Origin: a virus
Taxonomy: Duplodnaviria; Heunggongvirae; Uroviricota; Caudoviricetes
Direction: 5' to 3' (one strand)
IMG/VR virus record: IMGVR_UViG_2896028454_000001
Location: 3,450-67,449 of that record
DNA: 64,000 bases
The position numbers and the translations under genes were made by a program. Below are positions 1 through 64,000 of the stretch, piece by piece; position 1 is the first letter of the stretch; each line of letters opens with the position of its first letter. The notes beneath the pieces were generated by a model, which worked only from the letters and a program-made list of their open reading frames with translations, was not told the DNA's origin and did no database searches.

Positions 1-117
1 GTACCGTCTGCGTCTGGACGACGGGGAGGCCGCCGGTTGGAGGTCGGTTCCCGCAGGGGAGTACGACCGGTGCCATGTCGGTGACCACTACCCGGACTGT
101 GCGCGGGACGGTGACTG

Positions 118-615
118 ATGAGTTGGGAGATCGTGCTCCCGGCCGGGTTGCCGATGATGAACGCCAACCACCGGCCACACCCGCTCCAGAAGGCCCGGGA
201 CACCGCGAAGGTGCGCACCGCCGCCCAGTACGCCGCTCTCTCCTCAGGGATGCCCCGCCTCGACCGGGCGTGGGTAATCGCGTACATCCACCCGAAGGCG
301 AACTACGCGAAGTGGGACCCGGGCAACTTCTACCCCATGGTCAAGGCGGCCTTGGACGGGGTGGTGGACGCGGGCCTGCTCGTGGACGACTCGCACGAGT
401 TCGTGTCCGGCCCGGACATGCGCCCGGCCCCGAAGGTCCCCAAGCTCGGCCAGTTGCGGTTGGTGTTCGCCGCCCCGTGGCGGTGCCGCTGTGGCCACGA
501 CGTGTTGGAGCACCTGGACGGCCCGTGCCACCGGCCGGCGTGCGGGTGCACCCAGTACCGGGAACCCGCTCCCACCCCGGGGGTTGGGGTGGCCGGGGTG
601 GGAGGTGCGGGGTGA
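118..615 (+). CDS. rusA: RusA-like Holliday junction resolvase
   Basis: Motif DPGNFYPMVKAALDGVVDAGLLVDDSHEF matches the RusA catalytic core (D.DN..K..DAL..AG...DD). N-terminus IVLPAGLPMMNANHR resembles RusA ITLPWPPSNNRYY. Confidence 0.7.
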   Translation: MSWEIVLPAGLPMMNANHRPHPLQKARDTAKVRTAAQYAALSSGMPRLDRAWVIAYIHPKANYAKWDPGNFYPMVKAALDGVVDAGLLVDDSHEFVSGPDMRPAPKVPKLGQLRLVFAAPWRCRCGHDVLEHLDGPCHRPACGCTQYREPAPTPGVGVAGVGGAG

Positions 616-896
616 GCAGCGTCCACACCACCCGGTTCGGGGAGTGCGCTTGCTGTGGGGTGGTGGGCCCGCTTACCTCCCGGGGCCTGTCCCGTTCCTG
701 CCACCGCCGGTACCAGCGGGTGGGGGAGCTGGGGGAGTGGCCGACCAGAGACGAGCTGATCGAGGAGGACATCCGCATGGTGGTCGCTACTGGGGTGTCG
801 TACCAGGTGGTAGCGGCCCGGTGTGGTGTGGCGGAGCGGACGGTGTTGCGGGTGGTGTCCCGGTGGGGGGCGGCGGGTTGGGAGGCCGCGGCGTGA
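612..896 (+). CDS. Small HTH-domain protein (hypothetical)
   Basis: GTG start overlaps the rusA stop (GTGA). C-terminal helix-turn-helix-like segment IEEDIRMVVATGVSYQVVAARCGVAERTVLRVV. Confidence 0.4.
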   Translation: MSSVHTTRFGECACCGVVGPLTSRGLSRSCHRRYQRVGELGEWPTRDELIEEDIRMVVATGVSYQVVAARCGVAERTVLRVVSRWGAAGWEAAA

Positions 897-898
897 AG

Positions 899-1159
899 TC
901 ATCCCTTGGTGACACGTCGGCCGGGGCCTCCGCGCTTCAGGGGTGGGATGCCACCGGCCTTTGCGATCGCTCGGATTTTGACGGGGCTCACGTCAGCGAG
1001 TTCGGCCAGTTCTTCGCGGTCTCGCGCGGGGTCCTGTTTGAGGAGTTCCAGGACGAGGTTGTCGATGTCGGTGCGGGCTTGGGCGGCGCCTTCGTCGTGG
1101 TGTTGGCGTCGTTTCACGGCTTCGCGGAGGGCGTCCACGGTGTTGGTGTCCTTTCGCAT
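899..1159 (-). CDS. Putative HTH transcriptional regulator (repressor or Cro-like), divergent from the early operon
   Basis: Minus-strand ORF with non-artefactual amino-acid composition. HTH-like ELAELADVSPVKIRAIAKAG. An AT-rich operator-containing region lies immediately upstream. Confidence 0.5.
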   Translation of the reverse strand: MRKDTNTVDALREAVKRRQHHDEGAAQARTDIDNLVLELLKQDPARDREELAELADVSPVKIRAIAKAGGIPPLKRGGPGRRVTKG

Positions 1160-1188
1160 GAGGGGAGTGTCCCACAGTCCTGATGGTA

Positions 1189-1239
1189 GCTTACGAAATC
1201 AAGTTTTGAAAGTGGATTGCGAAAGCTACTTTCGTAATC
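1189..1239. promoter_or_regulatory. Divergent promoter/operator region. Palindrome GATTGCGAAAG-cta-CTTTCGTAATC plus an extra half-site GCTTACGAAATC
   Basis: Read directly: an 11-bp inverted repeat with 3-bp spacer (one mismatch), plus an upstream half-site, in the only AT-rich stretch between the divergent genes 899..1159(-) and 1297..3009(+). Confidence 0.45.
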
Positions 1240-1296
1240 TAGTGTGGAGCCATCGGCAGGGCGCACCGCCCCGCCACCACCCGAAGGGACACCCCC

Positions 1297-3009
1297 ATGA
1301 CGCGCACCAACCCCCGCGACAACGACGACAACGAGCCCGTCAACTTCGAAGACGTCCAGATCGGCGACACCCTGACCTTCTGCAACCGCGACAACGGCTT
1401 CGGGGGCAGTGGTAACCGCATCAACCGCACCGGTGTCGTCACCGGCAAAACCGAAAAGACCGTCACCGTCAAGGTCACCGGCCATAACCCGCTCGCCGTG
1501 GGCGTGTTCACCCTCAACAGCCGGGGCCACGGCAAGGAGGTCACCTACGGCGCCACCGCCCGCCTGCGCGCCTCCACCTGGAACGACCGGCAGGTCCGCC
1601 GGGTCGAGGCCGAGCAGCCCGCCGACGAGCCGACCGCCGAGAGCTACGACGGCGAGTGGGGCGTCTTCAACGACGAGGGATGCACCTTCGTGGGCTCCCG
1701 CGCCGAGGCGGAGGCCCAGGCCGCCAAGGACCGCGCCGCAGATGACGGCCACTGGGCTGAGCTGATCAGCGTTCACCGGATCTGCCCCGACCACGAGGAG
1801 CAGCCCAAGGACGCGTGCGAGGAGTGCTTGACCTACGCCCAGGACGACGGAGCCGAGGAGGAGCCGGTGCACATGCGTGAGGGCAGCGGAACCCTGTGTG
1901 GCGAAACCGGCCCGGACACGGCAGGGACCGGTCACGTGAACTGCGAGGGGTGCCTGGACAAGCTCGCCGACGAGGCGGACCGTATCGCGCAGGGCATCAC
2001 CCTGTGCCCGGTGTACGACGTGCCGGACAGCGAGTGCGGGTGCTCCCTCCACGAGGACGCCGAGGAGTCCCCGGCGGAGGGCCGCGTCATCGCCCACCAG
2101 GGCACCGGTCGCGGCGTCGCCCCCGAGCACTCCGACAACCCCGCCGCCCGCGCCGCCATCGCTGTCCTGGCCGCCGCCGGGCTTTCCCTCGCCGATCTGC
2201 CCGAGACCTACGACCCTGACACCAGCACCGCGAACGGGTTCATGGTCGAGCCGCGCGACGGTGCCGAGGGTCCTGCGGGGGAGATGGTCTACGTCTACTA
2301 CCTGAACAACGGGCAGACCACCGACCCGTCTGGGGAGTTCCCCCGCGACGAGCTGCGCAACGCCCAGCGGGCACTTCGCGACGCCGGGTGGGGTGTGGAG
2401 CCGCGTATCTCCCGGTGCGTGCGGGCCTGCCAGGTTCACGAGGACCCGGCGCCGCAGCACGACCACAGCGTGGCGGAGGGAATCGTCCGCGCCGTTGAGC
2501 AGCGCAACGCCCCGGCGCCGCTGCCGAAGCGCACCCCTGGCGCCACCCGCATCCAAGACGCGGCCGACCGCCACCACGGAGTGGACCCCGACCGCGCCCG
2601 CAAGATCGCCGCCACGCTCGGCACCGCCGGATTCAACGCCCTCCAGTCCGCCGACGAGGACGGATACCTCACCGCCGGACACCCCGCGTCCCTGAAGGCG
2701 CTGGCCCGTGACGAACTGGTGGTGCAGGCCGAGCACCCGGCGGCCGGTGGTGGCCCACGCACGTACCGGATTACGGAACTGGGCCGTGTCGTGGCCCGCA
2801 TGAAGTCCGCCGCGCTGGCCGACCCCACCCCGGAGCCGAAGAAGCCCCGGGCGCACCGCATCCCCGTCAAGCACGCGGACACCCCGACCGGCCGCACCTA
2901 CACGGCCGCTTGCCGCGACTGCGACCACACCGTGGGCCCCTACGACATCCGCGCGATCGCGGAGGAGCGGGCCGCGTCGCACCGGTCCGCGACCGCACGC
3001 ACGACCTGA
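1297..3009 (+). CDS. Large hypothetical protein (570 aa) with several Cys clusters
   Basis: Long ORF with coding-like composition. CxxC-type clusters (CEECL, CEGCL, ECGC). No family recognised. Confidence 0.55.
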   Translation: MTRTNPRDNDDNEPVNFEDVQIGDTLTFCNRDNGFGGSGNRINRTGVVTGKTEKTVTVKVTGHNPLAVGVFTLNSRGHGKEVTYGATARLRASTWNDRQVRRVEAEQPADEPTAESYDGEWGVFNDEGCTFVGSRAEAEAQAAKDRAADDGHWAELISVHRICPDHEEQPKDACEECLTYAQDDGAEEEPVHMREGSGTLCGETGPDTAGTGHVNCEGCLDKLADEADRIAQGITLCPVYDVPDSECGCSLHEDAEESPAEGRVIAHQGTGRGVAPEHSDNPAARAAIAVLAAAGLSLADLPETYDPDTSTANGFMVEPRDGAEGPAGEMVYVYYLNNGQTTDPSGEFPRDELRNAQRALRDAGWGVEPRISRCVRACQVHEDPAPQHDHSVAEGIVRAVEQRNAPAPLPKRTPGATRIQDAADRHHGVDPDRARKIAATLGTAGFNALQSADEDGYLTAGHPASLKALARDELVVQAEHPAAGGGPRTYRITELGRVVARMKSAALADPTPEPKKPRAHRIPVKHADTPTGRTYTAACRDCDHTVGPYDIRAIAEERAASHRSATARTT

Positions 3010-3027
3010 CCCCCGCACACGACGGTA

Positions 3028-3058
3028 GGGCCGGTCTCAGGCGTAGAGAGACCGGCCC
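3028..3058 (+). terminator. Terminator-like hairpin GGGCCGGTCTC-N9-GAGACCGGCCC
   Basis: Perfect 11-bp inverted repeat immediately after the stop of 1297..3009. No U-tract, which is typical of high-GC terminators. Confidence 0.35.
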
Positions 3059-3094
3059 CACCACCCCCAACCTACCGAACTGAGAGGCCCCACC

Positions 3095-3697
3095 GTGTTC
3101 CGCACCTACAACCGACGCCCCGAAACCGTCGAGGGCATCAGCATCACCAACGACAACCTCACCCAGGCCGCCCAGTTCCTCACCGAACTCGGCTACGACG
3201 CCGCCCTGACCGAACCAAACAGCTACTTCAAGAAGCGGCACATCGTGGCGACCCTGCCCCGGAAGGGCGGCGGCCATAACACCCTCTACCTGTACAGCGG
3301 CCGGGTCCTCCTCCAGGACAGCGACAACACGTTCACGATCGCGAGCCAGGACGAGCACGACCACGAATACGCCCTGGCTGACCCCACCCCTGGGGCGAAC
3401 CCCGGGTTCGAGCACCTGCCCAAGGTCGCCGCCGCAGTCAAGATCCTCGCTGACGCCGGACACCAACCCGCACTCCTCGTGAGCCGGTACGGGGCGAACG
3501 ACCCGGCGCACAGCGTGACCCGGGGCGGGTTCCTGGTGCTGAGCTTCGCGCGCAAGCTCCTGATCCGCGCGGAGCAGGTGGACGACCCGGCCGCCCTGGT
3601 GGACGCCTACACGGCGGCGCTGGAGGCCGAGGGGTACACGGTCAAGCTCATCGACCGGTACCGGGTGCCGTACCTCGCGGTCACACCTCCCGAGTAA
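3095..3697 (+). CDS. Hypothetical protein (200 aa)
   Basis: ORF with balanced composition. GTG start after the terminator hairpin. Confidence 0.5.
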   Translation: MFRTYNRRPETVEGISITNDNLTQAAQFLTELGYDAALTEPNSYFKKRHIVATLPRKGGGHNTLYLYSGRVLLQDSDNTFTIASQDEHDHEYALADPTPGANPGFEHLPKVAAAVKILADAGHQPALLVSRYGANDPAHSVTRGGFLVLSFARKLLIRAEQVDDPAALVDAYTAALEAEGYTVKLIDRYRVPYLAVTPPE

Positions 3698-3822
3698 CCC
3701 CCGGGCCCCGGGGCGGAACCCACCCGCCCCGGGGCCACCCCACCACCCGCCCCAACTGCTGGGGTGCAACACCCCACCCCAGTTCACCGCGCACCCGCGC
3801 ACCCGCAGAAAGAAGTACCCCC

Positions 3823-4689
3823 ATGACCGACGCCCCGCTCGGAAAGAGCCGGAGCACCGAAACGAAGTACGCCCGTATCCCGCTGTGGCTCTTCGAGACT
3901 GGTGTGTCCCTCCAGGCCCTTGCCACCTACGCCTGGTTGCACGGCAAGTACGGGCACTTTGACCTGGTCATCCCCTCCTACAGGACACTCGCGAAGCAGC
4001 TCAAAGTCTCTCGCAGTTCGGTCATCGCCTACGTCAACGAGTTGCGCAATGTCGGCGCGATCGTCGCGATCGAGCGGTACAGCAACGGTGAGCGCACCAC
4101 GAACGAGTACGTCATCGCGTTCAACGAGCCGTTCACGGTGGTCAGCATTCCGACCACCTCTGACCAGGGTGGACCTGACGAAGGTGGTCAGGATATTGAT
4201 CAGGGGGGTCAGCCCGCTGACCCGGGTGGTCAGAATGCTGACCCGGGGTGGTCAGCCGGTTGTACTGCGGAAGAAGACGTAGTTGAAGAAGACGTAGTTA
4301 AGAAGACACCCAACAACCCGGCGTTGCCGGGTATGCCCCCCGACCCCGTCGAGCCTCCGAAGCCCGGCAGCGACGACGACCCCCAATGGGTGAAGTTCTG
4401 GGCCGCCTACCCCAACAAGGTCTCCAAGAAGCGAGCCCGCGCCTCGTTCGCCCAAGCGCTGAAGAAGGTCACCTTCGATGACCTCATGGTCGGCCTCCAC
4501 CGATACCTCACCGAGGACTACCGCCCTCTAGGCGGCTACGTGAAAGATCCTGCGGCGTGGCTGAACGGCGAGTGCTGGGCGGATGAGCCCCAACCTCCTC
4601 GCGGCGCCCCAAAGGCCGCTGGCGGCCCCTCCGCGGCTGTCCCCACTCACGACGACTGGAACACCGGAAAGGCCCAGGTCCAACTCTGA
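3823..4689 (+). CDS. Replication initiator-like protein with N-terminal winged-HTH; contains internal iterons
   Basis: N-terminal wHTH-like region (LAKQLKVSRSSVIAYVNELRNVGAIVAIER). Low-complexity linker encoded by the repeat DNA. Position directly upstream of the loader and helicase genes. Confidence 0.55.
   Translation: MTDAPLGKSRSTETKYARIPLWLFETGVSLQALATYAWLHGKYGHFDLVIPSYRTLAKQLKVSRSSVIAYVNELRNVGAIVAIERYSNGERTTNEYVIAFNEPFTVVSIPTTSDQGGPDEGGQDIDQGGQPADPGGQNADPGWSAGCTAEEDVVEEDVVKKTPNNPALPGMPPDPVEPPKPGSDDDPQWVKFWAAYPNKVSKKRARASFAQALKKVTFDDLMVGLHRYLTEDYRPLGGYVKDPAAWLNGECWADEPQPPRGAPKAAGGPSAAVPTHDDWNTGKAQVQL
4160..4256. repeat. Iteron cluster. At least 7 copies of GGTCAG/CTGACC (mostly as GGTGGTCAG) in about 100 bp inside the initiator gene
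   Basis: Read directly: GGTGGTCAG at about 4183, 4225, 4247; GGGGGTCAG at 4204; CTGACC at 4160, 4217, 4238. Confidence 0.5.
4273..4308. repeat. AT-richer tandem direct repeat GAAGAAGACGTAGTT x2 plus a partial copy (candidate DNA-unwinding element)
   Basis: Exact 15-bp tandem duplicate followed by AAGAAGAC, immediately 3' of the iterons. This is the lowest-GC stretch in the gene. Confidence 0.4.
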
Positions 4690-5276
4690 TGCACGACTAC
4701 GAACACGACCGCCGCGCCAAGCTCGCGGACTGGGAGAACACCAAGGCTGCAAACCGGCTCGCCCTCTGGGAGAACACCAAACAGCCCAAGGCGTTCGCCA
4801 AACCCGGCACCCTGCACCCCGACATCGCCGCCTGGTGCGACCGCTTCGCCGCAGGAGAGACCGGCAACCTCATCATCGCCGGGGGCATCGGTGTCGGGAA
4901 GACCTGGAACCTGTGGGCCATCGGCCGGTACCTGATCACCCGCCACCACTGGTTCGGCCGCATGGAAGTCGCGACCGCCTACGACTTCCACGTAGCCACC
5001 GAGGGGTTTAAAGCAGACCGAGACCAGCTCAACGTGTGGTCGTCCGCTCACCTGCTCGGCCTGGACGACGTCGGCGCCCAGACCGTGAACGAGCGGACAA
5101 AGGAGCACTACGCCGGGGTCATCAACACCCTGTCCGAGGACGAGCGACCGATCATCGCCACCACCAACGAGGAGAAGTTGGCCCCGTTCGTCGGCGACCG
5201 TGCCGCGTCCCGGCTCCGTGAAAACGCCACCTTCGTCACCATCACCGGATACGACCGCAGGAAGGCCCGCCAGTGA
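4689..5276 (+). CDS. DnaC/IstB-like AAA+ helicase loader
   Basis: Walker A GGIGVGKT and Walker B LLGLDDVG. Sits between the initiator and the DnaB-like helicase. Confidence 0.75.
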   Translation: MHDYEHDRRAKLADWENTKAANRLALWENTKQPKAFAKPGTLHPDIAAWCDRFAAGETGNLIIAGGIGVGKTWNLWAIGRYLITRHHWFGRMEVATAYDFHVATEGFKADRDQLNVWSSAHLLGLDDVGAQTVNERTKEHYAGVINTLSEDERPIIATTNEEKLAPFVGDRAASRLRENATFVTITGYDRRKARQ

Positions 5277-6607
5277 ACACCCCCACCGAGTTCCCGCACG
5301 ACATCCCCTCGGAGAAGGTCGTGCTGGGCCTGTGCCTGATCTCTAAACGCGCCCTGGAGGACGTGGCTGCCCACGGCCTGCTCCCGGAGGACTTCTACCG
5401 ACCTGCCCACCAGGCCATCTATGAGGCGGCCCGCCACCTGGTGGACATGGGCAAGCCGGTATCGGCGGAGTCGGTGAACGCCGAGCTGGCGCGCCGGGGC
5501 GAGTCGGTGGCGACCGGCGGCATCCTCACCCTGATCGAGTTGACAGAGAACACCCTGTCCCCGGCGACGGCCGTCTACTACGCCAACCTGGTCATCAACC
5601 AGGCCCGGCTACGGCGAGCCCTCCAAGGGGCCATCCGCGCCGCCCAGATCGCATCTGAGGGCCGCGGGGACGTCGATGAGCTGATCGGGATGATCGCCGC
5701 CGAGATGGAAGCGGCGACCGCCCCACGGGCCACCAACGACGACGAGTTCATGGCCCTCGGCGACATCATCCCCAACGTCGTGGACCTGCTGGAGAAACCC
5801 GACGAGGCCACCAACGCCGTCCCCCTGCCCTACGGAGACCTCGACGCCCTCACCGCAGGTCTCGAACCCGGGGAGGTCATGGTGGTGGCTGGCCGCCCCG
5901 GCACGGGTAAGACCACGTTCGCTCAGGACGCTGTCCGCCACGCCGCGATCCGCCACAACATCCCCTCCGTGTTCTTCAGCTTGGAGATGTCCAAGGAGGA
6001 GCTGACGCTGCGGGTCCTATGCGCCGAGTCGCGTGTGCCACTGCACACGATGAAGTCGCGCCTGCTGGACGAACCCGACTGGGAGCGCATCCGCGACGCC
6101 CGCAAACGCATCGCGGACGCCCCGCTGATGATCGACGCGAACCCGTACACCACCACCGCGCATATCCGCGCCCGCCTGCGTGGCATGGCCCGGCCCGCCC
6201 CCGGCAAGCCCGGCCCGGCCCGCCTCGTGGTCGTGGACTACCTCCAGCTGATGAAGCACCCCGGCCGGCCCGAAAACCGGCAGCAGGAAGTCTCCGACAT
6301 CTCGCGCGAGCTGAAGCTGATCGCGAAGGAGTTCGGGGTGGGCATCATCCTCCTGGCTCAGCTCAACCGCGGCCCCGAGCAGCGGCAGGACAAACGGCCG
6401 ATGGTGTCGGACCTGCGTGAGTCCGGCAGTGTGGAGCAGGACAGCGACATGGTCGTCCTGCTGTTCCGGGAGGACGTGTACGACAAGGAGTCGCCCCGGG
6501 CGGGGGAGCAGGACATCATCGTGGGCAAGCATCGGGGCGGCCCCACCGCTGAGGTGACCGTGGCGTTCCAGGGCCACTACTGCTGCGCTGTCGGGTTCGG
6601 TGACTGA
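5273..6607 (+). CDS. dnaB: DnaB-like replicative helicase
   Basis: N-terminal DnaB-type domain, Walker A GRPGTGKTTFAQD, VVVDYLQLM motif, RecA-like C-terminal domain (444 aa). Confidence 0.85.
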   Translation: MNTPTEFPHDIPSEKVVLGLCLISKRALEDVAAHGLLPEDFYRPAHQAIYEAARHLVDMGKPVSAESVNAELARRGESVATGGILTLIELTENTLSPATAVYYANLVINQARLRRALQGAIRAAQIASEGRGDVDELIGMIAAEMEAATAPRATNDDEFMALGDIIPNVVDLLEKPDEATNAVPLPYGDLDALTAGLEPGEVMVVAGRPGTGKTTFAQDAVRHAAIRHNIPSVFFSLEMSKEELTLRVLCAESRVPLHTMKSRLLDEPDWERIRDARKRIADAPLMIDANPYTTTAHIRARLRGMARPAPGKPGPARLVVVDYLQLMKHPGRPENRQQEVSDISRELKLIAKEFGVGIILLAQLNRGPEQRQDKRPMVSDLRESGSVEQDSDMVVLLFREDVYDKESPRAGEQDIIVGKHRGGPTAEVTVAFQGHYCCAVGFGD

Positions 6608-7416
6608 TGGCCGACCAGATCCCGCACGGCACCCCGTCCGGGTACTCGTACCACGGCTGCCGGTGCCGACCGTGCACAGACGCCCAGCTCAGGTACTGGA
6701 ACCGGCGTGAGTACATGATCCTCACCGGGCGGTGGAATCCGCACATCGCCACCGAGAAGGTGCGCGCCCACATCCTCACCCTGCGCGCCAAGGGCATCCC
6801 TGACCGGCGCATCGCAGAACTCGCCGATGTCGGGGCCACGTCGATCTACTACATCCTGCACCGCAACGGCGAGAAGACGTCCCGCCGGGTGGGTGAGGCG
6901 ATCCTGTCGGTCACCCACGACCCGGACCCGCCGCCGGAGAAGAAGGTTCCGGCGTGGGGCACCATCCGTCGCGCTCGGGCGCTCGCCGCGCTCGGGTGGT
7001 CCTCGGGTGAGATCGCTGAAGCCGCCGGGCTCACCCGGTCTGTGGTCCGCCACATCCTGCGTGGCCGCCCCCGGATGGTGCTGGCGGAAACGGCGACGGG
7101 CCTGGTCCGCGCGTACCGGAAGCTGGGCGGGGGCTTCGCCCCGGAGTCCCGAACCGCGAACCAGGTCCGAGATGAGGCGCGTGTGAAGGGGTGGCCGGCC
7201 CCGGCCGGGTGGGATGACCACTGGTTGGACCTGACCGAGGACGAGTTGGAGGCCGAGTTGGGGCGGGAGGTGGCGCGGATGGACATGGCGGAGCTGTCCC
7301 GGTGTTACAAGGCGTGGCGGGTGCGGGGGGAGTTGTCGCCGCTGGTGGTGGCCGCAGCGGCGGAGTACAACCGGCGTCGGGCGGATCAGGTACGGGCGCA
7401 GAGGGAGGCGGCGTGA
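6607..7416 (+). CDS. DNA-binding protein with an N-terminal Cys/His motif (GYSYHGCRCRPC) and HTH
   Basis: Motif GTPSGYSYHGCRCRPCTDAQLRYWNRREY. HTH-like IAELADVGATSIYYIL and IAEAAGLTRSVVRHIL. Confidence 0.5.
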   Translation: MADQIPHGTPSGYSYHGCRCRPCTDAQLRYWNRREYMILTGRWNPHIATEKVRAHILTLRAKGIPDRRIAELADVGATSIYYILHRNGEKTSRRVGEAILSVTHDPDPPPEKKVPAWGTIRRARALAALGWSSGEIAEAAGLTRSVVRHILRGRPRMVLAETATGLVRAYRKLGGGFAPESRTANQVRDEARVKGWPAPAGWDDHWLDLTEDELEAELGREVARMDMAELSRCYKAWRVRGELSPLVVAAAAEYNRRRADQVRAQREAA

Positions 7417-7793
7417 TGGCGCGGAGGGTGACAGGGCCGACGAAGGCCGTCCGGAACATGGTGTGGGAGCGGGACCGCGGGGCGTGCGCCTGGTGCGGCG
7501 GCCCGGTGGTGGAGGGGGACCACAGTCTCCAGCACCGGCGGGCGCGGGGGATGGGCGGCACCCGGAGGGCGGACGCGAACTCCCCGGCGAACCTGGTGTT
7601 GGTGCACGGGTCCGCGACGACGGGGTGTCATGGGCATATCGAAGCCCACCCGGGGGAGGCGGCTCGGCGGGGGTTTCGGCTCGGTCAGCTCGCGGACCCG
7701 GCGGACGTGCCGGTGTTGTACGCGGGGCGGGTGTGGGTCCGGTTGGATCATGCGGGGGGTTGGGTGGCTCAGAGTGGCGTACTGCCTGGGTAG
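7416..7793 (+). CDS. HNH endonuclease
   Basis: CAWCG...HSLQHRRARGMGG...NLVLVHG..CHGHIE matches the HNH core. Confidence 0.7.
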   Translation: MARRVTGPTKAVRNMVWERDRGACAWCGGPVVEGDHSLQHRRARGMGGTRRADANSPANLVLVHGSATTGCHGHIEAHPGEAARRGFRLGQLADPADVPVLYAGRVWVRLDHAGGWVAQSGVLPG

Positions 7794-7845
7794 ACAGGGG
7801 GGTACGTGAGAATCTGGCTGTGGTTTTCTATGTCCCAGTGCTGTA

Positions 7846-7869
7846 AATTCGTGTAAATTTACACGAATT
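7846..7869. promoter_or_regulatory. 24-bp perfect palindrome AATTCGTGTAAATTTACACGAATT (copy 1) upstream of ssb
   Basis: Read directly. A near-identical copy lies at about 21560. Followed by a conserved CTGATAGAGTGGGGGTACCCC segment and a GGAAGGGGAAACCTTCC hairpin. Confidence 0.5.
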
Positions 7870-7977
7870 CTGATAGAGTGGGGGTACCCCAACGGGAAGG
7901 GGAAACCTTCCCGGGGGACAGGGGGTGACCTGCGCAAACGGCGAATCAGGCACCCACGAGATAGAGAGGTTCCCCCT

Positions 7978-8502
7978 GTGGCAGGCGAAACCCAGATCAC
8001 CCTGGTCGGCAACCTGGTGGACGACCCGGAGCTTCGGTTCACCCCGGGCGGTCACGCCGTCGCGAACTTCCGTGTCGCGTCTACCCCCCGCACCTTCGAC
8101 CGGGACAAGGGCGAGTACGTGGACGGCGAGTCCATGTTCCTCACCTGCACCGTCTGGCGGCAGTACGCGGAGAACGTGGCCGAGTCCCTTCAGCGCGGTA
8201 TGCGCGTCGTCGTTCAGGGCCGCTTGAAGCAGCGGAACTACGAGAAGGACGGCCAGAAGCGGACCGTCTTCGAGATCGACGTGGACGAGGTCGGCCCGTC
8301 CCTGCGGTCCGCGACCGCGCAGGTGACGAAGAACCCGCGCGGCAACGGCAACGGGGGCGGCCAGCGCTCCCAGGGCGGCGGCTACGGCCAGCAGTCCGGC
8401 GGGTTCGGCGGTGGCCAGCAGCCCCCGACCCAGGACCCGTGGGCCGGTAACGGCGGCGGTCAGCCCAGCGGCGGTAGCTACTCGGACGAGCCCCCGTTCT
8501 AA
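7978..8502 (+). CDS. ssb: Single-stranded DNA-binding protein
   Basis: OB-fold N-terminus ([19 protein letters not shown]...), Gly/Gln-rich tail ending in the acidic DEPPF. Confidence 0.9.
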
Positions 8503-8508
8503 CGGCTT

Positions 8509-8542
8509 GGGGCGGGACCAATTGGCATAGCCCTCCCGCCCC
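8509..8542 (+). terminator. Terminator-like hairpin after ssb (GGGGCGGGA...TCCCGCCCC)
   Basis: 9-bp inverted repeat directly after the ssb stop. Confidence 0.3.
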
Positions 8543-8645
8543 GCCCGGGTGGGCGGTCACTCCCACACCGCCCACCCCCCGGCCGCCCCGGCCCCGCTCC
8601 CCGGGGCGGCCCCACCCCCACCCCTGCACCCTCCAGGAGAACCCC

Positions 8646-9050
8646 GTGAAGCACCCCAAGACCAAGGTCGTCGCCCGCCTCCGCCTCCTGGCCAAGCACG
8701 CCACCGAGCGCGCTGACCTGCGAGACAAGAAGCTCCACGAGGACCACTACGAAGCCCTGAACTGCCACCGTCAGGCCGCCCCGCAGGTGCGCGAACTCCT
8801 CACGGAGGCCGAGAACCTGTTGGCCGGGGAGCCCACCGCCGCCGACTTCGAGCAGGCCAAGGCCCTCATCCGCCGCGCCGAACGCGCGCTCAGCCTTCGC
8901 GAAATCCCGTCCCTCACTACCCACCGAGCCGACCGTGGCCGCGCCGAGGCGTTGGAGGCTGCCGCCTCTCTGCTGGAGGACTCCGAGGGCGACACCGTGA
9001 CCACGTCCGAGCTGGAGCGGTTCGGCATCCTCTCCTACCTGCGGGTGTAA
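8646..9050 (+). CDS. Hypothetical protein (134 aa)
   Basis: ORF with K/E-containing composition, GTG start. Confidence 0.5.
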   Translation: MKHPKTKVVARLRLLAKHATERADLRDKKLHEDHYEALNCHRQAAPQVRELLTEAENLLAGEPTAADFEQAKALIRRAERALSLREIPSLTTHRADRGRAEALEAAASLLEDSEGDTVTTSELERFGILSYLRV

Positions 9051-9053
9051 CCC

Positions 9054-9275
9054 GTGGCCGCCCGCACCAGGCCGCGCCCCCGCGCCGCCCGTGTCCGCCG
9101 GTCCTCGTTCACGACCTGCCTCGCGTGCGGGCGCCCCGCCTACTCGTGCCGCCGCGACGCCCGCCGGGCCGCCCGGATTACCCACCCCGACACCCGGCCT
9201 CGCGCGTTCCGGTGCCGGGAGGTGGACGGCCAGGGGTGGCACCACGGCCCCCGCCCTACCCCGCTGAACCCCTGA
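9054..9275 (+). CDS. Small hypothetical Cys-containing protein
   Basis: Fills the gap between 9050 and 9291. CLACGRPAYSCRRD motif. Arg-rich, so it could be a frame artefact. Confidence 0.25.
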   Translation: MAARTRPRPRAARVRRSSFTTCLACGRPAYSCRRDARRAARITHPDTRPRAFRCREVDGQGWHHGPRPTPLNP

Positions 9276-9290
9276 CAGGAGACCACCGCC

Positions 9291-9623
9291 ATGCCCGTCC
9301 TGAACGTCACCCCCGAACTCGCCGCCCAGCTCACTGCCGCCGGGTGGACCCCGCCCCCGGACGTTACGGGGATGCTCGCCCAGGAACTCGACGGCAGGCT
9401 TCTCGGCCACGGGGAGGGCGACACCTCCCCCGTGTACGTGCTGATCGAGCAGCACGGGGCGATGGTCATCGGCGTGGAGAAGGGCGTCTACGACGAGTGT
9501 GCCGCCGCCGGGGATCTGGCCGAGCTGTTCGACGACCGACCGGCCGATGTCCTGTTCACCTCGTACACGGTCCTGACCGCTGAGCAGATCGCCGCCGCCC
9601 GCGCCGCGAAGGACGAGGACTGA
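9291..9623 (+). CDS. Hypothetical protein (110 aa)
   Basis: ORF, balanced acidic composition. Confidence 0.5.
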   Translation: MPVLNVTPELAAQLTAAGWTPPPDVTGMLAQELDGRLLGHGEGDTSPVYVLIEQHGAMVIGVEKGVYDECAAAGDLAELFDDRPADVLFTSYTVLTAEQIAAARAAKDED

Positions 9624-9626
9624 CCT

Positions 9627-10007
9627 GTGGACGCCATTGAGAACGCCGCCCCGTACCCCACCAGCCCCGAAGACGCCACCGCTGACCGGATCATCGCGAA
9701 CCTGGCCGCGACCGCCCAGTTCCACCGGGCCCGCACCCTCGAACTCGAACGCCTCCACCTCACCGACGAGGCCGCGTACCACCAGAGCGCCGAGATCGTG
9801 GTGTGGACCACGACCGCCCTGCACTTCCTCTACGCCCTCCAGCGCGCCGACCCGGCCCGCGCCGACAAGGCCGCCCGCGAGGCGTTCGGAATGTGGAAGA
9901 ACCGGGACCTTCTCGCGTCCCTGCCGGACAACATCCTGCGCCTGCGCGGGTTCGACGCCTACCAGCTGATTCAGGCCGGTATCGCGTCTGTCGATGAGTC
10001 CCTGTAA
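9627..10007 (+). CDS. Hypothetical protein (126 aa)
   Basis: ORF, balanced composition. Confidence 0.5.
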   Translation: MDAIENAAPYPTSPEDATADRIIANLAATAQFHRARTLELERLHLTDEAAYHQSAEIVVWTTTALHFLYALQRADPARADKAAREAFGMWKNRDLLASLPDNILRLRGFDAYQLIQAGIASVDESL

Positions 10008-10086
10008 CCCCCCGTTCCGCCTGCCGTGCCTGCCGGGAACCGACCCCGGGCACGGCAGGCCCCACCCCCCAGAAAGGGACACCCCT

Positions 10087-10491
10087 GTGAGCGACCTGTT
10101 CGACCTCCTCGCCAACGAGTTCCCTGCCCTCCGCCGCGAACGAGAGATCACCGCCGCTGTAGCGAAGGCCACGACCCCCGTCGAGGTTGCCCGTGCCACG
10201 GTCACCATCAACCCGGATGGCACCCGCACCGTGCACCCCAGTGCCGCGCTCACTGTGCCCGCGCTGTTGGACGAGATCGACCGGCTCACCGCCCAGCTGC
10301 CCGCCCGGGATGACAAGTTCGCCGTCTGGTTGAAAACCCAGCGGGACGAGCAGATCACTTGGCCCCAGTGGCGGGCTCTTGACGGGCTGCTCGACCTGTA
10401 CCGGCTCCACGCCGACACCGGAACCCCGCTCGACCAGCACGCGTGCGAACCCCACTGCGCCGACTGCGCCAGCGGGAGCGGCCGTGAGTGA
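10087..10491 (+). CDS. Hypothetical protein
   Basis: GTG start chosen inside track ORF 9994..10491 after a GAAAGGGACACCCCTGTG RBS-like context. Confidence 0.45.
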   Translation: MSDLFDLLANEFPALRREREITAAVAKATTPVEVARATVTINPDGTRTVHPSAALTVPALLDEIDRLTAQLPARDDKFAVWLKTQRDEQITWPQWRALDGLLDLYRLHADTGTPLDQHACEPHCADCASGSGRE

Positions 10492-10744
10492 CACCACCGG
10501 ATGCGGCACCCCCGCCGGGGCCACTCGCCACCGCCGACACAAGACCCCCCTGTGCGACCCGTGCAAAATCGCGGAACGCGCCTACCGGGAGGGGTGGCGG
10601 CGCCGTAGCGGCATCAAACCCCGCCCGGTCAAGGCCGCACCCGGCCCCGCGTGCACCTGCGCCCCGTGCTGCTGCGACCACGGCGGCGACTACTGCCGAC
10701 AGGCCGGATGCCCCGCGTGCTGCCCCGCTGGGAGTGAGAGCTGA
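10484..10744 (+). CDS. Small protein with Cys motif (HRRHKTPLCDPCKIAERAYREGWRRR) and Cys-rich tail
   Basis: GTGAGTGA start/stop overlap with the upstream gene. The motif recurs in four other proteins in the window. Confidence 0.45.
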   Translation: MSDTTGCGTPAGATRHRRHKTPLCDPCKIAERAYREGWRRRSGIKPRPVKAAPGPACTCAPCCCDHGGDYCRQAGCPACCPAGSES

Positions 10745-11262
10745 TGCCCGTGGACACCGCCGCTGAGGCCCGCATGGTGGTCGCCGGGCGGGTCGCGGAC
10801 CCCACCACCCAGGAGGTCACCCCCGCAGAGCTGGAAGCCCTCCGCCCCCTCCTTGACGCCCTGGATCTGCTCCCCCGCCCCGAGACCCCGGACGAAGCCG
10901 AAGCCGAATCCGGGCCCGACACCACTAACCCGGTCAAGGAACCGATCGCCAACCCGGCCAAGGAACCGGCCGCCGTCCGGGACGAGTGCGGAACCCGCAA
11001 CGGCTACCAGCAGCATGTCCAGCTCGGCGAAGAAGCGTGTGAGGACTGCAAGGCAGCCAACCGGATCTACGCCTACGCCTGGTACCAGCGCAACAGGGCC
11101 AACCGCCGGGAGTTGGCCCCGTGCGGGACCGAAGCCGCGTACCAGCGGCACCGGCGGCGACGCGAGGAATGCCGGGAGTGCAAGGACGCGAACGCCCGGG
11201 CGGGCAGGGAGAAGCGGGCACGGCAGAGTGCCCGCCGAGCGCGCGACCGCGCCACCGCATGA
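10744..11262 (+). CDS. Protein with two copies of the G.GY..H...C..C..A..Y motif
   Basis: CGTRNGYQQHVQLGEEACEDCKAANRIYAYAWYQRNRANRR and CGTEAAYQRHRRRREECRECKDANARAGREKRARQ. Confidence 0.5.
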   Translation: MPVDTAAEARMVVAGRVADPTTQEVTPAELEALRPLLDALDLLPRPETPDEAEAESGPDTTNPVKEPIANPAKEPAAVRDECGTRNGYQQHVQLGEEACEDCKAANRIYAYAWYQRNRANRRELAPCGTEAAYQRHRRRREECRECKDANARAGREKRARQSARRARDRATA

Positions 11263-11312
11263 ACCCAGACCGCCCCACCCGAACCCACCCGCCTTTTGGA
11301 GAGGAGGCCCCC

Positions 11313-12107
11313 GTGCGCTTCTACCTCGGAACCCACCAACCCGACTGGCTTCACCACCTCAACCACCGGTGGTTCGAAGCCGACCAGGTCCCCCTGTTCG
11401 TGTCCCACCGCCGCCTCGCCGACCGCCGCACCCTGTTCCCCGCGAACGTCCCGTGGGCCCTCGACAGCGGCGGGTTCACCGAGCTGTCCATGTACGGCCG
11501 GTGGGTAACCACCCCCACGGACTACGCCCACCACGTCCGCCGGTACATGGACGAGATCGGCCGACTGGAGTGGGCCGCCCCGCAGGACTGGATGTGCGAG
11601 CCGGTGATGCTCGCCAAGACCGGCCTCACGGTCGCCCACCACCAGGCGCGCACCCTCGACAACCTGTTGGAGCTGCGCCACCTCGCCCCCGACCTGCCGT
11701 GGGTGCCCGTCCTCCAGGGGTGGGAGCCGGACGACTACCGGCGCCACGCCGACGCCTACCAGTCCGCTGGTGTCGACCTCACCACGGAACCCGTCGTCGG
11801 GTTGGGGTCGGTGTGCCGCCGCCAGTCCACCACCGCCGTGCACAGCCTGGTCGCTGAGCTGGCCGCTGCTGGGCTCCGGTTGCACGGGTTCGGGTTCAAA
11901 ACCCTTGGCCTCCGCAAGGTCGGGCATCTGCTCGCGTCCGCTGACAGCCTCGCTTGGTCGTTGAACGCCCGCCGTCGCCCCGCCATGGCCGAGTGCTTCG
12001 ACGCTCACGAGCACTGCGGGAACTGCCCCCGGTTCGCCACCCGGTGGCGCCGCCAGCTTCTCGACTCCCTCACCCCGCCCCCGGCCCCCTCCGCTTACGC
12101 GGCCTGA
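11313..12107 (+). CDS. tRNA-guanine transglycosylase superfamily protein, DpdA-like
   Basis: DSGGF catalytic-Asp motif (as in the TGT DSGGFQ). VPVLQGW, GLGSVCRR. C-terminal C-x5-H-x-HC-x2-C zinc-site-like motif (CFDAHEHCGNCP). Confidence 0.6.
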   Translation: MRFYLGTHQPDWLHHLNHRWFEADQVPLFVSHRRLADRRTLFPANVPWALDSGGFTELSMYGRWVTTPTDYAHHVRRYMDEIGRLEWAAPQDWMCEPVMLAKTGLTVAHHQARTLDNLLELRHLAPDLPWVPVLQGWEPDDYRRHADAYQSAGVDLTTEPVVGLGSVCRRQSTTAVHSLVAELAAAGLRLHGFGFKTLGLRKVGHLLASADSLAWSLNARRRPAMAECFDAHEHCGNCPRFATRWRRQLLDSLTPPPAPSAYAA

Positions 12108-12123
12108 CCCGAACAGGACCCCC

Positions 12124-12903
12124 ATGGACTCCCTCAGCCTCGCTGACCGCATGAAGACCTACGAGGCCGCCACCCGCCATATCCTCCCCGCCCAGACGTA
12201 CACCGTCGTCCGCGTTGACGGGCGGGCGTTCCACACGTTCCTCCGCCACGCTGACCGGCCGTTCGACGACGCGGTCATGGCCGCCATGGACGCCACCGCC
12301 GTCGCCCTCTGCAAGGACATCAGCGGGGCCCGGTTCGCCTACACCCAGTCGGACGAGGTCAGCGTCATCATGACCGACTTCGGGAACGCTGGCACACAGC
12401 CGTGGTTCGGCGGGGTCGTCCAGAAGATCGCGTCGGTTGCCTCCTCGGTGGCCACCGTGGCGTTCAACGCCGAGTACGGGCACCACTACGACGACGCGAC
12501 CGCCACGTTCGACGCGCGCGTGTTCACGCTCCCCACCGCGGCGGAGGTCGTGAACTACTTCGTGTGGCGGCAGCGCGACGCGGTCCGCAACGCCGTGTCC
12601 ATGGCTGCCCAGGCCGAGTTCTCCCACCGGCAACTCCACGGGGTGAACACCGCCCAGGCCCGCGAACTCCTCCGATCGCGCGGCATCGACTTCGACGCCT
12701 ACCCGGCCGGGGCCCGGTACGGCCGGTTGTGTGCTCGCGCCACCAGCGAACGCACCGTCACCTACACGGACAAGCGCGGGGTTGAGCACACCACCCGGGC
12801 CGTCCGCTCCCACTGGGAGACCATGCCCGCCCCGTCCTTCACCGCCGACCCGGGCGGGGATCTGGCCTCGTCCATCCCCGAGCCCGGCGACCACACCTCC
12901 TGA
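12124..12903 (+). CDS. Thg1-like protein (tRNA-His guanylyltransferase-like 3'-5' nucleotidyltransferase family)
   Basis: VVRVDGRAFH vs Thg1 VVRLDGRNFH. AYTQSDEVSVIM vs AYGQSDEYSFVF. DARVFTLPT...YFVWRQ vs DGRVVVYPS...YLSWRQ. Motifs are collinear with eukaryotic Thg1. Confidence 0.75.
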   Translation: MDSLSLADRMKTYEAATRHILPAQTYTVVRVDGRAFHTFLRHADRPFDDAVMAAMDATAVALCKDISGARFAYTQSDEVSVIMTDFGNAGTQPWFGGVVQKIASVASSVATVAFNAEYGHHYDDATATFDARVFTLPTAAEVVNYFVWRQRDAVRNAVSMAAQAEFSHRQLHGVNTAQARELLRSRGIDFDAYPAGARYGRLCARATSERTVTYTDKRGVEHTTRAVRSHWETMPAPSFTADPGGDLASSIPEPGDHTS

Positions 12904-12916
12904 TCGGAACCCCACG

Positions 12917-13162
12917 TTGGCCGCTTACACCCACCGCACCGTCCACACCATCACCGAGGAATGGGAGGTCCCTGCGGGCCCGTCCGGGGTCCCCATCGGC
13001 GAGTTCAGCCGCGCCCTCACCGCCGCGTCCCGCGTGTACCGGGACACCCACGGCCTAGACCACTACACGGCCTTGCCCGACGACGCCCTGTGGGTAGCCG
13101 GGCGGGAGGACGGGTCTGTGGTGATCAGTTTCCAGGCCCGCACCACGAACACCCTCGACTGA
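12917..13162 (+). CDS. Hypothetical protein (TTG start)
   Basis: Downstream part of track ORF 12731..13162 that does not overlap the Thg1-like gene. Confidence 0.35.
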   Translation: MAAYTHRTVHTITEEWEVPAGPSGVPIGEFSRALTAASRVYRDTHGLDHYTALPDDALWVAGREDGSVVISFQARTTNTLD

Positions 13163-13173
13163 AGGAGGCCCCA

Positions 13174-13485
13174 ATGCCCCACACCCACCCCGTTGACGCG
13201 TTCGGCCACCCCATCCACCCCGGCGACACCATCGTCACCACCGACAAGGGCGCCACCAACACCCCCGGCCTCGTACAGGGAAAGGTCACCCGGTTCACCC
13301 CTTCCGGTGACCTCGTGGAGTTCGAAGTCACCGAGTACGGGGCCGGTGTCTGCTCGACCTGGGGGAGCCCGGTTCGTAAGGCCCAGGTGCGCCGTGTCCA
13401 GGTGATCAAGGCAGCTGCGCAGGCCGCCGAGATCGAACGTGTCCTCGCGGAAGCGGAACAGGCTCTCGCCAGGGGCGTCTCGTGA
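13174..13485 (+). CDS. Hypothetical protein
   Basis: ATG after GGAGGCCCCA. Confidence 0.5.
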   Translation: MPHTHPVDAFGHPIHPGDTIVTTDKGATNTPGLVQGKVTRFTPSGDLVEFEVTEYGAGVCSTWGSPVRKAQVRRVQVIKAAAQAAEIERVLAEAEQALARGVS

Positions 13486-13682
13486 TCCGCCACACCCATG
13501 ACCCGGACACCCGCCCCGGCGACGCCGTGGACCTGCACATCCGCGGGTCTGTCGACCAGGTCGACCACACCGGGCGGCTCCTGGTCCGCTACCCCACCCA
13601 GGGTGGTTCGCACGCGTGGGTGTGGGTGGACCCCGCCCACGCCGGGGTTGGCGTGTCCGTCAGTAAGGAGGGGCCCCGGTGA
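13482..13682 (+). CDS. Hypothetical protein (66 aa)
   Basis: GTGA overlap with the upstream stop. Confidence 0.4.
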   Translation: MIRHTHDPDTRPGDAVDLHIRGSVDQVDHTGRLLVRYPTQGGSHAWVWVDPAHAGVGVSVSKEGPR

Positions 13683-13993
13683 GCCGCCGCAACCATCACC
13701 CCGCCCCGAACGAGCGGTTCGCGTGGGCTGTCCTCGGCCTGGCCGACCCCGCGACCGCCGAACGGGTCGACGCCACCCGCGCCCGCGAGCACGCCCGCGC
13801 CCTGGCCGACCGGGGTTGGGGGACACGGAGCATCGCGAAACGGGCCGGGGTGGGGCGTCGGGCGGTGCAGTCCCTGCTGAACGGGCGCACCGCGAAGGAA
13901 CCGCCATCACACCGGGTGCTGGAGACCACGGAAGCTCTCATTCTCGCGATCGACTTGGAGGAGGCGCCGCCGTGGCAGCAGAACACGTCGTGA
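13679..13993 (+). CDS. Putative HTH DNA-binding protein
   Basis: SIAKRAGVGRRAVQSLLNG helix-turn-helix-like segment. Confidence 0.45.
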   Translation: MSRRNHHPAPNERFAWAVLGLADPATAERVDATRAREHARALADRGWGTRSIAKRAGVGRRAVQSLLNGRTAKEPPSHRVLETTEALILAIDLEEAPPWQQNTS

Positions 13994-14075
13994 CCCTGCT
14001 CGTGCTCGTACTCCTGGCCGCGGCCGTCGTGCTGATGCTCCGCGATCGAGGATGACCGTGTGGCAGGCCGGCGGT

Positions 14076-14351
14076 CTACTCCTCCGGGGTTTTGCGGTTG
14101 GACTGGCCGAGCTTTCGGCCGCGGTTCTTCTTCCGCTGTTCCATCTCGGCGTCGGCCTTGGCGAGTATGGCGCGCTCCTCGGGGGTGCCGTGTTCGGCGA
14201 AGGCGTCGCGGATGAGCTGGTTGAGGTACGCAGATCGGGCGCCTTTGCCGTCTATGCCGGTGACGCGCTTGGCGATGGGGTCGAAGGCTTCCCAGACGTC
14301 GGCGTGTTCGCGGAACTGGCGGGGCTGGTTGGGGTTTTCGTCGGTGGCCAT
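14076..14351 (-). CDS. Putative small DNA-binding regulator (possibly ribbon-helix-helix); candidate binder of the TGTAGCTACA operators
   Basis: Minus-strand ORF with lysine-containing, protein-like composition. Lies immediately beside a triple-operator region and is divergent from the + genes. Confidence 0.5.
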   Translation of the reverse strand: MATDENPNQPRQFREHADVWEAFDPIAKRVTGIDGKGARSAYLNQLIRDAFAEHGTPEERAILAKADAEMEQRKKNRGRKLGQSNRKTPEE

Positions 14352-14372
14352 GGGGTCTCCCTGGGTTCGTTG

Positions 14373-14439
14373 TGTAGCTACACATCATGCCATGCCGGAA
14401 GTTGTGTAGCTACACTTCGTCTGATAAACTGTAGCTACA
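14373..14439. promoter_or_regulatory. Operator cluster 1: three copies of the palindrome TGTAGCTACA (two extended to GTGTAGCTACAC)
   Basis: Read directly at about 14373, 14405 and 14430, separated by CTTCGTCTGATAAAC, in the divergent intergenic region. Confidence 0.55.
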
Positions 14440-14486
14440 GAACATCGGGAGGGGAAGCCCGATGATCCCCACCAGGAAGGCCCACC

Positions 14487-14702
14487 ATGACCGCCACCCT
14501 CGCCGCCCCCGCCACCACCCTCCTCGTCCCCTTCGTCCTGACCGACGACCTTCCCGCTGACCTGGACAGCGACGGCAACGTGGTTTGCCGCGACTGCGGC
14601 ACCACCCTTCACACCACCCGCGCCCTGCTGGCCGTGTGGGTGGACGTGGACGCTGCCACCCACGACACCTACCGGGTGCTGGACACCCACCTGTGCGGGT
14701 GA
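14487..14702 (+). CDS. Hypothetical protein (71 aa)
   Basis: ATG after CCACCAGGAAGGCCCACC RBS context. Confidence 0.45.
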   Translation: MTATLAAPATTLLVPFVLTDDLPADLDSDGNVVCRDCGTTLHTTRALLAVWVDVDAATHDTYRVLDTHLCG

Positions 14703-14777
14703 ACCCCGCCGGGCCGCTCCCGCCCCGCTCCGGGGGCGGCCCCCACTAGACCACCCACCCACCTATCCATCCCGCTC

Positions 14778-15602
14778 ATGGAACGGAACACAGTGACCGA
14801 AACCCAAACCGCGCCGACCCCCGCGCCGAGCGCGAAGACGGCCCGCGACATTAGCGACGCTCTGCGCGAGCACTTCCCCGCTGAACTCGTCGGGAAGCTC
14901 CCCCGGATCACCTGTGGAGCTTGCTCTCAGAACAAAGGGCAGTGCGGTGATCACAGGAAGAAAAAGTGCGACGAGTGCGGCGTTTACACCACGCCCAAGC
15001 ACATTCACATCGACTTCGTCGGGCACGCCGACGTCACCAACCGCCTTCTGGACATCGACCCCGAATGGAATTGGGAGCCGTTCGCCACGGACGAGAACGG
15101 AATGCCCATCCTCGAACACGACCGGGCCGGGAACCCGGTCGGCCTGTGGATCAAGCTCACGGTCGGCGATGTCACCCGCATCGGTTACGGGTCGTGCCCG
15201 TCCGACCAGTTCGAGGCTGTAAAAGTCCTCATTGGTGACGCACTGCGCAACGCCGCTATGCGGTTCGGTGTGGCCCTGAACCTGTGGGCCAAGGGGGAGC
15301 GGCAGGACCCCACCGCAGAGAACGCCATCGCATCCGGCGGTAAGGCTGCCCGCCGTTTGCGCAAGGGCGAAGAGCCCGAACGGGTCACGGACCGGGACTG
15401 GATGTTGGCCATGTTCCAGCAGATCCAGGACGCTCAGAACGACGCGATGCTCATGGTTCTCGAAGGCGAATGCAAGACCAAGTACGACTCCCACGCGCTC
15501 ACGGTGCATGACGCGAAGAGCCTGCGCGCGGAGATCGACAAGCGCCGCCGGATGCTCGCGAAGGCCACCCAGGGTGAGGGGGTGGCTGCTGGTGCGGAGT
15601 AG
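14778..15602 (+). CDS. Putative Rad52-family single-strand annealing protein with an N-terminal zinc ribbon
   Basis: CGACS...CGDHRKKKCDECG zinc ribbon. The segment AAMRFGVALNLWAKG resembles the Rad52/Sak GxGRYLY region. Weak. Confidence 0.4.
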   Translation: MERNTVTETQTAPTPAPSAKTARDISDALREHFPAELVGKLPRITCGACSQNKGQCGDHRKKKCDECGVYTTPKHIHIDFVGHADVTNRLLDIDPEWNWEPFATDENGMPILEHDRAGNPVGLWIKLTVGDVTRIGYGSCPSDQFEAVKVLIGDALRNAAMRFGVALNLWAKGERQDPTAENAIASGGKAARRLRKGEEPERVTDRDWMLAMFQQIQDAQNDAMLMVLEGECKTKYDSHALTVHDAKSLRAEIDKRRRMLAKATQGEGVAAGAE

Positions 15603-16119
15603 TCCCGAGGAGATCCGCGCGGCCGTCCTGGCGTTGCTCAAAGGCGACGTGGAGGGCGAGTACGACAAGGCGCGCGCGGTCGTCGGGGCTGAGCTGATGG
15701 AGGGCGATCGTCACGGGATCGCCCTCCCGGGCCCGGACGGCGAACCGGTGAAGGTCGGCACCGTGCACCGGCCCGAGGACACCACGACGGTCCTGGTGGA
15801 CGAGCGCAAGGCGTTGGCGTGGCTCCAGGAGCACATGCCGCACGAGGTGGCCCCAGCGCCCCGGCCGGGGGCGTTGGAGCGCCTGCAAAAGGAGATCGAG
15901 CGGTACGGCGGCGTGCTGGTCCGCGGGGAGATTGTGCCGGTGGATTGGGCGGAGGTGCAGGTTAAACCTGCGGCGGCGCGGGTGTATCGGCCGACGAAGG
16001 GTGCGCAGAGGGAGGCGGCGAAGGCGGCGGTGTTCACGGCGTTTGAGCGTGGGGACTTGTCGTTGTCGGCGTTGCTGGCTCCGCAGTTGGAGGCGGGGGA
16101 GTCTCCCCCCGAAGTCTGA
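15592..16119 (+). CDS. Hypothetical protein
   Basis: GTG start overlapping the upstream stop. Confidence 0.45.
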   Translation: MRSSPEEIRAAVLALLKGDVEGEYDKARAVVGAELMEGDRHGIALPGPDGEPVKVGTVHRPEDTTTVLVDERKALAWLQEHMPHEVAPAPRPGALERLQKEIERYGGVLVRGEIVPVDWAEVQVKPAAARVYRPTKGAQREAAKAAVFTAFERGDLSLSALLAPQLEAGESPPEV

Positions 16120-16124
16120 TGTTG

Positions 16125-16159
16125 TGTAGCTACAAAACATCTGATAAAGTGTAGCTACA
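16125..16159. promoter_or_regulatory. Operator cluster 2: two TGTAGCTACA palindromes flanking CATCTGATAAAG
   Basis: Same palindrome and the same TCTGATAAA core spacer as cluster 1, upstream of gene 16255. Confidence 0.5.
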
Positions 16160-16254
16160 CAACGAGGAGCACTCTCGAAGTGCGGCGGGGGGCACGCGAC
16201 CCAACCACGACTCGCTCCCCCCGCCACCACCCCCCCGGCCAGGAAGGCACCCCC

Positions 16255-16467
16255 ATGACCACCAACGCCCAGAACACCCCCACGATCTACGACGTCAAGC
16301 CCGGCGACGTCGTCGCCATCATCGGCCACATGGGCGCCGAAACCGTCATCACCGCAACCAAGGCGTTCGAGCACGACAGCGCCATGCACCTCACCGACGA
16401 AACCGGGTGGAAGCACACCCTCTACGAGAACACCCGGTTCCGGTTCGTGCACCGCGCCCACCGCTAA
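16255..16467 (+). CDS. Hypothetical protein (70 aa)
   Basis: ATG after CCAGGAAGGCACCCCC. Confidence 0.45.
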   Translation: MTTNAQNTPTIYDVKPGDVVAIIGHMGAETVITATKAFEHDSAMHLTDETGWKHTLYENTRFRFVHRAHR

Positions 16468-16528
16468 CACCACACCCGGGGCCCCGCCACCGGGGCCCCA
16501 CCCCCTCACCCCCCGAACAGGAAAACCC

Positions 16529-16720
16529 GTGAAGCCGCTCCGCTACCTCGACCCCGACGCCAACAGCATCACCATCGCCCCCGACTACTTCACCCTCGAC
16601 AACGCCCAAGGCGAAGAAGTCGGCGGAGTGCGCACCCCCCAGGGCGCTGACGCTGTCGCGGTTGCCCGCGCGGTCCTGGACGCGGCCGGACTCACCTACC
16701 ACCTCACCATCAACCAGTAA
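16529..16720 (+). CDS. Hypothetical protein (63 aa)
   Basis: ORF, GTG start. Confidence 0.4.
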   Translation: MKPLRYLDPDANSITIAPDYFTLDNAQGEEVGGVRTPQGADAVAVARAVLDAAGLTYHLTINQ

Positions 16721-16732
16721 GGGGACCCCGCT

Positions 16733-17071
16733 GTGAACCTCTCCGACGTCGCCCGAGGCGCCACCTACACCGACACCCGGGGCAACACCTGGCACGCCAC
16801 CCTGACCGGTGACGGAAAACCGGCCCTGATCTCGGCGGGCAACCCGACCCTCCGCCGGTTCGAGGACGTGGAAGACGCGTGGGGCCCGCTGGTCCGGTCC
16901 TCGTTCACCGTCGCGGAGCTGACCGTGATCGCGGAGGCGTTGGCCACCCACCACGACGAGTGCGAACCGTTGGAAGGCGGCCCGGCCGCGACCCTGCGCC
17001 CCCGTGTGCGGTCGCTGCTGAAGCGGGCCAGCCCGGTCGAGCGGATGATCGCCAACACCCGCACCCCCTAA
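16733..17071 (+). CDS. Hypothetical protein (112 aa)
   Basis: ORF, GTG start. Confidence 0.45.
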   Translation: MNLSDVARGATYTDTRGNTWHATLTGDGKPALISAGNPTLRRFEDVEDAWGPLVRSSFTVAELTVIAEALATHHDECEPLEGGPAATLRPRVRSLLKRASPVERMIANTRTP

Positions 17072-17132
17072 CCCCTCGGGGCGGCCCCGCCGCCGGGCCG
17101 CCCCCGCACTCCCTGGAACGGAGCACACCACC

Positions 17133-17525
17133 ATGACCCCCGAACAGCTCACCCGCCAGTACATCGCCGCCTGCCACAAGGCGTACCAGGCATACGACAA
17201 CCGGCACGCCGAACTCCTCGCCGAGTGGGAAGCGAAGGGCTTCACGATCGTCTCCGGCGGCCAGACCGGAGCCGATTCGTGGGAGGTCACTGACTACCGC
17301 ACCGGGAAGGTCATCGCCCGAGGCCAGAACGGATACGACGAGTACCTGGCCGTCTCCGGCCGGGACGGAGCCCGGTGGGTGCACTACGACCACGCCACCG
17401 AGCCCCTGGACGACCACCTCTCCCACCCGCCCCACCCCGAGGATCTGCCGGACTCGCTGTGCGAAGCGCTCGCCCTGTGGGTGGACAACAACCCCGAGGA
17501 CGCCGCCGCGTTCTTGGAGTTCTGA
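17133..17525 (+). CDS. Hypothetical protein (130 aa)
   Basis: ORF, balanced composition. Confidence 0.5.
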   Translation: MTPEQLTRQYIAACHKAYQAYDNRHAELLAEWEAKGFTIVSGGQTGADSWEVTDYRTGKVIARGQNGYDEYLAVSGRDGARWVHYDHATEPLDDHLSHPPHPEDLPDSLCEALALWVDNNPEDAAAFLEF

Positions 17526-17534
17526 GGCACCGCC

Positions 17535-17720
17535 GTGGGGACTCACCGCAAGCCTGAACTTCGGCTGGAAGCCGCGACCCTCCGCGCGACCGGCCGCCAC
17601 CACACCGACCGGCCGTGCAGCCGCCGCCTCCTGGAGGACCTGCGCCGCACCCCGCCCCGCACCCTGTACACCCCCCGCCACGCACGACAGGAGACCACCA
17701 CCGATGACCACCGCCGCTGA
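17535..17720 (+). CDS. Hypothetical small protein
   Basis: Fills an inter-ORF gap. Arg-rich, so it could be an artefact. Confidence 0.25.
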   Translation: MGTHRKPELRLEAATLRATGRHHTDRPCSRRLLEDLRRTPPRTLYTPRHARQETTTDDHRR

Positions 17721-18132
17721 GAAGTGGGGCCCCGGCCCGTGGCAGGACGAACCCGACCGCGATCGGTGGACCGACGAGGACACCGGACTGTCCTGCCTGG
17801 CCATCCGCTTCCCCCGTACCGGCCACTGGAACGGATACGTCCAGGTCCCCGCAGGACACCCGTGGCACCGGGTCGACTTCTGGGACCTGCCCAAGGTGGA
17901 CGTGCACTGGGGCGTCAACTACGCCGACTGGGGGATCGACAGCGTCAAGGACGCCCCGGACCTCAACCAGTCGTGGTGGGTCGGGTTCTCCTGCGACCAC
18001 CTGGGTGACCTCACCCCCCAGGAGATCACCACCGACGAGTACGGGCTGCGTGAGGGCGTGTACCGGGACCTGCGGTTCGTGCGTGCCGAGATCACCCGCC
18101 TGGCCGAACAGATCAAGGAGAACCACCAGTGA
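17704..18132 (+). CDS. Hypothetical protein (142 aa)
   Basis: W/D-rich, protein-like composition. Confidence 0.5.
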   Translation: MTTAAEKWGPGPWQDEPDRDRWTDEDTGLSCLAIRFPRTGHWNGYVQVPAGHPWHRVDFWDLPKVDVHWGVNYADWGIDSVKDAPDLNQSWWVGFSCDHLGDLTPQEITTDEYGLREGVYRDLRFVRAEITRLAEQIKENHQ

Positions 18133-18542
18133 GCAGCAACAACGACCCGATCAGCATTGAGGAGTTCCGGAACCGGCACGGCCTCCCGGCCACTACCGAG
18201 TTCGCTCTGTCCCACTCCGGCGGCCGGGGGTACACCGTGTGGGTTCCCAGGAGCACGGACATCCCGCGCGGCTGGTCGTCGGCCGGGAGCTACACCGATG
18301 GTTTCCAGAAGCTCCGCCCGCACGGCAACTACCGGGAGGGCAAGGCCGCGGGCAACGACCTGGTCCACGCCGACATCCCCCGCGCGGAGGAGATCCACGC
18401 GAACCTCGCGGACGACATGGAGATCGCGGACAAGCTGCTCGCCGCCGCCGAGCGGATGGGCGCGATCGTTGTGACCCGCCGGGATGGTTCCCAGGTCGTG
18501 TTCACCCCCGCGCCGACGTCCCCGGGGGTGCGGTTCCCGTGA
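18129..18542 (+). CDS. Hypothetical protein (137 aa)
   Basis: GTGA overlap with the upstream stop. Confidence 0.5.
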   Translation: MSSNNDPISIEEFRNRHGLPATTEFALSHSGGRGYTVWVPRSTDIPRGWSSAGSYTDGFQKLRPHGNYREGKAAGNDLVHADIPRAEEIHANLADDMEIADKLLAAAERMGAIVVTRRDGSQVVFTPAPTSPGVRFP

Positions 18543-18727
18543 CGCTCTCCGAACTGGCCGCCGCGATCAACAAGGCCCTTGCGGCTCGCCCCGACATGGG
18601 TCGCATGGAAGTCGCTACCACCACCTACAGCCTGTTCGGCCCGCAGGAACCGACCCCGCTCGGAACCCTGGTCGGCATCCACATGGACGGCGACACCGCC
18701 GTCATCGTCCACCGGAGCACCCCGTGA
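18539..18727 (+). CDS. Hypothetical protein (62 aa)
   Basis: GTGA overlap. Confidence 0.35.
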   Translation: MTLSELAAAINKALAARPDMGRMEVATTTYSLFGPQEPTPLGTLVGIHMDGDTAVIVHRSTP

Positions 18728-19590
18728 ACCACACCCCAAGCATCGGCCCCATGTTCGCTGGTGACACCGCCGACCACCAGCTCACCATCCTGTTGGACCA
18801 GGGACCCCACAAGCACCTGCGCGCCCACACCGTCGACACGGACACCGGCCGCCCCCTGCACCTGTACTCAATCGACCTGGTCCTGTGGCCCGGACACGCC
18901 GCCATCTCCGGGGACCTGGACGGGTTCACCTTCAAGGGCGCCCCGGACATGCTGCCCCTGCTCCGCACCGCCACCGCCGGGGACATCTCCTGGTCCTACC
19001 TCGCGGAGAAAGTCGACGCCGGACGAGACAACATCACCGGGTTCTCCGAGCACGCGTTCCACGAGCACATCCGCGAACACGTCGCCCACGACATCCGGGA
19101 CCGGACCGCACCCCAGGGGATCGGCCGGGCCATCACCGCCCAGTTCCTCGACGGGTGGGCCGCGGACTCCTTCGACACCGAGGAGGCCGCCCGGTACGCG
19201 CTCCGCGATTTCGAGTACGAAGGTTACGAGTTCGTGGACACCGCAGAGTGGGATCTCACCAGCTACACGGCGGACTTCGAGCGGGCCGTCCTCGGTATCC
19301 AGCTCGTCATCCGCCTGTACGACCGGGAACTAGCAGCCCGCGCCACCACCCAGGCTGACCCCGCCCACTTGGGCGAGGAAGCCCACGACCGCCAGTGCCT
19401 GGTGGACGAGTACCGGGGCGGCTGGGTGATCAACCCCGCTACCACCGCGAGCATCCCCACCGGCCAGTGCCCCCTGTGCGGCACACCGACTGGGGGCCTC
19501 AGGGCGTGGGCGTCTCACATGGCCGGTCACCGGGGCGAGGCGCTGTCGTGGGTGGCCCGCTGGCAGGAAACCCACCCGCAGGCCGCTTGA
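18724..19590 (+). CDS. Hypothetical protein (288 aa)
   Basis: GTGA overlap. C-terminal CPLCGTP motif. Confidence 0.5.
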   Translation: MNHTPSIGPMFAGDTADHQLTILLDQGPHKHLRAHTVDTDTGRPLHLYSIDLVLWPGHAAISGDLDGFTFKGAPDMLPLLRTATAGDISWSYLAEKVDAGRDNITGFSEHAFHEHIREHVAHDIRDRTAPQGIGRAITAQFLDGWAADSFDTEEAARYALRDFEYEGYEFVDTAEWDLTSYTADFERAVLGIQLVIRLYDRELAARATTQADPAHLGEEAHDRQCLVDEYRGGWVINPATTASIPTGQCPLCGTPTGGLRAWASHMAGHRGEALSWVARWQETHPQAA

Positions 19591-19679
19591 CCCTCCACGC
19601 ACGAAGCGGGCCCGCCCGGGACGGAATCAGCGCCCCGGCCGGGCCCACCCAACTCACCACCTTACCGAGAGGCCACACC

Positions 19680-19985
19680 ATGACCCCCCAACAGGCCGCC
19701 GTGCGCGCCGCCACCCCGCACACCGACGAGATCGGCGAGCGGTACCGCGCCCTGAACCAGGCCCTGTCCGCCGCCGAAGAGGCTGGTGAGAGTACCGCGC
19801 CCGCCGTCCGCGCTCTCATCGTCATCATCGCTTCCGCCGTTGGTGGACTCGGCACCCTGTTCTTCTACCTCCTGAAGGGACCTCTTATGGACTGGGAACG
19901 TCACATCGCCGCGTTCGGCTTGTTCATCCTCGCCCCCGCCGTCGTCGTGTTCCTGGTGGTGCTCGCCGCGAAGGGCCTCCTGTGA
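19680..19985 (+). CDS. Small membrane protein (2 predicted TM helices)
   Basis: Hydrophobic segments LIVIIASAVGGLGTLFFYLL and FGLFILAPAVVVFLVVLAA. Confidence 0.45.
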   Translation: MTPQQAAVRAATPHTDEIGERYRALNQALSAAEEAGESTAPAVRALIVIIASAVGGLGTLFFYLLKGPLMDWERHIAAFGLFILAPAVVVFLVVLAAKGLL

Positions 19986-20362
19986 CCCGCCGTCGCCCGG
20001 CCGCCGGCCAACTCACCATCGGCCACGCCGACCCGTCCTATGAGGAGGTGCGCCGGACCGTGCTCGCCCAGGTCCGCGAGGCGTGGGAGGAGCTGGAAGA
20101 AGCCCGCCGGTGGGCCAACTACAACCGCCGCGACTTCGGGGCGAAGGACCGGCTGGCCCGCGCCGAAGTCCGGTGGGCCATCGTCACCGACCAGGAACCC
20201 AACCCTGCCTACCTCGCCATGGGGTACCGGCACGGGTGGCTGACCGGCCTGGAACACCTCGCCCCACCCAACCCCGCCCGGACCGCCCCCGCACCCCTGA
20301 ACCCGTCCATCGCCCGAGCCATGGCCTACCTCGAAGAAGCCGAAAGAGAGACCACACCATGA
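19982..20362 (+). CDS. Hypothetical protein (126 aa)
   Basis: GTGA overlap with the upstream stop. Confidence 0.45.
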   Translation: MTRRRPAAGQLTIGHADPSYEEVRRTVLAQVREAWEELEEARRWANYNRRDFGAKDRLARAEVRWAIVTDQEPNPAYLAMGYRHGWLTGLEHLAPPNPARTAPAPLNPSIARAMAYLEEAERETTP

Positions 20363-20487
20363 GCCCCAACCCCGGCCACCAAGCCGCCGCCGAAACCCGC
20401 ACCACCAACCTCAACCTCTGAACCCGCCCAGTGGGGCACCCACAACCCGGGTGCCCCACCCAGACCCCTCACTGGCCCGGAGCCCCT

Positions 20488-20739
20488 GTGAACCTCGCTG
20501 GCCGTACCCGCGCTGACATCGACGCGCTCCTCACCGAACGAGACACCGACATCGCCACCCTCACCCAAGCCGCCGACATCGCCGACACCCGCCGCCTGTT
20601 CGACCTCGCCGACCACTGCCGAAAGTGGGCAGCGAACCCACCCAACCCCGCCGGGGGCACCCCGATCGGGTACCTCCTCGCCCTCACCTACGCGGACCTT
20701 CTCGTCCACGGCCACACCCCCCAGGAGCACACCCCATGA
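20488..20739 (+). CDS. Hypothetical protein (83 aa)
   Basis: GTG start inside track ORF 20431..20739. Confidence 0.4.
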   Translation: MNLAGRTRADIDALLTERDTDIATLTQAADIADTRRLFDLADHCRKWAANPPNPAGGTPIGYLLALTYADLLVHGHTPQEHTP

Positions 20740-21515
20740 CCCTGATGACCGGGTTCGACCTGGAAACCACCGGGAAGGACCCCGAAACCGCGCGCATCGT
20801 CGAGTACGGGTTCGCGCACGTCGGCGGCGGCCAACCTTCCGAGTTCGTGGAGGAACGTGTCAACCCGGGGGTTCCGATCCCAGCCGAGGCCGCCCAGGTC
20901 CACGGCATCACCGACGAGATGGTGGCCGCCGCCATGTCGGCCGAGGCCGCGGTGACCCGCATTGTGCGGACCATCGCTGGGGTGCTCGCTGAGGGCCGGT
21001 TGCTGGTCGGCCACAACATCGTGTACGACCTGACCGTGTTGGACCGGGAGTGCCGCCGCCACCTCGGGGAGGGGTTGGAGTCCCTGTTGGGGGTGCCGGT
21101 CCGCCCGGTGGTGGACACGTTGGTGTTGTCCAAGCACCTGGACCCGTACCGCAAGAGGGTGTCGGACAAGCAGGGTGCTCACCAGTTGCGTACCTGTGTG
21201 GAGAAGATGGTGACCCCCCGGTGGCCGTCTGTGGTGTGGGACGAGGGGGAGGCGCACGGGGCCCTGTACGACTGTCGCATGGCGTTGTATGTGGCCGCGG
21301 CCGTGTTGGCTCTCCCGAAGCTGTCCAACCTGGGCCTGGGGGAGTTGCACGATGCCCAGGTGGGGTGGAAGGCCGCTCAAGCCGCCGGGTTCCAGACCTA
21401 CCTTCGCAACCCGGCGAAAGCGGGGGACAGCTACGACCCGGGCGCGGTAGTGGACGGCAGGTGGCCGGTTGTTCCGGCTGAGCCCCGGCAGGAGGCGTTG
21501 TTGGGGAGGGGGTGA
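20736..21515 (+). CDS. DnaQ-like 3'-5' exonuclease (DEDDh)
   Basis: Exo I FDLETTG. Exo II LVGHNIVYDL. Exo III HGALYD. Confidence 0.75.
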   Translation: MTLMTGFDLETTGKDPETARIVEYGFAHVGGGQPSEFVEERVNPGVPIPAEAAQVHGITDEMVAAAMSAEAAVTRIVRTIAGVLAEGRLLVGHNIVYDLTVLDRECRRHLGEGLESLLGVPVRPVVDTLVLSKHLDPYRKRVSDKQGAHQLRTCVEKMVTPRWPSVVWDEGEAHGALYDCRMALYVAAAVLALPKLSNLGLGELHDAQVGWKAAQAAGFQTYLRNPAKAGDSYDPGAVVDGRWPVVPAEPRQEALLGRG

Positions 21516-21559
21516 GGGGGTGGTGGGGTGTGGGCGGTGTCCCGCACCCCATCACTGTA

Positions 21560-21583
21560 AATTCGTGTAAATTTACAAGAATT
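21560..21583. promoter_or_regulatory. 24-bp palindrome AATTCGTGTAAATTTACAAGAATT (copy 2, one mismatch) upstream of the HAD/RNA-ligase operon
   Basis: About 55 nt are shared with the copy at 7846, including the downstream GGGGGTACCCC palindrome. Confidence 0.5.
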
Positions 21584-21640
21584 CTGGTAGGATGGGGGTA
21601 CCCCCGGAAGGGGCGAAACCCCTGAATCCGAGGAGTCCCC

Positions 21641-22261
21641 GTGCCCCCTTTCCCTCGTGCTGTCTGTCCTGGTTGTGGCGAGGACATCGCGGTCAACCGG
21701 GGCGGGCGTCTCCGCGTTCACGGCCGTCTGCCCTACGACGGGTGCCCCGGGTCCAGCAGGTACGCCCGGCCTCTGCTGTTCCTGGACGTGGACGGGCCCT
21801 TGAACCCGCACTACATGGGCAAGAACAAGTCCCGCCGGTTGGGTTACCAGCGGGACTGGATCAACGGGTTCGACGTCCGTCTGAACCCCTCCCACGGCCC
21901 CGCCCTCCTCGGCCTCCCTGTGGATCTGGTGTGGGGCACCACGTGGGAGCACGACGCGAACAAGCTGATCGGCCCCGTCATCGGGCTGCCCGAACTGCCG
22001 GTGTGCGAGTGGTCGAAGACCGAACCGAAAGGCATCGACCGGCGGGTGTATTACAAAACCCCCGACCTGGTCGATTACGCCGAAGACCGGCACCGGCCGT
22101 GGATCTGGGTGGACGACGAGATCGGCGACGCCGACCGCGAATACGCCGCCGGGGCCGCGACCGTCCCCACCCTCCTCCACCGGGTGGACCCCCGCGAAGG
22201 GCTCACCACCGACGACTTCACCGCGATCACCGCGTGGGTCCACAACCTCAACAACCCCTGA
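21641..22261 (+). CDS. HAD-superfamily phosphatase (polynucleotide 3'-phosphatase-like)
   Basis: Motif I FLDVDGPL. Motif IV WIWVDDEIGD. N-terminal CPGC...C zinc ribbon. Confidence 0.55.
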   Translation: MPPFPRAVCPGCGEDIAVNRGGRLRVHGRLPYDGCPGSSRYARPLLFLDVDGPLNPHYMGKNKSRRLGYQRDWINGFDVRLNPSHGPALLGLPVDLVWGTTWEHDANKLIGPVIGLPELPVCEWSKTEPKGIDRRVYYKTPDLVDYAEDRHRPWIWVDDEIGDADREYAAGAATVPTLLHRVDPREGLTTDDFTAITAWVHNLNNP

Positions 22262-22272
22262 AACGGAACCCC

Positions 22273-23061
22273 ATGACACTCCTCGAAACCCTCAACCGCA
22301 GGCTGCTGAACAGCGCCACCCAGTACCCGAAGATGCCCACCTACCACAAGCTCGAACGCGGCCTGCTCACCGATGACCGCAACACCGTGTTCCCCGCCCA
22401 CCAGCCCGTCATCATCACGGAGAAGGTCAACGGTGCGTCCGCCCGCGTGGTGGTGGACTCCTCCGGGGACCTGTTCATCGGCTCCCGCCATGAACTCCTG
22501 TACGCCCTCGGCGACCGCATCCCGAACCCGGCCGAGAACATCGTCCACACCCTCCGCGACATCGCCCGGGACCTGCCCCGCCCCGGCGACGGGCTGGCCG
22601 TGTACTTCCTGGAGGTGTACGGCAGCGGCATCGGGTCCGCGTGGAAGCAGTACACCGGCCGCAAGGGCGAGTACGGGGCCCGCCTGTTCGACGCCGCGAT
22701 GATCCCCGCCGACGCCCTGGAGGGCACGGCCGAGCAAATCGCCGCATGGCGCGAGCAGGGCGGCCAGAAGTTCGCGACGGAGAAGGAACTGGCCGGAATC
22801 ACCCTGGTGTCGGACATCCCCCTCACCCCGCGCATCGCGACGATCCCTGGGGCCGGAGTGCCCGCGACCATCGCGGAGATGCACCCGTACCTGTGCGTGG
22901 TCGCCGGGGAGACCCGGGTCGCCCTGGACGAGGACGGTTTCGGCAACGCGGAAGGGATCGTGCTCCGCACCCCGGACCGGTCCCACATCGTCAAGGTCCG
23001 GCACAAGGACTACGAGCACACCGCGAAGGCCCGCGCCCGCGCCCGTGCGAAGGCCGCCTGA
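22273..23061 (+). CDS. ATP-dependent RNA ligase-like nucleotidyltransferase (Rnl2-like)
   Basis: Motif I ITEKVNGAS (KxNG lysine nucleotidyltransferase motif). Motif IV-like EGIVLR. Motif V-like IVKVRHKD. Confidence 0.55.
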   Translation: MTLLETLNRRLLNSATQYPKMPTYHKLERGLLTDDRNTVFPAHQPVIITEKVNGASARVVVDSSGDLFIGSRHELLYALGDRIPNPAENIVHTLRDIARDLPRPGDGLAVYFLEVYGSGIGSAWKQYTGRKGEYGARLFDAAMIPADALEGTAEQIAAWREQGGQKFATEKELAGITLVSDIPLTPRIATIPGAGVPATIAEMHPYLCVVAGETRVALDEDGFGNAEGIVLRTPDRSHIVKVRHKDYEHTAKARARARAKAA

Positions 23062-23128
23062 CCCCCACCCCCCGGGGCGGCCGTAGGGAAGACGGCCGCC
23101 CCCCGGACCAGAAGCGAGAACACCCCCT

Positions 23129-24442
23129 GTGATCACCATCAAGGACCTCTTCGCCGGTGGCGGCGGCACCACCACAGGCGCCCGCAAGGTGCCTGGCGTC
23201 AAGGTCAGCATGGCCGTCAACCACTGGCCGCTGGCCGTCGACACCCACAACCTGAACCACCCCGACACCGGCCACGACTGCGTCGACATCTCCCAAGTCG
23301 ACCCCCGCCGGTACCCGACCACGGACATCCTGTGTGCGTCTCCGGAGTGCACGCAGCAGACCAGGGCGCAGGGCGTGGCCCGCACCGCCCGGCAGGCGTT
23401 CGACCTGTTCAGCACCGACGAGATGGACGCCGCTGAACGCTCCCGCGCCACCATGTGGGACGTACTGCGGTTCACGGAGGTGCACGCCTACCGGTACATC
23501 ATCGTGGAGAACGTCATCGACGTCCGAGGCTGGGCGATGTGGCCCGCGTGGGCGCTGGGCCTGGGCTGTCTCGGCTACGAGTTCCGGTACATCAGCCTCA
23601 ACAGCATGTTCGCTGGGGCTTTCGGCGCCCCGGCAGCCCAGTCCCGCAACCGGGGTTACGTCGTCGCGTGGAAGAAGGGCGAGCGCGCCCCGGATTTCAA
23701 CGCGTGGCTGCGCCCCTACGCGGACTGCCCCGTTCACAAGCGTGTGCAGGCCATCCAGGCGTTCAAGAACGGTCGCGAGTACGGCGAGTACGGGCCCCAG
23801 TACATCTGGCGGTGCCCCCGCGTGGAGTGCCGTAACACCCAGGTCCACCCGAAGGTGCGCCCGGCCGCCGACATCATCGACTGGTCCATCCCCACCCCAC
23901 GCATCGGCGACCGCACCACCCCGCTCGTGGAGAACACCATGCGCCGGGTCCGGGACGGGGTCGCCACCTACGGCCGCCCGGCCGAGGACGGCACCCACCT
24001 GCCGCCGTTCATGACCGAACTCCGGGGCGGCGGGTCCAAGCACCGGCCCATGGCGTCCCCGCTGTCCACCGTCACCGCTGGCGGCAACCACCACGCCATC
24101 ACCGTCCCCGACATGATCTACCCGTACTACGGCAACTCGGCTCTCCAGCCCGCCGCCCGGCCGCTGCCCACGGTCACGACGGTGGACACCTGCGCGCTCC
24201 TGCAAGGCGGGGTCATCCGCGACATCAACGACCTGCGGTACCGGATGCTCAAACCGCACGAGTACGCCGCCGCCCAGGAGTTCCCGGCGGACTACCGGTG
24301 GCCGGTTACGTCGAGCAAGAAGCTCGTCCGGATGATCGGGAACGCGGTGTCCACGAACGCGGCCCGTGACCTGGTGGGCATGGTCGCCGCCCAGATGGAC
24401 CCGAGCATCGTTCCGACGTGGGGGATGGGGTTGGCCGCATGA
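23129..24442 (+). CDS. DNA (cytosine-5)-methyltransferase
   Basis: FAGGGG motif I, SPEC (PC motif), IVENV motif VI, target-recognition domain region, C-terminal motifs. Confidence 0.85.
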   Translation: MITIKDLFAGGGGTTTGARKVPGVKVSMAVNHWPLAVDTHNLNHPDTGHDCVDISQVDPRRYPTTDILCASPECTQQTRAQGVARTARQAFDLFSTDEMDAAERSRATMWDVLRFTEVHAYRYIIVENVIDVRGWAMWPAWALGLGCLGYEFRYISLNSMFAGAFGAPAAQSRNRGYVVAWKKGERAPDFNAWLRPYADCPVHKRVQAIQAFKNGREYGEYGPQYIWRCPRVECRNTQVHPKVRPAADIIDWSIPTPRIGDRTTPLVENTMRRVRDGVATYGRPAEDGTHLPPFMTELRGGGSKHRPMASPLSTVTAGGNHHAITVPDMIYPYYGNSALQPAARPLPTVTTVDTCALLQGGVIRDINDLRYRMLKPHEYAAAQEFPADYRWPVTSSKKLVRMIGNAVSTNAARDLVGMVAAQMDPSIVPTWGMGLAA

Positions 24443-24798
24443 GCCGCCGTGTGATTGTGACCGGCGGCCGGGATTACACCGACCAGAACACCGTTGCCCG
24501 GACACTCCAGTCCCTCTACCTCGCGCCGCTCTCCCCGGGCAACCCGCCCACGCTCGTCCACGGAGGCGCGCCCGGGGCTGACCGCCTGGCCGCCAAGTAC
24601 GCCCACGCCCACTACTGGCCAGTCCATGAATTCCCCGCGAACTGGCGGAGACACGGCCCCGCGGCCGGGCCGATCCGTAACCAGCAGATGGCGGATGCCG
24701 GGGCTGACCTGTGCATCGCGTTCCCCGGCGGCCGTGGCACCGCTGACATGGTGTCCCGGGCGAAGGCCGCAGGCATCCCCGTCCGCCTGGTGCCGTGA
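24439..24798 (+). CDS. DUF2493/SLOG-family (YspA-like) protein
   Basis: VIVTGGRDYTD ... LVHGGAPGAD pattern typical of the SLOG-type family in actinophages. Confidence 0.5.
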   Translation: MSRRVIVTGGRDYTDQNTVARTLQSLYLAPLSPGNPPTLVHGGAPGADRLAAKYAHAHYWPVHEFPANWRRHGPAAGPIRNQQMADAGADLCIAFPGGRGTADMVSRAKAAGIPVRLVP

Positions 24799-25085
24799 TG
24801 GGTGACCCGCTGCCCGGGATGCCCACCCCAACCCCCCGCCCCCGGCCGTCGTTGGCCGACTACCCGGCCCGCATCCGCGTGTACGGCGGCCGGAACACCC
24901 ATGCCGCCCGTACCGAACTCGCACGCCCTGGTTCAGCACGGGAGTGGACGCACCGGACCGCCTGTGACCGGGTATCCGACGCCGGGTCCGCCTCCCGCCT
25001 CCGAGACCACCTGCTTGACCCTGACACCCCTGTCACCTGCAAAGCGTGCACGAACGCCCTCACCCCCAAGGAGCCCACCCCGTGA
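24795..25085 (+). CDS. Hypothetical protein (96 aa)
   Basis: GTGATG start region overlapping the upstream stop. Confidence 0.4.
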   Translation: MMGDPLPGMPTPTPRPRPSLADYPARIRVYGGRNTHAARTELARPGSAREWTHRTACDRVSDAGSASRLRDHLLDPDTPVTCKACTNALTPKEPTP

Positions 25086-25660
25086 CGAAGCTCGTGTTCG
25101 TCGACACCGAGACGACCGGTCTGAACCCTCGCGTTCACCACCCGTGGGAGGTGGCCGTGATCGTGGAAACCCCCGGGGAGGAGCTGGTGGAGAAGCGGTG
25201 GTTCCTGCCCGTGGACCTCACCCACGCTGACCCGAAGGCGTTGGAGATCGGCGGGTTCTGGGACCGGTACCCGCAGGGCACCGGGATCGTCAAGGGGCGC
25301 CTGGGGGAGCCGCGTGTGGTCGCCTGCACGTTGGCCCGCATCCTCGCCGGGGCGGTCGTGGTCGGCTCCAACCCCGCCTTCGACCAGGCGATGCTGACCC
25401 CGCTGTTGGCCGCGCACGGGCAGGTGTGGGCCGCCCACTATCGGATGGTCGACGTGATCACCCTCGGGGCCGGGGCCATGTACGCCGACGACGCTTTCCC
25501 TGTGATCCCCGGTGACCCGCACGCTCTCCCGTTCTCCACGACCCGGATCAGTGAGGTGTTCGGGATCAATCCCGACGACTACGACCGGCACACCGCGTTG
25601 GGTGACTGCTACTGGTCAAAGGCACTGTTTGAAGCGATCACGAAGAGGGGCGCCGAGTGA
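25082..25660 (+). CDS. DnaQ-like 3'-5' exonuclease (second copy)
   Basis: FVDTETTGL exo I motif. DEDD-like spacing. Confidence 0.7.
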   Translation: MTKLVFVDTETTGLNPRVHHPWEVAVIVETPGEELVEKRWFLPVDLTHADPKALEIGGFWDRYPQGTGIVKGRLGEPRVVACTLARILAGAVVVGSNPAFDQAMLTPLLAAHGQVWAAHYRMVDVITLGAGAMYADDAFPVIPGDPHALPFSTTRISEVFGINPDDYDRHTALGDCYWSKALFEAITKRGAE

Positions 25661-26208
25661 AGGACGATGGGCGGTTCAGGGAAAGCTGGAAGACTTCGAA
25701 CAATGGGTGCTGGGAATGGTGCGGAAGGCTGAGCGATAAAGGGTACGGGTGGTTCTGGGACTCGGCTAACAAGAAGCATGTAAAGGCACACCGGTGGAGC
25801 TATGAGTCATCCGTGGCCGCTATCCCCGAGGGTCTTGAAATCGACCACCTGTGCCGTAACCGTGCGTGTGTGAACCCTGGGCACCTCGAACCCGTGACCC
25901 ACGCCGAAAACGTGCGCCGCGCCAAGTACCTGAAGACAGAATGCGTTGCTGGCCACCCTCTTCCTGTTGTGGAGTCGGGAAGCCGAGAGTGCCAGGAATG
26001 TGCTCGTGAGCGAAAGCGCGCGTACAAGGCCCGCCAAAAAGCGAAGCAGCCCCCCAAGGAGAAGAAGCTCCCTCCCCACGGGCGAGGCAGATATGCCCAC
26101 CACGGTTGTCGGTGCGACATCTGTTGCGAGGCGGAGAAGTCCTACAAGCGAGCTTGGCGGGAAAAGCAAGCCGTCGCCATCACCCGAACGGAGACCACCG
26201 GTGCCTGA
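25657..26208 (+). CDS. HNH endonuclease with a C-terminal HGCRC motif
   Basis: HVKAHRWSYE...GLEIDHLCRNRACVNPGHLEPVTHAEN is the HNH core. C-terminal HHGCRCDICCEAEKSYKRAWREKQ matches the recurrent Cys motif. Confidence 0.7.
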   Translation: MKDDGRFRESWKTSNNGCWEWCGRLSDKGYGWFWDSANKKHVKAHRWSYESSVAAIPEGLEIDHLCRNRACVNPGHLEPVTHAENVRRAKYLKTECVAGHPLPVVESGSRECQECARERKRAYKARQKAKQPPKEKKLPPHGRGRYAHHGCRCDICCEAEKSYKRAWREKQAVAITRTETTGA

Positions 26209-26470
26209 ACTCGTCCTGATGTGGTCGGCCGCGGTCATCCTCGTCGCGGTCGCCGTCGCCGCCCTCGCTGGCGCCGCGTTCATGGTCGCCGCGACCGTCC
26301 ACGGCTACCTGAACCGGTACCGGGTCCGCGGCCTCACCCGTGAGCAGATCGGGGAGTGCCGCAACCTCGCCGCCCAGTTCCGCAGGCAGAACGGCACCGC
26401 GAACGGGCCCGTGTCCCCGCCCGTGGACCCCGTCAACCAGCCCAAGCACCACACCGACGACGAGGTCTGA
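26201..26470 (+). CDS. Small membrane protein
   Basis: GTG start. TM segment LVLMWSAAVILVAVAVAALAGAAFMVAA. Confidence 0.4.
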   Translation: MPELVLMWSAAVILVAVAVAALAGAAFMVAATVHGYLNRYRVRGLTREQIGECRNLAAQFRRQNGTANGPVSPPVDPVNQPKHHTDDEV

Positions 26471-26473
26471 CCG

Positions 26474-26647
26474 GTGGCTGATGCCCGCATGCCCGGCCGT
26501 GTGGCACCCGACTGGTGCCCCCAGTGCCGGGCCACCCCCGGCCCTGACTGCCCCACGGTGGGGCGCACCCCCCGGCAGGTCCGCCGGACCGAAGCCCGCC
26601 AGACCACCGCACTGATCCGTGAGGAGACCACCCCCGATGAGACCTGA
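26474..26647 (+). CDS. Small zinc-ribbon-like protein (57 aa; not in the ORF track)
   Basis: Hand-translated: VADARMPGRVAPDWCPQCRATPGPDCPTVGRTP... Fills the gap. Stop overlaps the next ATG. Confidence 0.3.
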   Translation: MADARMPGRVAPDWCPQCRATPGPDCPTVGRTPRQVRRTEARQTTALIREETTPDET

Positions 26648-27179
26648 GACCCGCGCCTACCTGAAGGCGAACAAACCCTCCGAGTTCTTCAGCGGCGACG
26701 TCCTCCGCGACTGCATCAAGGTCACCGCGTCGGTCAAGGGCGGGGTGCTCGTGGTCGTGGACGACTACCCGACCGGGGCCGCCCACCCCCTCACCCGCGC
26801 TGAGACGGTGCGGCTCCGCGACTGGCTGAACACCCACCTCGGCGACACCGCCCCCATGACGAAGGGTCACTCGAACGAACCGGTCAACCTCGCTCCCATC
26901 CGCGAGCGCCTTACCCTCGTCGCGCACTTCGGCACCGACTGGGAAACCGCCCCCGATGATGACACCCACGACTGGCACATCACCTACCCCAGCGAGCGTG
27001 AGGACGCCGGCCTTGTCGCGACCGTCCCCGACTACGGCGAGCACATCGCGGAGCTGATCGTGAACGCGCCTCGCGACCTGGCCGCACTGGTCGGTGAGGT
27101 GCAGCGGCTCAGGGCCGAACTCGCAGATAAGGAGATGACTCAGCCGCGCGCCCGGCCGGGCCGACCCGCCAAGAACTGA
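26637..27179 (+). CDS. Hypothetical protein
   Basis: ATG start MRPETRAYLKANKPSEFF. Confidence 0.5.
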   Translation: MRPETRAYLKANKPSEFFSGDVLRDCIKVTASVKGGVLVVVDDYPTGAAHPLTRAETVRLRDWLNTHLGDTAPMTKGHSNEPVNLAPIRERLTLVAHFGTDWETAPDDDTHDWHITYPSEREDAGLVATVPDYGEHIAELIVNAPRDLAALVGEVQRLRAELADKEMTQPRARPGRPAKN

Positions 27180-27252
27180 CCACCCGGGCCCGCACCCGGG
27201 CCGCCGCGCTCGCTGCTGCTGGCCAACACCCCCTTTTCACCCTGGAGACCCC

Positions 27253-27810
27253 ATGACCCCCACCCGTGTGACCCTCGCCCCCGTGGCGGTGACCGCCATC
27301 CAGTACGACGGCATCAACACCCCCTCCGTGGATCAGATCCGCGCCCTGGTCGAAGCATCCACCGACCGGCGACCCGCTTTCCTGCCCGACACCCACGTTG
27401 AGCAGGCCCGCGTCTACCTGGCGGAACAGCGGGCGTGGGTGGCCCTGTACGCGGGGCACTGGGTGGTCGAGCTGCCGTCCGGGGCGTTGGTGGTGCTGTC
27501 CTCGGAGGCGCTGGCCAGCATCCGCCCCGCCGCCACTTCCTACGACCAGTACGACCACATCCGTCCCGGCCGCCTGTTCGCCGACCTGGACCGCCGATCG
27601 TCCACGGTCCTCAAGGTGCAGGGGTACGTGGACCCGGCCACCGGCATGGTGCGGGTGTCGGACGTGCACGGGAAGCGGGAGCGGCCGATCAAGGCGTCGT
27701 CGCTGCGCCCGTCCGCGACCAAGCCGAACGGTGACCGGTACCGGTCCGGGTTCGCGCTGGTCGAGCGTCTTCCCGCCCGCGCCCGGCTCACCGGAAAGGA
27801 CCAGACCTGA
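27253..27810 (+). CDS. Hypothetical protein (185 aa)
   Basis: ORF, balanced composition. Confidence 0.5.
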   Translation: MTPTRVTLAPVAVTAIQYDGINTPSVDQIRALVEASTDRRPAFLPDTHVEQARVYLAEQRAWVALYAGHWVVELPSGALVVLSSEALASIRPAATSYDQYDHIRPGRLFADLDRRSSTVLKVQGYVDPATGMVRVSDVHGKRERPIKASSLRPSATKPNGDRYRSGFALVERLPARARLTGKDQT

Positions 27811-28106
27811 TGGCGTTCAAGACCGTCACCTTCGCCGCGATCCTGTGCGACAACACCCGGTGCCCCAACCACGTCGAGGAGCTGATCACCGAGGACGAAA
27901 CCCGGGACTGGCCCACCCGACTGGACCCGTCGTTCCACCGGTACCTCACCTCGGAAGGGTGGTTCATCTCCCGGGACCACACGGTGTGCCCCGACCACGC
28001 CCAGGAGGTGGAGGCCGCGGCGGTGGCGGAGATGCAGGCCCGGTTGGACCGGGAAGCGGTGGAAGCCACCCACGAGCCGCTGTTCGACTTGGAGGTTCAC
28101 GTCTGA
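27810..28106 (+). CDS. Hypothetical protein (98 aa), Cys-containing
   Basis: ATGA overlap. CDNTRCPNH...CPDH. Confidence 0.45.
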   Translation: MAFKTVTFAAILCDNTRCPNHVEELITEDETRDWPTRLDPSFHRYLTSEGWFISRDHTVCPDHAQEVEAAAVAEMQARLDREAVEATHEPLFDLEVHV

Positions 28107-28546
28107 TGGGGAAGATGACCGACGAACAGTGGGCTGCCCGGCAGGCCCAGGGGGAGGCTGAGCGGGACATCATCCGCCGTGCCGCCCGTCGTCTCCGCGA
28201 ACTGGCGGCCGGGGCCCCCGAAGGCCCGTACACCCTCGACCCGCACACCCAGCCCGATGGTGGCCGGTGGCTGTTGGGACCGGACGGAGACCCCATCGCC
28301 ACCGTGAACTGGTGGTCCGGCGGGGTGGTGGACGGCACCGGGAGCGCCGACCAGACCGGCCGCCACCTCGCGGTGTGGGGCCGGGAGGCCGCGACCGTAA
28401 CCGCCGCCCTGCTGGAAGGGCTTGACGTGGGGATGGGCATGTGGGCGCCGTTCCACGACCATGAGCACGGTTACGCCCCGTGGGCCTCCGCTTTGGCTCT
28501 GTCCCGCCGCATCCTCAGCGAACCCCAGGAGACCCCCGGTGTCTGA
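28106..28546 (+). CDS. Hypothetical protein (146 aa)
   Basis: ATGA overlap. Confidence 0.5.
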   Translation: MGKMTDEQWAARQAQGEAERDIIRRAARRLRELAAGAPEGPYTLDPHTQPDGGRWLLGPDGDPIATVNWWSGGVVDGTGSADQTGRHLAVWGREAATVTAALLEGLDVGMGMWAPFHDHEHGYAPWASALALSRRILSEPQETPGV

Positions 28547-29033
28547 CCGTCTGTGCCCGACCCACCCTGACAGCTACCGGGTGGGTGGGATGTGCCCGCT
28601 GTGCCCGATCCCGTACACCCCCACCACTCTGGCCGCTGAGCCTGCCGTGTGCCGGTCGCCCCGGTGCCCCCGGCCGGGGGTCAACAGCGCCGGGTACTGC
28701 TGTGCCGGGTGTGCCCGCTCGGATCGGTTCGGCGGGAGCCGGTTGCACGGGGTCCGGTGCGAGGAGGCCAACCCCGGGGTGGAGGAGACCACCGGCCGGT
28801 CCCTCCGCGACCGTGCCGTGGCCGCCGCCCTCACCATCCCCATCCGCCTCGGACCCGCCACCATCCGCAACGCCCAGGCCGGGCACACCACCACCCGCCT
28901 GTCCGGTGGGGAAGCTGACGATGTTGTTGCCGCGGTGGCAGAGGTCTTCCTCCAAGCGGTCGCGGACGAGCCCGGCATCCCCGACTACGCCCACGAGGCT
29001 CTGGCGCGGGCGCTGCGAGGAGATGACGACTGA
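28539..29033 (+). CDS. Cys-rich hypothetical protein
   Basis: CPTHPDSYRVGGMCPLCP...CRSPRCPRPG...GYCCAGCARS. Confidence 0.45.
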   Translation: MSDRLCPTHPDSYRVGGMCPLCPIPYTPTTLAAEPAVCRSPRCPRPGVNSAGYCCAGCARSDRFGGSRLHGVRCEEANPGVEETTGRSLRDRAVAAALTIPIRLGPATIRNAQAGHTTTRLSGGEADDVVAAVAEVFLQAVADEPGIPDYAHEALARALRGDDD

Positions 29034-30250
29034 TGGACCTGCGAGACCGGATCGCCGAGCAGGACCAGGAGATCAAAGCCCAGGCCGCCCGCATCCGCGC
29101 GTTGGAGGCTGAGCTGGCCATCGCCCAGGCCGCCGGGGCCGACCCCGACGACACCCTGTTGACCGGTATCGGTGGTGGCCCGGGGGAGACCACGGTCCAT
29201 CTCCGCCCTCCGGAGAAGCTGATGCGCGCCATCATCGCGTCCCTGATCGCCAAGCTCGACAGCGCACCCAACTACGTGGAGATCGAAGCCGCCCACCCCG
29301 CCTATCCGGGCCGGTACACGGTGACGGTCCAACGCGCGGAAGGGAAGTCCCCCCACACTCTCCGCATGGAAGCCGAGGAACGGGCCCGTACTGCCCGGGA
29401 GGACGGCCGCCGGGAAGGCATGGCTGAACTCGTCGCGCACCTGGAGGACGTGGCCGCCGAAGCCCGCACCGGCCGGGACGCCGGATACCCCGAAGAAGCA
29501 GCGGGGATGGGCCCCACCCGGTGGTGTCTGGTCACGGACCGGTCCCACCAGCTCGCCCGCAGGTACGCGGACGGGAAGGGGGTCTCGGTGCCGGACGCGA
29601 CCGCCCGCGCCCAAGAGGTGGAGGCGGAGCTACGCCGGGAGCAGGGCCGCCATGCCTCCGAAGTGCTCGGCCTGAAAGCTCAGATGGCCGGGCACCTGAT
29701 CGCCGCCCGCGAAGAGCAGACCGAACTCCTGGCCGCCGCCCGCCGCCGGGAACTCGCCCTCGTGGACAGGTTGCGCCGCCGCGGCGAACACCTCCACACC
29801 CTGAAGGCCAACACCCGGGAAGCCGAGCCCGCACCGGCCGCCCCTGCCGCCACCGACGCGAAGGAAAGGACCATGCAGACCCCCGCCGACCCCGAGCTTT
29901 ACATCGACACCATCGCCGACACCCTCAGGAAGGCAGGCGCCGCCATCGCTGACTGCTGGGCACAGAAGGACGCCGCTCTCAACGACGACGGCGACCTGAT
30001 GTGGGAAGGGTTCATCGGTTTCAAGTTCGACGCTGACGACCCCGACGAACACCCGGACGAGGTGGGGTTCGCGTGGAATCAGCGTGACGGGTGGCAGCAC
30101 CTGACCGGGCCGCGCACGGACTTCGGCCCGTTCAACAACATCCGCGACATGGGCTTGGCCGTGGACGCCCCCGTGAATGAGGTGGTGTCCGCCATCCTCA
30201 CCGCGCTCGGTGTGGACGACCCGGCCGGAACCGTACCCCTCCTCCTCTGA
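29033..30250 (+). CDS. Hypothetical coiled-coil protein (405 aa)
   Basis: N-terminal heptad-like IAEQDQEIKAQAARIRALEAELAIAQAA. Confidence 0.55.
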   Translation: MDLRDRIAEQDQEIKAQAARIRALEAELAIAQAAGADPDDTLLTGIGGGPGETTVHLRPPEKLMRAIIASLIAKLDSAPNYVEIEAAHPAYPGRYTVTVQRAEGKSPHTLRMEAEERARTAREDGRREGMAELVAHLEDVAAEARTGRDAGYPEEAAGMGPTRWCLVTDRSHQLARRYADGKGVSVPDATARAQEVEAELRREQGRHASEVLGLKAQMAGHLIAAREEQTELLAAARRRELALVDRLRRRGEHLHTLKANTREAEPAPAAPAATDAKERTMQTPADPELYIDTIADTLRKAGAAIADCWAQKDAALNDDGDLMWEGFIGFKFDADDPDEHPDEVGFAWNQRDGWQHLTGPRTDFGPFNNIRDMGLAVDAPVNEVVSAILTALGVDDPAGTVPLLL

Positions 30251-30295
30251 CGCCTTCGCCTGGGGTGCTTGGTTGGCGCCCCGGGCTCACCACAA

Positions 30296-30967
30296 TCACA
30301 AGTAAGTGATAGGACCATGCGGCCAAGGAACCGTCGCGAGCGGGTTGCGGCGTTCCCGCACCCACCGGCCCTGGGTGCGTACCAGCCTGTACCGCCACCA
30401 CCCTTCGCCTTCTCGTCGCCTTGGACGCAAGCTCCGCCAGTACCAACGCCAGTGCTGGTGCTCCCGGTACCTGCGCAAGCTGATCCGCTCACCGTGTTCA
30501 CGTAGAGGTCGCAGCGTTGTCCACACCACTTCCAGGTACGGTTCCTCCTTTTGTTCCTCCAACGACGGCACCTGGCAGTTGATCTCCAACGGATCGCCCC
30601 CTGGCATCATCATCGACTGGGTGACGCTTCGGATTCCTTCCGGTGCTTCTACGTGGTACACCCCGACCGGGCGTAGCCGAACATCACGAGCCGGGATGTC
30701 TCCTTCGCAGAACACCTTGATCGTCATGCCGTAGGGGTCTTTCTCGTGGTCTACCTTCTGGGCTCTTCCACCCTTGGGTGGCGTGCTCCACCGGTCCCGG
30801 CTGATGCTGAACCGCCAGGTGTGCCCTGGTCGGTCTAACCACTCCCACCGGGCGACGGTGACGGCTGCGACTGCCGCGATGGCGGAGAAGACCAGCGCGC
30901 TGATGTTGACGGTGTCCATGCCCACGAACGTAGTGGCGGGGGTGGACATTCGGGCGGGATCGGGCAT
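30296..30967 (-). CDS. Membrane-anchored hypothetical protein encoded in a low-GC island (insert of apparent foreign origin)
   Basis: Only sizeable minus-strand ORF in a region of about 55-58% GC. N-terminal TM ISALVFSAIAAVAAVTVA. True start and extent uncertain. Confidence 0.4.
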   Translation of the reverse strand: MPDPARMSTPATTFVGMDTVNISALVFSAIAAVAAVTVARWEWLDRPGHTWRFSISRDRWSTPPKGGRAQKVDHEKDPYGMTIKVFCEGDIPARDVRLRPVGVYHVEAPEGIRSVTQSMMMPGGDPLEINCQVPSLEEQKEEPYLEVVWTTLRPLREHGERISLRRYREHQHWRWYWRSLRPRRREGEGWWRYRLVRTQGRWVRERRNPLATVPWPHGPITYL

Positions 30968-31201
30968 CTGGTTGCGCCTGGGGCGGGCACGCTAACCGGG
31001 AAACATGGTGTGACCTGCGAAAAGGGTCAACCTGTCCAGGTCGGGTGGAACAATCGAACGCATGAGCGAAACACCCCCTGGGAACAGCCGGATCACACCC
31101 GGCCCACCCCCCACACGGGTACCCCACCGGTCGGGTTCTGTGGACCGTGCTGCCCGTGTTCACCGCGTCCGCGATCATGCACCCCAACCGGGGGTGTGAC
31201 C

Positions 31202-31363
31202 ATGGCCCCCACCACGGACCGGCGAGACCTCATCGCCACCAACATCACCACGTTCGGGATCGGCCTCACCATCGCGGCGATCTTCATGCAGGCGTGGCCT
31301 TCGTTCCTGCTGGCCCTCTTCTTCTTCGCCGTGGCGACCGTCGTGCACTGGCGAGGCCGCTGA
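31202..31363 (+). CDS. Small 2-TM membrane protein
   Basis: MAPTTDRRDLIATNITTFGIGLTIAAIFMQAWPSFLLALFFFAVATVVHW. Confidence 0.3.
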   Translation: MAPTTDRRDLIATNITTFGIGLTIAAIFMQAWPSFLLALFFFAVATVVHWRGR

Positions 31364-31620
31364 TGGGTCTGCTCATCCTCACCGTCCTGGCCCTGGCCGG
31401 GGTTGTTGTCGGGCTCGCGGTGTGGGGCCACCACACCAGCCGCACCCGCGACCGCGCGAAGCTCCGCGACCTCAAAGCCGGTGACATCGAACGCCGCGCC
31501 GCCCTCCGCCTCCTCGCGACCATCCGCAACCACGCCTCCACCGCCGACCAGGCCGGCAACCCCCTCGGCGGGGAGATCACCCACCTCATCGACGCGTTCC
31601 ACCGCGACCCCTCCCACTAG
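31363..31620 (+). CDS. Small membrane protein (N-terminal TM)
   Basis: MGLLILTVLALAGVVVGLAVWG... Confidence 0.4.
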   Translation: MGLLILTVLALAGVVVGLAVWGHHTSRTRDRAKLRDLKAGDIERRAALRLLATIRNHASTADQAGNPLGGEITHLIDAFHRDPSH

Positions 31621-31634
31621 GAAGACCACCCCTG

Positions 31635-32519
31635 ATGACCGTTCGCCGCACCACCACCATCGTTGCTGCCGTTGCTCTCGCGCTCGGCCTCACCGCGTGC
31701 ACCACCAGCGTCGAACCCGACGAACTCGGCATCGAGTATGACGCCGGTCTGTTCTCCTCCACCACGTTCGACGGGTGCGTGAACTCCGGGACCCGCGTCT
31801 ACTACGGGCCGGGCGACGACGTCGTGAAGTACCCCGGCGGGCAGCGCACGTTCGCGTTCAACAACTCGGAGGACAACCCCGGGGAGATGGGCGCGGAGAC
31901 CGTCGTCACCCAGGACGGCATGGAGATGACCGTGTCCGGGGTCGCGACGTTCCAGCTGAACCCGGACTGTGGCACCCTCCAGCAGTTCCACGAGGCGATC
32001 GGCCGCAAGTACGACGCCCACAAGACGGAGGGGTGGGAGCGGATGCTGAAGGCTTACGTCGGTGAGCCGCTGAGGCGGGCCCTGGACGACGCCTCCACCG
32101 AGTTCGAGTGGCGGGACCTGTACACCTCGGACGAGGCCAAGGCGGAGTGGGAGACCCGTGTTGGGGAGCTGCTGAAGGTCTACGTCGCGGAGATGGGAGG
32201 CGGCGACTTCTTCATCGGCGCCACGTACACCGGCGGGGAGGACGAGGACCCGGGGTCGCCGACCCTCACCCTTCAGCGGCCGGTCCCGCCCGGCAACGTG
32301 CGCGAGGCGATGACGGAGGCGCACCGGATCGCGCAGGAGATCGAGAACACCGAGTCGGCGGCGGAGCTGGCGGAGAAGGAGGCGGAGGCGATCGCTCCGC
32401 TGGTGGATCTGCTCGGCGCGGACGCTTACGTGCTGTGGGAGGCGATCAAGGCTGGTGACGTGGACGTGGTCGCGATCAGCCCGGGTGCGGGTGTGGGTGT
32501 GACCCCGGGGCGGGACTGA
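31635..32519 (+). CDS. Lipoprotein, possibly SPFH/band-7-like
   Basis: Signal peptide with lipobox LALGLTAC. Central region with SPFH-like composition. Confidence 0.45.
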   Translation: MTVRRTTTIVAAVALALGLTACTTSVEPDELGIEYDAGLFSSTTFDGCVNSGTRVYYGPGDDVVKYPGGQRTFAFNNSEDNPGEMGAETVVTQDGMEMTVSGVATFQLNPDCGTLQQFHEAIGRKYDAHKTEGWERMLKAYVGEPLRRALDDASTEFEWRDLYTSDEAKAEWETRVGELLKVYVAEMGGGDFFIGATYTGGEDEDPGSPTLTLQRPVPPGNVREAMTEAHRIAQEIENTESAAELAEKEAEAIAPLVDLLGADAYVLWEAIKAGDVDVVAISPGAGVGVTPGRD

Positions 32520-33112
32520 TGGGCCACGTGGTGGTGACCAACCCGCAGATGGTGTCGGTGTTGCAGCAGGCCATCCTCAACGCCGACGCCACCGCGCGGA
32601 CGTTCCGCCCGGGGTGGGGGTGGGTTGGCCCCCGCACTGCGAAGGCCCTGTTCCCGTACCGGTGGGGCCCCGACTTCGATCGGATGCTGGCCGAGACGGT
32701 GGGGGTGTGCTCCACCTGTTGGACCGTGTTCTGCCGCCAGTACGACATGGGATGCAGGCTGGCCCGGCTGTTCGGCTACAACGCCCGGACCCGCGCGTTG
32801 CGCACCGCTCACGTGGAGCCCGGCGTGTACCGGCCCTACCGTCCTGGCCGCTCGGATCTGACCCCACCCGAACCCGGAACCGAACCCGCTGGGTCGGAGC
32901 CGGGGTGTGACCGGTGCGGGGCGCTCGAACACCTGGGGTGGTGCATCGACGTGGAGGGCCGAACGTCCCGGCTGTGCCCCACCCACCTGCTGGCGGAGAA
33001 GGAACGCGCCTACGCCCGCCGCATGGCCGAACTGGGGGTGCGCACCGACATCCGCCGGTTCATCTCCACCCTCCCCCCGCACGCCTACTGGCACCTGCCC
33101 GACATCTGCTAG
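32519..33112 (+). CDS. Hypothetical protein (197 aa)
   Basis: ATGA overlap. CDRCG...C motif. Confidence 0.5.
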   Translation: MGHVVVTNPQMVSVLQQAILNADATARTFRPGWGWVGPRTAKALFPYRWGPDFDRMLAETVGVCSTCWTVFCRQYDMGCRLARLFGYNARTRALRTAHVEPGVYRPYRPGRSDLTPPEPGTEPAGSEPGCDRCGALEHLGWCIDVEGRTSRLCPTHLLAEKERAYARRMAELGVRTDIRRFISTLPPHAYWHLPDIC

Positions 33113-33122
33113 GAGCACCGCG

Positions 33123-33512
33123 TTGAGAGTCCGCTACCAGTGCCCCATCGACTCATGCCCGTGGACACACACCGAGGACCACAGTCCGCACACGGTGGCC
33201 ATGGTCAACCTGCTGGCGTCCACCTCGAACACGTACCGGATGGTCGAGTTCGAGCTGGCGGCCCACCTCGGCACCCACAACCTCCGCGAGTGGGCGCGAG
33301 AGGTGGCCCGCCTGAAGAAGGAACTCCGGGAAGCCCGGAAGGAGCGCACGTTCGCTGGGTTCCGCCTGGAGACCAGCGACCAGATCCCGCCCGGCGCCGT
33401 GCTCGTGCTCCCCCCGCCCGTCCCGGCCGCCCACCAGGACCCCGGCGCCGAGTACGTGAACGGCCGGCCGGTGTCCGGGATGGCCGTGATCAAGGTCGGT
33501 GAGCCCCAGTGA
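33123..33512 (+). CDS. Hypothetical protein (TTG start)
   Basis: AGGAG RBS 7 nt upstream of the TTG. Confidence 0.4.
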   Translation: MRVRYQCPIDSCPWTHTEDHSPHTVAMVNLLASTSNTYRMVEFELAAHLGTHNLREWAREVARLKKELREARKERTFAGFRLETSDQIPPGAVLVLPPPVPAAHQDPGAEYVNGRPVSGMAVIKVGEPQ

Positions 33513-33922
33513 CCCCCCGCCCCTGCATCATCCCCGCCTGCACCTGGACCCCATCCCCGCGCACACCCCGGACGGACACCTTGGAGGCCCGCGCCACCGC
33601 GCACATCCTCACCGACCTCGACAGGATCGCCCACCAACTCACCCACGACCGGGACGAGTACGCGAACGCGGTCCTCCGCGCCGCCCCCGCCCCGGTTGTG
33701 GACACCGACCAGGCCAGCAACCCCCTGTTGTTCGTGTGCCCGCTCGGTGGCTGCGCCTGGAACCACCAGGTGGACACCGCCGACCGGGGGTGGTGGCGGT
33801 CGCTGCTCACTGGGGACACGTTGGCGCATGTCGAGCGTGGCCACCGCCGGTACCGGGCCCATGTGTCCGGGCACCTGCGCAGCGAACTCGCCGGGTACCT
33901 GCGCGCCCACGCCACCCGCTAA
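33509..33922 (+). CDS. Hypothetical protein (137 aa)
   Basis: GTGA overlap. Confidence 0.45.
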   Translation: MTPRPCIIPACTWTPSPRTPRTDTLEARATAHILTDLDRIAHQLTHDRDEYANAVLRAAPAPVVDTDQASNPLLFVCPLGGCAWNHQVDTADRGWWRSLLTGDTLAHVERGHRRYRAHVSGHLRSELAGYLRAHATR

Positions 33923-33964
33923 CCCCCTGCTGCCCTTCACCCCGCACACCTGGAAGACCCCGCC

Positions 33965-34261
33965 ATGCCCTACGTGATCCGCCCCCGCCCCCTGCCTGCC
34001 CACCTCCACACCGACTGGTTGCACACCGTGTACGACGTCACCGAACCCGGCACGACCAAACCGGTGCCCTTCGGGGTGCACACCAGCCCGGGGCGGGCGC
34101 TCGCCCACCGGGACTGGTTGGGCAAGCAGGCCGCGGCTGCCCGGGAGGTCGAAGAGCGGGAGGCGGAGGAGGAGCTGGCGAAGGTTCGGGCTCGGGTCAA
34201 GGCGAGGGACCGCCAGGAAGCCGAGCAGGCCGCGGAGACGAAGGAGACGAAGACCCCGTGA
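33965..34261 (+). CDS. Hypothetical protein (98 aa)
   Basis: ORF. K/E-rich C-terminus. Confidence 0.45.
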   Translation: MPYVIRPRPLPAHLHTDWLHTVYDVTEPGTTKPVPFGVHTSPGRALAHRDWLGKQAAAAREVEEREAEEELAKVRARVKARDRQEAEQAAETKETKTP

Positions 34262-34971
34262 CCGTCACCCTGTACCCGTGCGGGCGCGGCCACCGCTGCG
34301 TCCAAGCCTCGATCGACCCCGACACCCGCGAACGCCACCCGGCCCGCACCCCGCACACGTTCTGCGACACCGACGCCGAGCACATCGCCCAGACCATCCG
34401 GGACCTACCCGTGGTGTACCGCGAACTCCGCGAGGTGTACGGCGACCAACCCCAGGGCGCCGCCGATGACGTGCGCGTGCACACCTCGAAGGTCGACCCG
34501 TCCATCCCTGTCCGTGAGGACCTGGACGCCCTGTTGACCGAGATCGAGACGACCGTGTTCGCCTACGAGGACCGTGTCCGCCAGGTCCTCGGCATGGGCC
34601 CGGCCCCCCGGGTGTCGTGGGCGCACCGGGCGGCCCGGGTTGAGCAGGCGTGCACCCTGTTGGCCGGACGGGTGGTGGTCCTCACCGACCTGCCCATGGA
34701 GTGGATGGCCATCGACGGGTCGCACGACGAACGCGGTGGTTTGGATGCCGGGCTGGACCTGCTCGATGTGCACCGGCGGGCGGACCGGGCCGGGGGGAAG
34801 CAACCGGCCCGGTATGTGGTGCCGGTGGTGTGCCCGGCCTGCCATCTCCCTGCGGGGGTGACCCGTGAGGCGGGGAAGGACGGGGCCACCTGTATGTGCG
34901 GGTACGTGATCGGTGAGGACGAGTACCGGAAGCTCACCGCTGAGCTGGCCGACGTGGCGAAGGCGGTGTGA
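34258..34971 (+). CDS. Hypothetical protein (237 aa)
   Basis: GTGA overlap. Cys cluster CPACH...CMCG. Confidence 0.5.
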   Translation: MTVTLYPCGRGHRCVQASIDPDTRERHPARTPHTFCDTDAEHIAQTIRDLPVVYRELREVYGDQPQGAADDVRVHTSKVDPSIPVREDLDALLTEIETTVFAYEDRVRQVLGMGPAPRVSWAHRAARVEQACTLLAGRVVVLTDLPMEWMAIDGSHDERGGLDAGLDLLDVHRRADRAGGKQPARYVVPVVCPACHLPAGVTREAGKDGATCMCGYVIGEDEYRKLTAELADVAKAV

Positions 34972-35447
34972 CAGTGGCCTGGTGCGGGGCGCGGGCGGTG
35001 TTCTGGCCGGAGGCGGAGGCGTGCGACGCCGTGTGTGGTTTGACGGTGCACGAGAGTACGGTCCACAGAGATCATGCGTTGGGCGAATGGGATGAGGCTG
35101 ATCTGGTGACCGTTCATGGGGAAGAGAGTGCGATGGATGATCTGGTGGTGTGGTTGCGCAGCGTCTTGGACGCTGACGGGAAGGCCGCAGGGGTGTTCCG
35201 CAGGGTGTCCTTGTGGACTGAAGCTGAAGCTGATGTTGACACTGATGAGGCCCGTGAGCGCTACCTGAAGATGGTGACTCCTGAACAGGCCCTTGCGGAT
35301 ATCGCAGCGAAGCGGGCCGTGCTCGACCTGTGGGACCTTGCCCGGCTCTCTCCTCACAGCGAGTCTTACGGGGCCCTCACTGAGGCTGTGCGTGCCATCG
35401 CGGGCGGGTACCGGCACCGGCCCGGATGGAATCCCGCGTGGGGGTGA
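34968..35447 (+). CDS. Hypothetical protein (159 aa)
   Basis: GTGA overlap. Confidence 0.5.
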   Translation: MTVAWCGARAVFWPEAEACDAVCGLTVHESTVHRDHALGEWDEADLVTVHGEESAMDDLVVWLRSVLDADGKAAGVFRRVSLWTEAEADVDTDEARERYLKMVTPEQALADIAAKRAVLDLWDLARLSPHSESYGALTEAVRAIAGGYRHRPGWNPAWG

Positions 35448-35809
35448 CCGGGCCCATCCCGGGGGAGTGGCTGGACGCGGCGTACTACGACCGCACCCGG
35501 GAACAACAAGCCGCGGTCGCCGACGTCCAGGAACAGCTTGGAGTGTGGCCGCCGGACGGGTTGCCGGGCCCGGCCACCTGGGCGGCGTGCCAGGAGCATC
35601 CGGCCGGCGTCCGGTTGGCGGCCAGGATCACGGGCATCCTCACCGGGGCGTGCGCGCACGACGGGGCGGTGCCGGTGGAGACTGTGGGGACGGTGCTGGA
35701 CCCGCCGGAAACCGTGGCGTGGCTGTGCCCTGGGTGTGATGCCCAGCTCCCCGCAGCGTGGGCGCGAGAGGCCCTCAAGAACGCTAGGGATGGAGAAGCC
35801 CCTACCTGA
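35444..35809 (+). CDS. Protein with a putative peptidoglycan-binding (PG_binding_1-like) motif
   Basis: VADVQEQLGVWPPDGLPGPATWAA resembles the PG-binding repeat. Confidence 0.4.
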   Translation: MTGPIPGEWLDAAYYDRTREQQAAVADVQEQLGVWPPDGLPGPATWAACQEHPAGVRLAARITGILTGACAHDGAVPVETVGTVLDPPETVAWLCPGCDAQLPAAWAREALKNARDGEAPT

Positions 35810-35825
35810 ACACGGTAGGGGCTTC
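35795..35825 (+). terminator. Terminator hairpin GAAGCCCCTACC-N7-GGTAGGGGCTTC
   Basis: Perfect 12-bp stem at the end of 35444..35809, before a gene-poor gap. Confidence 0.45.
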
Positions 35826-36004
35826 AGCGCGGGCCTGTAGACCACAGGCAGCCCGCTACGAGGTGCGGGGCACGGGGGTTCGCGGTGGCGAAGGTCTGAC
35901 GGGACACAACCAATCGCGAACCCTCTCTCTCGTTGGTTCATTGTACACCTGGTTGCACACCTGGCAGGAGCGAGGGGCCGGTGGTGGCACCCTCGCCTCG
36001 TAGC

Positions 36005-36238
36005 ATGGAATCCATGAGTGCTGACGTGTTCCGGGTGTCCCGGGTGGTGGGCCCTGAGGGGTCGGCTGTGGCGAAGTTGTACGGGGAGGCGGCGGGTGCG
36101 GTGTTCACCCAGGCTGAGCCGTTGGAGGTGCCTGCGGAGTGGTTGACGCGGTCGGGTGTGCCGTTGTCGGAGGTGGCTGATCGGCGGTGGGCGTTGTCGG
36201 CGGAGGGTTGGGTGCCGGTGGAGCGGGTGTCGTTTTGA
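36005..36238 (+). CDS. Hypothetical protein (77 aa)
   Basis: ATG MESMSADVF. Confidence 0.4.
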   Translation: MESMSADVFRVSRVVGPEGSAVAKLYGEAAGAVFTQAEPLEVPAEWLTRSGVPLSEVADRRWALSAEGWVPVERVSF

Positions 36239-36246
36239 GGTTGGGG

Positions 36247-36276
36247 TTGCACCACGGTTAGAGTTCGTGCTTTAAT
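36247..36276 (+). promoter_or_regulatory. Cassette promoter copy 1 (TTGCAC-N18-TTTAAT with GGTTAGAGTTCGTGC core)
   Basis: Member of the 9-copy family TTGCAM-N3-GGTTAGAGTTCGTGY-AATAAT. Confidence 0.5.
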
Positions 36277-36281
36277 TGTGT

Positions 36282-36305
36282 GTGTCGGGAAGGGAAGCCC
36301 GACAC
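36282..36305 (+). promoter_or_regulatory. 5' stem-loop, AAGGGAAG loop (GTGTCGGG/CCCGACAC stem)
   Basis: Covarying stem, invariant loop. Confidence 0.5.
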
Positions 36306-36326
36306 CAACCACCAGAAAGGCACACC

Positions 36327-36707
36327 ACCGTGAGCGAGACCATCCGCAACGAGATGCACGACAAGCTCGAAACCACCCTGACCATCATCGCCGCCGCGTT
36401 CGCCCGCGTGAACATCCGCATCGGCGACCCCACCCGCATCGACCTGGACCACGACATCCACCACTGGCAGCAGGCCGTGTGGGAGTCCACGAAGGACCTG
36501 GCCAACCTGAACACCGGCCACGCCTGGACGTCCACGATCGGCCTGGAGGACGCCGCCAGCCGGTGGGTGCACGCGGCCACCGCCTACACCGCCTACCGGC
36601 ACCTGTCGGCCGAGTTCAACGAGGGCCTGTTCTGGGAGCACATGGCGCCGTGCGAGTCCGCGCTGAGCCTCCTGGTCGACGGGGCGCGTTGGACGGTTCG
36701 GGGTTGA
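36327..36707 (+). CDS. Hypothetical protein (cassette gene 1)
   Basis: GTG after CCACCAGAAAGGCACACCACC. Confidence 0.5.
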   Translation, partial: TVSETIRNEMHDKLETTLTIIAAAFARVNIRIGDPTRIDLDHDIHHWQQAVWESTKDLANLNTGHAWTSTIGLEDAASRWVHAATAYTAYRHLSAEFNEGLFWEHMAPCESALSLLVDGARWTVRG

Positions 36708-36743
36708 TCCTGCGGGGTCCGGGTGGTTGCTCGGGCCCCAGCT

Positions 36744-36772
36744 TGCCCCCGGGTTAGAGTTCGTGTAATATT
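36744..36772 (+). promoter_or_regulatory. Cassette promoter copy 2
   Basis: TTGCCC-ccg-GGTTAGAGTTCGTGT-AATATT. Confidence 0.45.
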
Positions 36773-36776
36773 GGGG

Positions 36777-36799
36777 GTGTTGGGAGGGAAGCCCAACAC
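36777..36799 (+). promoter_or_regulatory. 5' stem-loop (GTGTTGGG-AGGGAAG-CCCAACAC)
   Basis: Same family. Confidence 0.5.
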
Positions 36800-36823
36800 C
36801 CCCGCCACGAACGGAGCACCACC

Positions 36824-37225
36824 ATGAACCCCAACCCCTGGGCCGCCAGCGACCGCCACGCCGAAACCGAGGCCGACCGCCTCACCTGGCTCTGGGGAGT
36901 CCTGTACTACGACATCCAAGACATGCTGGTGTGCCTCCCCAGCCCGGTGCGTATTCCTGCGCTCCCTCCTGGCGTAGGGCACGTCGCCGCCGACACCCTC
37001 ACCGCCGTCCGCGACGACCTGTACGACCAGAACATCCCCAACGACATCCGACAGCTCGCCGACACGGCCCTCACCGACGCCGTGCTCGCCCTCAAAGCCA
37101 CCGGGGCCGAACGCCGCCACCTCACCGAGGAAGCACAGGCCCGCACCCGCGCGGTGGTCGCCTACCTCGGCGTTGGGCCCGAAGACTTCGGAGTCCCTGA
37201 CACCCTGGAGGAAATGACGACCTGA
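36824..37225 (+). CDS. Hypothetical protein (cassette gene 2)
   Basis: ATG after the hairpin and RBS. Confidence 0.5.
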   Translation: MNPNPWAASDRHAETEADRLTWLWGVLYYDIQDMLVCLPSPVRIPALPPGVGHVAADTLTAVRDDLYDQNIPNDIRQLADTALTDAVLALKATGAERRHLTEEAQARTRAVVAYLGVGPEDFGVPDTLEEMTT

Positions 37226-37242
37226 CCAGGCCAAACACGAAA

Positions 37243-37276
37243 AACGCCCGCCCCCGGAACCCCGGTGGCGGGCGTT
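37243..37276 (+). terminator. Terminator hairpin AACGCCCGCC-N14-GGCGGGCGTT, flanked by an A-tract
   Basis: 10-bp stem, preceded by AAAAA. Confidence 0.45.
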
Positions 37277-37400
37277 GAAGCAGAAACGGGGCGGCCTCTA
37301 CGGCGTCTAGCGCCGAAGACCAGGCCGAAGCCCGGAAATGGGAAGTCCGGCCGCCCCTCCCACCAGTTAGCAAAGGCCACTAGCGCCCCTACACCCTGGA

Positions 37401-37967
37401 ATGGAAGCCATGATACAGCAGCCGTTGACTCTCATCGACTACGCTCGCACCCGCCAGCTCGACCCCGCGAAACTCCTGGCCGAGTTCACCGACAACCCCG
37501 ACGCCCTCCCCGAACCCCAGGGTGAGCAGGCCGGGCAACCCACCTACGACCCCGACCAGCTCGACCGGGCGCGCGGCGTCACCACCCTCGCCGGGTTCGC
37601 GACCCTCCGAGGATGGGACCTGGACGACGTCCGCCGGTGGGACAAGCGGCAACCCGACCTGTGGCCGGAGTCGGTGGGGAGCGTGTACACCGGGCAGGCC
37701 GGGAAGCCGTGGAAGCTGTACCCGCTCGGTGCCCTGGACGTGGTGGCCGCGGCCGAGTCGGTGCGGCGCGGCCGGGAGCCCAAGCCTGAGGGGTTGGTGA
37801 CCATGGACGAGTTCGCGGACAAGATGGGAGTGTCCCGGGCGATGGTGAAGAACAAGTGGCGGGTCCAGCACCGGGACATCTGGCCGGAGCCCGCGGGGAA
37901 GCGGGGGCGCCAGCACCTGTATGAGGAGGAGGGGTTGATGCGGGTGTTCCGGGCCGCGCGGGGGTGA
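37401..37967 (+). CDS. Hypothetical protein, possible HTH (188 aa)
   Basis: DEFADKMGVSRAMVKNKW helix-turn-helix-like. Confidence 0.45.
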   Translation: MEAMIQQPLTLIDYARTRQLDPAKLLAEFTDNPDALPEPQGEQAGQPTYDPDQLDRARGVTTLAGFATLRGWDLDDVRRWDKRQPDLWPESVGSVYTGQAGKPWKLYPLGALDVVAAAESVRRGREPKPEGLVTMDEFADKMGVSRAMVKNKWRVQHRDIWPEPAGKRGRQHLYEEEGLMRVFRAARG

Positions 37968-38043
37968 CCTGGGGGTTGGTTGTTGGAGTGTGTGGGTTGG
38001 GGCCGGCGCGGTGGGCGTCGGCCCTTTTTGTTGGGTGGTCGAC

Positions 38044-38073
38044 TTGCACTCTGGTTAGACTTCGTGCAATAAT
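38044..38073 (+). promoter_or_regulatory. Cassette promoter copy 3 (TTGCAC ... AATAAT)
   Basis: GACTTGCACtctGGTTAGACTTCGTGCAATAAT. Confidence 0.5.
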
Positions 38074-38084
38074 GGTCATGTCAG

Positions 38085-38106
38085 GGCGGGGAAGGGAAGC
38101 CCCGCC
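38085..38106 (+). promoter_or_regulatory. 5' stem-loop (GGCGGGG-AAGGGAAG-CCCCGCC)
   Basis: Same family. Confidence 0.5.
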
Positions 38107-38130
38107 GACGCCCACCAGAAAGGCCACACC

Positions 38131-38436
38131 ATGACCATCACCCCGCACACCCCCGACACCAACCGCCTCACCGTCGAGACCAACCTGACCACCACCGTCG
38201 CCACCGCCCTCGACATCCCCACCACCAGCGTCCAGGCCGCCTACTTCGCCGCCGCGGGCCGCGCCATCATCACCATCCCCGTCACCACCAGTTCGCAGGT
38301 GGAGCGCGTCAGCAGCAAGGCCAGTCAGGCGCTGACCGAGACCGGGTTCGGCGCCCACTTCTTCAACAACGACGACCAGGGCGGCGCGCTGGGCCGCACC
38401 GACTACCGGGCGCAGATCGTCGTCAACGTCCGCTGA
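38131..38436 (+). CDS. Hypothetical protein (cassette gene)
   Basis: ATG after CCACCAGAAAGGCCACACC. Confidence 0.5.
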   Translation: MTITPHTPDTNRLTVETNLTTTVATALDIPTTSVQAAYFAAAGRAIITIPVTTSSQVERVSSKASQALTETGFGAHFFNNDDQGGALGRTDYRAQIVVNVR

Positions 38437-38450
38437 TCCACCACCCACCA

Positions 38451-38480
38451 GGGGGTGCGGGAAGGGAAGCCCGCACCCCC
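38451..38480 (+). promoter_or_regulatory. Stem-loop (GGGGGTGCGGG-AAGGGAAG-CCCGCACCCCC) without the promoter element
   Basis: Intra-operon copy. Confidence 0.5.
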
Positions 38481-38502
38481 GACCCCCAGAAAGGCTCTCA
38501 CC

Positions 38503-38892
38503 ATGACCACCCGCACTGTTGAGAACGAGTTCGGCATGAAGATCACCCCCGACACGTCCCTGTCCACCCTGGTCCTGATGGCCCGTCTCATGGCGGAGAT
38601 GGCGGCCGAGGTGATCATCGACAAGGTCGGCACCCCCTACCGGTTCCCCGCTGCGGATCAGGTGTCCTACGGCCAGCACGTGCACATCATGGCCGACACC
38701 GAGCGCTACCTTCGCCGCCGGGCCGGGAACCGGTCCTACACGGACACGTTCGTGTGGAACGCGATACAGGCCGCGAAGGTGGCGCGTGACTACGCGGAGC
38801 GGGCGGGCAGGTCCGGGAACGCGAAGGACCGTGCGCGGGTGTGGCGGGCGTACCTGGACGCGGCGCGGTGGTCGCGTTTGGCCCGGATGTAG
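38503..38892 (+). CDS. Hypothetical protein (cassette gene)
   Basis: ATG after CCCAGAAAGGCTCTCACC. Confidence 0.5.
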   Translation: MTTRTVENEFGMKITPDTSLSTLVLMARLMAEMAAEVIIDKVGTPYRFPAADQVSYGQHVHIMADTERYLRRRAGNRSYTDTFVWNAIQAAKVARDYAERAGRSGNAKDRARVWRAYLDAARWSRLARM

Positions 38893-38902
38893 GGGGGTGG
38901 GG

Positions 38903-38924
38903 GAGGGGTGGAAAATTCCCCTCC
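38903..38924 (+). terminator. Terminator-like hairpin GGAGGGG-TGGAAAATT-CCCCTCC followed by a T-rich tail
   Basis: Directly upstream of a cassette promoter. The same arrangement is seen at about 41723 and 45667. Confidence 0.4.
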
Positions 38925-38932
38925 CTTTCCGC

Positions 38933-38962
38933 TTGCACTCTGGTTAGAGTTCGTGCAATAAT
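38933..38962 (+). promoter_or_regulatory. Cassette promoter copy 4
   Basis: TTGCACtctGGTTAGAGTTCGTGCAATAAT. Confidence 0.5.
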
Positions 38963-38975
38963 AGAGACATCGCAA

Positions 38976-38993
38976 GGGGGAAGGGAAGCCCCC
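38976..38993 (+). promoter_or_regulatory. 5' stem-loop (GGGGG-AAGGGAAG-CCCCC)
   Basis: Same family. Confidence 0.5.
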
Positions 38994-39015
38994 GAACGGA
39001 CCACCAGGAGGAAAC

Positions 39016-39204
39016 ATGACCGGCATCGAGCGCCCCACCACCCTCGACGGCACCGAGTACGACTTCTTCTCCCCCGCCTCCCGCCGCTACATGTCCAAGA
39101 AGGCCGGTGTCGCTTCCGGGGTCAAGCGCAAGGCCCGCCGCCGCGACCGCCACAACCGCAAGGCCGCCGCCCGCGCCTACCGCCTCGGACGCGCCGACTG
39201 GTAA
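39016..39204 (+). CDS. Small basic protein (62 aa)
   Basis: ATG after CCACCAGGAGGAAAC. KRKARRRDRHNRKAAARAYR basic tail. Confidence 0.45.
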   Translation: MTGIERPTTLDGTEYDFFSPASRRYMSKKAGVASGVKRKARRRDRHNRKAAARAYRLGRADW

Positions 39205-39281
39205 CCCGCCCGGCCGCCCCCACCCCGCCCGGGGGCGGCCACCCTCCCCCCACCCACCAGCACCACCAGGAAGGCCCCACG

Positions 39282-39629
39282 ATGACCACCACCGGTCTGA
39301 TCACCCACACCGCCGACAGCATCCGCCGCTCCTACGCATGGGAGCTCATGGAAGAAGCCCGCCGCCAGCACAACGCCGCCCTCCGCGACCTGAACTACGC
39401 CCGCGCCCAGTACCGCACCCACGGCGGCGCGGAGAACGCCGCCGCCGTCCGCGAAGCCGACCGCCGATACCTGCTCACCCTCCGCGCCACCAACCACCAC
39501 GACGGCGAAGTTGCGTCCCTGTGCATGCGTGACGGGCTCGACCCCGACGCCGTGATCCCCGAGGTGGACGACAACTGCCCCACCTGCCACACCGAGGTTC
39601 ACGCCACCGGGTGCGCCTGCACTGACTGA
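39282..39629 (+). CDS. Hypothetical protein with C-terminal CPTCH...CAC zinc motif
   Basis: ATG after CCACCAGGAAGGCCCCACG. Preceded by a different hairpin (GCCGCCCCC...GGGGGCGGC). Confidence 0.5.
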   Translation: MTTTGLITHTADSIRRSYAWELMEEARRQHNAALRDLNYARAQYRTHGGAENAAAVREADRRYLLTLRATNHHDGEVASLCMRDGLDPDAVIPEVDDNCPTCHTEVHATGCACTD

Positions 39630-39643
39630 CCATCGCACGCCCC

Positions 39644-39669
39644 GGGGGCGGGAAGGGAAGCCCGCCCCC
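39644..39669 (+). promoter_or_regulatory. Stem-loop (GGGGGCGGG-AAGGGAAG-CCCGCCCCC)
   Basis: Same family. Confidence 0.5.
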
Positions 39670-39691
39670 ACCCACCAGAAAGACCACCACG

Positions 39692-40180
39692 ATGCCCAAC
39701 ACCCCCGCCGCCCGCGCCGAGTACCTGCGCCCCGAGTACGTCGGCCGCGACGGCGAACTGATCAGCTTCACTGACGCCGCCCGCCGCGCCGGGATCACCA
39801 GCGGTGCCCTTGCCAACTGGCGTCGCCGCCACGACGACTTTCCGAAGGTCGCGAAGCTCGTCCACTTCGGACCCAACCGCGCCCAGAAGTTCATCCCGAC
39901 CGCCGAGTTCGACGCGTTCACGGCCCGCCAGCAGCAGGGACGCCCCCGCCAGTACACCGGCCGCCGCCGCTCTTCCGCTGAGGTGGCTTCCGAGGAGCTG
40001 CGCTATTACACGGCCCGTGTAGAGGCTTTGGAAACCCGCGAGTCCGTCCTTGCCGCGAAGTTGGCCGAGACCGGCAACGCCACCGACGCGGCGAAGCTGG
40101 CCAAGACCCGTGAAGCCTTGGAGAAGGCGCGCGCCCGCGAGGTTGAGGCGGTTGACCGGCTCGCCTCCCTGATCTTCTAA
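39692..40180 (+). CDS. Putative HTH DNA-binding protein (162 aa)
   Basis: ISFTDAARRAGITSGALANWRRRHDDFPK helix-turn-helix-like. C-terminal coiled coil. Confidence 0.45.
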   Translation: MPNTPAARAEYLRPEYVGRDGELISFTDAARRAGITSGALANWRRRHDDFPKVAKLVHFGPNRAQKFIPTAEFDAFTARQQQGRPRQYTGRRRSSAEVASEELRYYTARVEALETRESVLAAKLAETGNATDAAKLAKTREALEKARAREVEAVDRLASLIF

Positions 40181-40192
40181 CCCGCCCCACCA

Positions 40193-40220
40193 GGGGGCGC
40201 GGAAGGGAAACCGCGCCCCC
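40193..40220 (+). promoter_or_regulatory. Stem-loop (GGGGGCGCGG-AAGGGAAA-CCGCGCCCCC)
   Basis: Same family, one loop substitution. Confidence 0.45.
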
Positions 40221-40244
40221 ACCCACCACCAGAACGGGAACCCG

Positions 40245-40592
40245 ATGCCGAAGCACCGCTACGACGAGACCTCAGTCCGCAACGCACTCGCCGTCGTCGT
40301 TGCCGACCACCCCGCAGACCACTTCGACCACAGGTCCACCGCGCCCGTAGCCGGGTGCCGATACATGAGCGCAGGCAAGCCCCAATGCGTCGTTGCGCAC
40401 GTCATGGTGCGCTTGGGAGTTAATCCCCGGACCGTGGCCCAGCTCGACAAGGAAGCCGATGGCGGGACGCCTGTCCGGCTGGTCGACTCCCGACACCCCA
40501 TCCTCAAGAGGTTCAGCCCTGAAGCTCTTGCGCTACTCGCAAGCTGGCAGTGGGCGCAGGACCGGGGTTACGGCTGGGACGAACTGACCTAA
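40245..40592 (+). CDS. Hypothetical protein (115 aa)
   Basis: ATG after CCACCAGAACGGGAACCCG. Confidence 0.5.
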   Translation: MPKHRYDETSVRNALAVVVADHPADHFDHRSTAPVAGCRYMSAGKPQCVVAHVMVRLGVNPRTVAQLDKEADGGTPVRLVDSRHPILKRFSPEALALLASWQWAQDRGYGWDELT

Positions 40593-40614
40593 CCACCAAC
40601 CGAACGGCAGTACA

Positions 40615-40640
40615 GGGGCGCGGAAGGGAAGCCGCGCCCC
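40615..40640 (+). promoter_or_regulatory. Stem-loop (GGGGCGCGG-AAGGGAAG-CCGCGCCCC)
   Basis: Same family. Confidence 0.5.
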
Positions 40641-40670
40641 GACCACCACCCATCAGGAAGGCACCACCCC

Positions 40671-41387
40671 ATGGACACCCACAACACCACCATCACCCGC
40701 GACAACACCGTGGACGCCTACAACGAACTCGACTACGCCGAGACGAACCTTGCGATCGCAACCGAGCTGCTGGCCGCACCGAACCCGTTCGAGGAACGCG
40801 ACCAGGCCGACGACATCCGGGCATGGTTCGAGGCCCGCGACGCGCACCGGGCCGCCCTGGTCGAGGTGGCCGTCTGCACGAACCTGTTCGGTGAGGAGTG
40901 CTCGGACGCCGGGTTGGACCTGGCCGAGGAGGTTGCGGAGTTCACCGACCGGGAGCTGATCGACTGTGCCCCCGAGGTGCCGGATGTGCCGGAGTTCTGG
41001 CCGCCGCGTGAGGGGGATGTGTGGATGACCAGTCAGGGGCGGACGTGGGTGGTGGACGGCGCGGACATGGTGGCGGAGGACACGGGGGAGGGGGCGGCGC
41101 GGAGGTGGGTTGCGTGGTTCCAGGGTGACGGGCCGGTGTTGCTGTGGCGTGGGGGTGGGTGCTTCCTGTGGGTGCCGGTGTTGCGGGAGCGGTTCCCGGT
41201 GGGTGCGCGGGTGACGGGCCCTGTGGGGCAGCAGGGGACGGTTGCGGAGCCTCCGGCGGAGGAGGCTGGGTCGGGTGTGGTGGGCCCGTGGTGGCCGTCT
41301 GGCGGGGTGCTGGAGGGGTCGCATGTGTGGGTGGTGGTGGACGGTGAGGAGTCGGGGGTGTGGGCTCCGGTGTCGCATCTGGGGTAG
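40671..41387 (+). CDS. Hypothetical protein (238 aa)
   Basis: ATG after CATCAGGAAGGCACCACCCC. Confidence 0.5.
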   Translation: MDTHNTTITRDNTVDAYNELDYAETNLAIATELLAAPNPFEERDQADDIRAWFEARDAHRAALVEVAVCTNLFGEECSDAGLDLAEEVAEFTDRELIDCAPEVPDVPEFWPPREGDVWMTSQGRTWVVDGADMVAEDTGEGAARRWVAWFQGDGPVLLWRGGGCFLWVPVLRERFPVGARVTGPVGQQGTVAEPPAEEAGSGVVGPWWPSGGVLEGSHVWVVVDGEESGVWAPVSHLG

Positions 41388-41439
41388 ACGGGTGCGCCGG
41401 GCCTGGTGGGAACAGAGTCCGTTTTAGTCCTGGTTTGGG

Positions 41440-41469
41440 CTTGCCGACCGGTTAGAGTTCGTGTAATAT
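41440..41469 (+). promoter_or_regulatory. Cassette promoter copy 5
   Basis: TTGCCGaccGGTTAGAGTTCGTGTAATATT. Confidence 0.45.
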
Positions 41470-41472
41470 TAT

Positions 41473-41506
41473 GGGTGTTGGGAGGGAAGGGAAGCCCGAC
41501 CAACAC
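41473..41506 (+). promoter_or_regulatory. Stem-loop with duplicated loop motif (AGGGAAGGGAAG)
   Basis: GGTGTTGG...CCAACACC stem. Confidence 0.45.
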
Positions 41507-41537
41507 CCACCACGAACCCTGACCGAAAGGACCCCAC

Positions 41538-41714
41538 ATGGCCGCCACCCGCACCGCCACCCCGACCGCCGCCCCCGTCATCGTGGCCGAGGTCGACGAC
41601 TTCTGCCCCGAGTGCGAGGAAGCGCAGGCGGAGGGTTACAGCGGGTGCGGTGAGTGCGGCGCCCCCGACGAGCGGTGGGAGGTGACCACCCCCTCCGAGG
41701 TGTGGGAGGTGTAA
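41538..41714 (+). CDS. Small zinc-ribbon protein (58 aa; not in the ORF track)
   Basis: Hand-translated MAATRTATPTAAPVIVAEVDDFCPECEEAQAEGYSGCGECGAPDERWEV. Confidence 0.4.
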   Translation: MAATRTATPTAAPVIVAEVDDFCPECEEAQAEGYSGCGECGAPDERWEVTTPSEVWEV

Positions 41715-41722
41715 CCCCGCCC

Positions 41723-41745
41723 GCCGGGGGGTGAAATTCCCCCCG
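41723..41745 (+). terminator. Terminator-like hairpin CCGGGGGG-TGAAATT-CCCCCCGG
   Basis: 8-bp stem after the stop of the zinc-ribbon gene. Confidence 0.4.
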
Positions 41746-41753
41746 GCTTCGAC

Positions 41754-41783
41754 TTGCAAAGCGGTTAGAGTTCGTGCAATAAT
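41754..41783 (+). promoter_or_regulatory. Cassette promoter copy 6
   Basis: TTGCAAagcGGTTAGAGTTCGTGCAATAAT. Confidence 0.5.
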
Positions 41784-41792
41784 AAGGACATC

Positions 41793-41812
41793 GGCGGGAA
41801 GGGAAGCCCGCC
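41793..41812 (+). promoter_or_regulatory. Stem-loop (GGCGGG-AAGGGAAG-CCCGCC)
   Basis: Same family. Confidence 0.5.
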
Positions 41813-41832
41813 CCAACCACCAGGAGAACCAC

Positions 41833-41940
41833 ATGGCCACCACCGACCAGCTCAACGACTACGACGACGACCAGGCGTATGGCCCCGAGTGGGAGTGTGA
41901 CGACTTCTGCGACGCCAACCCCACCTGGTGCATTCACTAG
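41833..41940 (+). CDS. Tiny acidic Cys-containing protein (35 aa)
   Basis: MATTDQLNDYDDDQAYGPEWECDDFCDANPTWCIH. Confidence 0.35.
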   Translation: MATTDQLNDYDDDQAYGPEWECDDFCDANPTWCIH

Positions 41941-42001
41941 CGCCCCCGGGGGCCGGAACCCACCGGCCCCCACCCCCACCCCACACGGAAGGCCGACCCC
42001 G

Positions 42002-42199
42002 ATGACCTGGAACCAGCTCCCCGCCGACGCCCGCCACCTGATCGCCCGTGGCCACGACCACATGATGGCCGCCGCCGGACTCGCCCTCCCCGACCGTGAC
42101 CCCGAAGCGGTTGCCGAATGGGACCGCGCCCGCGCCCTGTTCGACCAGGCGTGCGAGGTGTTCGGTATCACCCCGGACGAAGCCCTCGACCACCTGTAA
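42002..42199 (+). CDS. Hypothetical protein (65 aa)
   Basis: ATG after ACGGAAGGCCGACCCCG. Preceded by a hairpin with a different loop. Confidence 0.4.
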   Translation: MTWNQLPADARHLIARGHDHMMAAAGLALPDRDPEAVAEWDRARALFDQACEVFGITPDEALDHL

Positions 42200-42227
42200 C
42201 CCCGGGGGCTCCGGCCCCCACCCCCGG

Positions 42228-42246
42228 GCCGGGAGGGAAGCCCGGC
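42228..42246 (+). promoter_or_regulatory. Stem-loop (GCCGGG-AGGGAAG-CCCGGC)
   Basis: Same family. Confidence 0.45.
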
Positions 42247-42273
42247 ACCCCACCACCAGAAAGACACCCCGCC

Positions 42274-42984
42274 ATGGACGACCGCACCGCCGACCGCATC
42301 GACCGATACACCGAGTACGCCGCCAAGGCCCGCGGCCGCGCCCGCGCCGCCTACGCGGCCGGAGACACCCACTCCGGGCGGTTCGCCGGGGGACAACCCA
42401 TCCTCCGCGGCCACCACTCCGAGAAGTCCGCCCGCCGCGCCCGAAACCGGTCCGACGCCGCCATGCGCCGCGCCATCGAAGCCGAGAGGGCCGCGAAGTA
42501 CTGGGAGCACAAGGCCAACGCCGCGCGCCGCCGGGAGGAGCAGAAGCACAACCCCGGGGTGATCCAACGCCGTATCGTCCGCCTGGAGGCCGAGCAGCGC
42601 GAGATCACCCGCCGCCGCGCCGACGCCAAGGGCAACGCCGAGTACGCCGCCCAGCTCGACGCCCGCGCGGACGAAGTCACCGCCCAGCTGGCGGAGAACA
42701 GGGCCGAGCTCGCCGAGTCGGGGACGAAGGTGTGGGGGAAAGCCGACTTCGCCCGGGGCGACTTCGTGTTCTGCGACGGCATGTGGTGGGAGACGAAACG
42801 GGTCAACGCCCGGTCGGTGACGGTCGCCGCGGTGGTCGGGTTCACCCACGCCCGTGCCCGGGTTGGCGGGAAACGGGTGTACCGGCTGGCGGACAACCCT
42901 TACGACTGGACGGACACGATCCCGTACACGAAGGTCACCGGTCGCATGTCGGCCGCTGATATGGCCGCGCGGCTCGCAGGGTAG
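42274..42984 (+). CDS. Hypothetical protein (236 aa), helical basic middle region
   Basis: ATG after CCACCAGAAAGACACCCCGCC. Confidence 0.5.
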   Translation: MDDRTADRIDRYTEYAAKARGRARAAYAAGDTHSGRFAGGQPILRGHHSEKSARRARNRSDAAMRRAIEAERAAKYWEHKANAARRREEQKHNPGVIQRRIVRLEAEQREITRRRADAKGNAEYAAQLDARADEVTAQLAENRAELAESGTKVWGKADFARGDFVFCDGMWWETKRVNARSVTVAAVVGFTHARARVGGKRVYRLADNPYDWTDTIPYTKVTGRMSAADMAARLAG

Positions 42985-43085
42985 GGGCGGCCCCGGCGCA
43001 CCCCGGTTAGGGTTCGGTTTCTTTCTCTGGTCGGGGTGTGTGGGGTCGTCTTCGAGGGTGCGCCATTTTTGCTTGTTGATCCGAC

Positions 43086-43115
43086 TTGCAAACTGGTTAG
43101 ATATCGTGCAATAAT
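43086..43115 (+). promoter_or_regulatory. Cassette promoter copy 7
   Basis: TTGCAAactGGTTAGATATCGTGCAATAAT. Confidence 0.5.
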
Positions 43116-43150
43116 AGGGGTGTTGGTCGGCGGAATCCCGCCCCAACAAC

Positions 43151-43170
43151 CCGGGGAAGGGAAGCCCCGG
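43151..43170 (+). promoter_or_regulatory. Stem-loop (CCGGGG-AAGGGAAG-CCCCGG)
   Basis: Same family. Preceded by a second long imperfect hairpin at 43117-43152. Confidence 0.5.
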
Positions 43171-43198
43171 CCCACCCGCCACCAGAACGGAACCCACC

Positions 43199-44401
43199 AT
43201 GACCCTCACCCACGAAGACGCCCGTCTCCTCACCGGCCTCGAAGTCGCCACCACCCGCGCCACCCTCACCAACGCGCTCACCACCGTGGCCGTCGCCATC
43301 CACACCCGCCCCGCCGTCCCCATCCTCGCCGGGGTCCACCTGACCGGCGACGCGGACGGCACCCTCACCCTGACCGGGTTCGACTACGACACCGCCGTCA
43401 CCGTCACCCTCCCCGGCGTGGCCACCAACCCCGGCCGGGTTGTCCTCTCCCACGCAGAGCTGGCCGGGCTGCTCGCCGCGACCGCGAAGGGCACACCCGC
43501 GAAGAAGGCCGGGGCCGCGCCCGTGGTCTTGGCCCAGAACGGCAACAAGCCGACCTTGACCGTGGACGGGTACACCCTGCCGGTCGCGGACTACCCCGTG
43601 GACGAGTACCCGACCCTGCCCACGGCGCCCGCGCCCACGCTCACCGTCGACGCGGCCACGTTCGCGGCGGAGGTGGCCCGTGTGGTGCCCGCCGCCGGAG
43701 GGGCCGACGACATCCCCCAGTTGGTGAACGTCCAGTTGGAGACGTACACCAGGGGCGCCTTGTGCCTTACCGCCACCGACCGGTACCGGATCGCTCAGGC
43801 CACCATCCCGGGCACCCGCGCCCCCCGCGCCCCCCGCGCCGACCTCGGCCAGGTCGTGCGCGTCAACGCCGCACTGGTCGGCAAGGTCACCAAGCACCTG
43901 AAGGGGGACACCGTCACCGTTGGGGTGCACGGGGACATGGTCATGCTGGCCAGCGGGCCCGTCACGGTGGTCACCCGCACCAGCGAGGATGAGTTCCCGG
44001 CCGTGGAGAAAGCCATCCCCACCACCATCCCCATGTCGGTGACCGTGGATCACAAGGCGGTGGCCGCCGCGATCACCAAGGCGGGCAACATCCTGGCGGC
44101 GAAGGGTGAACGGGGCCTGTCGGTGGGTATCACCGTCAACCCGGGGTCGGTGGCGGTCGCTCCGGACCTGCCCGGTGTCCTCGCCCCGCAGATCACCGCT
44201 GACACGTCCGATGCGGACGGTGAGGTGTCCGTCTACTTCAACCCGAAGTTCCTCGCGGCGGCGGTGGGAGCGTTCAAGAGTGAGGACACGGTGACGTTCC
44301 ACCTGGACACGCCGACCCGCCCGGTCGTGGTGACCGGCGGTGGGCACACCGTCAAGTCCGCGCCCTACCGCCACCTGGTGCAGCCGATCAGGGTCCACTA
44401 G
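43199..44401 (+). CDS. DNA polymerase III beta sliding clamp-like protein
   Basis: N-terminus LTNALTTVAVAIHTRPAVPILAGVHLTGDADGTLTLTGFDYDTAV matches the DnaN N-terminal domain. 400 aa, consistent with three clamp domains. Confidence 0.7.
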   Translation: MTLTHEDARLLTGLEVATTRATLTNALTTVAVAIHTRPAVPILAGVHLTGDADGTLTLTGFDYDTAVTVTLPGVATNPGRVVLSHAELAGLLAATAKGTPAKKAGAAPVVLAQNGNKPTLTVDGYTLPVADYPVDEYPTLPTAPAPTLTVDAATFAAEVARVVPAAGGADDIPQLVNVQLETYTRGALCLTATDRYRIAQATIPGTRAPRAPRADLGQVVRVNAALVGKVTKHLKGDTVTVGVHGDMVMLASGPVTVVTRTSEDEFPAVEKAIPTTIPMSVTVDHKAVAAAITKAGNILAAKGERGLSVGITVNPGSVAVAPDLPGVLAPQITADTSDADGEVSVYFNPKFLAAAVGAFKSEDTVTFHLDTPTRPVVVTGGGHTVKSAPYRHLVQPIRVH

Positions 44402-44479
44402 CCCCCCGAGCGCGCGCGGCCCCGCCCCGCTCGGGGCCGCGCCCCCGCCCCCTCCCCGCACCAGAACAGGACCCCCGTC

Positions 44480-45256
44480 ATGCGCACCCTCACCGAACTC
44501 CCGCCCGTCGTCCACAAGCCCGGGGACACGATCCTCGCCCGGCACTGGTTCCGGTGGGCCCCCGCGACCATCCTCGAAACTGTGGACCGGCCCGCGACGA
44601 ACCTCGCCGGGGAACCGACCGGCGGCCAGTTGCGCGGGTACATCGTCCGGTTCCTGCCCGGTGGTCTGGTGGACTCCCGGCTCACCACCGAGGTCAAGGA
44701 GTTCCCCCGACTCGACCCGGCCCGGTACCCGCTCCGGCAGACGCGCGCTCTGGTCGCCGCGTTCCGCACCTTCCCGGCGGTGTTCCCGACCACCGGCCCC
44801 GAGCGGGTGCACCCGGCGACGTTGCGCGCGTTGGCCCGCCGCGGGTTCGCCGCCCAAGCGCCGGGCGGGGTGTGGGAGGCAACCCGGGCGGGGCGTGACG
44901 CGTTCCTGGCGCTGGTGCCGGTTACGGCGGCGTGGGAGTTGGTGAGGGCGGACCTGCCCGCGGACGGTGACCTGTACGAGGCCGCTGGGCGGTGGGTGGG
45001 GGTGATCGGTGACGCGCAGGCGCGGGTGCGTGAGGTGGCGGCCGAGGCGGGGGAGTTCATCCCGCACCTGGTGACGGTGGCCCGGGTGGAGAACGTGAGC
45101 CGGGGGTGGTCGTCGAACGGGGCGCATGAGCGGTGGATCAGTCGGCCTGTGTGGTGGGTGCGGTGTCATACGTGCGGGCATGTGGTGGCGGTTGACGGTA
45201 CGGCTGGGGCTGCGCGGGCGCGGGGGGAGAGGGCGGCGCATCTGGTGGTGGGGTGA
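44480..45256 (+). CDS. Hypothetical protein (258 aa)
   Basis: ORF. Confidence 0.5.
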   Translation: MRTLTELPPVVHKPGDTILARHWFRWAPATILETVDRPATNLAGEPTGGQLRGYIVRFLPGGLVDSRLTTEVKEFPRLDPARYPLRQTRALVAAFRTFPAVFPTTGPERVHPATLRALARRGFAAQAPGGVWEATRAGRDAFLALVPVTAAWELVRADLPADGDLYEAAGRWVGVIGDAQARVREVAAEAGEFIPHLVTVARVENVSRGWSSNGAHERWISRPVWWVRCHTCGHVVAVDGTAGAARARGERAAHLVVG

Positions 45257-45263
45257 TCCCGAT

Positions 45264-45293
45264 TTGCCAACTGGTTAGAGTTCGTGTAATAAT
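45264..45293 (+). promoter_or_regulatory. Cassette promoter copy 8
   Basis: TTGCCAactGGTTAGAGTTCGTGTAATAAT. Confidence 0.5.
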
Positions 45294-45295
45294 AA

Positions 45296-45333
45296 GGGTG
45301 TTGGGGCGGAAGGGAAGCCGCCCCAACATCACC
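45296..45333 (+). promoter_or_regulatory. Stem-loop (..TTGGGGCGG-AAGGGAAG-CCGCCCCAA..)
   Basis: Same family, extended stem. Confidence 0.5.
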
Positions 45334-45352
45334 CCACCAGAAAGGCCACCCC

Positions 45353-45655
45353 ATGTCCGTCAACTTCAACAACGGCACCGACTGCGTCAACTTCTCCAAC
45401 ACCAACGCGGTCGCCGTCCTGCGGGCCCTCGGCATCGAGCCGTTCGACGAGTGCGGCGACCTGTACGGCCAGATGGGCGGCGCGGAGTTCCGCGAGCGGG
45501 TCATGCTTGCCCTGGCCACCGACGCGCAGGTGGCTTCCCCCGGGTTCGAGGACCGGGGGTGGGCGCACGTGGGCCGGTCGGCGACGTACATGCAGGAGAG
45601 GCTTCCCGAGTTGGCGGAGCTGTCGCGGGGGGCGGGGGAGGTGTGGTGGGGGTGA
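45353..45655 (+). CDS. Hypothetical protein (100 aa)
   Basis: ATG after CCACCAGAAAGGCCACCCC. Confidence 0.5.
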   Translation: MSVNFNNGTDCVNFSNTNAVAVLRALGIEPFDECGDLYGQMGGAEFRERVMLALATDAQVASPGFEDRGWAHVGRSATYMQERLPELAELSRGAGEVWWG

Positions 45656-45666
45656 CCCCGCCCGCC

Positions 45667-45689
45667 GGGGGCGGGAAGTTTTCCGCCCC
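45667..45689 (+). terminator. Terminator-like hairpin GGGGGCGGGAA-GTT-TTCCGCCCC
   Basis: Hairpin after the stop, before a promoter copy. Confidence 0.4.
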
Positions 45690-45693
45690 TGGC

Positions 45694-45723
45694 TTGCAAG
45701 CCGGTTAGAATTCGTGTAATAAT
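45694..45723 (+). promoter_or_regulatory. Cassette promoter copy 9
   Basis: TTGCAAgccGGTTAGAATTCGTGTAATAAT. Confidence 0.5.
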
Positions 45724-45732
45724 AGAGGCATC

Positions 45733-45756
45733 GGGGGCGGAAGGGAAGCCGCCCCC
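45733..45756 (+). promoter_or_regulatory. Stem-loop (GGGGGCGG-AAGGGAAG-CCGCCCCC)
   Basis: Same family. Confidence 0.5.
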
Positions 45757-45778
45757 CACCACCAGAAAGGACCCGCCC

Positions 45779-46006
45779 GTGACCACCACCAACCTCCCCC
45801 TCGCCGACATCGAAGCCATCAACACCCTCCCCCGCCAGGCCCTCCTCGACATCGGCGAAGCCGTCGACCTCATCGGAGAGGTCACCGAAGACATCGCCGA
45901 AGGCTTCGGCGACCCCAACGACCTCACCGCCTACACCAACCGCCTCCACCTCCTCTGTGCCGAGAACAACATCAACCCCGCCGCCGCCCTCTACACCTTC
46001 GCCTAA
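45779..46006 (+). CDS. Hypothetical acidic protein (75 aa)
   Basis: GTG after CCACCAGAAAGGACCCGCCC. Confidence 0.5.
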   Translation: MTTTNLPLADIEAINTLPRQALLDIGEAVDLIGEVTEDIAEGFGDPNDLTAYTNRLHLLCAENNINPAAALYTFA

Positions 46007-46131
46007 CACCCACCAGGGGCCGGGCAACGCCCCGGTCCCACTGGCACACTGGCACCCGCTCTCTTGTCCCCGCGTTGCGGGGGAGGCCCACCCGGGCCCA
46101 CACCACCCGAACCACGACACGGAGGACCCCC

Positions 46132-46650
46132 ATGTCCAACCACCGCACCGAACCCGCCGCCCGACACCACGCCTACATCGAGTTCATCGACCGCCGCCCC
46201 GAGGAGGCGGTTGAGGAGGTCGTCTACTCGCTTCTCAGCTACACCCCCGGCGTCGGGCTGATCAGCCGGTCGCTGGACGTCCAGCACTTGCGGAGGACCA
46301 TCACTGACAACAAGTTCGACACCCGGTGGGCTCACGAACGCCCCGCGCCGCGACGCCGGGAGATCCCCGTCGTGACCTACGTGGGAGCGGTCGACTACGC
46401 CATGCGAGTCGGAACCGCCCCCCACCACCACACCGCCGAGGAGGTGGAGGAAGCCTACGCTGACGCCCTCCGCAACATGGAGGAGAACGACGTCGCGTTC
46501 GGGGTGAGCGTCACTCGCCTGCCTGGGAACAACCCCGACTCCGACCGGCCCGGCTGGGACCCGGAGGGCTTCATCCGCATGGTGGAGCTGTACCGGAACC
46601 CGCATGACCGGGATGGGATTCACGACGCTGACGACCTCGGCCGTGAGTAG
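46132..46650 (+). CDS. Hypothetical protein (172 aa)
   Basis: ATG after ACGGAGGACCCCC. Confidence 0.5.
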   Translation: MSNHRTEPAARHHAYIEFIDRRPEEAVEEVVYSLLSYTPGVGLISRSLDVQHLRRTITDNKFDTRWAHERPAPRRREIPVVTYVGAVDYAMRVGTAPHHHTAEEVEEAYADALRNMEENDVAFGVSVTRLPGNNPDSDRPGWDPEGFIRMVELYRNPHDRDGIHDADDLGRE

Positions 46651-46798
46651 GAAACCGCAGTGATGCCGGGCGGGTGTCAGGCCCGCCCGGTAACGTCACT
46701 ACCACATGGCACCCCGCACGGGGTGAGGATCGAAACGCACTCTCGGCCCCCCGGGCGGTTGGGCCCGGGGGGCACACCACCCAACCGAGAGGCACACC

Positions 46799-47068
46799 AT
46801 GACCACCTACACGTACACCATCGACATCAGCGACGACGGCGACACCTGGATGATGGAGAACGACGACGCCACCGGCACCGAGGAATCCCCCCTCACCCCT
46901 GACCGGTTCGCGCGCGTCGTCCTGGACAACCGTCTCGCCGACCTCGCCACGGAAACCGACATCGACGGTAACTCGGTCCAGCCCGGCCACATGCGGGTGT
47001 CGGTGTGGGAAGGGCCGAGTATCGGCGACGTGGAGGACCCCGCGGCGCAGGCGTTCGCCGGGGAGTAA
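46799..47068 (+). CDS. Hypothetical acidic protein (89 aa)
   Basis: ATG after CGAGAGGCACACC. Confidence 0.45.
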   Translation: MTTYTYTIDISDDGDTWMMENDDATGTEESPLTPDRFARVVLDNRLADLATETDIDGNSVQPGHMRVSVWEGPSIGDVEDPAAQAFAGE

Positions 47069-47169
47069 CCCCGGGCTGGGGCCCTGACCCCGCCCTCTTA
47101 TCGCCCCTTCGAGGGGTCACCGGCCGTCCAATCCTGGGCGGCCGGCCAACCACCCTTTGGAGGAGACCC

Positions 47170-47826
47170 ATGTCCGAGAACACCCCTGACACGGTCGTGT
47201 ACTTCTACCACCAGCACGGGCCCACCATCGACGGCCGCCGTGTCGACTGGAACCCGCCGGTGGGGCTCGGTGTCGTTCACGACTACTTTGACCCGGCCCC
47301 GGAGCGGTTGGACGACAAGTTCGGGGCCTGGGAGAGCCGCCCGGGGTTCGCCGTCCCGGCCGGGCACTGGTCGCGGTGGCGGGCGATCCCGAGGGACACC
47401 GCCCCCAGGGACAAGGACACCCGCGGCCGGTTCCCGCGCTTGGAGGTGGACATGGCCGACGCCCCCGAGTTCCTGGCCCGGTTGCGGCAGGACATGCAGT
47501 TCGCTGAGATGTACAACCGGGACACCACCCCGGACGTGGAGGTGCCGCCGCTGTACACGGCCGCGCTGGCGTGGTTGGCGGACGGGGAGACCGACCCGGT
47601 GATGTGGGCGCGGATGGTGCGCCACGCTGTCGCCTGCGGGGTGCCCCACCCTCGGGTCGCCCGGGAGCTGGGTGTGGACCTGGCCGAGGTGTACGCGGTG
47701 GTGTCGGACCCGTGGCGGGATGACCACTTGGCCGCTGCTGCTCGACACCGCGCGGCGGGGATGGTGGAGGACGCGGAGGCGGAAGAGGCGTTGGCGCGGG
47801 ACGCGGAGCGGGCCATGTCCCGGTGA
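47170..47826 (+). CDS. Hypothetical protein (218 aa)
   Basis: ATG after GGAGGAGACCC. Confidence 0.5.
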   Translation: MSENTPDTVVYFYHQHGPTIDGRRVDWNPPVGLGVVHDYFDPAPERLDDKFGAWESRPGFAVPAGHWSRWRAIPRDTAPRDKDTRGRFPRLEVDMADAPEFLARLRQDMQFAEMYNRDTTPDVEVPPLYTAALAWLADGETDPVMWARMVRHAVACGVPHPRVARELGVDLAEVYAVVSDPWRDDHLAAAARHRAAGMVEDAEAEEALARDAERAMSR

Positions 47827-47870
47827 AGGCTGCCGGGCGCGGGTGGTGTGGTTGCCGCCCGCGCCCGGGA

Positions 47871-48389
47871 TCAGGCCCCTTGGGCTTCGGTCTGGTCCTG
47901 GAATGCCTCGACCTCCGCGCGGATCTGCTGGAGTTCCGCGATCCGCTCGTCGATCCGCTCGGGGGAGAGCTGGGTGCCTTCGTAGGTGAGGGGGTCCCAA
48001 CCGGTGACGATCAACCCGTCCTGTCCGAAATCTTCAGCGACGAGGTATCCAAGCTTCTGAAGCTCCGCACGCATGGCTTTCTGTGCGTCCCCGAAACAGC
48101 GGTAGCTCTTCGGGGACCACAAGGAGGTATCGGTTGCGTGGATGACGCCTCGAATGATCAGGCCGCCACGGGTGAGTTTCGCCTCCGTGATCTCCTGGTC
48201 GGTCTTGCGGTAGCCGTAGCCGACGTCGGCTGCTTCGAGCGCTGTGAGGCAGATGCTCTTCACCTCTTCGACGTCAGCGCGGGTGATTCGTACCTGACGT
48301 TCGCGTTGCGCCTGGGCAGCATCCACCTGGATGTGCCTGAAGTGGGCTTGCTGCTGAAGTTCTTCACGAGAAGGGCCGAACAGTCCCAT
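47871..48389 (-). CDS. Hypothetical protein (172 aa), minus strand
   Basis: Protein-like composition in a locally lower-GC stretch. Divergent from the Xis-like gene. Confidence 0.5.
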   Translation of the reverse strand: MGLFGPSREELQQQAHFRHIQVDAAQAQRERQVRITRADVEEVKSICLTALEAADVGYGYRKTDQEITEAKLTRGGLIIRGVIHATDTSLWSPKSYRCFGDAQKAMRAELQKLGYLVAEDFGQDGLIVTGWDPLTYEGTQLSPERIDERIAELQQIRAEVEAFQDQTEAQGA

Positions 48390-48490
48390 CCGTGTCTCCC
48401 GGAAAGTTGGGGTGGTTGATGGGGGTCACGGTAGTGACTGGCCGGTCGGTGCGGGGGCGGTTTCGTGGATTCGACCGCCAAACAATATGA

Positions 48491-48545
48491 TCGAACTCAC
48501 GTTCGACAATGCTCCGCTGATCATGTACCATGAGTGTCAGCGGAG
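48491..48545. promoter_or_regulatory. AT-rich divergent control region with palindromes TCGAACtcacGTTCGA and CTCCGCTGA-(TCATGTACCATGA)-TCAGCGGAG
   Basis: Read directly. Nested inverted repeats in the intergenic region between 47871..48389(-) and 48601..48858(+). Confidence 0.4.
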
Positions 48546-48600
48546 AAACTATGCCCTCAGCCACCAGGTTGGGGGCATTTGTCGTTTCGGGAGACCCCAG

Positions 48601-48858
48601 ATGCGCCCCGTACCCCTGACCAACGGCAACCTGATCAACGCCGACCAGGCCGCCCAGCTCCTCGGTAAGAGCGCGCGCACCGTCCGCGCCTACACCACCC
48701 GCGGCCTCCTGCTCGCCAACGGGGAACGCTGGTACCTGCCCGTCGCCGGGCTCGACCACCGGGGCGTGCAACTGTTCAACCTGGCCGACATCCGCACGGC
48801 CGCGCAGGCTGTCCAGGAGCGCGGCCGGTCCAACAAGCGGGTTCTGGTGGCCGCATGA
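48601..48858 (+). CDS. Excisionase/MerR-like HTH DNA-binding protein
   Basis: INADQAAQLLGKSARTVRAYTTRGLL is a Xis/MerR-type HTH. Confidence 0.45.
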   Translation: MRPVPLTNGNLINADQAAQLLGKSARTVRAYTTRGLLLANGERWYLPVAGLDHRGVQLFNLADIRTAAQAVQERGRSNKRVLVAA

Positions 48859-48930
48859 GCCTGTACGAGCAGCTGTTGCAGTTCCTCGAACTGGACGCGT
48901 ACCTGGACGACTGGGCGATCCCCAACCCGG

Positions 48931-49021
48931 GGGAGTGCGCCGGAGATGGAGCGCCGGAGCTGGCTGTAACCCAGTGACCCCTTTCGCGGGTTAGGAGGTT
49001 CGAGTCCTCCCACTCCCACCA
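48931..49021 (+). tRNA. tRNA-Tyr (anticodon GTA), class II with long variable arm, encoded CCA
   Basis: Hand-folded. Acceptor GGGAGTG/CACTCCC. D-arm CCGG/CCGG with GG. Anticodon stem GCTGG/CCAGT. Loop CT-GTA-AC. T-arm GGAGG-TTCGAGT-CCTCC. About 91 nt. Coordinates +/- 1. Confidence 0.6.
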
Positions 49022-49042
49022 CCCCGCCCACACGCGGGGCCT

Positions 49043-49118
49043 ATGCGGGTAGCTCAACTGGTAGAGCAGCCGCCTCCAAAGCGGCCGGTTGCGGGTTCGA
49101 ACCCTGCCCCGTATGCCA
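49043..49118 (+). tRNA. tRNA-Trp (anticodon CCA), encoded CCA
   Basis: Hand-folded. Acceptor ATGCGGG/CCCGTAT (one G-U pair). D-arm GCTC-AACTGGTA-GAGC. Anticodon stem GCCGC/GCGGC. Loop CT-CCA-AA. T-arm GCGGG-TTCGAAC-CCTGC. 76 nt. Confidence 0.75.
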
Positions 49119-49233
49119 CCCCGGCCCTCACTGGTCGGAGGAACCCCCACCCCGGGAACCATGGCCTACCCCGGGGAAGTGGCCTGGGGTCCGCCCACGG
49201 AAACGGGGCAACCCCGGGCCGCGCACCACCCCG

Positions 49234-49389
49234 TTACAGGGCCTCCGCGCTGAGACTGTCGAACATCGACTCCGCGTCCTCGAACTCCTCGGTCAGGCCC
49301 GCAGCGATCTGCCCGCTCGCCTCCCGCTCCCCCTGCTGCCACTCAGGGGTCCAGAACCATGCCTGATCTTCGGGCACGCTGTCCTCCAT
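49234..49389 (-). CDS. Small acidic hypothetical protein (51 aa)
   Basis: C-terminal, protein-like part of track ORF 49234..49659(-). MEDSVPEDQAWFWTPEWQQGE... Confidence 0.25.
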   Translation of the reverse strand: MEDSVPEDQAWFWTPEWQQGEREASGQIAAGLTEEFEDAESMFDSLSAEAL

Positions 49390-49777
49390 TCGTCTACTGC
49401 TTCCCGAAGGGGTTACCCCTCCGGGATCGGGCCCGTACCGCACTTCCCATCCACTAGTCCCGGCGGGGACGGTGCGGGCCCACACACAGACGGCCCCAAC
49501 CGCCCCCACGGGGGCAGTTGGGGCCGCTGCTGTGAAGGCTAGCGATCCACCCGGCCGCATTTCGCGGATGCCACCAGACGGACTCCACACCGCGATCGTA
49601 GCGCACGCAACCCCCGGCCCCCGCCCCACCACAGACCCGCCCAGCAGACCACCAGGCACACCACATCACCCAAAACGGCCTGCGCTCGTTTGTCTGCTGG
49701 GCAACCACACGTGCCCCGGCCTCGAAGCTCCACGCTCCTCAGGGGTGAGCGCGTCGAGCTCGGCCGGGGCACACCCT

Positions 49778-50293
49778 CTACTTGCGCAACACCTTCTCCA
49801 TGCGCGCTTTCCGTTCCGCGTGCTCGGCCTCGGTGATCTCACCGTCCGCCAACATACGATCCAGCTCGCCGAACGCGTCCTGCGCGGCCTGCGCGAGCTT
49901 ACCCCCCGGGGCGCCCACGGCCTTGTCCCGCCAGGTGCCCACCGGCCCCCCGCCCGGGTTGAGGACCGCCTGCTCCAACTCGCGGGCACCGGATATCACC
50001 TTGAACGTCCGGTCGCCCCCAGCGGTGTGAAGGGTGATCTTCCCGCGCCCGCGGTCAACCCCAGCGACGGGCAACGCCACCGACGACGTCGAGGTGCGGC
50101 CGAACATGCCGGCGGACACGAACAGCAGGCGCCGGTTCGTGGCCACAGCGACACCGTTTTTCCCGTCTAGGTTGACGGCCCCGGCGGCGTTCACGGTCTC
50201 GTCCGCGCCCAGCTCGGTTTCAGCGGCGGCCAACGCCTTCTTCAGGAGAGCGAACCCGCCTACCCCTGTGGCCCGTTCGAGGTCTTCACGCAC
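49778..50293 (-). CDS. Bacterial PH-domain-like protein with a C-terminal SHOCT motif
   Basis: C-terminal LADGEITEAEHAERKARM matches the SHOCT pattern (L..G.I...E...K...L). Central beta-rich region. Confidence 0.45.
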   Translation of the reverse strand: MREDLERATGVGGFALLKKALAAAETELGADETVNAAGAVNLDGKNGVAVATNRRLLFVSAGMFGRTSTSSVALPVAGVDRGRGKITLHTAGGDRTFKVISGARELEQAVLNPGGGPVGTWRDKAVGAPGGKLAQAAQDAFGELDRMLADGEITEAEHAERKARMEKVLRK

Positions 50294-50353
50294 AGCTTCA
50301 CGCCCTTCCTGGGGGATACCGAGTCCCCATGATCTACCACCGCAACCCCTGGA

Positions 50354-50605
50354 ATGAACTGGAGGCCCGAAGTGGCCAACCCCAACAGGAAACCCAACCG
50401 GCTGCTCGGCACACCGCAGGCGCAGGCCATGTTCGAAGTTCAGGAGCGGTGGGGGCAGGCCCTAGCCGCGTTCACCGGCATGGTCGAGCAGACCCGCCGG
50501 GCCGGGTTCACAGAGTCGCAGGCGCGGTCGATCGTCGCGGCCACCCTCGTCCAGGAAGTCGCCACGTCGAAGTTCGTCCGCGACCCTGAGGACGGCGACC
50601 AGTGA
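50354..50605 (+). CDS. Hypothetical protein (83 aa)
   Basis: ORF divergent from 49778..50293. Confidence 0.4.
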   Translation: MNWRPEVANPNRKPNRLLGTPQAQAMFEVQERWGQALAAFTGMVEQTRRAGFTESQARSIVAATLVQEVATSKFVRDPEDGDQ

Positions 50606-51003
50606 GCACCGCGTCCACCCTGGGCCGGTACCGGGACGAACTCGTGGCCGCAGGGTTCACCCGCGAGGAAGCCCTAGACCTGGTCGGGCACGCCGCTCCG
50701 ATGGACGTTGCCGACGTGGCCGCCACCCCGGCACCGGAGAGCCACAACATCGGCCCGGACGCGCTGCGCATCGTCGTGCTCGCCGGGAACCGTGAAGAGG
50801 CTGAGCGGTGGAAGAGCGGCCAGTTCCTCCGGAACCGGATCGACTCCCCGGACCGGTTCGTCCTCGCGGCCGGGGACAGCAGCACTCTGCTGGGCCTGTC
50901 CGGGCCGCTGGCCGTGATGACCCTGCCCGGGTTCTACCGGCTGCCCGCGGAGAAGCGCGTGGATCTGGAGGCCATGATCCGCCGCGCGAACGCCATGGTG
51001 TAA
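50602..51003 (+). CDS. Hypothetical protein (133 aa)
   Basis: GTGA overlap. Confidence 0.45.
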   Translation: MSTASTLGRYRDELVAAGFTREEALDLVGHAAPMDVADVAATPAPESHNIGPDALRIVVLAGNREEAERWKSGQFLRNRIDSPDRFVLAAGDSSTLLGLSGPLAVMTLPGFYRLPAEKRVDLEAMIRRANAMV

Positions 51004-51089
51004 CCGACCGTAGTTGCTAGCCCCGGGATGGCTCTGACCTGCCGGGGTTTTCGTATACCCACAGTCACCAAACCCCTGGAGGCACCCCC

Positions 51090-51377
51090 ATGCGCCCCGC
51101 CGACATCGACCACCGGTACAAGTACCACCCCTCCAACACCCCCGACGCCATCACCGCCCACGAGACCGTCCGAGGCGGCGCCCTCAGCCTCGCCCACCTC
51201 ATCAACACCCACGTCCCGGACGGCCCGGACAAGGACCTGTCCCTGAACGCCCTGGACGACGTCCTGTTCCGCGCGAACGCCGGGATCGCCCGAGGAGGGG
51301 GCCGTTCGCATAGCGGCCCGTGCCGGTGCAACCCCCGCCTGCGCACCAAGACCCTGGACGAGGCCACCGATGGCTGA
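51090..51377 (+). CDS. Hypothetical protein (95 aa)
   Basis: ORF. Confidence 0.45.
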   Translation: MRPADIDHRYKYHPSNTPDAITAHETVRGGALSLAHLINTHVPDGPDKDLSLNALDDVLFRANAGIARGGGRSHSGPCRCNPRLRTKTLDEATDG

Positions 51378-51744
51378 CACCCCCGACTGGCAGGCCCTCA
51401 CCCTGGCCCGCCTCACCGACACCGACCCCGACGAGGTCGACACCACCGACCGGGATGCGTGGATGCTCGCCTACGCCACCCTGAACGCCCGCCACGGCGA
51501 GGTGAACCCTCCCGAGGTGCTGGCGGGCCTGGCGAGCCGAGTGGAGTCCTGCGAACGGTCTCTGGACACGGTGGTGAGGACCAACGAGATGACGTTCAAG
51601 GCCATTGGGGACCAGTTCGACAGCATCTGGGCCGCCCTCAAGAGCGCCCACGACTTCCAGATGAAGACCGTGGGCGCCCTCACCAAGAAGCGCCGGCCCC
51701 CTGCCAGCGACGCCGCGAACACCACCCTGGGGGCTGGCACGTGA
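51370..51744 (+). CDS. Hypothetical protein (124 aa)
   Basis: ATGGCTGA overlap. Confidence 0.45.
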   Translation: MADTPDWQALTLARLTDTDPDEVDTTDRDAWMLAYATLNARHGEVNPPEVLAGLASRVESCERSLDTVVRTNEMTFKAIGDQFDSIWAALKSAHDFQMKTVGALTKKRRPPASDAANTTLGAGT

Positions 51745-52331
51745 CCGCGATCGTCGGCCTGGTCCACGACGGCCGGGTGCACCTGGGCGGTGACGCCGCC
51801 GCTGTTGCCGGGTACACGTTGGAGGTCCGCAAGGACCCGAAGGTGTTCACCCACCCCCAGCGGGAGCCCGGGAAGGCGGAGCAGCCGGACTTCTGGGCGT
51901 TCGGGTACACCACCAGCTTCCGCATGGGGCAGATCCTCCAGTACGGGTTCACCCCGCCCGTCCTCACCCCCAACGACGACCTGGACCGGTTCATGCGCAC
52001 CACCTTCGTGGACGCCCTCCGGTCCGCGTTCAAGGCCGCCGGGTGGGCTCGGGTCGACTCGGGGGTGGAGGAGACCGGCCAGTTCCTCGTAGGGGTCCAC
52101 GGGCGTCTGTTCGTCGTGGACGCCGACTACCAGGTGGGGGAACCCGTCGACGGGTACGCCGCCGTGGGGTGCGGGCAGGCACTCGCGACCGGCGCCCTGC
52201 ACGCCACCCGGGCGCTCGACCAAGACCCGGAGGACCGTGTCCGCACCGCGTTGGAAGCCGCCGCCTACCACTCGGCTGGTGTGTGCGGCCCGTTCACGCT
52301 CGTGGCCACCACGGGGGTGGACGGTGGCTGA
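51741..52331 (+). CDS. Hypothetical protein (196 aa), possible Ntn-hydrolase-like N-terminus
   Basis: GTGA overlap. N-terminal VTAIVGLVHDGRVHLGGD. Weak. Confidence 0.4.
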   Translation: MTAIVGLVHDGRVHLGGDAAAVAGYTLEVRKDPKVFTHPQREPGKAEQPDFWAFGYTTSFRMGQILQYGFTPPVLTPNDDLDRFMRTTFVDALRSAFKAAGWARVDSGVEETGQFLVGVHGRLFVVDADYQVGEPVDGYAAVGCGQALATGALHATRALDQDPEDRVRTALEAAAYHSAGVCGPFTLVATTGVDGG

Positions 52332-52335
52332 CCGG

Positions 52336-52629
52336 ATGCCCCTCTCCCAGCTGACCGCCGAGTACACCACCGGCGACGGAAGCACCTGGGAGCACGAACG
52401 CGCCCGCCTGGAGGAGATCCACCCCGGCAAGCTGGCCCGCATCCGCGCCGAGATCCTGGCCGGTCACTTCCCGCCCGTGCCGTTGGACCACGACGAGAAA
52501 CGCGCCGTGGACGGCCACCACCGGATCGTCGCGGCCCTCCAGCTCGGTGTCCTGGTCGTGCCCGTCGTGGACGCGTGGGCCGACACGGCGTGGATGGGCC
52601 ACCCCTCGGTGTGGGGTGCTGATGGGTGA
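52336..52629 (+). CDS. ParB-like nuclease domain protein
   Basis: PVPLDHDEKRAVDGHHRIVAALQLG contains the ParB/Srx DGHHR motif. Confidence 0.5.
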   Translation: MPLSQLTAEYTTGDGSTWEHERARLEEIHPGKLARIRAEILAGHFPPVPLDHDEKRAVDGHHRIVAALQLGVLVVPVVDAWADTAWMGHPSVWGADG

Positions 52630-52810
52630 CCTTCGTATCGGCCGGCCCGCCCAGTGGGAGGCCCCGCCGCAGCAGCTCACGGTGGAGCAGACCCGCCGTT
52701 TGAACGCCACGGGCGCGTTCGGGTTGCCCCCGGACGCGCCCGCCCACCCCTTCAAGGCCCTCCTACCCGCGGGGCCCTGCTGTCCGCGAGGTGCCCCTGA
52801 TGGCCGATGA
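52622..52810 (+). CDS. Small hypothetical protein
   Basis: ATGGGTGA overlap. Composition marginal. Confidence 0.25.
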   Translation: MGDLRIGRPAQWEAPPQQLTVEQTRRLNATGAFGLPPDAPAHPFKALLPAGPCCPRGAPDGR

Positions 52811-53108
52811 CGTGTACCGGGAGCGGGCCCGCCTCGCCGCTTACGTGGCGGCACGCCACCCCTCCCGCTTGGCTTACAACGACCCCGACGAACCCGACTG
52901 GCCGGTGTTGTACGTCGACACCCCTGCCGGGCAACTCACCTGGCACCTGAACCCCGCTGACCTCGACCTGGTCGCCCACGTCCCGATCGTCGCCCCTGAC
53001 GACCCGGCCGCCCGGTGGGACGGTCACACCACCCCGGAGAAGTACCGCCGCCTGGCCGCGCTCACCACAGGGTTGGCGGCCCGCACCCCTCGGAAGGATC
53101 ACCCCTGA
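52800..53108 (+). CDS. Hypothetical protein (102 aa)
   Basis: ORF. Confidence 0.45.
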   Translation: MADDVYRERARLAAYVAARHPSRLAYNDPDEPDWPVLYVDTPAGQLTWHLNPADLDLVAHVPIVAPDDPAARWDGHTTPEKYRRLAALTTGLAARTPRKDHP

Positions 53109-53659
53109 TGCCGACCCTGCCCGACACCGAACCCGCGCTCGTGGACGCCCTCAACGCTCTCGGCGACACCTACGGCCCCCTCGGTGTGGCGCTGGCTGCC
53201 GCCCACCTGTCCGACCCCAAGGTGGTCGCCCGCCGTCTCACGAACCCGGACGAGCCCACACCGCCGCCTCTGGACGGTGACGCACCAGCCCCGACCACCA
53301 CGGCCGCCCTGTTCACCGGCTACTACCGGGAGCTGGTCGCTGGTGGGATGCCCCGAGACCTCGCGAAGCAGCTCGTGGCCACGGCCGCCACCCACGACCG
53401 CCACCCGCACGTCCACCCCGCCGCGCTGGCCGCCGCCAACGCAACCCGGGAGCGTGCGCTGGCCTCGGCCCCCGAGCCCGTGAAGACGCCCGTCCGCAAG
53501 AGGGCCCCGAAGCCGAAGGGCATGGGCCCCCACCCGTCCGCGCGGGAACGCCGCGGCCCGCTGATCGACCTGAACATCCAGGGGACTCCTCACCCGGCCC
53601 GGTCCGCTCGCCGTGTGGGTGAGGCCCTGAGCGACGCCATGCTGAGGGAGCGCTGGTGA
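53108..53659 (+). CDS. Hypothetical protein (183 aa)
   Basis: ATG overlapping the upstream stop. Confidence 0.45.
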   Translation: MPTLPDTEPALVDALNALGDTYGPLGVALAAAHLSDPKVVARRLTNPDEPTPPPLDGDAPAPTTTAALFTGYYRELVAGGMPRDLAKQLVATAATHDRHPHVHPAALAAANATRERALASAPEPVKTPVRKRAPKPKGMGPHPSARERRGPLIDLNIQGTPHPARSARRVGEALSDAMLRERW

Positions 53660-54033
53660 CCGACCACCCCACAGTGCCCGCCGCATGGCGCACCCCCGGC
53701 CTCACCCCGGAGAACATCCCGCTCGGCCCCCTGTACCCCACCGTCCAGCTCACCACGGACCACGGCGACCACACCGTCACCCGGAACGGGTACATCGACC
53801 CGACCAGCGTCCACCTGGACGAGAACAACCGGCTCGTATGCACCGTCCACGTCGAGACCCTGCCCGGGGAGCAACAGCCCTCCGAGCTGGTCACGTTCGC
53901 GTCGATCGGCCCGTCCGGGTTCGCCCCCGACACGGAGCAGCCTTCCGGGACTGTCGCGCACACCTTCGCCCTCACCGGGCCCGCCGCGGACAGGATCGCC
54001 GGGCCAGTCTCCGTGGGAGAGGAGCAGCCCTGA
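53656..54033 (+). CDS. Hypothetical protein (125 aa)
   Basis: GTGA overlap. Confidence 0.45.
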   Translation: MTDHPTVPAAWRTPGLTPENIPLGPLYPTVQLTTDHGDHTVTRNGYIDPTSVHLDENNRLVCTVHVETLPGEQQPSELVTFASIGPSGFAPDTEQPSGTVAHTFALTGPAADRIAGPVSVGEEQP

Positions 54034-54218
54034 TGGTCGAGGTGTTCATCGCCCCGCCGGGGACCGACCCCACCGAACCCGGGTGGTCGTGGCTCGGCAC
54101 CACAGAGGACCAGGCCAGTCAGCGGCCCTTCACCCTCCGACGAGTCGCCGCGGTGTTCGACGTCCCCCTGAACCTCATCACCCCTGAGGAGACCACTCCT
54201 GATGGCCCGACCCCCTGA
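54033..54218 (+). CDS. Hypothetical protein (61 aa)
   Basis: ATGGTCGAG start after TGATG overlap. Confidence 0.35.
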   Translation: MVEVFIAPPGTDPTEPGWSWLGTTEDQASQRPFTLRRVAAVFDVPLNLITPEETTPDGPTP

Positions 54219-54429
54219 GACGTACACCGTCATCGGCCGGTTCTCTGTGGCCCTCGGCCGCCGGTTCCTGCCCTTCCGGCTCGGCCGGTACCCGGTCACG
54301 GTCCCGCTCATCCCCGACCCGAACCGGCCCGGTCACCTCAAACCCGGGGACCACCGGCCCGCCCTTGCGAAGGCCCTACGCCGTATGGCGGACGACCTCG
54401 ACGCTCTCGCTCGGGAGGAACCGACCTGA
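54202..54429 (+). CDS. Hypothetical protein (75 aa)
   Basis: ORF. Confidence 0.35.
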   Translation: MARPPETYTVIGRFSVALGRRFLPFRLGRYPVTVPLIPDPNRPGHLKPGDHRPALAKALRRMADDLDALAREEPT

Positions 54430-54671
54430 TGGCTCACCCCATCGGCACGGTCTCCCTGAACGGCGACCGCGTCACCCTCGACACCCCGGCCGGGGAGTAC
54501 ATCATCGACCGCGGCACTCTCACCGCCCCGGTGGGGGAGGATGCCGCCCGCCGGGTGTTGGCCGGCCCCATGCTCCCGAAGGCGGCGACGCTGCTCCGGG
54601 AGGCCGCTGACCACCTGGACGCCCTGCACACCGAACGCATGGAGCGGCTACCTCACCGGCGGGGGTGCTGA
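54429..54671 (+). CDS. Hypothetical protein (80 aa)
   Basis: ATGA overlap. Confidence 0.4.
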   Translation: MAHPIGTVSLNGDRVTLDTPAGEYIIDRGTLTAPVGEDAARRVLAGPMLPKAATLLREAADHLDALHTERMERLPHRRGC

Positions 54672-55063
54672 TGGCCCGCCTTGAACGCCTCCCCGACCCG
54701 CCCACCCACACCCTCCACCTCACCGGCACCGAGCTGTACGCTCTCGGCCGGGCACTCTGGGCCGGGGTCCGAGACACGGACACACCCGACAACGTCCGCG
54801 CCGCCCAGGCCGGGATCATGCTCGCCATGGAAAGCCCCACCTTCCACGAACGCACCGCGACCCTCCTGGAGGATGCTGGCGCCCCGCTGCCCCCGGACGG
54901 CGAACGCACCTGGTGCACCCTTGTTCTAGGCCCCGCGAACGGCCTCAGGGTGTACGTCACCCCGAAGGACCAGGAGGTGTTTGCGCGACCGCTGGTCGAC
55001 GGTAGGAAGCACCGGTACGTCCGCAACCCTGACAACCCGGCCGTGTTCACCCACCAGGGGTGA
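54671..55063 (+). CDS. Hypothetical protein (130 aa)
   Basis: ORF. Confidence 0.45.
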   Translation: MARLERLPDPPTHTLHLTGTELYALGRALWAGVRDTDTPDNVRAAQAGIMLAMESPTFHERTATLLEDAGAPLPPDGERTWCTLVLGPANGLRVYVTPKDQEVFARPLVDGRKHRYVRNPDNPAVFTHQG

Positions 55064-55089
55064 CAAAGGACGCCCCACGGCCACGCGGA

Positions 55090-55437
55090 TCATCCCGACA
55101 TGGGTGACAACCACCCGAGAAGAGACACCACGAGCGCGGCCACCGCAATACCAATGCTGATCCATGTCCGGACCCGGTTTGCTCGGTTCTCCCGGCGGGC
55201 TTCCACCATGTCAGCTTCGGCCTTCTCCCGAGCAGCGCGCTCGCTGTCCCTCTGGGCCAACAGCAACGCAACCGACGCTCGGGTCTCGTCTGACGCGCCG
55301 TCCAAGCTGATCACCCCAGCACTGGTCACAACCTGCTTGACCGGGTTCTTCGGCCTCACAGACACATCGACGCTCCCCCCGAACCCCACGCGGGCGGCGG
55401 CGCTACCGGTGCGCTGCTCCTGGGCTTCGTCACTCAC
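55090..55437 (-). CDS. Minus-strand membrane protein (C-terminal TM)
   Basis: GTG start with GGAGG RBS on the minus strand. C-terminal WISIGIAVAALVVSLLGWL. Confidence 0.4.
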   Translation of the reverse strand: MSDEAQEQRTGSAAARVGFGGSVDVSVRPKNPVKQVVTSAGVISLDGASDETRASVALLLAQRDSERAAREKAEADMVEARRENRANRVRTWISIGIAVAALVVSLLGWLSPMSG

Positions 55438-55504
55438 ACGTACCTCCTTCTGGTTGAGGGTGGGACGGCACCCGCCTGGTACAGGTTCCGGAAGGGGGTG
55501 GCCG

Positions 55505-55888
55505 TTGCCTTCCCGCCCCCGACAGCCATGCAAGACCCCCGGCTGCCCGGAGAAAGCCCGACCCGGCAAACCCACCTGTACCGAATGCCGAACCCGCACG
55601 AACCGGGACCTGAGACAACGCCGCGGCCACTCCACCGCCCAGGGGTACGGCAGAGGTCACCGGCAACGGTTCCGCCCCGGGGTGTTGAAGCGGGACCGCA
55701 TCTGCCGCATCTGCAAGAAGGCCGAGGCCACCATCGCTGACCACCACCCGCTGGACCGCAAGACGCTGGTGGCCATGGGGTTGGACGCCGACAACCCCGA
55801 GTACGGGCGGGGCCTGTGCGAACCCTGCCACAACCGGTACACCGCCTCCACGAACCCGGGGGGCTGGTACAAGGGCGCCCCCTGGTAA
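55505..55888 (+). CDS. HNH endonuclease (third copy) with N-terminal zinc finger
   Basis: CKTPGCPEKARPGKPTCTEC. HSTAQGYGRGHRQRF...ICRIC...DH...CEPCH is the HNH core. TTG start after GGAAGGGGG. Confidence 0.55.
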   Translation: MPSRPRQPCKTPGCPEKARPGKPTCTECRTRTNRDLRQRRGHSTAQGYGRGHRQRFRPGVLKRDRICRICKKAEATIADHHPLDRKTLVAMGLDADNPEYGRGLCEPCHNRYTASTNPGGWYKGAPW

Positions 55889-56005
55889 CCCCACCCCCCT
55901 ACCAGGGGCACCACCCCCCGGGCACCCCACCCACCCCGGGGTCACCCCGCACCCAACCCCCGCAGCCCGGGGACACCACCCGCCGAGAGGGGAGGAGAAC
56001 ACCCC

Positions 56006-56536
56006 GTGCGCCACCCCTGCCCCACCCCCGGGTGCCCCCACACCACCCCCACCCGAACCACCCGGTGCGACCACTGCACCCGACGCACAGGACGAGCACA
56101 CCGCATCACCCTCGTCTGCGGGCCACCCTGCGCCGGGAAGAACACCTACGTCACCCAGCACGCCCAACCCGGCGACCTGGTCGTAGACCTCGACGCCCTC
56201 TACCGCGCGATCAACGCCAACCCCACCCGGGCCGACCACGACCAACCCGCCAGCCTCACCCCCTTCGCCCTCGACGCCCGCGACACCATCCTCCACCGGC
56301 TACTCCACGGCGACCACAACCTCCGCGCCGCCTGGATCATCCACTCCGCACCCAACCCAGCGACGCGAGCCGAATGGAAAGCTCGCGGCGCAAAAGTCGT
56401 GATGATCAACGCGAGCCTGGACACGCTCACCCACAGGGCACACCGGCAGCGCCCCACCGCATGGGTTGATCACATCCACGACTGGCACCGCCGCTACCAG
56501 CCCGGCCACGTCGACCAGACAGTCACCACCGGGTAA
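56006..56536 (+). CDS. P-loop NTPase, polynucleotide-kinase-like (AAA_33-type) with N-terminal zinc ribbon
   Basis: Walker A LVCGPPCAGKNTYV followed by DLVVDLD. N-terminal CPTPGCPH...CDHC. Confidence 0.5.
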   Translation: MRHPCPTPGCPHTTPTRTTRCDHCTRRTGRAHRITLVCGPPCAGKNTYVTQHAQPGDLVVDLDALYRAINANPTRADHDQPASLTPFALDARDTILHRLLHGDHNLRAAWIIHSAPNPATRAEWKARGAKVVMINASLDTLTHRAHRQRPTAWVDHIHDWHRRYQPGHVDQTVTTG

Positions 56537-56735
56537 CCACCCCCACCACCCCACCCCCACACAACCCGCCCCGTAAAACCGCAGGTCAAAGCCCGAACCC
56601 CACCCCGGCACCCCACCCAAGGGGGGAGGGGGGTTCAAATCGCTCTGACCTGGGATAACGCCGGGCGCGCGGGTGACTCTCTGAGCACGCCGACGAGTTT
56701 CCCGAAAAATATCCGGCCGGAAGGAGGTGGCGGCC

Positions 56736-57227
56736 GTGGGCAAGCGAGGCCCCCGCGAGAAACCCACCTCCCTCAAGCTCCTCGACGGCACCCGCCGCGA
56801 CCGGATCAACACCGACGAACCCCTCCCCGGGCAGGGCACCATCGCCCCGCCCGGGTGGCTGGTCGCTCTCCACAACCAGGCCGACCCCGCGTCCCCCTAC
56901 GAAACCGCCCTGGACGTGTGGAATCGGCTCGCCCCCGACCTCGAAGCGAAGATGGTCCTCACCCCATGGGATGTCGACACGTTCGCGGTGTGGTGCGACG
57001 CCGTTGTCCGCCACCGCGAAGCCGTTGACGAGATCACCCAGTACGGGGTCATGGTCGTCGGCCAGAAGGGCGAGCGGGTCAAAAACCCGGCCGTCCAGAT
57101 CGCCCGCGACTACGCGGAGACGATGACCCGCATCGGTGCCCGCTTCGGCCTCACCCCCTCGGACCGTGCCGGTCTGAAGATCGACCGGGAGGAGGTCAGG
57201 GGTGGAGCCGAACGATTCCTCTCCTGA
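56736..57227 (+). CDS. Terminase small subunit (P27-family-like)
   Basis: KGERVKNPAVQIARDYAETMTRIGARFGLTPSDRAGL is typical of the P27 small terminase family. Immediately upstream of the large terminase, with overlap. Confidence 0.7.
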   Translation: MGKRGPREKPTSLKLLDGTRRDRINTDEPLPGQGTIAPPGWLVALHNQADPASPYETALDVWNRLAPDLEAKMVLTPWDVDTFAVWCDAVVRHREAVDEITQYGVMVVGQKGERVKNPAVQIARDYAETMTRIGARFGLTPSDRAGLKIDREEVRGGAERFLS

Positions 57228-58914
57228 CCTGCCCGCGTGCTCCTGGACCCATGACGGCCTGACCTGCCCCGAGCAGGGCAACCACTTCTGTACCCCGCGC
57301 GCGAACCACGCCCAGGGGTTCATCGAAGAGGTCCTGGTGCACACCAAGGGCACCTACGCGCGCAAGCCGTTCATCCTCACCGACTGGCAGCGCGACGACA
57401 TCGTCCGGCCCTTGTTCGGGCAGGTTCGCTGGTCCGACGAGTACCAGGACTACGTCCGCCAGTACTCCACGGCGTGGATCGAACTGGCCCGCAAGAACGG
57501 CAAGTCCGAGATCCAGGCCGCGATCATGCTGTACCTGCTCGTGGCGGACGGTGAGGAAGAAGCCGAACTGTACGGGTGCGCCCGCGACCGCGACCAAGCC
57601 AGCCTGGTGTTCAACGTCGCCAAGCGCATGGTGCAGCTCTCACCGGTGCTGTCGCGCCGGTTGCAGGTCAAGGACGCCAACAAGCGCATCGTGGACCCGA
57701 AAACCGCGTCGTTCTACCAGGTGATCGCCGCCGACGCGGCCGGAGCCCTGGGCTACAACCCGCACGGGGTTGCGGCCGACGAGATCCTGGCGTGGCGCAA
57801 GCGGGACCTGTGGGACGCCATGGAGACCGGTATGGGTTCGGGGGCCCGCCGACAGCCGTTGATGATCGCGGCGACCACCGCAGGCAACGACCCGACCAGC
57901 TTCGCGGCGAACATGCACAACGAGATGCAGCGCATCTTCGACATGCCGGACCGGTCGGCGCACACGTTCGTGTACCTGCGCAACACCCCGGAGGACGCGG
58001 ACCCGTGGGATGAGGCGACGTGGAAGATCGCGAACCCCGCCCTGGGGGACTTCCTGTCGATCGAGAAGTTCCGGCAGGCCGCATCGGACGCACGGAACGC
58101 CCCGGAGAAGGAGAACGCGTTCCGCCAGTTCCGTCTCAACCAGTGGGTGCGCCAGTCCACCCGGTGGATGCCCATGCACCTGTACGGGGAGAATCCCGGC
58201 GAGGTGTGGTCCCACCCGGACCAGGCGCGCGAGGAGCTGGCGGGCCGGGAAGCCTACGGCGGCCTCGACCTGTCCGCGAAGTTCGACCTGACCGCGTGGT
58301 GTGTGCTCCTTCCCCCGGAGGAGAAGGGCGGCCCGGTCGATGTGCTGTGGCGGTTCTGGTTGCCCGAGGACGCCTTGCCGAAGCTCGACGAGGAGAACGA
58401 CGGCGCGTTCACCCGGTGGGCTGAACAGGGCTGGTTGACCATCACCGAAGGCAACATCATTGACTACGACCGGGTGTACGAGGACATCGGCGAGGACGGC
58501 GAACACTTCGCGTTCCGTGCCGCGCACGCCGATGAGTGGTCGATGTGGCCGGTCATCAACAAGGTCGCGGACCTTACCGGCCTGGACCCGGAAGAGGGCG
58601 AGATCGTCGCGTACAAGAACACCTACGACCGGATGACGCCGGGGTTGAACGAGGTCATGGCGTTGGTGAAGACCCGCCGGTTCGCGCACCACGGCAACCC
58701 GGTCGCGTCGTTCTGCTTCGACAGTGTCGAGGTGCGGCGCGCCCCGTACAACCCGGACCTGATCCGCCCGGACAAACCGGAGCGGGACAAGTCCGGGAAG
58801 CGCATCGACGGTGTTCCGGTGGCGGCGATGGCCGCGAACGCGATGGTCCTCAACGCCGACACCGGCGAGGGTTACCGGTCCGCTTACGAAGACCGCGGCC
58901 TCACCGTCGCCTAA
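57202..58914 (+). CDS. Terminase large subunit
   Basis: 570 aa. ATPase region then nuclease region with conserved acidic residues. Standard position before portal. Confidence 0.9.
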   Translation: MEPNDSSPDLPACSWTHDGLTCPEQGNHFCTPRANHAQGFIEEVLVHTKGTYARKPFILTDWQRDDIVRPLFGQVRWSDEYQDYVRQYSTAWIELARKNGKSEIQAAIMLYLLVADGEEEAELYGCARDRDQASLVFNVAKRMVQLSPVLSRRLQVKDANKRIVDPKTASFYQVIAADAAGALGYNPHGVAADEILAWRKRDLWDAMETGMGSGARRQPLMIAATTAGNDPTSFAANMHNEMQRIFDMPDRSAHTFVYLRNTPEDADPWDEATWKIANPALGDFLSIEKFRQAASDARNAPEKENAFRQFRLNQWVRQSTRWMPMHLYGENPGEVWSHPDQAREELAGREAYGGLDLSAKFDLTAWCVLLPPEEKGGPVDVLWRFWLPEDALPKLDEENDGAFTRWAEQGWLTITEGNIIDYDRVYEDIGEDGEHFAFRAAHADEWSMWPVINKVADLTGLDPEEGEIVAYKNTYDRMTPGLNEVMALVKTRRFAHHGNPVASFCFDSVEVRRAPYNPDLIRPDKPERDKSGKRIDGVPVAAMAANAMVLNADTGEGYRSAYEDRGLTVA

Positions 58915-59528
58915 TCCGCCGGTACGAGGATGGATCGGAGCATCGCACCGGCCGGGGTCAGAACGAACCGGTCGCCTTCCTGCGTGTACGCGAAGCCCTT
59001 CAACGCGGTGTCGGGCACCTGCTCGGCCGTGTCGTCCTGGAACGCGTCCAGCTCGGCACGGTGGGGGAGTACCGGCATCTGGTTGATGGGCATGTTCACC
59101 GGCCCGTCCTGCCACGCCCACACGCTCACCATCGGACGTAGCTCTTGGAGAGCGCCGGCCGCGTGGAGCACGTGTGCGTCCAAGCTGCCACCGTCGTTGG
59201 GCACGTTGATGGTGATCGGCCAACGCGGCGTGTGATCGTGCAGCAACCGCAGGAGCGCGCCCATTTGCCGCCATGGCCCGTTGGTGAACTCGGCCAGATC
59301 GAGCAACACCAGCGACCTCAGGTCGATGGTCGGGCCGAGGTGGGTGTCAGGAGTGATCTCGTGTAGGACCTGCTCGGGTTCCTCGCCTTTGTGTGCCAGG
59401 AACGTCTCCATGGCGGTGTCCTTGTCGGCTGCCCCGTTCACCCCAACCACAATTAGGGGTTCTGCGGGGGCCACGGCCACCATTGGGACGCCGGACTTTT
59501 CGTTCACCAGCATCACATGGACTGACAA
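58911..59528 (-). CDS. Hypothetical protein (205 aa), minus-strand insert
   Basis: Protein-like composition. Convergent with the terminase gene. Confidence 0.5.
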   Translation of the reverse strand: MSVHVMLVNEKSGVPMVAVAPAEPLIVVGVNGAADKDTAMETFLAHKGEEPEQVLHEITPDTHLGPTIDLRSLVLLDLAEFTNGPWRQMGALLRLLHDHTPRWPITINVPNDGGSLDAHVLHAAGALQELRPMVSVWAWQDGPVNMPINQMPVLPHRAELDAFQDDTAEQVPDTALKGFAYTQEGDRFVLTPAGAMLRSILVPAD

Positions 59529-59647
59529 CAGGGGCCTCCGCTCACAGGGGTTTCAGGGGGTTCCAGAGTCCTTCTCGGACAGTAGCGGACCCCACCAGCG
59601 CCCACCACCGGTTCGGCCAGTCCAGGCCGCTTTCTAGAACCGCGGGC

Positions 59648-60232
59648 TCACTGTCGCGTGACGAACCGGCCTTTGCCTCGCACGACCGTGACGAGCCCGG
59701 CCCCTTCCAACGCCGCGAAGGCGTGCCGGGCCGTCATCCGCGACACCCCGTACTCACGCTGAACATCCGCCTCGGACGGCAGCGCGTCATCCGGGGCCAG
59801 CTCCCCGCTGGTGATCCGCCTCCGTAGATCACGGGCGATCACCCGGAACGGTGCGCTCGCCTTCACCGGCAACTCCCCGCGCTCCTGGGCGGTGCACACC
59901 ACACGGCCCGAACCCGGGCGAGCCCGAACCCGGCGGTCCTTCTCCAACTCCGCCAGCGCCCGCCGAACGGTCGTGCGCGACACCCCGAACTCGGCCATCA
60001 ACGCCGACTCGGACGGGACCGGGGCCCCTGGGGTGAGCTGCCCCGACTCGATCCGGGCGGTCAGCTCCTTAGCGATCGCCCTGTAGGTGCCCCACTCCGC
60101 CCGCTGCCCCGACACGCTCATGCGCCCAACGTACCGGGCCAACCCAACCAGAGAAGGGGGGTGGCCCGCGTTGTTTGCCTGGCTCCGCCTGCTCCTCCGC
60201 CGTGAGGTCGTCGTGAACCTCCACGACGGCAC
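59648..60232 (-). CDS. Tandem GntR-type winged-HTH transcriptional regulator (no effector domain)
   Basis: Two copies of the GntR HTH signature: ALMAEFGVSRTTVRRALAELEKDRRV and ADVQREYGVSRMTARHAFAALEGAGLV. Confidence 0.6.
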   Translation of the reverse strand: MPSWRFTTTSRRRSRRSQANNAGHPPSLVGLARYVGRMSVSGQRAEWGTYRAIAKELTARIESGQLTPGAPVPSESALMAEFGVSRTTVRRALAELEKDRRVRARPGSGRVVCTAQERGELPVKASAPFRVIARDLRRRITSGELAPDDALPSEADVQREYGVSRMTARHAFAALEGAGLVTVVRGKGRFVTRQ

Positions 60233-60386
60233 GGGATTCCGCGGGGTCCTCTACCGCAAGGCCGGTGGCCTCGTGGAACTCCGCAACGCCGAACGCCTCG
60301 AACCCGGCCTGCCACCGGCCCAGTGTGACGGGGCGGTCGTCCTCGAACGGTCCCAGATCCTGTTCTGGCAGGTGGTGCCGTCGTGA
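60171..60386 (+). CDS. Small hypothetical protein upstream of portal (TTG start)
   Basis: AGAAGGGGGG RBS 8 nt upstream of the TTG. ATGA overlap with portal. Confidence 0.35.
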   Translation: MFAWLRLLLRREVVVNLHDGTGFRGVLYRKAGGLVELRNAERLEPGLPPAQCDGAVVLERSQILFWQVVPS

Positions 60387-62380
60387 GCATCATCGTGTCC
60401 GGCGGGAAACTCGAACAGGTCCGCGACCACGGCGGGTACACGCTCCCGGCCGCGATCCAGCTCGGCAACACCTGGGTGGAGTACGGGCAGATCTTCGACG
60501 CCCAACCGCAGGTGCAGACCGTGGTGTCGTTCCTGGCGCGCAACATCGCCTCGTTGACGTTGCACGCCTACGAACGCCGGTCCGACACCGACCGGGCCCG
60601 GCTCACTGACCACCCGCTCCCGAAGGTGCTCCGCAACCCGCTCCCCGGGCGGAAGCTCACCAGGTACCAGCTGTTCTACCGGATCGTCGCTGACCGGGCC
60701 ATCTACGACGACGCGTTCGTGGTCAAGCTCCGCGACGGCAACGGGAAGGTCATCGGCCTGCTGCCGGTACCCCGCCCGTGGGTGACCCCCGACAAGGGGA
60801 CGTGGATCGAACCCGCCGAGTACGTGGTGGCCGGGACCGTGCGTGTCCCGGCTGAGGACATGATCCACCTGCACGGGTACGCCGTCGACTCGCTGTGGCA
60901 CGGCACGTCCCCGATGGGGGCGCTCAGGAACATCCTCCTGGAGGAGTACGAGGCGAACCGGCACCGCCAGCAGATGTGGCGGAACGGGGCCCGCACCTCC
61001 GGGTTCATCCAGCGCCCGCAGATGAAGGGCAAGGACTGGTCGGAGGAGGCCCGCACACGGTTCCAACGCGAGTTCCGTGACCTGTACACCGGGGAAGGCG
61101 CAGACGCCGGAGGGGTGCCGGTCCTGGAAGACGGGATGACCTACGTCCCGGCCGGGCTCGACCCGCGGGCAGCCCAGTACATCGAGGCGCGCAAGCTCAC
61201 CCGCGAAGAGGTCGCCGCCGCTTACCACATCCCGCCCCCGTTGGTGGGCATCCTCGACCACGCCACGTTCTCCAACATCCGTGAGCAGCACAAACAGCTG
61301 TACCAGGACACGTTGGGCCCGTGGCTGGTCGACATCGACGAGGCGTTGGAGATCCAGCTCGTCCCCGAACTCGCGGACCCCGACCTGGTGTACCTGGAGT
61401 TCGACATCCGGTCGAAGCTGAACGGTGCGTTCGAGGAACGGGCCGCCGCCGCATCGTCGGCTGTGGGTGCCCCGTGGATGACCGTGAACGAACAGCGGGC
61501 GTTGGACAACCTGCCCGCCATCCCCGGCGGGGACGAACTGATCACCCCGCTCAACGTGACCAAGGGCGGGCAAGCGTCCCCCCGCGACTCGGCGCCGGAC
61601 CCAGCGGACACCGCGAAGACGACCAACCCGCCCCGGGTGAAGGCCCGCACCGTCCACCTGAAGATGGCCCCGCCCGAACACGCGGTGAACCAGGCGGAGA
61701 AGGAGCTGGCCCGGTTCTTCGACCGGCAGGCCCGCTCCCTCAGTTCCCTGCTCGGCGCTGCGAAGGCCCGCGGGCACCTGACCAAGGAGTCCGCGGCCTC
61801 GGTGAACTGGGACCGGTGGGAGGGCGAACTGGCCCTGGTCCTGACCCAGGTCAACCTGGCCACCGCCGCGCAGGCCGCTCGCGCCGCGTTGGAGGAGATG
61901 GGTGCCGACCCGGCCGACTACGACCCGGAGGCCACCGCGTTGTGGCTGATGGACAACGCGGCTGCGCAGGCACAGGCGACCACGGACACCTCCCGTATCC
62001 AGGTCGAGGAGGCGTTGGACGCGGAGGACCCGGCGGAGGCGTTGAAGGCCCTGTTTGCGGCGTGGGGGACGTCCCGTGCCGCTGAGTTGGCGCACCGCCA
62101 CACCCAGCACATCACCGGCTATACGTCGGTGAAGGAAGCCCGCAAGGTGTTCGGGTCCTCAGCGCGGAAGACGTGGCGGACCACGTCCCGCAACCCCCGG
62201 TCTTCGCACGTGCGGATGAACGGGCAGACCGTGCCGATCGACAGCAAGTTCTCTAACGGCGGCCGGTGGCCCGGCGACAGCCTGTTGTCCGCCCGTGAGG
62301 CCGCGAAGTGCAAGTGCATGTTGTCGATCACCGGCATCCCCGAAACCGACGATCCCGGCACCGTGCCGGACGAGGAGTAA
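60383..62380 (+). CDS. Portal protein
   Basis: 665 aa. Position after terminase. Conserved central portal region and acidic C-terminus. Confidence 0.85.
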   Translation: MSIIVSGGKLEQVRDHGGYTLPAAIQLGNTWVEYGQIFDAQPQVQTVVSFLARNIASLTLHAYERRSDTDRARLTDHPLPKVLRNPLPGRKLTRYQLFYRIVADRAIYDDAFVVKLRDGNGKVIGLLPVPRPWVTPDKGTWIEPAEYVVAGTVRVPAEDMIHLHGYAVDSLWHGTSPMGALRNILLEEYEANRHRQQMWRNGARTSGFIQRPQMKGKDWSEEARTRFQREFRDLYTGEGADAGGVPVLEDGMTYVPAGLDPRAAQYIEARKLTREEVAAAYHIPPPLVGILDHATFSNIREQHKQLYQDTLGPWLVDIDEALEIQLVPELADPDLVYLEFDIRSKLNGAFEERAAAASSAVGAPWMTVNEQRALDNLPAIPGGDELITPLNVTKGGQASPRDSAPDPADTAKTTNPPRVKARTVHLKMAPPEHAVNQAEKELARFFDRQARSLSSLLGAAKARGHLTKESAASVNWDRWEGELALVLTQVNLATAAQAARAALEEMGADPADYDPEATALWLMDNAAAQAQATTDTSRIQVEEALDAEDPAEALKALFAAWGTSRAAELAHRHTQHITGYTSVKEARKVFGSSARKTWRTTSRNPRSSHVRMNGQTVPIDSKFSNGGRWPGDSLLSAREAAKCKCMLSITGIPETDDPGTVPDEE

Positions 62381-62387
62381 CCACACG

Positions 62388-63296
62388 ATGATGCGCACGA
62401 AGTCCGTGCCCGTCCAGATCAAGGCCGCGGGGGAGCACGAGGGCACCGAGAACGGTGTTGTCGAGGCGATCGTCGCGACCTACGACAAGGACTCGGTGGG
62501 GGACAAGATCGCCCCCGGGGCGTTCACGAAGACCCTGGAGGAGTGGGCGGCGTCCAAGGACCCCATCCCGTTCATCTGGTCGCACGACTGGTCCAACCCC
62601 GACGCGCACATCGGCGTGATCGAGGAGGCCAAGGAAACCAGTGAAGGGCTGTGGATCAAGGCCCGCGTCGACCTGGAGGAGCCGTTCGCCGCGAAGGTGT
62701 ACCGGCTGTTGAAGGGCCGCCGGGTCAAGCAGTTCAGCTTCGGCTACGAGGTCAAGGAAGGCGCCTACGTCGACCTGAAGAACGACGATGGTTCCTACTC
62801 GGGGTTCTACGAGCTGCGGGAGCTGAAGCTGTTCGAGGCCGGCCCCTGCCTGGTCGGCGCGAACCAGAACACGAGCCTCGGCGTGGTGAAGGCCGCGGAC
62901 ACCGGTCTCACGGAGGACCGGGTGCGGGCGATCGTCGCTGAGGTGCTGGCTTCCAAGTCCACCCCGGACCCGGAACCCGCCCCGACCGGCCCTGACCCGG
63001 AACCGGAACCCGCCCCGGAACCCACCGGCCCGGCCACCGCGGACCCCGAACCCGCCCCGGAACCCGAGCCCACCCCGGACACCCCCGGATGGGACACCAT
63101 CACCACCGCCCTCGCGGCGCTCTCCGACCAGGTCAAGCACCTCACCGACCAGCTCGCCCAGCAGCCCACCCCGGCACCGGAACCGGCCGCCACCGACGAC
63201 GCCCCCACGGGTAAGTCGGCCGCGCCCGAACCCCCGGCCCCGGACCCGCTGCGCGCCCAGCTCGCCGACCTGACCGCCAACCTGGCCGACCTGTAA
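62388..63296 (+). CDS. Prohead (head maturation) protease, HK97/S78-like, with a Pro/Glu-rich C-terminal extension
   Basis: ELKLFEAGPCLVGANQNT matches the L.EVSLV..PAN motif region. Position between portal and capsid. C-terminal PEPAPEP repeats. Confidence 0.7.
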   Translation: MMRTKSVPVQIKAAGEHEGTENGVVEAIVATYDKDSVGDKIAPGAFTKTLEEWAASKDPIPFIWSHDWSNPDAHIGVIEEAKETSEGLWIKARVDLEEPFAAKVYRLLKGRRVKQFSFGYEVKEGAYVDLKNDDGSYSGFYELRELKLFEAGPCLVGANQNTSLGVVKAADTGLTEDRVRAIVAEVLASKSTPDPEPAPTGPDPEPEPAPEPTGPATADPEPAPEPEPTPDTPGWDTITTALAALSDQVKHLTDQLAQQPTPAPEPAATDDAPTGKSAAPEPPAPDPLRAQLADLTANLADL

Positions 63297-63403
63297 CCCA
63301 CCCCGAAACCCACACCATGCAGGCCACACCAGCCCCGCCACCCTCCCGGGTGTGCCCGGCCCCCGGTGCCGCCTCGCTCCTTCCCACGGAACGAGGAAAA
63401 CCG

Positions 63404-64000
63404 TATGTCCCGGAAGACCCTGGACGAACTGAAGACCGAACTCCAGGTCCACGCCAAGGCCGCCTCCGACATCAGCGACGCCGCCGACGCCGCGGGCCGC
63501 GACTTCACCGACGACGAGCGCGCCACCGTCCAGCGCCACATCGAGGCGGGCGTGGAACTCGCCAAGCAGATCAAGGCCCGGCAGGGAGACAACGCTCTCC
63601 GCGACGCCCTGAAGGAATTCGAAGGCGTCGAGTACGAGCCCGGCGGTGAGCGCCAGGAGCCGCGCGGCAAGAACGACCTGGGCGGTAAGAGCCTGGGTGC
63701 GCACTTCACCGAGTCGGCCGAGTTCAAGGACCTGCTCGCCCAGAAGACCGGCCAGCACTTCAACTCCAACCAGCGCATCAACTCCCGCCCGGTGGCGTAC
63801 AAGGACCTGCTGACCGGCGGCGACCGCACCAGCGCGGGTGGCCTGGTCCGCCCCGACTACCGGGGCCTCCAGCTCGGTTTGGACCCGTTCATGCGCCCGC
63901 TCACCATGCGGGACCTGGTGACCGGGGCGACCACCACCTCGGACACCATCGAGTACACGTACATCGACGCTGTCACGAACCGGGCCGAGTTCGTCGCGGA
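63404..64000 (+). CDS. Major capsid protein (HK97 fold), 5' partial; runs off the window end
   Basis: N-terminal coiled-coil delta-like region LDELKTELQVHAKAASD. Position after the protease. No stop within the window. Confidence 0.65.

Follow-up and report, generated by a model that had tools for sequence, protein, structure and literature searches.

The question raised by this locus is why about 18 small genes, mostly of unknown function, share one portable start module, and at which level this module acts. The window, i.e. the whole stretch of 64,000 nucleotides that was analysed, is part of a contig of Nocardiopsis sp. FR26 and belongs to a phage-like element of Nocardiopsis of ~100 kb. 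The gene array lies in the non-structural region of this element and, judged from its position, looks early.

Results

The module is real and non-random. In its full form it consists, in this order, of a GC hairpin closing the preceding unit, a promoter, a short leader, a GC stem-loop with the loop (A)AGGGAAG, an unpaired C/A-rich linker containing CACCAG and the Shine-Dalgarno sequence (SD), and the start codon; operon-internal modules have the stem-loop, the linker with its SD and the start codon only (Table 1).

An earlier note on this DNA had described nine extended -10 promoters of the sigma-70 type with a conserved spacer, and nine were found (TTGCA-N4-GGTTAGAGTTCGTG-N-AATAAT) when the core GGTTAGAGTTCGTG was searched with up to two mismatches accompanied by the boxes TTGC (-35) and TG-N-AATAAT (-10); a decayed copy is present at 43005. 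A scan with a generic sigma-70 consensus recovered four of the nine on the gene strand and five sites overall, with 0.5 expected. The element reads as a strong promoter of the host sigma-70 (HrdB) type, and no sigma factor or RNA polymerase was found among the ~85 window proteins scanned, as would be expected if the host polymerase is used. The conservation of the spacer GGTTAG-N2-TT-N2-TG exceeds the requirements of a promoter, so that a regulator probably binds there as well. Terminator hairpins had also been proposed before three promoters; hairpins do exist there, with GGAAAAUU-, GAAAUU- and GUUU-like loops, but only that at 37999-38025 has a proper T-run.

A hairpin search combined with a covariance model run on the whole window with filters off yielded 16 hairpins, all on the gene strand, with loops (A)AGGGAA(G/A) closed by GG/CC. 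Fourteen of them lie within 36.28-45.76 kb, in line with the expected minimum of 14 for the array, and include the five promoter-less intra-operon copies reported before. For the loop motif AAGGGAAG, 12 copies were counted in the window, always on the + strand and 11 of them within 36.29-45.75 kb, against 0.77 expected, and none of 100 shuffles contained at least 12. The loop had been called an invariant octamer, which is correct for the core GGGAA and the two closing G-C pairs, whereas the array loops as a whole vary slightly (11 AAGGGAAG, two 7-nt AGGGAAG and one AAGGGAAA; n=14).

Table 1. Promoter-like elements, hairpins and ribosome-binding motifs of the window
Feature	Position	Strand	Description
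Outlying hairpin	14443..14464	+	loop AGGGGAAG; leader of gene 14487-14702
Outlying hairpin	23074..23102	+	loop AGGGAAG, closing pair U-A; upstream of C5-methylase gene 23129-24442
P1 promoter-like	36247..36276	+	TTGCAC-N3-GGTTAGAGTTCGTG-CTTTAAT
Hairpin	36282..36305	+	GTGTCGGG/AAGGGAAG/CCCGACAC; leader of gene 36330-36707
CACCAG-RANGG	36310..36320	+	example of the motif containing the SD
Further CACCAG-RANGG	14470, 38113, 39264, 40227, 43180, 45335, 45760
P2 promoter-like	36743..36772	+
Hairpin	36772..36804	+	12-13 bp stem, 7-nt loop AGGGAAG; leader of gene 36824-37225
P3 promoter-like	38044..38073	+	after terminator-like T-run hairpin 37999-38025
Hairpin	38085..38106	+	GGCGGGG/AAGGGAAG/CCCCGCC; leader of gene 38131-38436
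Intra-operon hairpin	38451..38480	+	11 bp stem; between genes 38131 and 38503
P4 promoter-like	38933..38962	+	hairpin 38899-38927 upstream
Hairpin	38976..38993	+	GGGGG/AAGGGAAG/CCCCC; leader of 62-aa Arg-rich protein gene 39016-39204
Intra-operon hairpin	39644..39669	+	upstream of gene 39692-40180
Intra-operon hairpin	40193..40220	+	loop AAGGGAAA; upstream of gene 40245; near-twin of 40615
Intra-operon hairpin	40615..40640	+	upstream of gene 40671-41387
P5 promoter-like	41441..41470	+
Bulged imperfect hairpin	41472..41509	+	outer GGGUGUUGG/CCAACACCC, inner GGG/AAGGGAAG/CCC; leader of gene 41538-41714
P6 promoter-like	41754..41783	+	hairpin 41723-41747 upstream
Hairpin	41793..41812	+	GGCGGG/AAGGGAAG/CCCGCC; leader of gene 41833-41940
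Intra-operon hairpin	42228..42246	+	7-nt loop AGGGAAG; upstream of DUF3560 gene 42274-42984
P7 promoter-like	43086..43115	+	after long hairpin 42985-43051 holding decayed core 43005-43018
Extra hairpin	~43119-43148		precedes the beta-clamp leader hairpin
Hairpin	43151..43170	+	CCGGGG/AAGGGAAG/CCCCGG; leader of beta-clamp gene 43199-44401
P8 promoter-like	45264..45293	+
Hairpin	45297..45330	+	13 bp stem; leader of gene 45353-45655
P9 promoter-like	45694..45723	+	hairpin 45664-45693 upstream
Hairpin	45733..45756	+	GGGGGCGG/AAGGGAAG/CCGCCCCC; leader of gene 45779-46006

The outlying hairpin at 14443 lies 3' of a promoter-like site that is overlapped by TGTAGCTACA palindromes. In the window, 19-30 nt separate the end of the stem from the start codon, and the ribosome-binding motif said to be shared downstream of the hairpins was recovered as CACCAG-RANGG, present in eight copies with 0.71 expected. 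The hairpin is retained in the MFE folds of 15 of the 16 leaders, and in most leaders the SD stays unpaired; owing to the high GC content, the fold z-scores (-0.2 to -2.8) are modest. In agreement with the proposed location of the hairpins at or just past the expected start of the transcript as well as between cistrons, promoter-linked copies begin 0-15 nt past the -10 hexamer, except for two clamp leaders (34-35 nt, with an extra hairpin in between), and the remaining copies are intercistronic. The predicted transcription start sites are placed by this -10 spacing.

Three related Nocardiopsis elements, whose clamp proteins are 59-79% identical, keep the module at orthologous genes, and the four genomes together have 43-47 hairpins. 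The covariance-model search proposed in the earlier note gave 43 hits, all of them on the gene strand. That the stems covary around a fixed loop was borne out by machine alignment: in 43 sequences, 88.3% of the stem cells are paired, versus 62.1% after shuffling and at most 54% in slid registers, with a covariation score of 0.508 versus at most 0.114 in slid registers; the corresponding values for 36 sequences are 74.5% versus 52.9% shuffled, and 0.391 versus at most 0.108. Stem positions 3-5 alternate between G-C, C-G and U-A (G-C 27/C-G 13; G-C 24/C-G 15; G-C 19/C-G 9/U-A 8), while the loop core GGGAA is constant. Cassettes gained or lost among the relatives end at hairpin copies. Gene 40245, for example, is flanked in the window by near-twin hairpins, and relatives L117 and L119 have one hairpin and lack the gene; other cassettes were moved or replaced. 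A sister clade has the same layout, but its hairpins and loops differ, and the loop sequence is thus, as far as these genomes tell, lineage-specific.

As to the proteins encoded by the array, the beta-clamp-like product (Pfam PF00712 and other matches) and the possible HTH protein (HTH/excisionase-like at 39692, PHROG 66) were recognised as such, and the others gave no informative match, as had been anticipated. A tblastn search, which is a weak test, found no match to CsrA, lambda N, RegA, RegB or Hfq. The best positional candidate for a loop-binding factor is the 62-aa Arg-rich protein (39016), whose homologues are 73-94% identical. It does not co-occur specifically with the hairpin: the four homologue loci that were fetched (76-89% identical) belong to other Nocardiopsis elements and lack the hairpin.

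Discussion

The array is best explained as a run of portable expression cassettes. For the hairpin we favour, with a probability of about 0.45, a cis-acting mRNA element that would provide stable, insulated 5' ends and whose loop would be read by a trans-acting factor. The stem-loop would work within the mRNA, where it may prevent RNase E or RNase J from starting decay that depends on the 5' end; a copy lying between cistrons might cap the upstream message and keep upstream sequence from pairing with the ribosome-binding site that follows, so that a cassette would be equally expressed wherever it is inserted. A reader of the loop, which would be a phage-encoded or host protein, is suggested by the invariance of the purine loop (possibly GNRA-like) on freely varying stems, and all tagged messages could then form one post-transcriptional regulon, controlled via stability, translation or read-through. 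It should be noted that we infer from sequence that the element acts as RNA, that it stabilises and insulates, and that there is a binding factor of the kind described. Besides the modest fold z-scores and the fruitless search for a loop-binding protein, two observations count against this reading. With a start ~7 nt past the -10 hexamer, some copies would carry 5-9 unpaired 5' nucleotides, which is over the ideal for a 5' stabiliser, and a wobble census of 371 stem positions (5 G.T versus 4 A.C/C.A) does not favour RNA over DNA. In addition, the invariance of the loop could stem partly from its own structural stability.

This last point leads to a rather unlikely alternative, namely that the hairpin is a passive structural element, a protector of 5' and 3' ends and insulator of the ribosome-binding site without a dedicated binding partner. 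Its loop would be kept as an intrinsically stable fold (GGGA as a GNRA tetraloop, set on A.A and A.G pairs), as a weak mimic of an SD at which 30S subunits are parked, like STAB-SD, or as both. The hairpins adjoin predicted 5' ends and sit between cistrons, predicted folds keep the SD open, and 5' stabilisers are documented (PMC3997798). Moreover, look-alike units of unrelated phages have differing loops, and AAAGGGG is sometimes itself the SD. However, the loop is near-invariant over 47 copies from four genomes, unlike the drifting stems and true SDs, and a stable fold gives no reason why the GG/CC pairs that close the loop and the As at its flanks are fixed too. The purine-rich loop can form six pairs with the 16S 3' tail, but at -5.3 kcal/mol this duplex does not surpass that of a random purine octamer, and the real SDs pair more strongly. 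The true SDs of these leaders differ (AGAAAGG, GGAGG, GGAAGG, ACGGAG) and the loop does not, so that simple anti-SD pairing fails to explain its invariance.

The other readings place the action elsewhere. Action on transcription, as an attenuator or as a nut/boxB-like site where an antiterminator is loaded and RNA polymerase becomes, or fails to become, termination-resistant on leaving the promoter or at intercistronic copies, is improbable. The hairpins lie directly 3' of promoters, the purine loop might fold GNRA-like as in boxB, the units are set apart by GC hairpins that are candidate terminators, and the array encodes a small conserved Arg-rich protein; terminators of the phiC31 early region also lack U-tails. 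On the other hand, a U-tract follows none of the hairpin copies and mycobacterial RNA polymerase requires U-tracts for intrinsic termination, the need for antitermination is not obvious in units with their own promoters, and ~14 sites per 10 kb are unlike nut or put systems. Neither a boxA-like partner nor, in the weak tblastn test, similarity to lambda N was recognised, and the Arg-rich protein does not track the hairpin. It is quite improbable that the repeats are mainly DNA substrates for shuffling small gene cassettes, whether through homologous exchange of the PeSL type or as a recombinase site formed by a folded single strand, with RNA structure incidental. The strict gene-strand orientation and the fixed distance to SD and start codon fit expression signals, the differing stems offer less homology, and compensatory changes keep pairing at orthologous sites, which homologous recombination does not need. 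In attC sites the stem bases are conserved and the centre is variable, the reverse of the array hairpins, and the domain inventory contains no integron-type integrase or other recombinase. These points stand against the hairpin-bounded indels and displacements of cassettes, the neutral wobble census, and the PeSL-like hairpin immediately upstream of each promoter (PMC4122927). Finally, cutting by RNase III, or by a RegB-like nuclease of the phage that recognises the GGGAAG loop, giving monocistronic mRNAs or inactivating early messages at the early-to-late switch, is very unlikely. T7 RNase III sites are also intercistronic, and the motif, limited to one gene block, shares its richness in G and A with the RegB target GGAG; but tblastn, again a weak test, detected no RegB-like protein, and the RNase III-type processing that the earlier note had considered is hard to uphold because many stems have only 5-7 bp.

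As for known systems, a host REP-like repeat is excluded, since a composite pattern searched for in 185,579 species genomes matched only related Nocardiopsis phage-like contigs. Scans of Rfam, INPHARED, IMG/VR and metagenomes revealed no equivalent element, and the module matches no described RNA family. The phiC31 CIRs are repressor operators with a conserved sequence and are not known as covarying hairpins. The general functions invoked for the favoured mRNA element have established precedents in stem-loops at the 5' terminus and in 5' stabilisers that resemble an SD (reviewed in PMC3997798). Unrelated phages carry similar promoter-leader-hairpin units with other loops (AAGGG, AAGGA, AACAAG, AACCA). 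The module belongs among the repeated regulatory cassettes of phages such as SAS/ESAS and PeSL, and it resembles the latter in that each window promoter has a hairpin immediately upstream, as PeSLs do (PMC4122927).

The hairpin family and its covariation

A hairpin search, together with a covariance model built from the hairpins (the model) and applied unfiltered to the full 64 kb, finds 16 family hairpins in the window, each with a purine loop of the form (A)AGGGAA(G/A) closed by GG/CC, and all 16 copies precede a start codon. Fourteen of them fall within a single 9.5-kb block in the array of small genes, the other two being outliers (see the table of features), and in the rest of the window the model scores nowhere exceed those of generic GC hairpins. 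The loop motif AAGGGAAG occurs 12 times in the window versus 0.77 expected, on the + strand every time, and the loop contains AGGGA. The stems are 3-14 bp long, with 8 bp or fewer in about 29 of 47 copies, and are mostly perfect with a conserved centre. An earlier note on this DNA had counted at least 16 cassettes, nine promoter-like elements and at least 14 hairpins, and these counts of array elements are correct. It had also called the loop invariant, a wording that needs qualifying.

Syntenic arrays were found through homologues of the clamp, the beta-clamp-like protein encoded in the array, in Nocardiopsis terrae (L117, clamp 79% identical), N. sp. LOL_012 (L118, 69%) and N. codii CT-R113 (L119, 59%). 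In all three relatives, promoter and hairpin stand at orthologous genes, and the four genomes hold 43-47 hairpins in all. Extending the model search to the relatives, a check that had been suggested beforehand, brought the matches to 43, every one of them on the gene strand. When the 36 copies with eight-nt loops were aligned without gaps, 74.5% of the cells were paired versus 52.9% after shuffling (a value of 74.5% was reached in 0 of 500 shuffles), with a covariation score of 0.391 versus at most 0.108 in slid registers. In the model-made alignment of 43 copies, the paired fraction is 88.3% versus 62.1% after shuffling, and the covariation score is 0.508, with slid registers scoring at most 0.114 and pairing no more than 54% of the cells; the covariation first noticed by eye thus holds when the copies are aligned by machine. 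The three pairs adjoining the invariant GG/CC are G-C in 27 and C-G in 13 of these 43 copies, G-C in 24 and C-G in 15, and G-C in 19, C-G in 9 and U-A in 8, respectively. Compensated differences are also seen at orthologous sites, namely before the DUF3560 gene (GCCGGG/CCCGGC in the window vs GGTCGGG/CCCGACC in L119) and before the orthologue of gene 40671 (GGGGCGCGG in the window vs GGGGGCGGG in L118). Because of the alignment statistics and these compensated differences, the stem pairing is, as judged from the aligned sequences, under selection, and the loop is frozen. The loop and its closing pairs stay constant while the true Shine-Dalgarno sequences (SDs) of the same leaders drift. The mismatch census, with 5 G.T and 4 A.C/C.A in 371 stem positions, is uninformative on RNA versus DNA.

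In the predicted folds of the leaders, the hairpin is dominant in 15 of 16 cases and the SD is single-stranded in most; the clamp leader has a different predicted fold, and the fold z-scores are modest against the GC-rich background. A G-quadruplex was rejected as a general explanation because, from the sequence, four G3 tracts are present in the 41472 copy only.

Coordinates of the features discussed (positions in the window unless another record is named)
Feature	Position	Remarks
Modification, tRNA, RNA-repair and anti-defence set	11121-12107; about 48.9-49.1 kb	mapped sites
Minus-strand ORF	14079-14351	
Divergent intergenic region	14352-14442	between the minus-strand ORF and gene 14487
Outlying family hairpins	14443; 23074	
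Block of 14 family hairpins	36282-45756	
Structure ahead of gene 37401	37278-37352	about 75 nt, multi-stem
Hairpin with T-run	37999-38025	the only one among the hairpins upstream of promoters
Leader of 38131	38074-38136	
Gene for Arg-rich 62-aa protein	39016-39204	
Near-identical hairpins on either side of gene 40245	40193; 40615	
DUF3560 gene	42274-42984	
Long near-perfect hairpin	42985-43051	immediately upstream of live promoter P7; decayed core at 43005
Clamp gene	43199-44401	
Tandem GntR-type gene	59651-60232	minus strand; between large terminase and portal
CCGGA-AAUGGGAAG-UCCGG arm	L117, ~4760-4830	
GGGGG(G)TGGCAC(Y)CC(ACC) sites	L157, 280-330, 3640-3680, 4210-4260; L160, ~3080-3130; L163, ~1560-1600	
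Look-alike leader, Bogota	L164/L166, 30.2-30.34 kb	-10, AGATACATCGCAA, GGGGG-AACAAG-CCCCC, SD, ATG
Look-alike leader, Sushi23	L165, ~2.9 kb	-10, AGAGACATCGAAA, GGGGC-AAGGA-GCCCC, SD, ATG

Promoters and leaders of the array

Nine promoter-like elements in the window (P1-P9) share TTGC-N5-GGTTAGAGTTCGTG-N-AATAAT, and the 30 found over the four genomes have the consensus TTGCannctGGTTAGagTTcgTGnAATAaT. The -35 box is TTGCA, often with CGAC before the promoter, the -10 box is AATAAT or AATATT, and the spacer GGTTAG, TT and TG are kept even in the most diverged of the four genomes. A blind scan for the sigma-70 consensus gave 5 sites versus 0.5 expected, four of which are array promoters, each with a TG extended -10. 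The conserved 14-mer GGTTAGAGTTCGTG occurs inside promoters only, never by itself, and in most promoter copies a GC hairpin ends 3-10 nt ahead of the -35 box. Since the element resides in bacterial genome assemblies, its strong promoters presumably need silencing, and a regulator probably binds within the conserved spacer as well. The gene for a 194-aa protein that has two winged-helix stretches of the GntR type but lacks an effector domain was considered as the source of a spacer-binding regulator and dropped, as it is apparently missing at the equivalent position of L118, judging by the gene list only. In an unrelated IMG/VR group of ~57% G+C (L225, L267, L274, L277 and L278), the look-alike promoter spacer is a perfect palindrome, TTGCACACACCC-ATA-GGGTGTGCCATAAT, which on its sequence is a clear operator within the spacer, and by analogy these phages would support an operator reading of the GGTTAGAGTTCGTG spacer.

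The family hairpin starts 0-15 nt after the -10 box, except in the clamp leader, where an extra hairpin lies in between, and three forms of the leader recur: AGAGACATCG..; (A)GGGTGTTGG.., in which an outer stem is made with CCAACACC beyond the core hairpin; and GGTCATGTCAG.. Next after the hairpin comes a linker poor in G and rich in C/A, in which CACCAG and the SD are found, and the distance from the stem end to the ATG or GTG is 19-30 nt. The motif CACCAG-RANGG, which includes the SD, is found 8 times in the window versus 0.71 expected, 6-9 nt ahead of the start codon. Five hairpins have no promoter and lie 10-30 nt past the stop codon of the preceding gene.

Several leaders have peculiarities of their own. 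Gene 37401 is the sole array gene with neither a promoter nor a standard hairpin; the structure ahead of it has an outer stem GGGGCGGCC/GGCCGCCCC and an arm, CCGGA-AAUGGGAAG-UCCGG, whose loop differs from the family loop by one U, and this arm is also present in L117. The 5' end of the 38131 leader, GGUCAUG, is predicted to pair with CAUGACC over the start codon (7 bp, MFE frequency 0.48); all four genomes share this leader, GTCATGTCAG, and in L117, where the start codon is GTG, the pairing would persist via a U.G pair. The long hairpin upstream of P7 (-49 kcal/mol for the segment) holds a decayed promoter core, GGTTAGGGTTCGGT, with no -10 box, and may be a relic of module turnover. Outside the array, the divergent intergenic region holds three copies of the palindrome TGTAGCTACA, two of them as GTTGTGTAGCTACAC, which overlap a promoter-like site, TTGTGT-N17-TAAACT, with the outlying hairpin 14443 next in line. 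This region looks like a repressor-controlled switch; neither of the two flanking proteins has a Pfam or PHROG match.

Cassette differences between the arrays

The four arrays are syntenic yet differ by whole cassettes. Gene 45353 follows the clamp gene in the window, and its L118 orthologue precedes it; likewise, a 57-aa gene stands after the clamp gene in L117 and before it in L119. The position of the 35-aa gene 41833 of the window is occupied in the other three arrays by an unrelated gene of ~100 aa. In the window, gene 40245 lies between two near-identical hairpins; at the same junction L117 and L119 have one hairpin and no gene, and in L119 the upstream flank matches that of the first copy in the window.

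Distribution of the element

Rfam searched at gathering thresholds gave a tRNA match only and none for the hairpin, and with E up to 5 over 36.0-46.2 kb it gave one chance-level match, to C4 antisense RNA. We then define a composite pattern as the loop with its closing pairs followed by CCAGAAAGG within 30 nt. Among 185,579 species genomes, this pattern is confined to two contigs, those of N. codii and LOL_012, both of them related, phage-like and from Nocardiopsis; in IMG/VR it has 0 matches, and in metagenomes it has 21 single matches, which are chance, none being confirmed as a relative by the model. The 116 single matches of the bare 14-mer GGTTAGAGTTCGTG in IMG/VR were all rejected as chance, as was a 19-mer match in the IMG/VR locus L062, which lies in low-GC coding sequence.

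A more distant relative, L157 (clamp 57% identical), has the same layout made from different pieces: a promoter, TTGCTAAATGGGGTGTGTTCGTGGTTTAAT, a hairpin, GGTGG-CACTC-CCACC, then TCATCTCGAC and the SD, and the hairpin ahead of its clamp gene has the loop AGGCAGA. The architecture thus predates the AAGGGAAG loop, and the loop is lineage-specific. The TCATCTCGAC string ahead of the SD is conserved in L157. In other Nocardiopsis elements, GGGGG(G)TGGCAC(Y)CC(ACC) is promoter-proximal where the FR26 clade has the AAGGGAAG hairpin.

Look-alike leaders in other phages

BLAST with one module gave weak matches to intergenic leaders in 26 Streptomyces phage records. In the two that were inspected, Bogota and Sushi23, the same parts follow in the same order, at the first gene past the lysis cassette or near the genome end. 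A scan of IMG/VR for AGACATCGNAAGGGG gave 119 loci (L172-L285 among the look-alikes), in 45 of which a TTGnnn-N16-19-nAnnnT promoter ends 0-4 nt upstream, versus a null of 1.9%. The look-alike loci include a family of ~49% G+C and several groups of 57-68% G+C; the GGGG begins a short hairpin in most of them, and in a few AAAGGGG is the SD itself. Taken together, the look-alike leaders indicate that the promoter-proximal part of the "AGAGACATCG"-class modules is a recurrent phage early promoter and leader design. The model finds no multi-copy AAGGGAAG-type hairpin family in the Streptomyces look-alike phages or the IMG/VR groups. A -10 box with AGAGAC, ATCG(A/C)AA and GGGG.. is found directly after sigma-70-like promoters in many contigs of unrelated phages (47-70% G+C), and a short GGGG..CCCC hairpin and an SD usually come next. 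We take this AGAGAC-type string to resemble the initial transcribed sequence of T7 A1, AUCGAGAGGG; a literature search for the leader string gave no relevant match.

Gene content of the element and candidate loop-binding factors

The window has a G+C content of 66-73%, and with few exceptions its genes are encoded on the + strand. The domain search identified a DnaB helicase, DpdA, a C5-methylase, the large terminase and the portal, and further an SSB, the small terminase, a DnaQ-like exonuclease, Thg1, a HAD_SAK_2 domain, Acb2/Tad1 and HTH proteins. The element combines DpdA (7-deazaguanine DNA modification) and the C5-methylase with two tRNAs (tRNA-Tyr and tRNA-Trp), RNA-repair-type domains (Thg1, HAD_SAK_2 and an AAA_33 kinase) and an Acb2/Tad1 anti-defence sponge domain. 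A scan of ~85 window proteins revealed neither a sigma factor nor an RNA polymerase, and the domain inventory of the element contains no integrase. The clamp protein is 100% identical to a Nocardiopsis sp. FR26 protein on a 253-kb contig. The related contigs are about 104 kb, which suggests that the element is a large, possibly extrachromosomal prophage. Megablast against INPHARED gave no close relative of the window, and at the protein level the identity of clamp and portal to those of Arthrobacter phages in INPHARED is only 26-44% (portal ~44%); clamp peptides found no close relative in IMG/VR. The array is flanked by a block of PG-binding and DUF6221 genes on one side and the tRNA and terminase region on the other, and by position it is where small non-structural genes sit.

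An Arg-rich 62-aa protein (KRKARRRDRHNRKAAARAYRLGRADW) keeps its position in all four arrays. It was rejected as the partner of the loop, since homologues 76-89% identical are encoded in four other fetched Nocardiopsis loci without the AAGGGAAG hairpin. The protein (MTGIERPTT..KARRRDRHNRKAAARAYRLGRADW) is 73-94% conserved over many Nocardiopsis contigs in quite different neighbourhoods (including L160-L163), with DnaB, HNH/SNF2 and HTH_3 regulators among its neighbours; its gene is usually the first past a promoter-like site, and its sole family match is PHROG 16066, whose function is not known. Searches by tblastn with CsrA, lambda N, T4 RegA, RegB and Hfq gave no similarity in the window or its relatives, which is a weak test.

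Discussion

On the evidence of the sequence, the best explanation is that the element works at the mRNA level and that its loop is what is recognised: this would account for the strand bias, the constant placement with respect to SD and start codon, the copies inside operons and the combination of a covarying stem with a frozen loop. What was originally observed is confirmed, and its interpretation is supported in part. Based on mRNA decay biology (PMC3997798) and the anatomy of the leaders, a promoter-proximal hairpin would protect 5' ends, an intercistronic one would protect the 3' ends of the upstream message, and the hairpin would insulate the ribosome-binding site (RBS) from its context. 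Other roles fit less well. GC-rich hairpins between genes might be intrinsic terminators, which is unlikely because there is no U-tract: the sequence after every copy is C/A-rich, and a terminator scan of the + strand flags no family hairpin. RNase III sites are double-stranded RNA of about 20 bp, with a minimum of about 11 bp, and RNase III-type processing, which had been put forward earlier, is unlikely given stems of 3-14 bp, most of them (~29/47) of 8 bp or fewer. The purine loop could also be read as an SD mimic. Against the 16S tail sequence, the loop-anti-SD duplex has -5.3 kcal/mol, the same as a random purine octamer, and the real SDs are stronger (-6 to -10), which makes this reading less likely. 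That the loop is instead read by a trans-acting factor is argued from this pairing being no better than that of any purine octamer, from the loop and closing pairs being fixed while the SDs drift, and from the presence of other loops in sister lineages.

One could go further and see in the AAGGGAAG hairpin an address label that marks the members of a post-transcriptional regulon spanning the phage: a dedicated phage-encoded or hijacked RNA-binding protein would recognise the loop on ~16 leaders, and the block would be switched on or off jointly. We hold this view only tentatively, giving it a probability of about 0.3. The factor would be the functional counterpart of N-boxB or of RegA/RegB, without homology to either, the unit of label and RBS would make the genes context-independent, recombination-portable cassettes, and the lineage-specific loops of the sister clades would represent separate regulator-label pairs. 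The function and regulation of most small non-structural genes of actinobacteriophages are not known, and about 14 of the 18 such genes in the array share a compact cis module; a covarying stem combined with a fixed loop, as in this module, is the classic mark of a site where a protein specifically recognises RNA. If verified, this would be the first RNA-level regulon described in an actinophage, within the literature and Rfam searched; it would provide a natural part, made up of promoter, insulator hairpin and RBS, for engineering of high-GC actinomycetes, and it would be an actinobacterial counterpart of the PeSL model of gene shuffling driven by repeated regulatory cassettes. If the hairpin is merely a passive stabiliser, the array would still be a clean modular leader design, though a less surprising one.

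Comparison with known systems

Several known systems share features with the array. Lambda-type nut sites contain a boxB hairpin with a 5-nt loop, bound by the Arg-rich motif of N, and are present in 2 copies together with boxA. As in nut, the array hairpin is short, has a purine-rich loop, lies downstream of promoters and combines a lineage-specific loop with a varying stem, and a small Arg-rich protein is encoded nearby; position and purine loop fit a boxB, and a GNRA-like fold would be conceivable by inference. The array, however, has ~14 copies per 10 kb and a loop of 7-8 nt, no boxA was recognised, the tblastn search, a weak test, gave no N homologue, and the Arg-rich protein does not co-occur specifically with the hairpin, its homologues being found in hairpin-less loci. 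A CsrA/Rsm site carries GGA in a loop, and the array loop has AGGGA; no CsrA-like ORF was found in the window or relatives in the same weak tblastn test. Integron attC sites, the substrates of the IntI integrase, have conserved R and L boxes at the stem base, extrahelical bases and a variable centre, unlike the array, where the stems are mostly perfect, the centre is conserved and the domain inventory has no integrase. Host REP-like repeats are dispersed and unrelated to gene starts; the array copies always precede start codons, and the genome scan matched just two related Nocardiopsis phage-like contigs, so that this possibility, raised in the earlier note, can be set aside. The stoperators of mycobacteriophage L5 and Cluster A are 13-bp asymmetric repressor sites, repeated many times in one orientation in intergenic regions, one of them overlapping the early promoter. 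That overlap parallels the conserved spacer GGTTAGAGTTCGTG, the likeness being to the promoter part and not to the hairpin; unlike the stoperators (a family mentioned in PMC3203893), the array 14-mer is confined to promoters and no repressor was identified.

Repeated signals ahead of start codons also occur in other actinobacteriophages. The SAS and ESAS of Cluster K mycobacteriophages (Pope et al. 2011, PMC3203893) share this setting with the array, with 11-19 SAS copies per genome. Like the array motif, SAS stand at non-structural genes only, in one orientation and a few bases ahead of start codons, and have a conserved sequence that includes the SD and exceeds the pairing with 16S rRNA; an inverted repeat lies just upstream in about half of the copies (PMC3203893). 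SAS is, however, a 13-bp sequence, GGGATAGGAGCCC, 3-7 bp ahead of start codons, in contrast to CACCAG-RANGG at 6-9 nt, and the sequence of ESAS is likewise different. ESAS are 17-bp inverted repeats with conserved arms and a variable spacer, in which departures break the pairing, whereas in the array the arms covary and the centre is invariant; the authors favoured a DNA-binding protein site for ESAS and found RNA pairing without support (PMC3203893).

The array hairpins may also be compared with mRNA stabilisers. The SP82 polypurine stabiliser is a phage example of a 5' mRNA stabiliser. In Gram-positive bacteria, such stabilisers include 5'-terminal stem-loops and the STAB-SD of cryIIIA, and highly expressed messages have a 5'-proximal hairpin and/or an SD-like polypurine stretch upstream of the real SD (PMC3997798), as in the array. 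The known 5' stabilisers are single-copy and form no fixed-loop family, unlike the array copies, which also occur between cistrons and whose loop has only weak pairing to the anti-SD.

Together with SAS/ESAS, the nut sites and the 5' stabilisers, the closest known systems include the PeSL (promoter-early stem-loop) cassettes of T4-like phages (Arbiol et al. 2010, PMC2839356; Comeau et al. 2014, PMC4122927). Both consist of repeated units of a near-consensus sigma-70 promoter, stem-loop, SD and start codon, placed between small function-unknown ORFs of a plastic region, the array promoter having 9 copies in the window and 30 in four genomes; in both, a stem-loop lies immediately 5' of the promoter, as in a terminator-promoter composite, the GC hairpins being 3-10 nt from the -35 box in most array copies and one of them having a T-run. 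The units also bound indels and replacements between close relatives, as for gene 40245, absent in L117 and L119, and such whole-cassette differences bounded by hairpins are the pattern described for PeSLs (PMC4122927). However, in PeSLs the stem-loop precedes the promoter, is interpreted as a terminator and is the sole structured part, whereas the defining hairpin of the array lies downstream, in the leader, also occurs promoter-less inside operons, and has an invariant 8-nt loop on covarying stems; the two systems also come from unrelated host phyla and phage groups and do not resemble each other in sequence.

In summary, for every sequence-defined family, one or more of the defining features tested are missing from the array element, which is therefore a member of none. 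It belongs to the general kind of repeated regulatory cassettes of phage plastic regions, and what distinguishes it within this kind is its RNA-type hairpin family with a fixed loop.

Follow-up and report, generated by a model that had tools for sequence, protein, structure and literature searches.

An intact tRNA-Tyr and tRNA-Trp gene pair of phage lineage in a Nocardiopsis prophage

The 64 kb stretch of DNA analysed here (the window) belongs to a siphovirus-type prophage integrated in the chromosome of Nocardiopsis sp. FR26, and we found that it carries two real, intact tRNA genes, a tRNA-Tyr(GUA) followed by a tRNA-Trp(CCA) (Table 1). Judged by their sequences, neither was freshly copied from a host gene, and both derive from a viral tRNA gene pool. 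We give about an even chance to the reading that they are intact, functional phage-lineage tRNAs which would sustain the decoding of Tyr and Trp codons in infected cells, perhaps countering defences that target tRNAs.

ARAGORN called exactly two tRNA genes in the window, with coordinates identical to those at which a preliminary description had placed a tandem Tyr and Trp pair (48931-49118). Since dinucleotide-preserving shuffles of the window (n = 40) gave 0.1 ARAGORN calls each, two adjacent calls on the same strand are far beyond chance. tRNA genes are common in viruses. Direct reading of the sequence agreed with the description on the 21 nt between the genes, on the CCA encoded at both 3′ ends and on the tRNA-Tyr as a 91-nt class II species, its long variable arm being 18 nt. 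The claim that both cloverleaves are canonical held for tRNA-Trp (62.1 bits against Rfam RF00005, cut-off 29) and only in part for tRNA-Tyr, on account of its C8, its G21 and its 4-bp D stem. Single-sequence folding was uninformative, the minimum free energy structure of tRNA-Tyr not being a cloverleaf in the D/anticodon region (z = -2.3) and tRNA-Trp giving z = -0.7. Weak Rfam matches to YrlA and mir-540, far under their cut-offs, were set aside, the YrlA match merely covering both tRNAs. Neither the anticodon/variable-arm string nor the T-arm/acceptor string gave a match in exact viral scans.

Table 1. Features of the tRNA locus and of other genes considered in the window.
Feature	Position	Strand	Description	Evidence
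DpdA	11121-12107		Adjoins the Thg1-like gene	Pfam DpdA, 281.7 bits
Thg1-like protein	12124-12903	+		Pfam Thg1, 95.9 bits
HAD_SAK_2	21641-22261			Weak Pfam match
Candidate control region	48503-48578	+	Upstream of the MerR-like gene	Consensus scans, repeat finder
MerR/Xis-like HTH gene	48601-48858	+	85 aa; conserved left border of the slot	phrog_2474, E = 6.3e-11
40-aa ORF	48855-48977	+	Start overlaps the MerR-like stop (ATGA)	Public collection gene call
tRNA-Tyr(GUA)	48931-49021	+	91 nt, class II, encoded CCA, G1-C72, A73, 18-nt variable arm	ARAGORN
Tyr-Trp spacer	49022-49042	+	21 nt; small hairpin CCCCGC..GCGGGG	Sequence reading
tRNA-Trp(CCA)	49043-49118	+	76 nt, encoded CCA, A1-U72, G5-C68, A9, G73	ARAGORN and Rfam
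Right border of the slot	49119-49225	+	GC-rich hairpin block directly 3′ of the last tRNA; candidate terminator or processing site	
SHOCT/bacterial-PH-domain gene	49778-50293	-	Convergent	Pfam SHOCT, bPH_3, phrog_2700
Acb2/Tad1-like gene	51090-51377	+	2 kb downstream	Pfam PF24729, 42.4 bits (cut-off 27)

The element had been ascribed to a Streptomyces host. The window TerL, which is 100% identical to an FR26 protein, and the left flank, where host genes for ICL, a ramB-like regulator and an acyl-CoA dehydrogenase are found about 5 kb beyond the left end of the window, place it instead in Nocardiopsis sp. FR26. That the two genes could be host tRNAs at the edge of the prophage was rejected, as they are located about 54 kb within the prophage and ARAGORN called no tRNA at the left junction.

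The tRNA-Trp has the canonical core (U8-A14, G18-G19, UUCGA) and all of the TrpRS identity elements, both major (C34-C35-A36, G73) and minor (A1-U72, G5-C68, A9), as listed in PMC12135181 and PMC9976931. In its alignment (A6), 99.6% of the cells were paired and 11 of the 21 pairs had changed on both sides, and its anticodon loop (CUCCAAA) does not differ from the host type. The acceptor stem, however, has U2-A71, G3.U70 and C4-G69 in place of the G2-C71, G3-C70 and G4-C69 listed for bacterial tRNA-Trp (PMC9976931). All 46 chromosomal actinobacterial tRNA-Trp genes have G-C at 2-71, 3-70 and 4-69, and none has G3.U70/C4-G69, which is present in 8/8 phage-type genes, i.e., the window copy and seven other actinophage genes. 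As a general property of phage tRNA-Trp, G3.U70 was discarded, being found in just 4 of the 52 distinct IMG/VR sequences that share the D/anticodon-arm core. G3.U70 is a trait of the actinophage tRNA-Trp lineage. The tRNA-Trp genes of cluster A and K mycobacteriophages (e.g., Rando14, Fred313, ResDef and Stasia) are 80-87% identical in nucleotides to the window copy, share A1-U72, G3.U70, C4-G69, G73 and the D and anticodon arms with it, and are found in a similar setting, as a single tRNA or small cluster in a siphovirus of an actinobacterium. The window copy differs from them in U2-A71, in C31-G39, in its encoded CCA and in having Tyr rather than Asn as its partner; moreover, the host genus is another one and the phage genome is unrelated, with no megablast match of the locus among cultured phages and a sliding clamp about 29% identical to those of the nearest cultured phages.

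The tRNA-Tyr departs further from the common core. Direct reading gave C8 instead of U8, G21 where A21 is conserved and an A at the last variable position, and G15 faces A48, so that the R15-Y48 pair is missing. The D stem has 4 bp (CCGG/CCGG) with a 10-nt loop, and a 13-nt direct repeat lies within the D arm. The other features of the cloverleaf are in place: a 7-bp acceptor stem, 5-bp anticodon and T stems, the T loop UUCGA, G18-G19, and a 7-nt anticodon loop with U33 and G34-U35-A36. The TyrRS identity elements A73, G34 and U35 (PMC9976931) are all in the sequence, together with the bacterial G1-C72 and the long variable arm. Against RF00005, no match reached the cut-off of 29 bits, and the best match within the same clan was to tRNA-Sec (32.9 bits, under that family's cut-off of 47). 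An identity as tRNA-Sec was rejected on this score and on the anticodon, which is GUA and not UCA, and the architecture, which is 7/5 and not 8/5. None of the other members of the Tyr family that we tested was reported above the cut-off of the general Rfam tRNA model, and model-based annotation can therefore miss this lineage.

This family comprises 15 homologues, from relatives of the prophage and from other phages, in addition to the window copy. In the alignment of the 16 sequences (A2), 97.6% of the cells were paired, 19/21 pairs had changed on both sides and all four stems covaried, with none of 500 shuffles reaching as high a covariation. The odd features are invariant over all 16 members, in otherwise normal phage tRNA arrays, conservation of the D arm being by construction in the part of the family that was gathered with a pattern fixing it. 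Independent support for the D arm comes from a relaxed scan, from cultured phages found by BLAST and from the homologues found by synteny in the related loci L005 and L234, where C8, G9 and the D arm are kept and compensatory changes are present. The D-arm motif recurs in tRNA-Tyr genes of IMG/VR contigs carrying arrays of 3-30 tRNAs and also, with a covarying D stem, in those annotated in Alishewanella, Rhizobium and Microcystis phages. In contrast, U8 and a D stem of 3 bp (CCC/GGG) are found in the two chromosomal actinobacterial tRNA-Tyr genes sampled, and position 38 is the only difference in the anticodon loop between the window copy and the host type. These comparisons place the window copy in a phage-borne tRNA-Tyr lineage in which C8-G9 is invariant and the D stem has 4 bp, and which is common to phages of Actinobacteria, Proteobacteria and Cyanobacteria. 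As in the window copy, C8, G9, G15, U17-G18-G19-A20-G and A26 are invariant in the genes of Rhizobium phage RHph_I1_18, Alishewanella phage Slicko01, Microcystis phage Mwe-JY26 and many IMG/VR arrays, and the anticodon loop, the T loop and the class II architecture are also the same. Those genes, however, lie in their 3-30 tRNA arrays on viral contigs of 10-189 kb or cultured phage genomes of 101-171 kb and have variable arms of 11-15 nt, compared to the 18 nt of the window tRNA-Tyr, which is one of only two tRNAs in a temperate actinobacterial prophage.

Comparison with the relatives shows that the pair occupies a variable, fast-changing tRNA slot, which follows the MerR/Xis-like gene and lies between fixed borders. 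Its content among relatives is Tyr and Trp, Trp and Lys, Tyr, Lys, His and Trp, or decayed copies, Trp being the tRNA most often kept. In L005 and L234, an extra tRNA-like element lies between Tyr and Trp. The Trp copy of L005 was not called by ARAGORN, and in this locus a minus-strand gene is found between a 5′ fragment of tRNA-Lys and an intact tRNA-Lys. The slot of L003 has no intact tRNA and holds a His-like tRNA whose anticodon loop has 4 nt, and no intact tRNA was found in the region fetched for L232 and L233; the genes are therefore dispensable. At the right border, L002, L005 and L234 retain the block CCGGCCCTCACTGGYCGRGG together with a long hairpin, regardless of the tRNA that precedes them, and the border folds at -64 kcal/mol (z = -1.5).

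The Xis/MerR-like HTH gene that had been noted just upstream of the tRNAs was recovered through its phrog_2474 match, the Pfam matches to HTH_17 and MerR being below the cut-off, and the protein is 50-84% identical in L002, L005 and L003. It probably starts at 48601, which gives the same length as the gene call of the public collection; a 148-aa ORF version, which has the wrong start codon, gave no match in an exact-protein look-up, nor did the MerR-like protein in a viral-contig search. A palindromic control region had also been described upstream, and inverted repeats and a hairpin were indeed found at 48512-48578. Within the candidate region, the hexamers at 48503-48531 are promoter-like, a 9-bp inverted repeat spans 48512-48545, and 48551-48578 hold a hairpin with a T-rich tract after it; the 3′ part of the region is kept in L002, L005 and L003. 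The last 47 nt of the 40-aa ORF extend into the 5′ half of the tRNA-Tyr gene; its motif LDAYL(D/E)D(W/Y)AIPNP, which ends at the tRNA border, is kept in L005 and L234, and L002, which is without the ORF, is also without Tyr. On the other side of the slot, the minus-strand neighbours had been taken for insert genes. The SHOCT/bPH gene is present at the same position in L002, L003, L005 and L234, and is therefore not an insert. The Acb2/Tad1-like gene, whose family consists of phage proteins known to sequester the signalling nucleotides of defence systems, is kept in L001, L002, L005 and L234. A link to RNA-repair genes had been proposed as well: the genes are real (the Thg1-like gene and, with its weak match, HAD_SAK_2), but they lie 27-37 kb away and hence their tie to the tRNAs is one of co-occurrence only.

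If the pair serves decoding during infection, both tRNAs would be transcribed rightward together with the MerR/Xis-like gene and the 40-aa ORF, on a transcript that would end at the conserved GC-rich hairpins; they would be excised by the host RNase P and 3′ processing enzymes and charged by the host TyrRS and TrpRS. The most likely benefit would arise when the host tRNAs run short or are broken down by defences or toxins that target tRNAs, and the lineage-specific differences in the D arm and acceptor stem may make the phage tRNAs poor substrates for such enzymes. The preliminary description had already raised a replacement of host tRNAs lost to defence nucleases, which is plausible. We know of no tRNA-targeting nuclease in this Nocardiopsis host. 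The Acb2/Tad1-like gene, 2 kb away and conserved in relatives, was counted, as context, for a counter-defence neighbourhood. Both isotypes have precedents as targets: the tRNA-Tyr of T5 rescues infection from retron-Eco7 PtuAB, a tRNA-Tyr degrader (PMC11555353), and VapC25, VapC33 and VapC39 of M. tuberculosis cleave tRNA-Trp-CCA (PMC5175351). As in the case of T5 tRNA-Tyr against retron-Eco7 PtuAB and of phage tRNA-Lys against PrrC and PARIS (PMC11555353, PMC11464382), the prophage carries its own copy of a defence-targeted isotype. However, T5-like tRNA-Tyr genes match the window lineage in the part from the anticodon to the T arm only and not in the D arm, and no such defence is known in Nocardiopsis. 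Resistance of phage tRNAs to anticodon nucleases has been proposed (PMC10264068). The phage and host tRNAs clearly differ in the D arm for Tyr and in the acceptor stem for Trp, while the anticodon loops are the same or nearly so, which is a misfit with the published model of escape via anticodon-loop mutations. It is doubtful that the fixed departures of both tRNAs reflect adaptation rather than drift; were this the case, they could evade host enzymes that cleave or modify tRNAs, and G3.U70 could alter which synthetase charges tRNA-Trp, because it is the main alanine identity element.

Tyr and Trp each have just one anticodon, GUA and CCA respectively, and Trp has a single codon. The preliminary description had suggested that the tRNAs offset codon bias, a view that codon usage did not bear out: TAC makes up 96-99% of the prophage Tyr codons and 33/33 of those in three flanking host genes, and the codon share of the prophage (Tyr 2.4-2.6%, Trp 1.9-2.0%) resembles that of the same host genes (Tyr 2.9%, Trp 2.0%). 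Codon and amino-acid usage thus match the host flank, and there is no special demand for these tRNAs. This counts against the classical view of phage tRNAs (reviewed in PMC10264068), by which extra copies of two single-anticodon tRNAs would simply speed phage translation with no defence involved. Such a supply boost is a possibility to which we give some weight while holding it rather unlikely: the genes are intact, with their identity elements, and the chromosomal actinobacterial loci examined each contain a single tRNA-Trp gene, which lies upstream of secE-nusG-rplK, but a boost would explain neither the lineage-specific differences from the host tRNAs nor why the isotypes found in relatives (Tyr, Trp, Lys, His) have known nuclease precedents. 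Improbable in our view is a dependence of lysogeny on the tRNAs, in which integration broke an essential host tRNA gene and a phage tRNA of the same isotype sustains the lysogen. This is documented in actinobacteriophages (PMC10865867), among which Fionnbharth, LeBron and Gaia are temperate and have one or few tRNA genes, as here, and it would suit both an integrated prophage and the frequent retention of Trp. However, the locus spanning the left junction (L021) gave no ARAGORN tRNA and no visible host-type Trp or Tyr motif, its flanking genes are unlike the 46 sampled trpT loci, where trpT lies just upstream of secE-nusG-rplK, no integrase family was found among the window ORFs scanned or the left-end gene calls, and the known cases concern other isotypes (Lys, Ile2 or Leu).

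The relics in the slots of relatives (the His-like tRNA of L003, the uncalled Trp of L005 and the tRNA-like element of L005 and L234) would fit a decay that has left one or both genes (Tyr being the likelier) as tRNA-like passengers unused in translation, as would C8, G21 and a score below the Rfam cut-off in the window tRNA-Tyr. We consider this very improbable, since the whole Tyr family, and not the window copy alone, falls under that cut-off, its odd features are invariant in the 16 members with covariation in all four stems, and the identity elements are all intact. It is hardly credible that the genes serve mainly as DNA, i.e., as attachment or recombination sites for the insertion and exchange of accessory genes. 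The variable content between fixed borders and the minus-strand gene beside the tRNA-Lys fragment in L005 are in line with this role, but no duplicated tRNA fragment flanks any neighbour gene in the window and the minus-strand neighbour is conserved, not inserted; besides, such a role would not exclude a function as tRNAs.

Phage-encoded tRNAs are well known, and the pair adds little as a catalogue entry, being an ordinary feature with unusual details. Both genes keep signatures (C8 with the D arm in Tyr, G3.U70/C4-G69 in Trp) that are missing from the chromosomal actinobacterial tRNAs sampled. With its conserved borders, its variable content (Tyr, Trp, Lys, His or decayed copies) and an Acb2/Tad1-like gene nearby, the locus offers a natural model of small size in which to test whether phage tRNAs act as nuclease-resistant spares.

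The window carries two intact tRNA genes of phage lineage. In the whole 64 kb, ARAGORN calls two tRNA genes and no more, a tRNA-Tyr(GUA) and a tRNA-Trp(CCA), at the positions reported in the preliminary description, and reading of the sequence agrees that they lie 21 nt apart and that both encode CCA at the 3′ end. When the window was shuffled 40 times with dinucleotides preserved, ARAGORN made 0.1 calls per shuffle, so the tandem pair is far from chance. The Rfam general tRNA model (cut-off 29) scored the Trp gene at 62.1 bits and gave no match at cut-off for the Tyr gene, whose best match in the same clan was tRNA-Sec (32.9 bits, below the family cut-off of 47); a tRNA-Sec identity is ruled out by the GUA anticodon and the 7/5 acceptor/T architecture. 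Both genes had been described as canonical, which holds for Trp and only in part for Tyr, with its C8, its 4-bp D stem and its place under the Rfam cut-off. Prophage-encoded tRNAs are an ordinary kind of feature. What sets this pair somewhat apart is that both genes bear signatures of phage lineages and that no tested member of the Tyr lineage is reported by the general model.

The Tyr gene has a perfect 7-bp acceptor stem with G1-C72 and A73, C8 and G9, a 4-bp D stem (CCGG/CCGG) with a 10-nt loop (AGAUGGAGCG), the anticodon loop CUGUAAC, an 18-nt variable arm and the T loop UUCGAGU, as read from the sequence. C8, G9 and the D arm are kept in the syntenic homologues of two relatives with related terminases (L005 and L234), in which compensatory substitutions occur as well; in the anticodon stem, for instance, U-A is replaced by G-C. 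Scans for the exact D-arm motif found an identical D arm in tRNA-Tyr(GUA) genes of 3-30-tRNA arrays on IMG/VR contigs, and the motif also in two MAG tRNA arrays. Because this strict pattern fixes the D arm, the members it recovered necessarily have that arm in common. Evidence free of this constraint is given by the syntenic homologues, by a relaxed scan with positions 7-9 left free, in which all five new matches retained C8-G9, and by BLAST matches among cultured phages. The latter, in phages of Rhizobium, Alishewanella and Microcystis, are annotated as tRNA-Tyr; they have C8-G9 and the D loop in common with the window gene, and their D stems covary (GUGA/UUAC, GCAG/CUGC, GUGA/UCAC). Across an alignment of 16 sequences of the family, pairing holds in 97.6% of cells, and both partners change in 19 of the 21 pairs, the four D-stem pairs all among them; none of 500 shuffles and no slid register approached this. 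For comparison, the usual U8-G9, a 3-bp stem (CCC/GGG) and the loop GAGYGGCCAAA are found in two tRNA-Tyr genes from actinobacterial chromosomes, located upstream of the rplK region. None of the lineage members L005 and L012-L014 was reported at the Rfam RF00005 cut-off, unlike other class II tRNAs of the same arrays. The lineage, marked by an invariant C8-G9 together with a D stem of 4 bp, spans phages whose hosts and GC content differ widely (window; L005, L009, L010, L012-L016, L022-L029), and we conclude that the window gene is a bona fide member of it and not a degenerate copy.

Annotated tRNA-Trp genes of mycobacteriophages share 80-87% identity with the Trp gene. A host-type sample was drawn from metagenome contigs probed with an actinobacterial L11 sequence, which returned 80 rplK loci (77-92% identical to the probe), and the 46 with enough upstream sequence were scanned. 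Each has one tRNA-Trp upstream of secE-nusG-rplK. The 46 genes, which represent 28 distinct sequences, uniformly show A1-U72, G2-C71, G3-C70, G4-C69 and G73; CCA is encoded in only three. G3.U70 and C4-G69 are found in all eight actinophage-type genes (the window, L234, L002, L005 and the mycobacteriophages Rando14, Fred313, ResDef and Stasia), among which the neighbouring acceptor pairs 2:71, 5:68, 6:67 and 7:66 vary, with free covariation. Outside the acceptor stem, the window gene is nearly identical to host tRNA-Trp, and it carries the major (CCA anticodon, G73) and minor (A1-U72, G5-C68, A9) TrpRS determinants (PMC12135181, PMC9976931). G3.U70 is the main alanine identity element (PMC9976931); in the phage-type genes it comes without A73 and G4-C69, and in the window also without G2-C71. 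Acceptor stems are very diverse in a wider viral sample with the same D/anticodon-arm core, where G3.U70 occurs in 4 of 52 distinct sequences, and the pair is a trait of the actinophage Trp lineage, not of phage tRNA-Trp generally.

Contigs with related terminases were fetched and scanned for tRNAs. The tRNAs occupy a slot bounded on the left by the MerR-like gene noted earlier as their upstream neighbour (85 aa) and on the right by a conserved GC-rich block (CCGGCCCTCACTGGYCGRGG and a long hairpin), which comes after the final tRNA in L002, L005, L234 and the window alike, whatever tRNA that is. The slot holds Tyr and Trp in the window; Trp and Lys(ctt) in L002 (large terminase, TerL, 96% identical); a His-like tRNA alone, whose anticodon loop has 4 nt, in the N. 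rhodophaea relative L003 (86%); Tyr, a tRNA-like element and Trp in L234 (71%); and Tyr, a tRNA-like element, a Trp copy uncalled by ARAGORN, a minus-strand gene, Lys(ttt), His and Trp in L005 (67%). The slot is a fast-changing cassette between fixed borders, in which tRNAs have been gained, lost and decayed rapidly. Downstream, the minus-strand SHOCT/bPH gene, previously counted among insert genes, is a conserved neighbour in relatives, and the Acb2/Tad1-like gene, 2 kb from the tRNAs, is likewise conserved and not an insert. A 40-aa ORF begins within the MerR-like stop codon (ATGA), its final 47 nt overlapping tRNA-Tyr, and is probably translationally coupled to the MerR-like gene. Its motif LDAYLDDWAIPNP is conserved; in the window, L005 and L234, the conserved part LDAYL(D/E)D(W/Y)AIPNP runs right up to the tRNA border and no further. 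Relatives have either both the ORF and tRNA-Tyr or neither (L002 lacks both).

The tRNA-like element conserved between Tyr and Trp in L005 and L234, absent from the window, has acceptor, D and T arms and an oversized anticodon region; neither ARAGORN nor Rfam at the gathering threshold called it. The His-like tRNA of L003 has an anticodon that ARAGORN could not assign. In L005, a minus-strand gene of 104 aa is flanked by a 5′ fragment of tRNA-Lys on one side and the intact tRNA-Lys(ttt) on the other, an arrangement suggestive of an insertion in which part of the tRNA was duplicated.

The window has a GC content of 69% and nearly all genes on the plus strand; its predicted proteins were scanned against Pfam and PHROG. 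The large terminase is 100% identical to a Nocardiopsis sp. FR26 protein, the window maps onto contig VWVX01000002.1 of GCA_009830995.1, and about 5 kb to its left the phage genes end and host genes begin, for isocitrate lyase (ICL), a ramB-like regulator and acyl-CoA dehydrogenase. Hence, the element is an integrated Nocardiopsis prophage and not, as had been assumed, a Streptomyces phage; no close cultured relative was found. At the left prophage end, within locus L021, a minus-strand gene for a repressor-like protein lies divergent to a Cro-like HTH gene, with the host genes named above immediately to the left; no integrase gene turned up there. DpdA (7-deazaguanine DNA modification) directly adjoins a Thg1-like 3′-5′ nucleotidyltransferase (11121-12903), and the late operon is broken between large terminase and portal by two minus-strand genes, one for a 205-aa protein without assigned function, the other for a GntR-type regulator that has two HTH domains. 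The large terminase of L003 (P0004) contains a LAGLIDADG intein (910 aa versus 570 aa).

Coordinates of features in the window and in related loci
Feature	Sequence	Position	Strand	Basis
DnaB helicase	window	5273-6607		Pfam/PHROG
SSB	window	7978-8502		Pfam/PHROG
DpdA	window	11121-12107		Pfam/PHROG
Thg1-like protein	window	12124-12903		Pfam/PHROG
RNase T-type exonuclease	window	20625-21515		Pfam/PHROG
HAD_SAK_2 (weak)	window	21641-22261		Pfam/PHROG
C5 DNA methylase	window	23129-24442		Pfam/PHROG
Sliding clamp	window	43199-44401		Pfam/PHROG
MerR-like HTH	window	48601-48858		Pfam/PHROG
40-aa ORF	window	48855-48977		
tRNA-Tyr(gta)	window	48931-49021	+	ARAGORN
tRNA-Trp(cca), phage-type	window	49043-49118	+	ARAGORN
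GC-rich block	window	49119-49225		
Acb2/Tad1-like protein	window	51090-51377		Pfam PF24729, 42 bits
Terminase small and large subunits	window	56727-58914		Pfam/PHROG
Two genes between large terminase and portal	window	58911-60232	-	
Portal	window	60383-62380		Pfam/PHROG
Prohead protease	window	62295-63296		Pfam/PHROG
tRNA-Trp, phage-type	L234	1875-1950		
tRNA-Trp, phage-type	L002	2448-2523		
tRNA-Trp, phage-type	L005	2409-2484		
tRNA-Trp, phage-type	L017-L020			
tRNA-like element	L005	~1715-1805		
tRNA-like element	L234	~1790-1870		
104-aa gene between tRNA-Lys 5′ fragment and intact tRNA-Lys	L005	1887-2332	-	
His-like tRNA	L003	5356-5428		Rfam, 42.7 bits
TerL with intein (P0004)	L003	10001-12733		
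Left prophage end	L021	3750-5300 (contig ~116.6-118.2 kb)		

The tRNAs would be co-transcribed rightward with the MerR-like gene and the small ORF, and the conserved hairpin block, which faces convergent minus-strand genes, may terminate or process the transcript; maturation by host enzymes and charging by host TyrRS and TrpRS would follow. The preliminary description, correct in its observation and partly right in its interpretation, had named the offsetting of codon bias as one possible role of phage tRNAs. GUA and CCA are the sole anticodons for Tyr and Trp, TAC makes up 96-99% of prophage Tyr codons, and the prophage codon shares of Tyr (2.4-2.6%) and Trp (1.9-2.0%) are like those of three flanking host genes (2.9% and 2.0%, with TAC in 33 of 33 Tyr codons); codon compensation is therefore unsupported.

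A plain supply boost from extra tRNA copies is possible, if rather unlikely. tRNA-dependent lysogeny (PMC10865867) has to be taken seriously for a prophage integrated in an actinobacterium, such as this one, but we consider it improbable, as no ARAGORN call falls around the left junction, the left flank is unlike the trpT loci sampled and an integrase was not seen in the window or at the left end. That the Tyr gene is a relic is more doubtful still, being countered by family-wide conservation and covariation. The L005 tRNA-Lys arrangement hints that tRNA genes could serve as recombination targets; however, no such signature was seen in the window, and this reading is the least probable of all.

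Compared with known targets of tRNA nucleases, the slot isotypes in relatives (Tyr, Trp, Lys and His) all have precedents. Retron-Eco7 PtuAB degrades tRNA-Tyr and infection is rescued by the T5 tRNA-Tyr (PMC11555353), and tRNA-Trp is cleaved by M. tuberculosis VapC25, VapC33 and VapC39 (PMC5175351). A role in counter-defence is favoured by the nearby Acb2/Tad1-like gene; against it, the anticodon loops of the window tRNAs are essentially host-like and the tRNA genes are missing from some relatives. We also know of no tRNA-targeting nuclease in this host. The best-supported benefit of the pair would be to keep Tyr and Trp decoding alive when host tRNAs are limiting or under attack.
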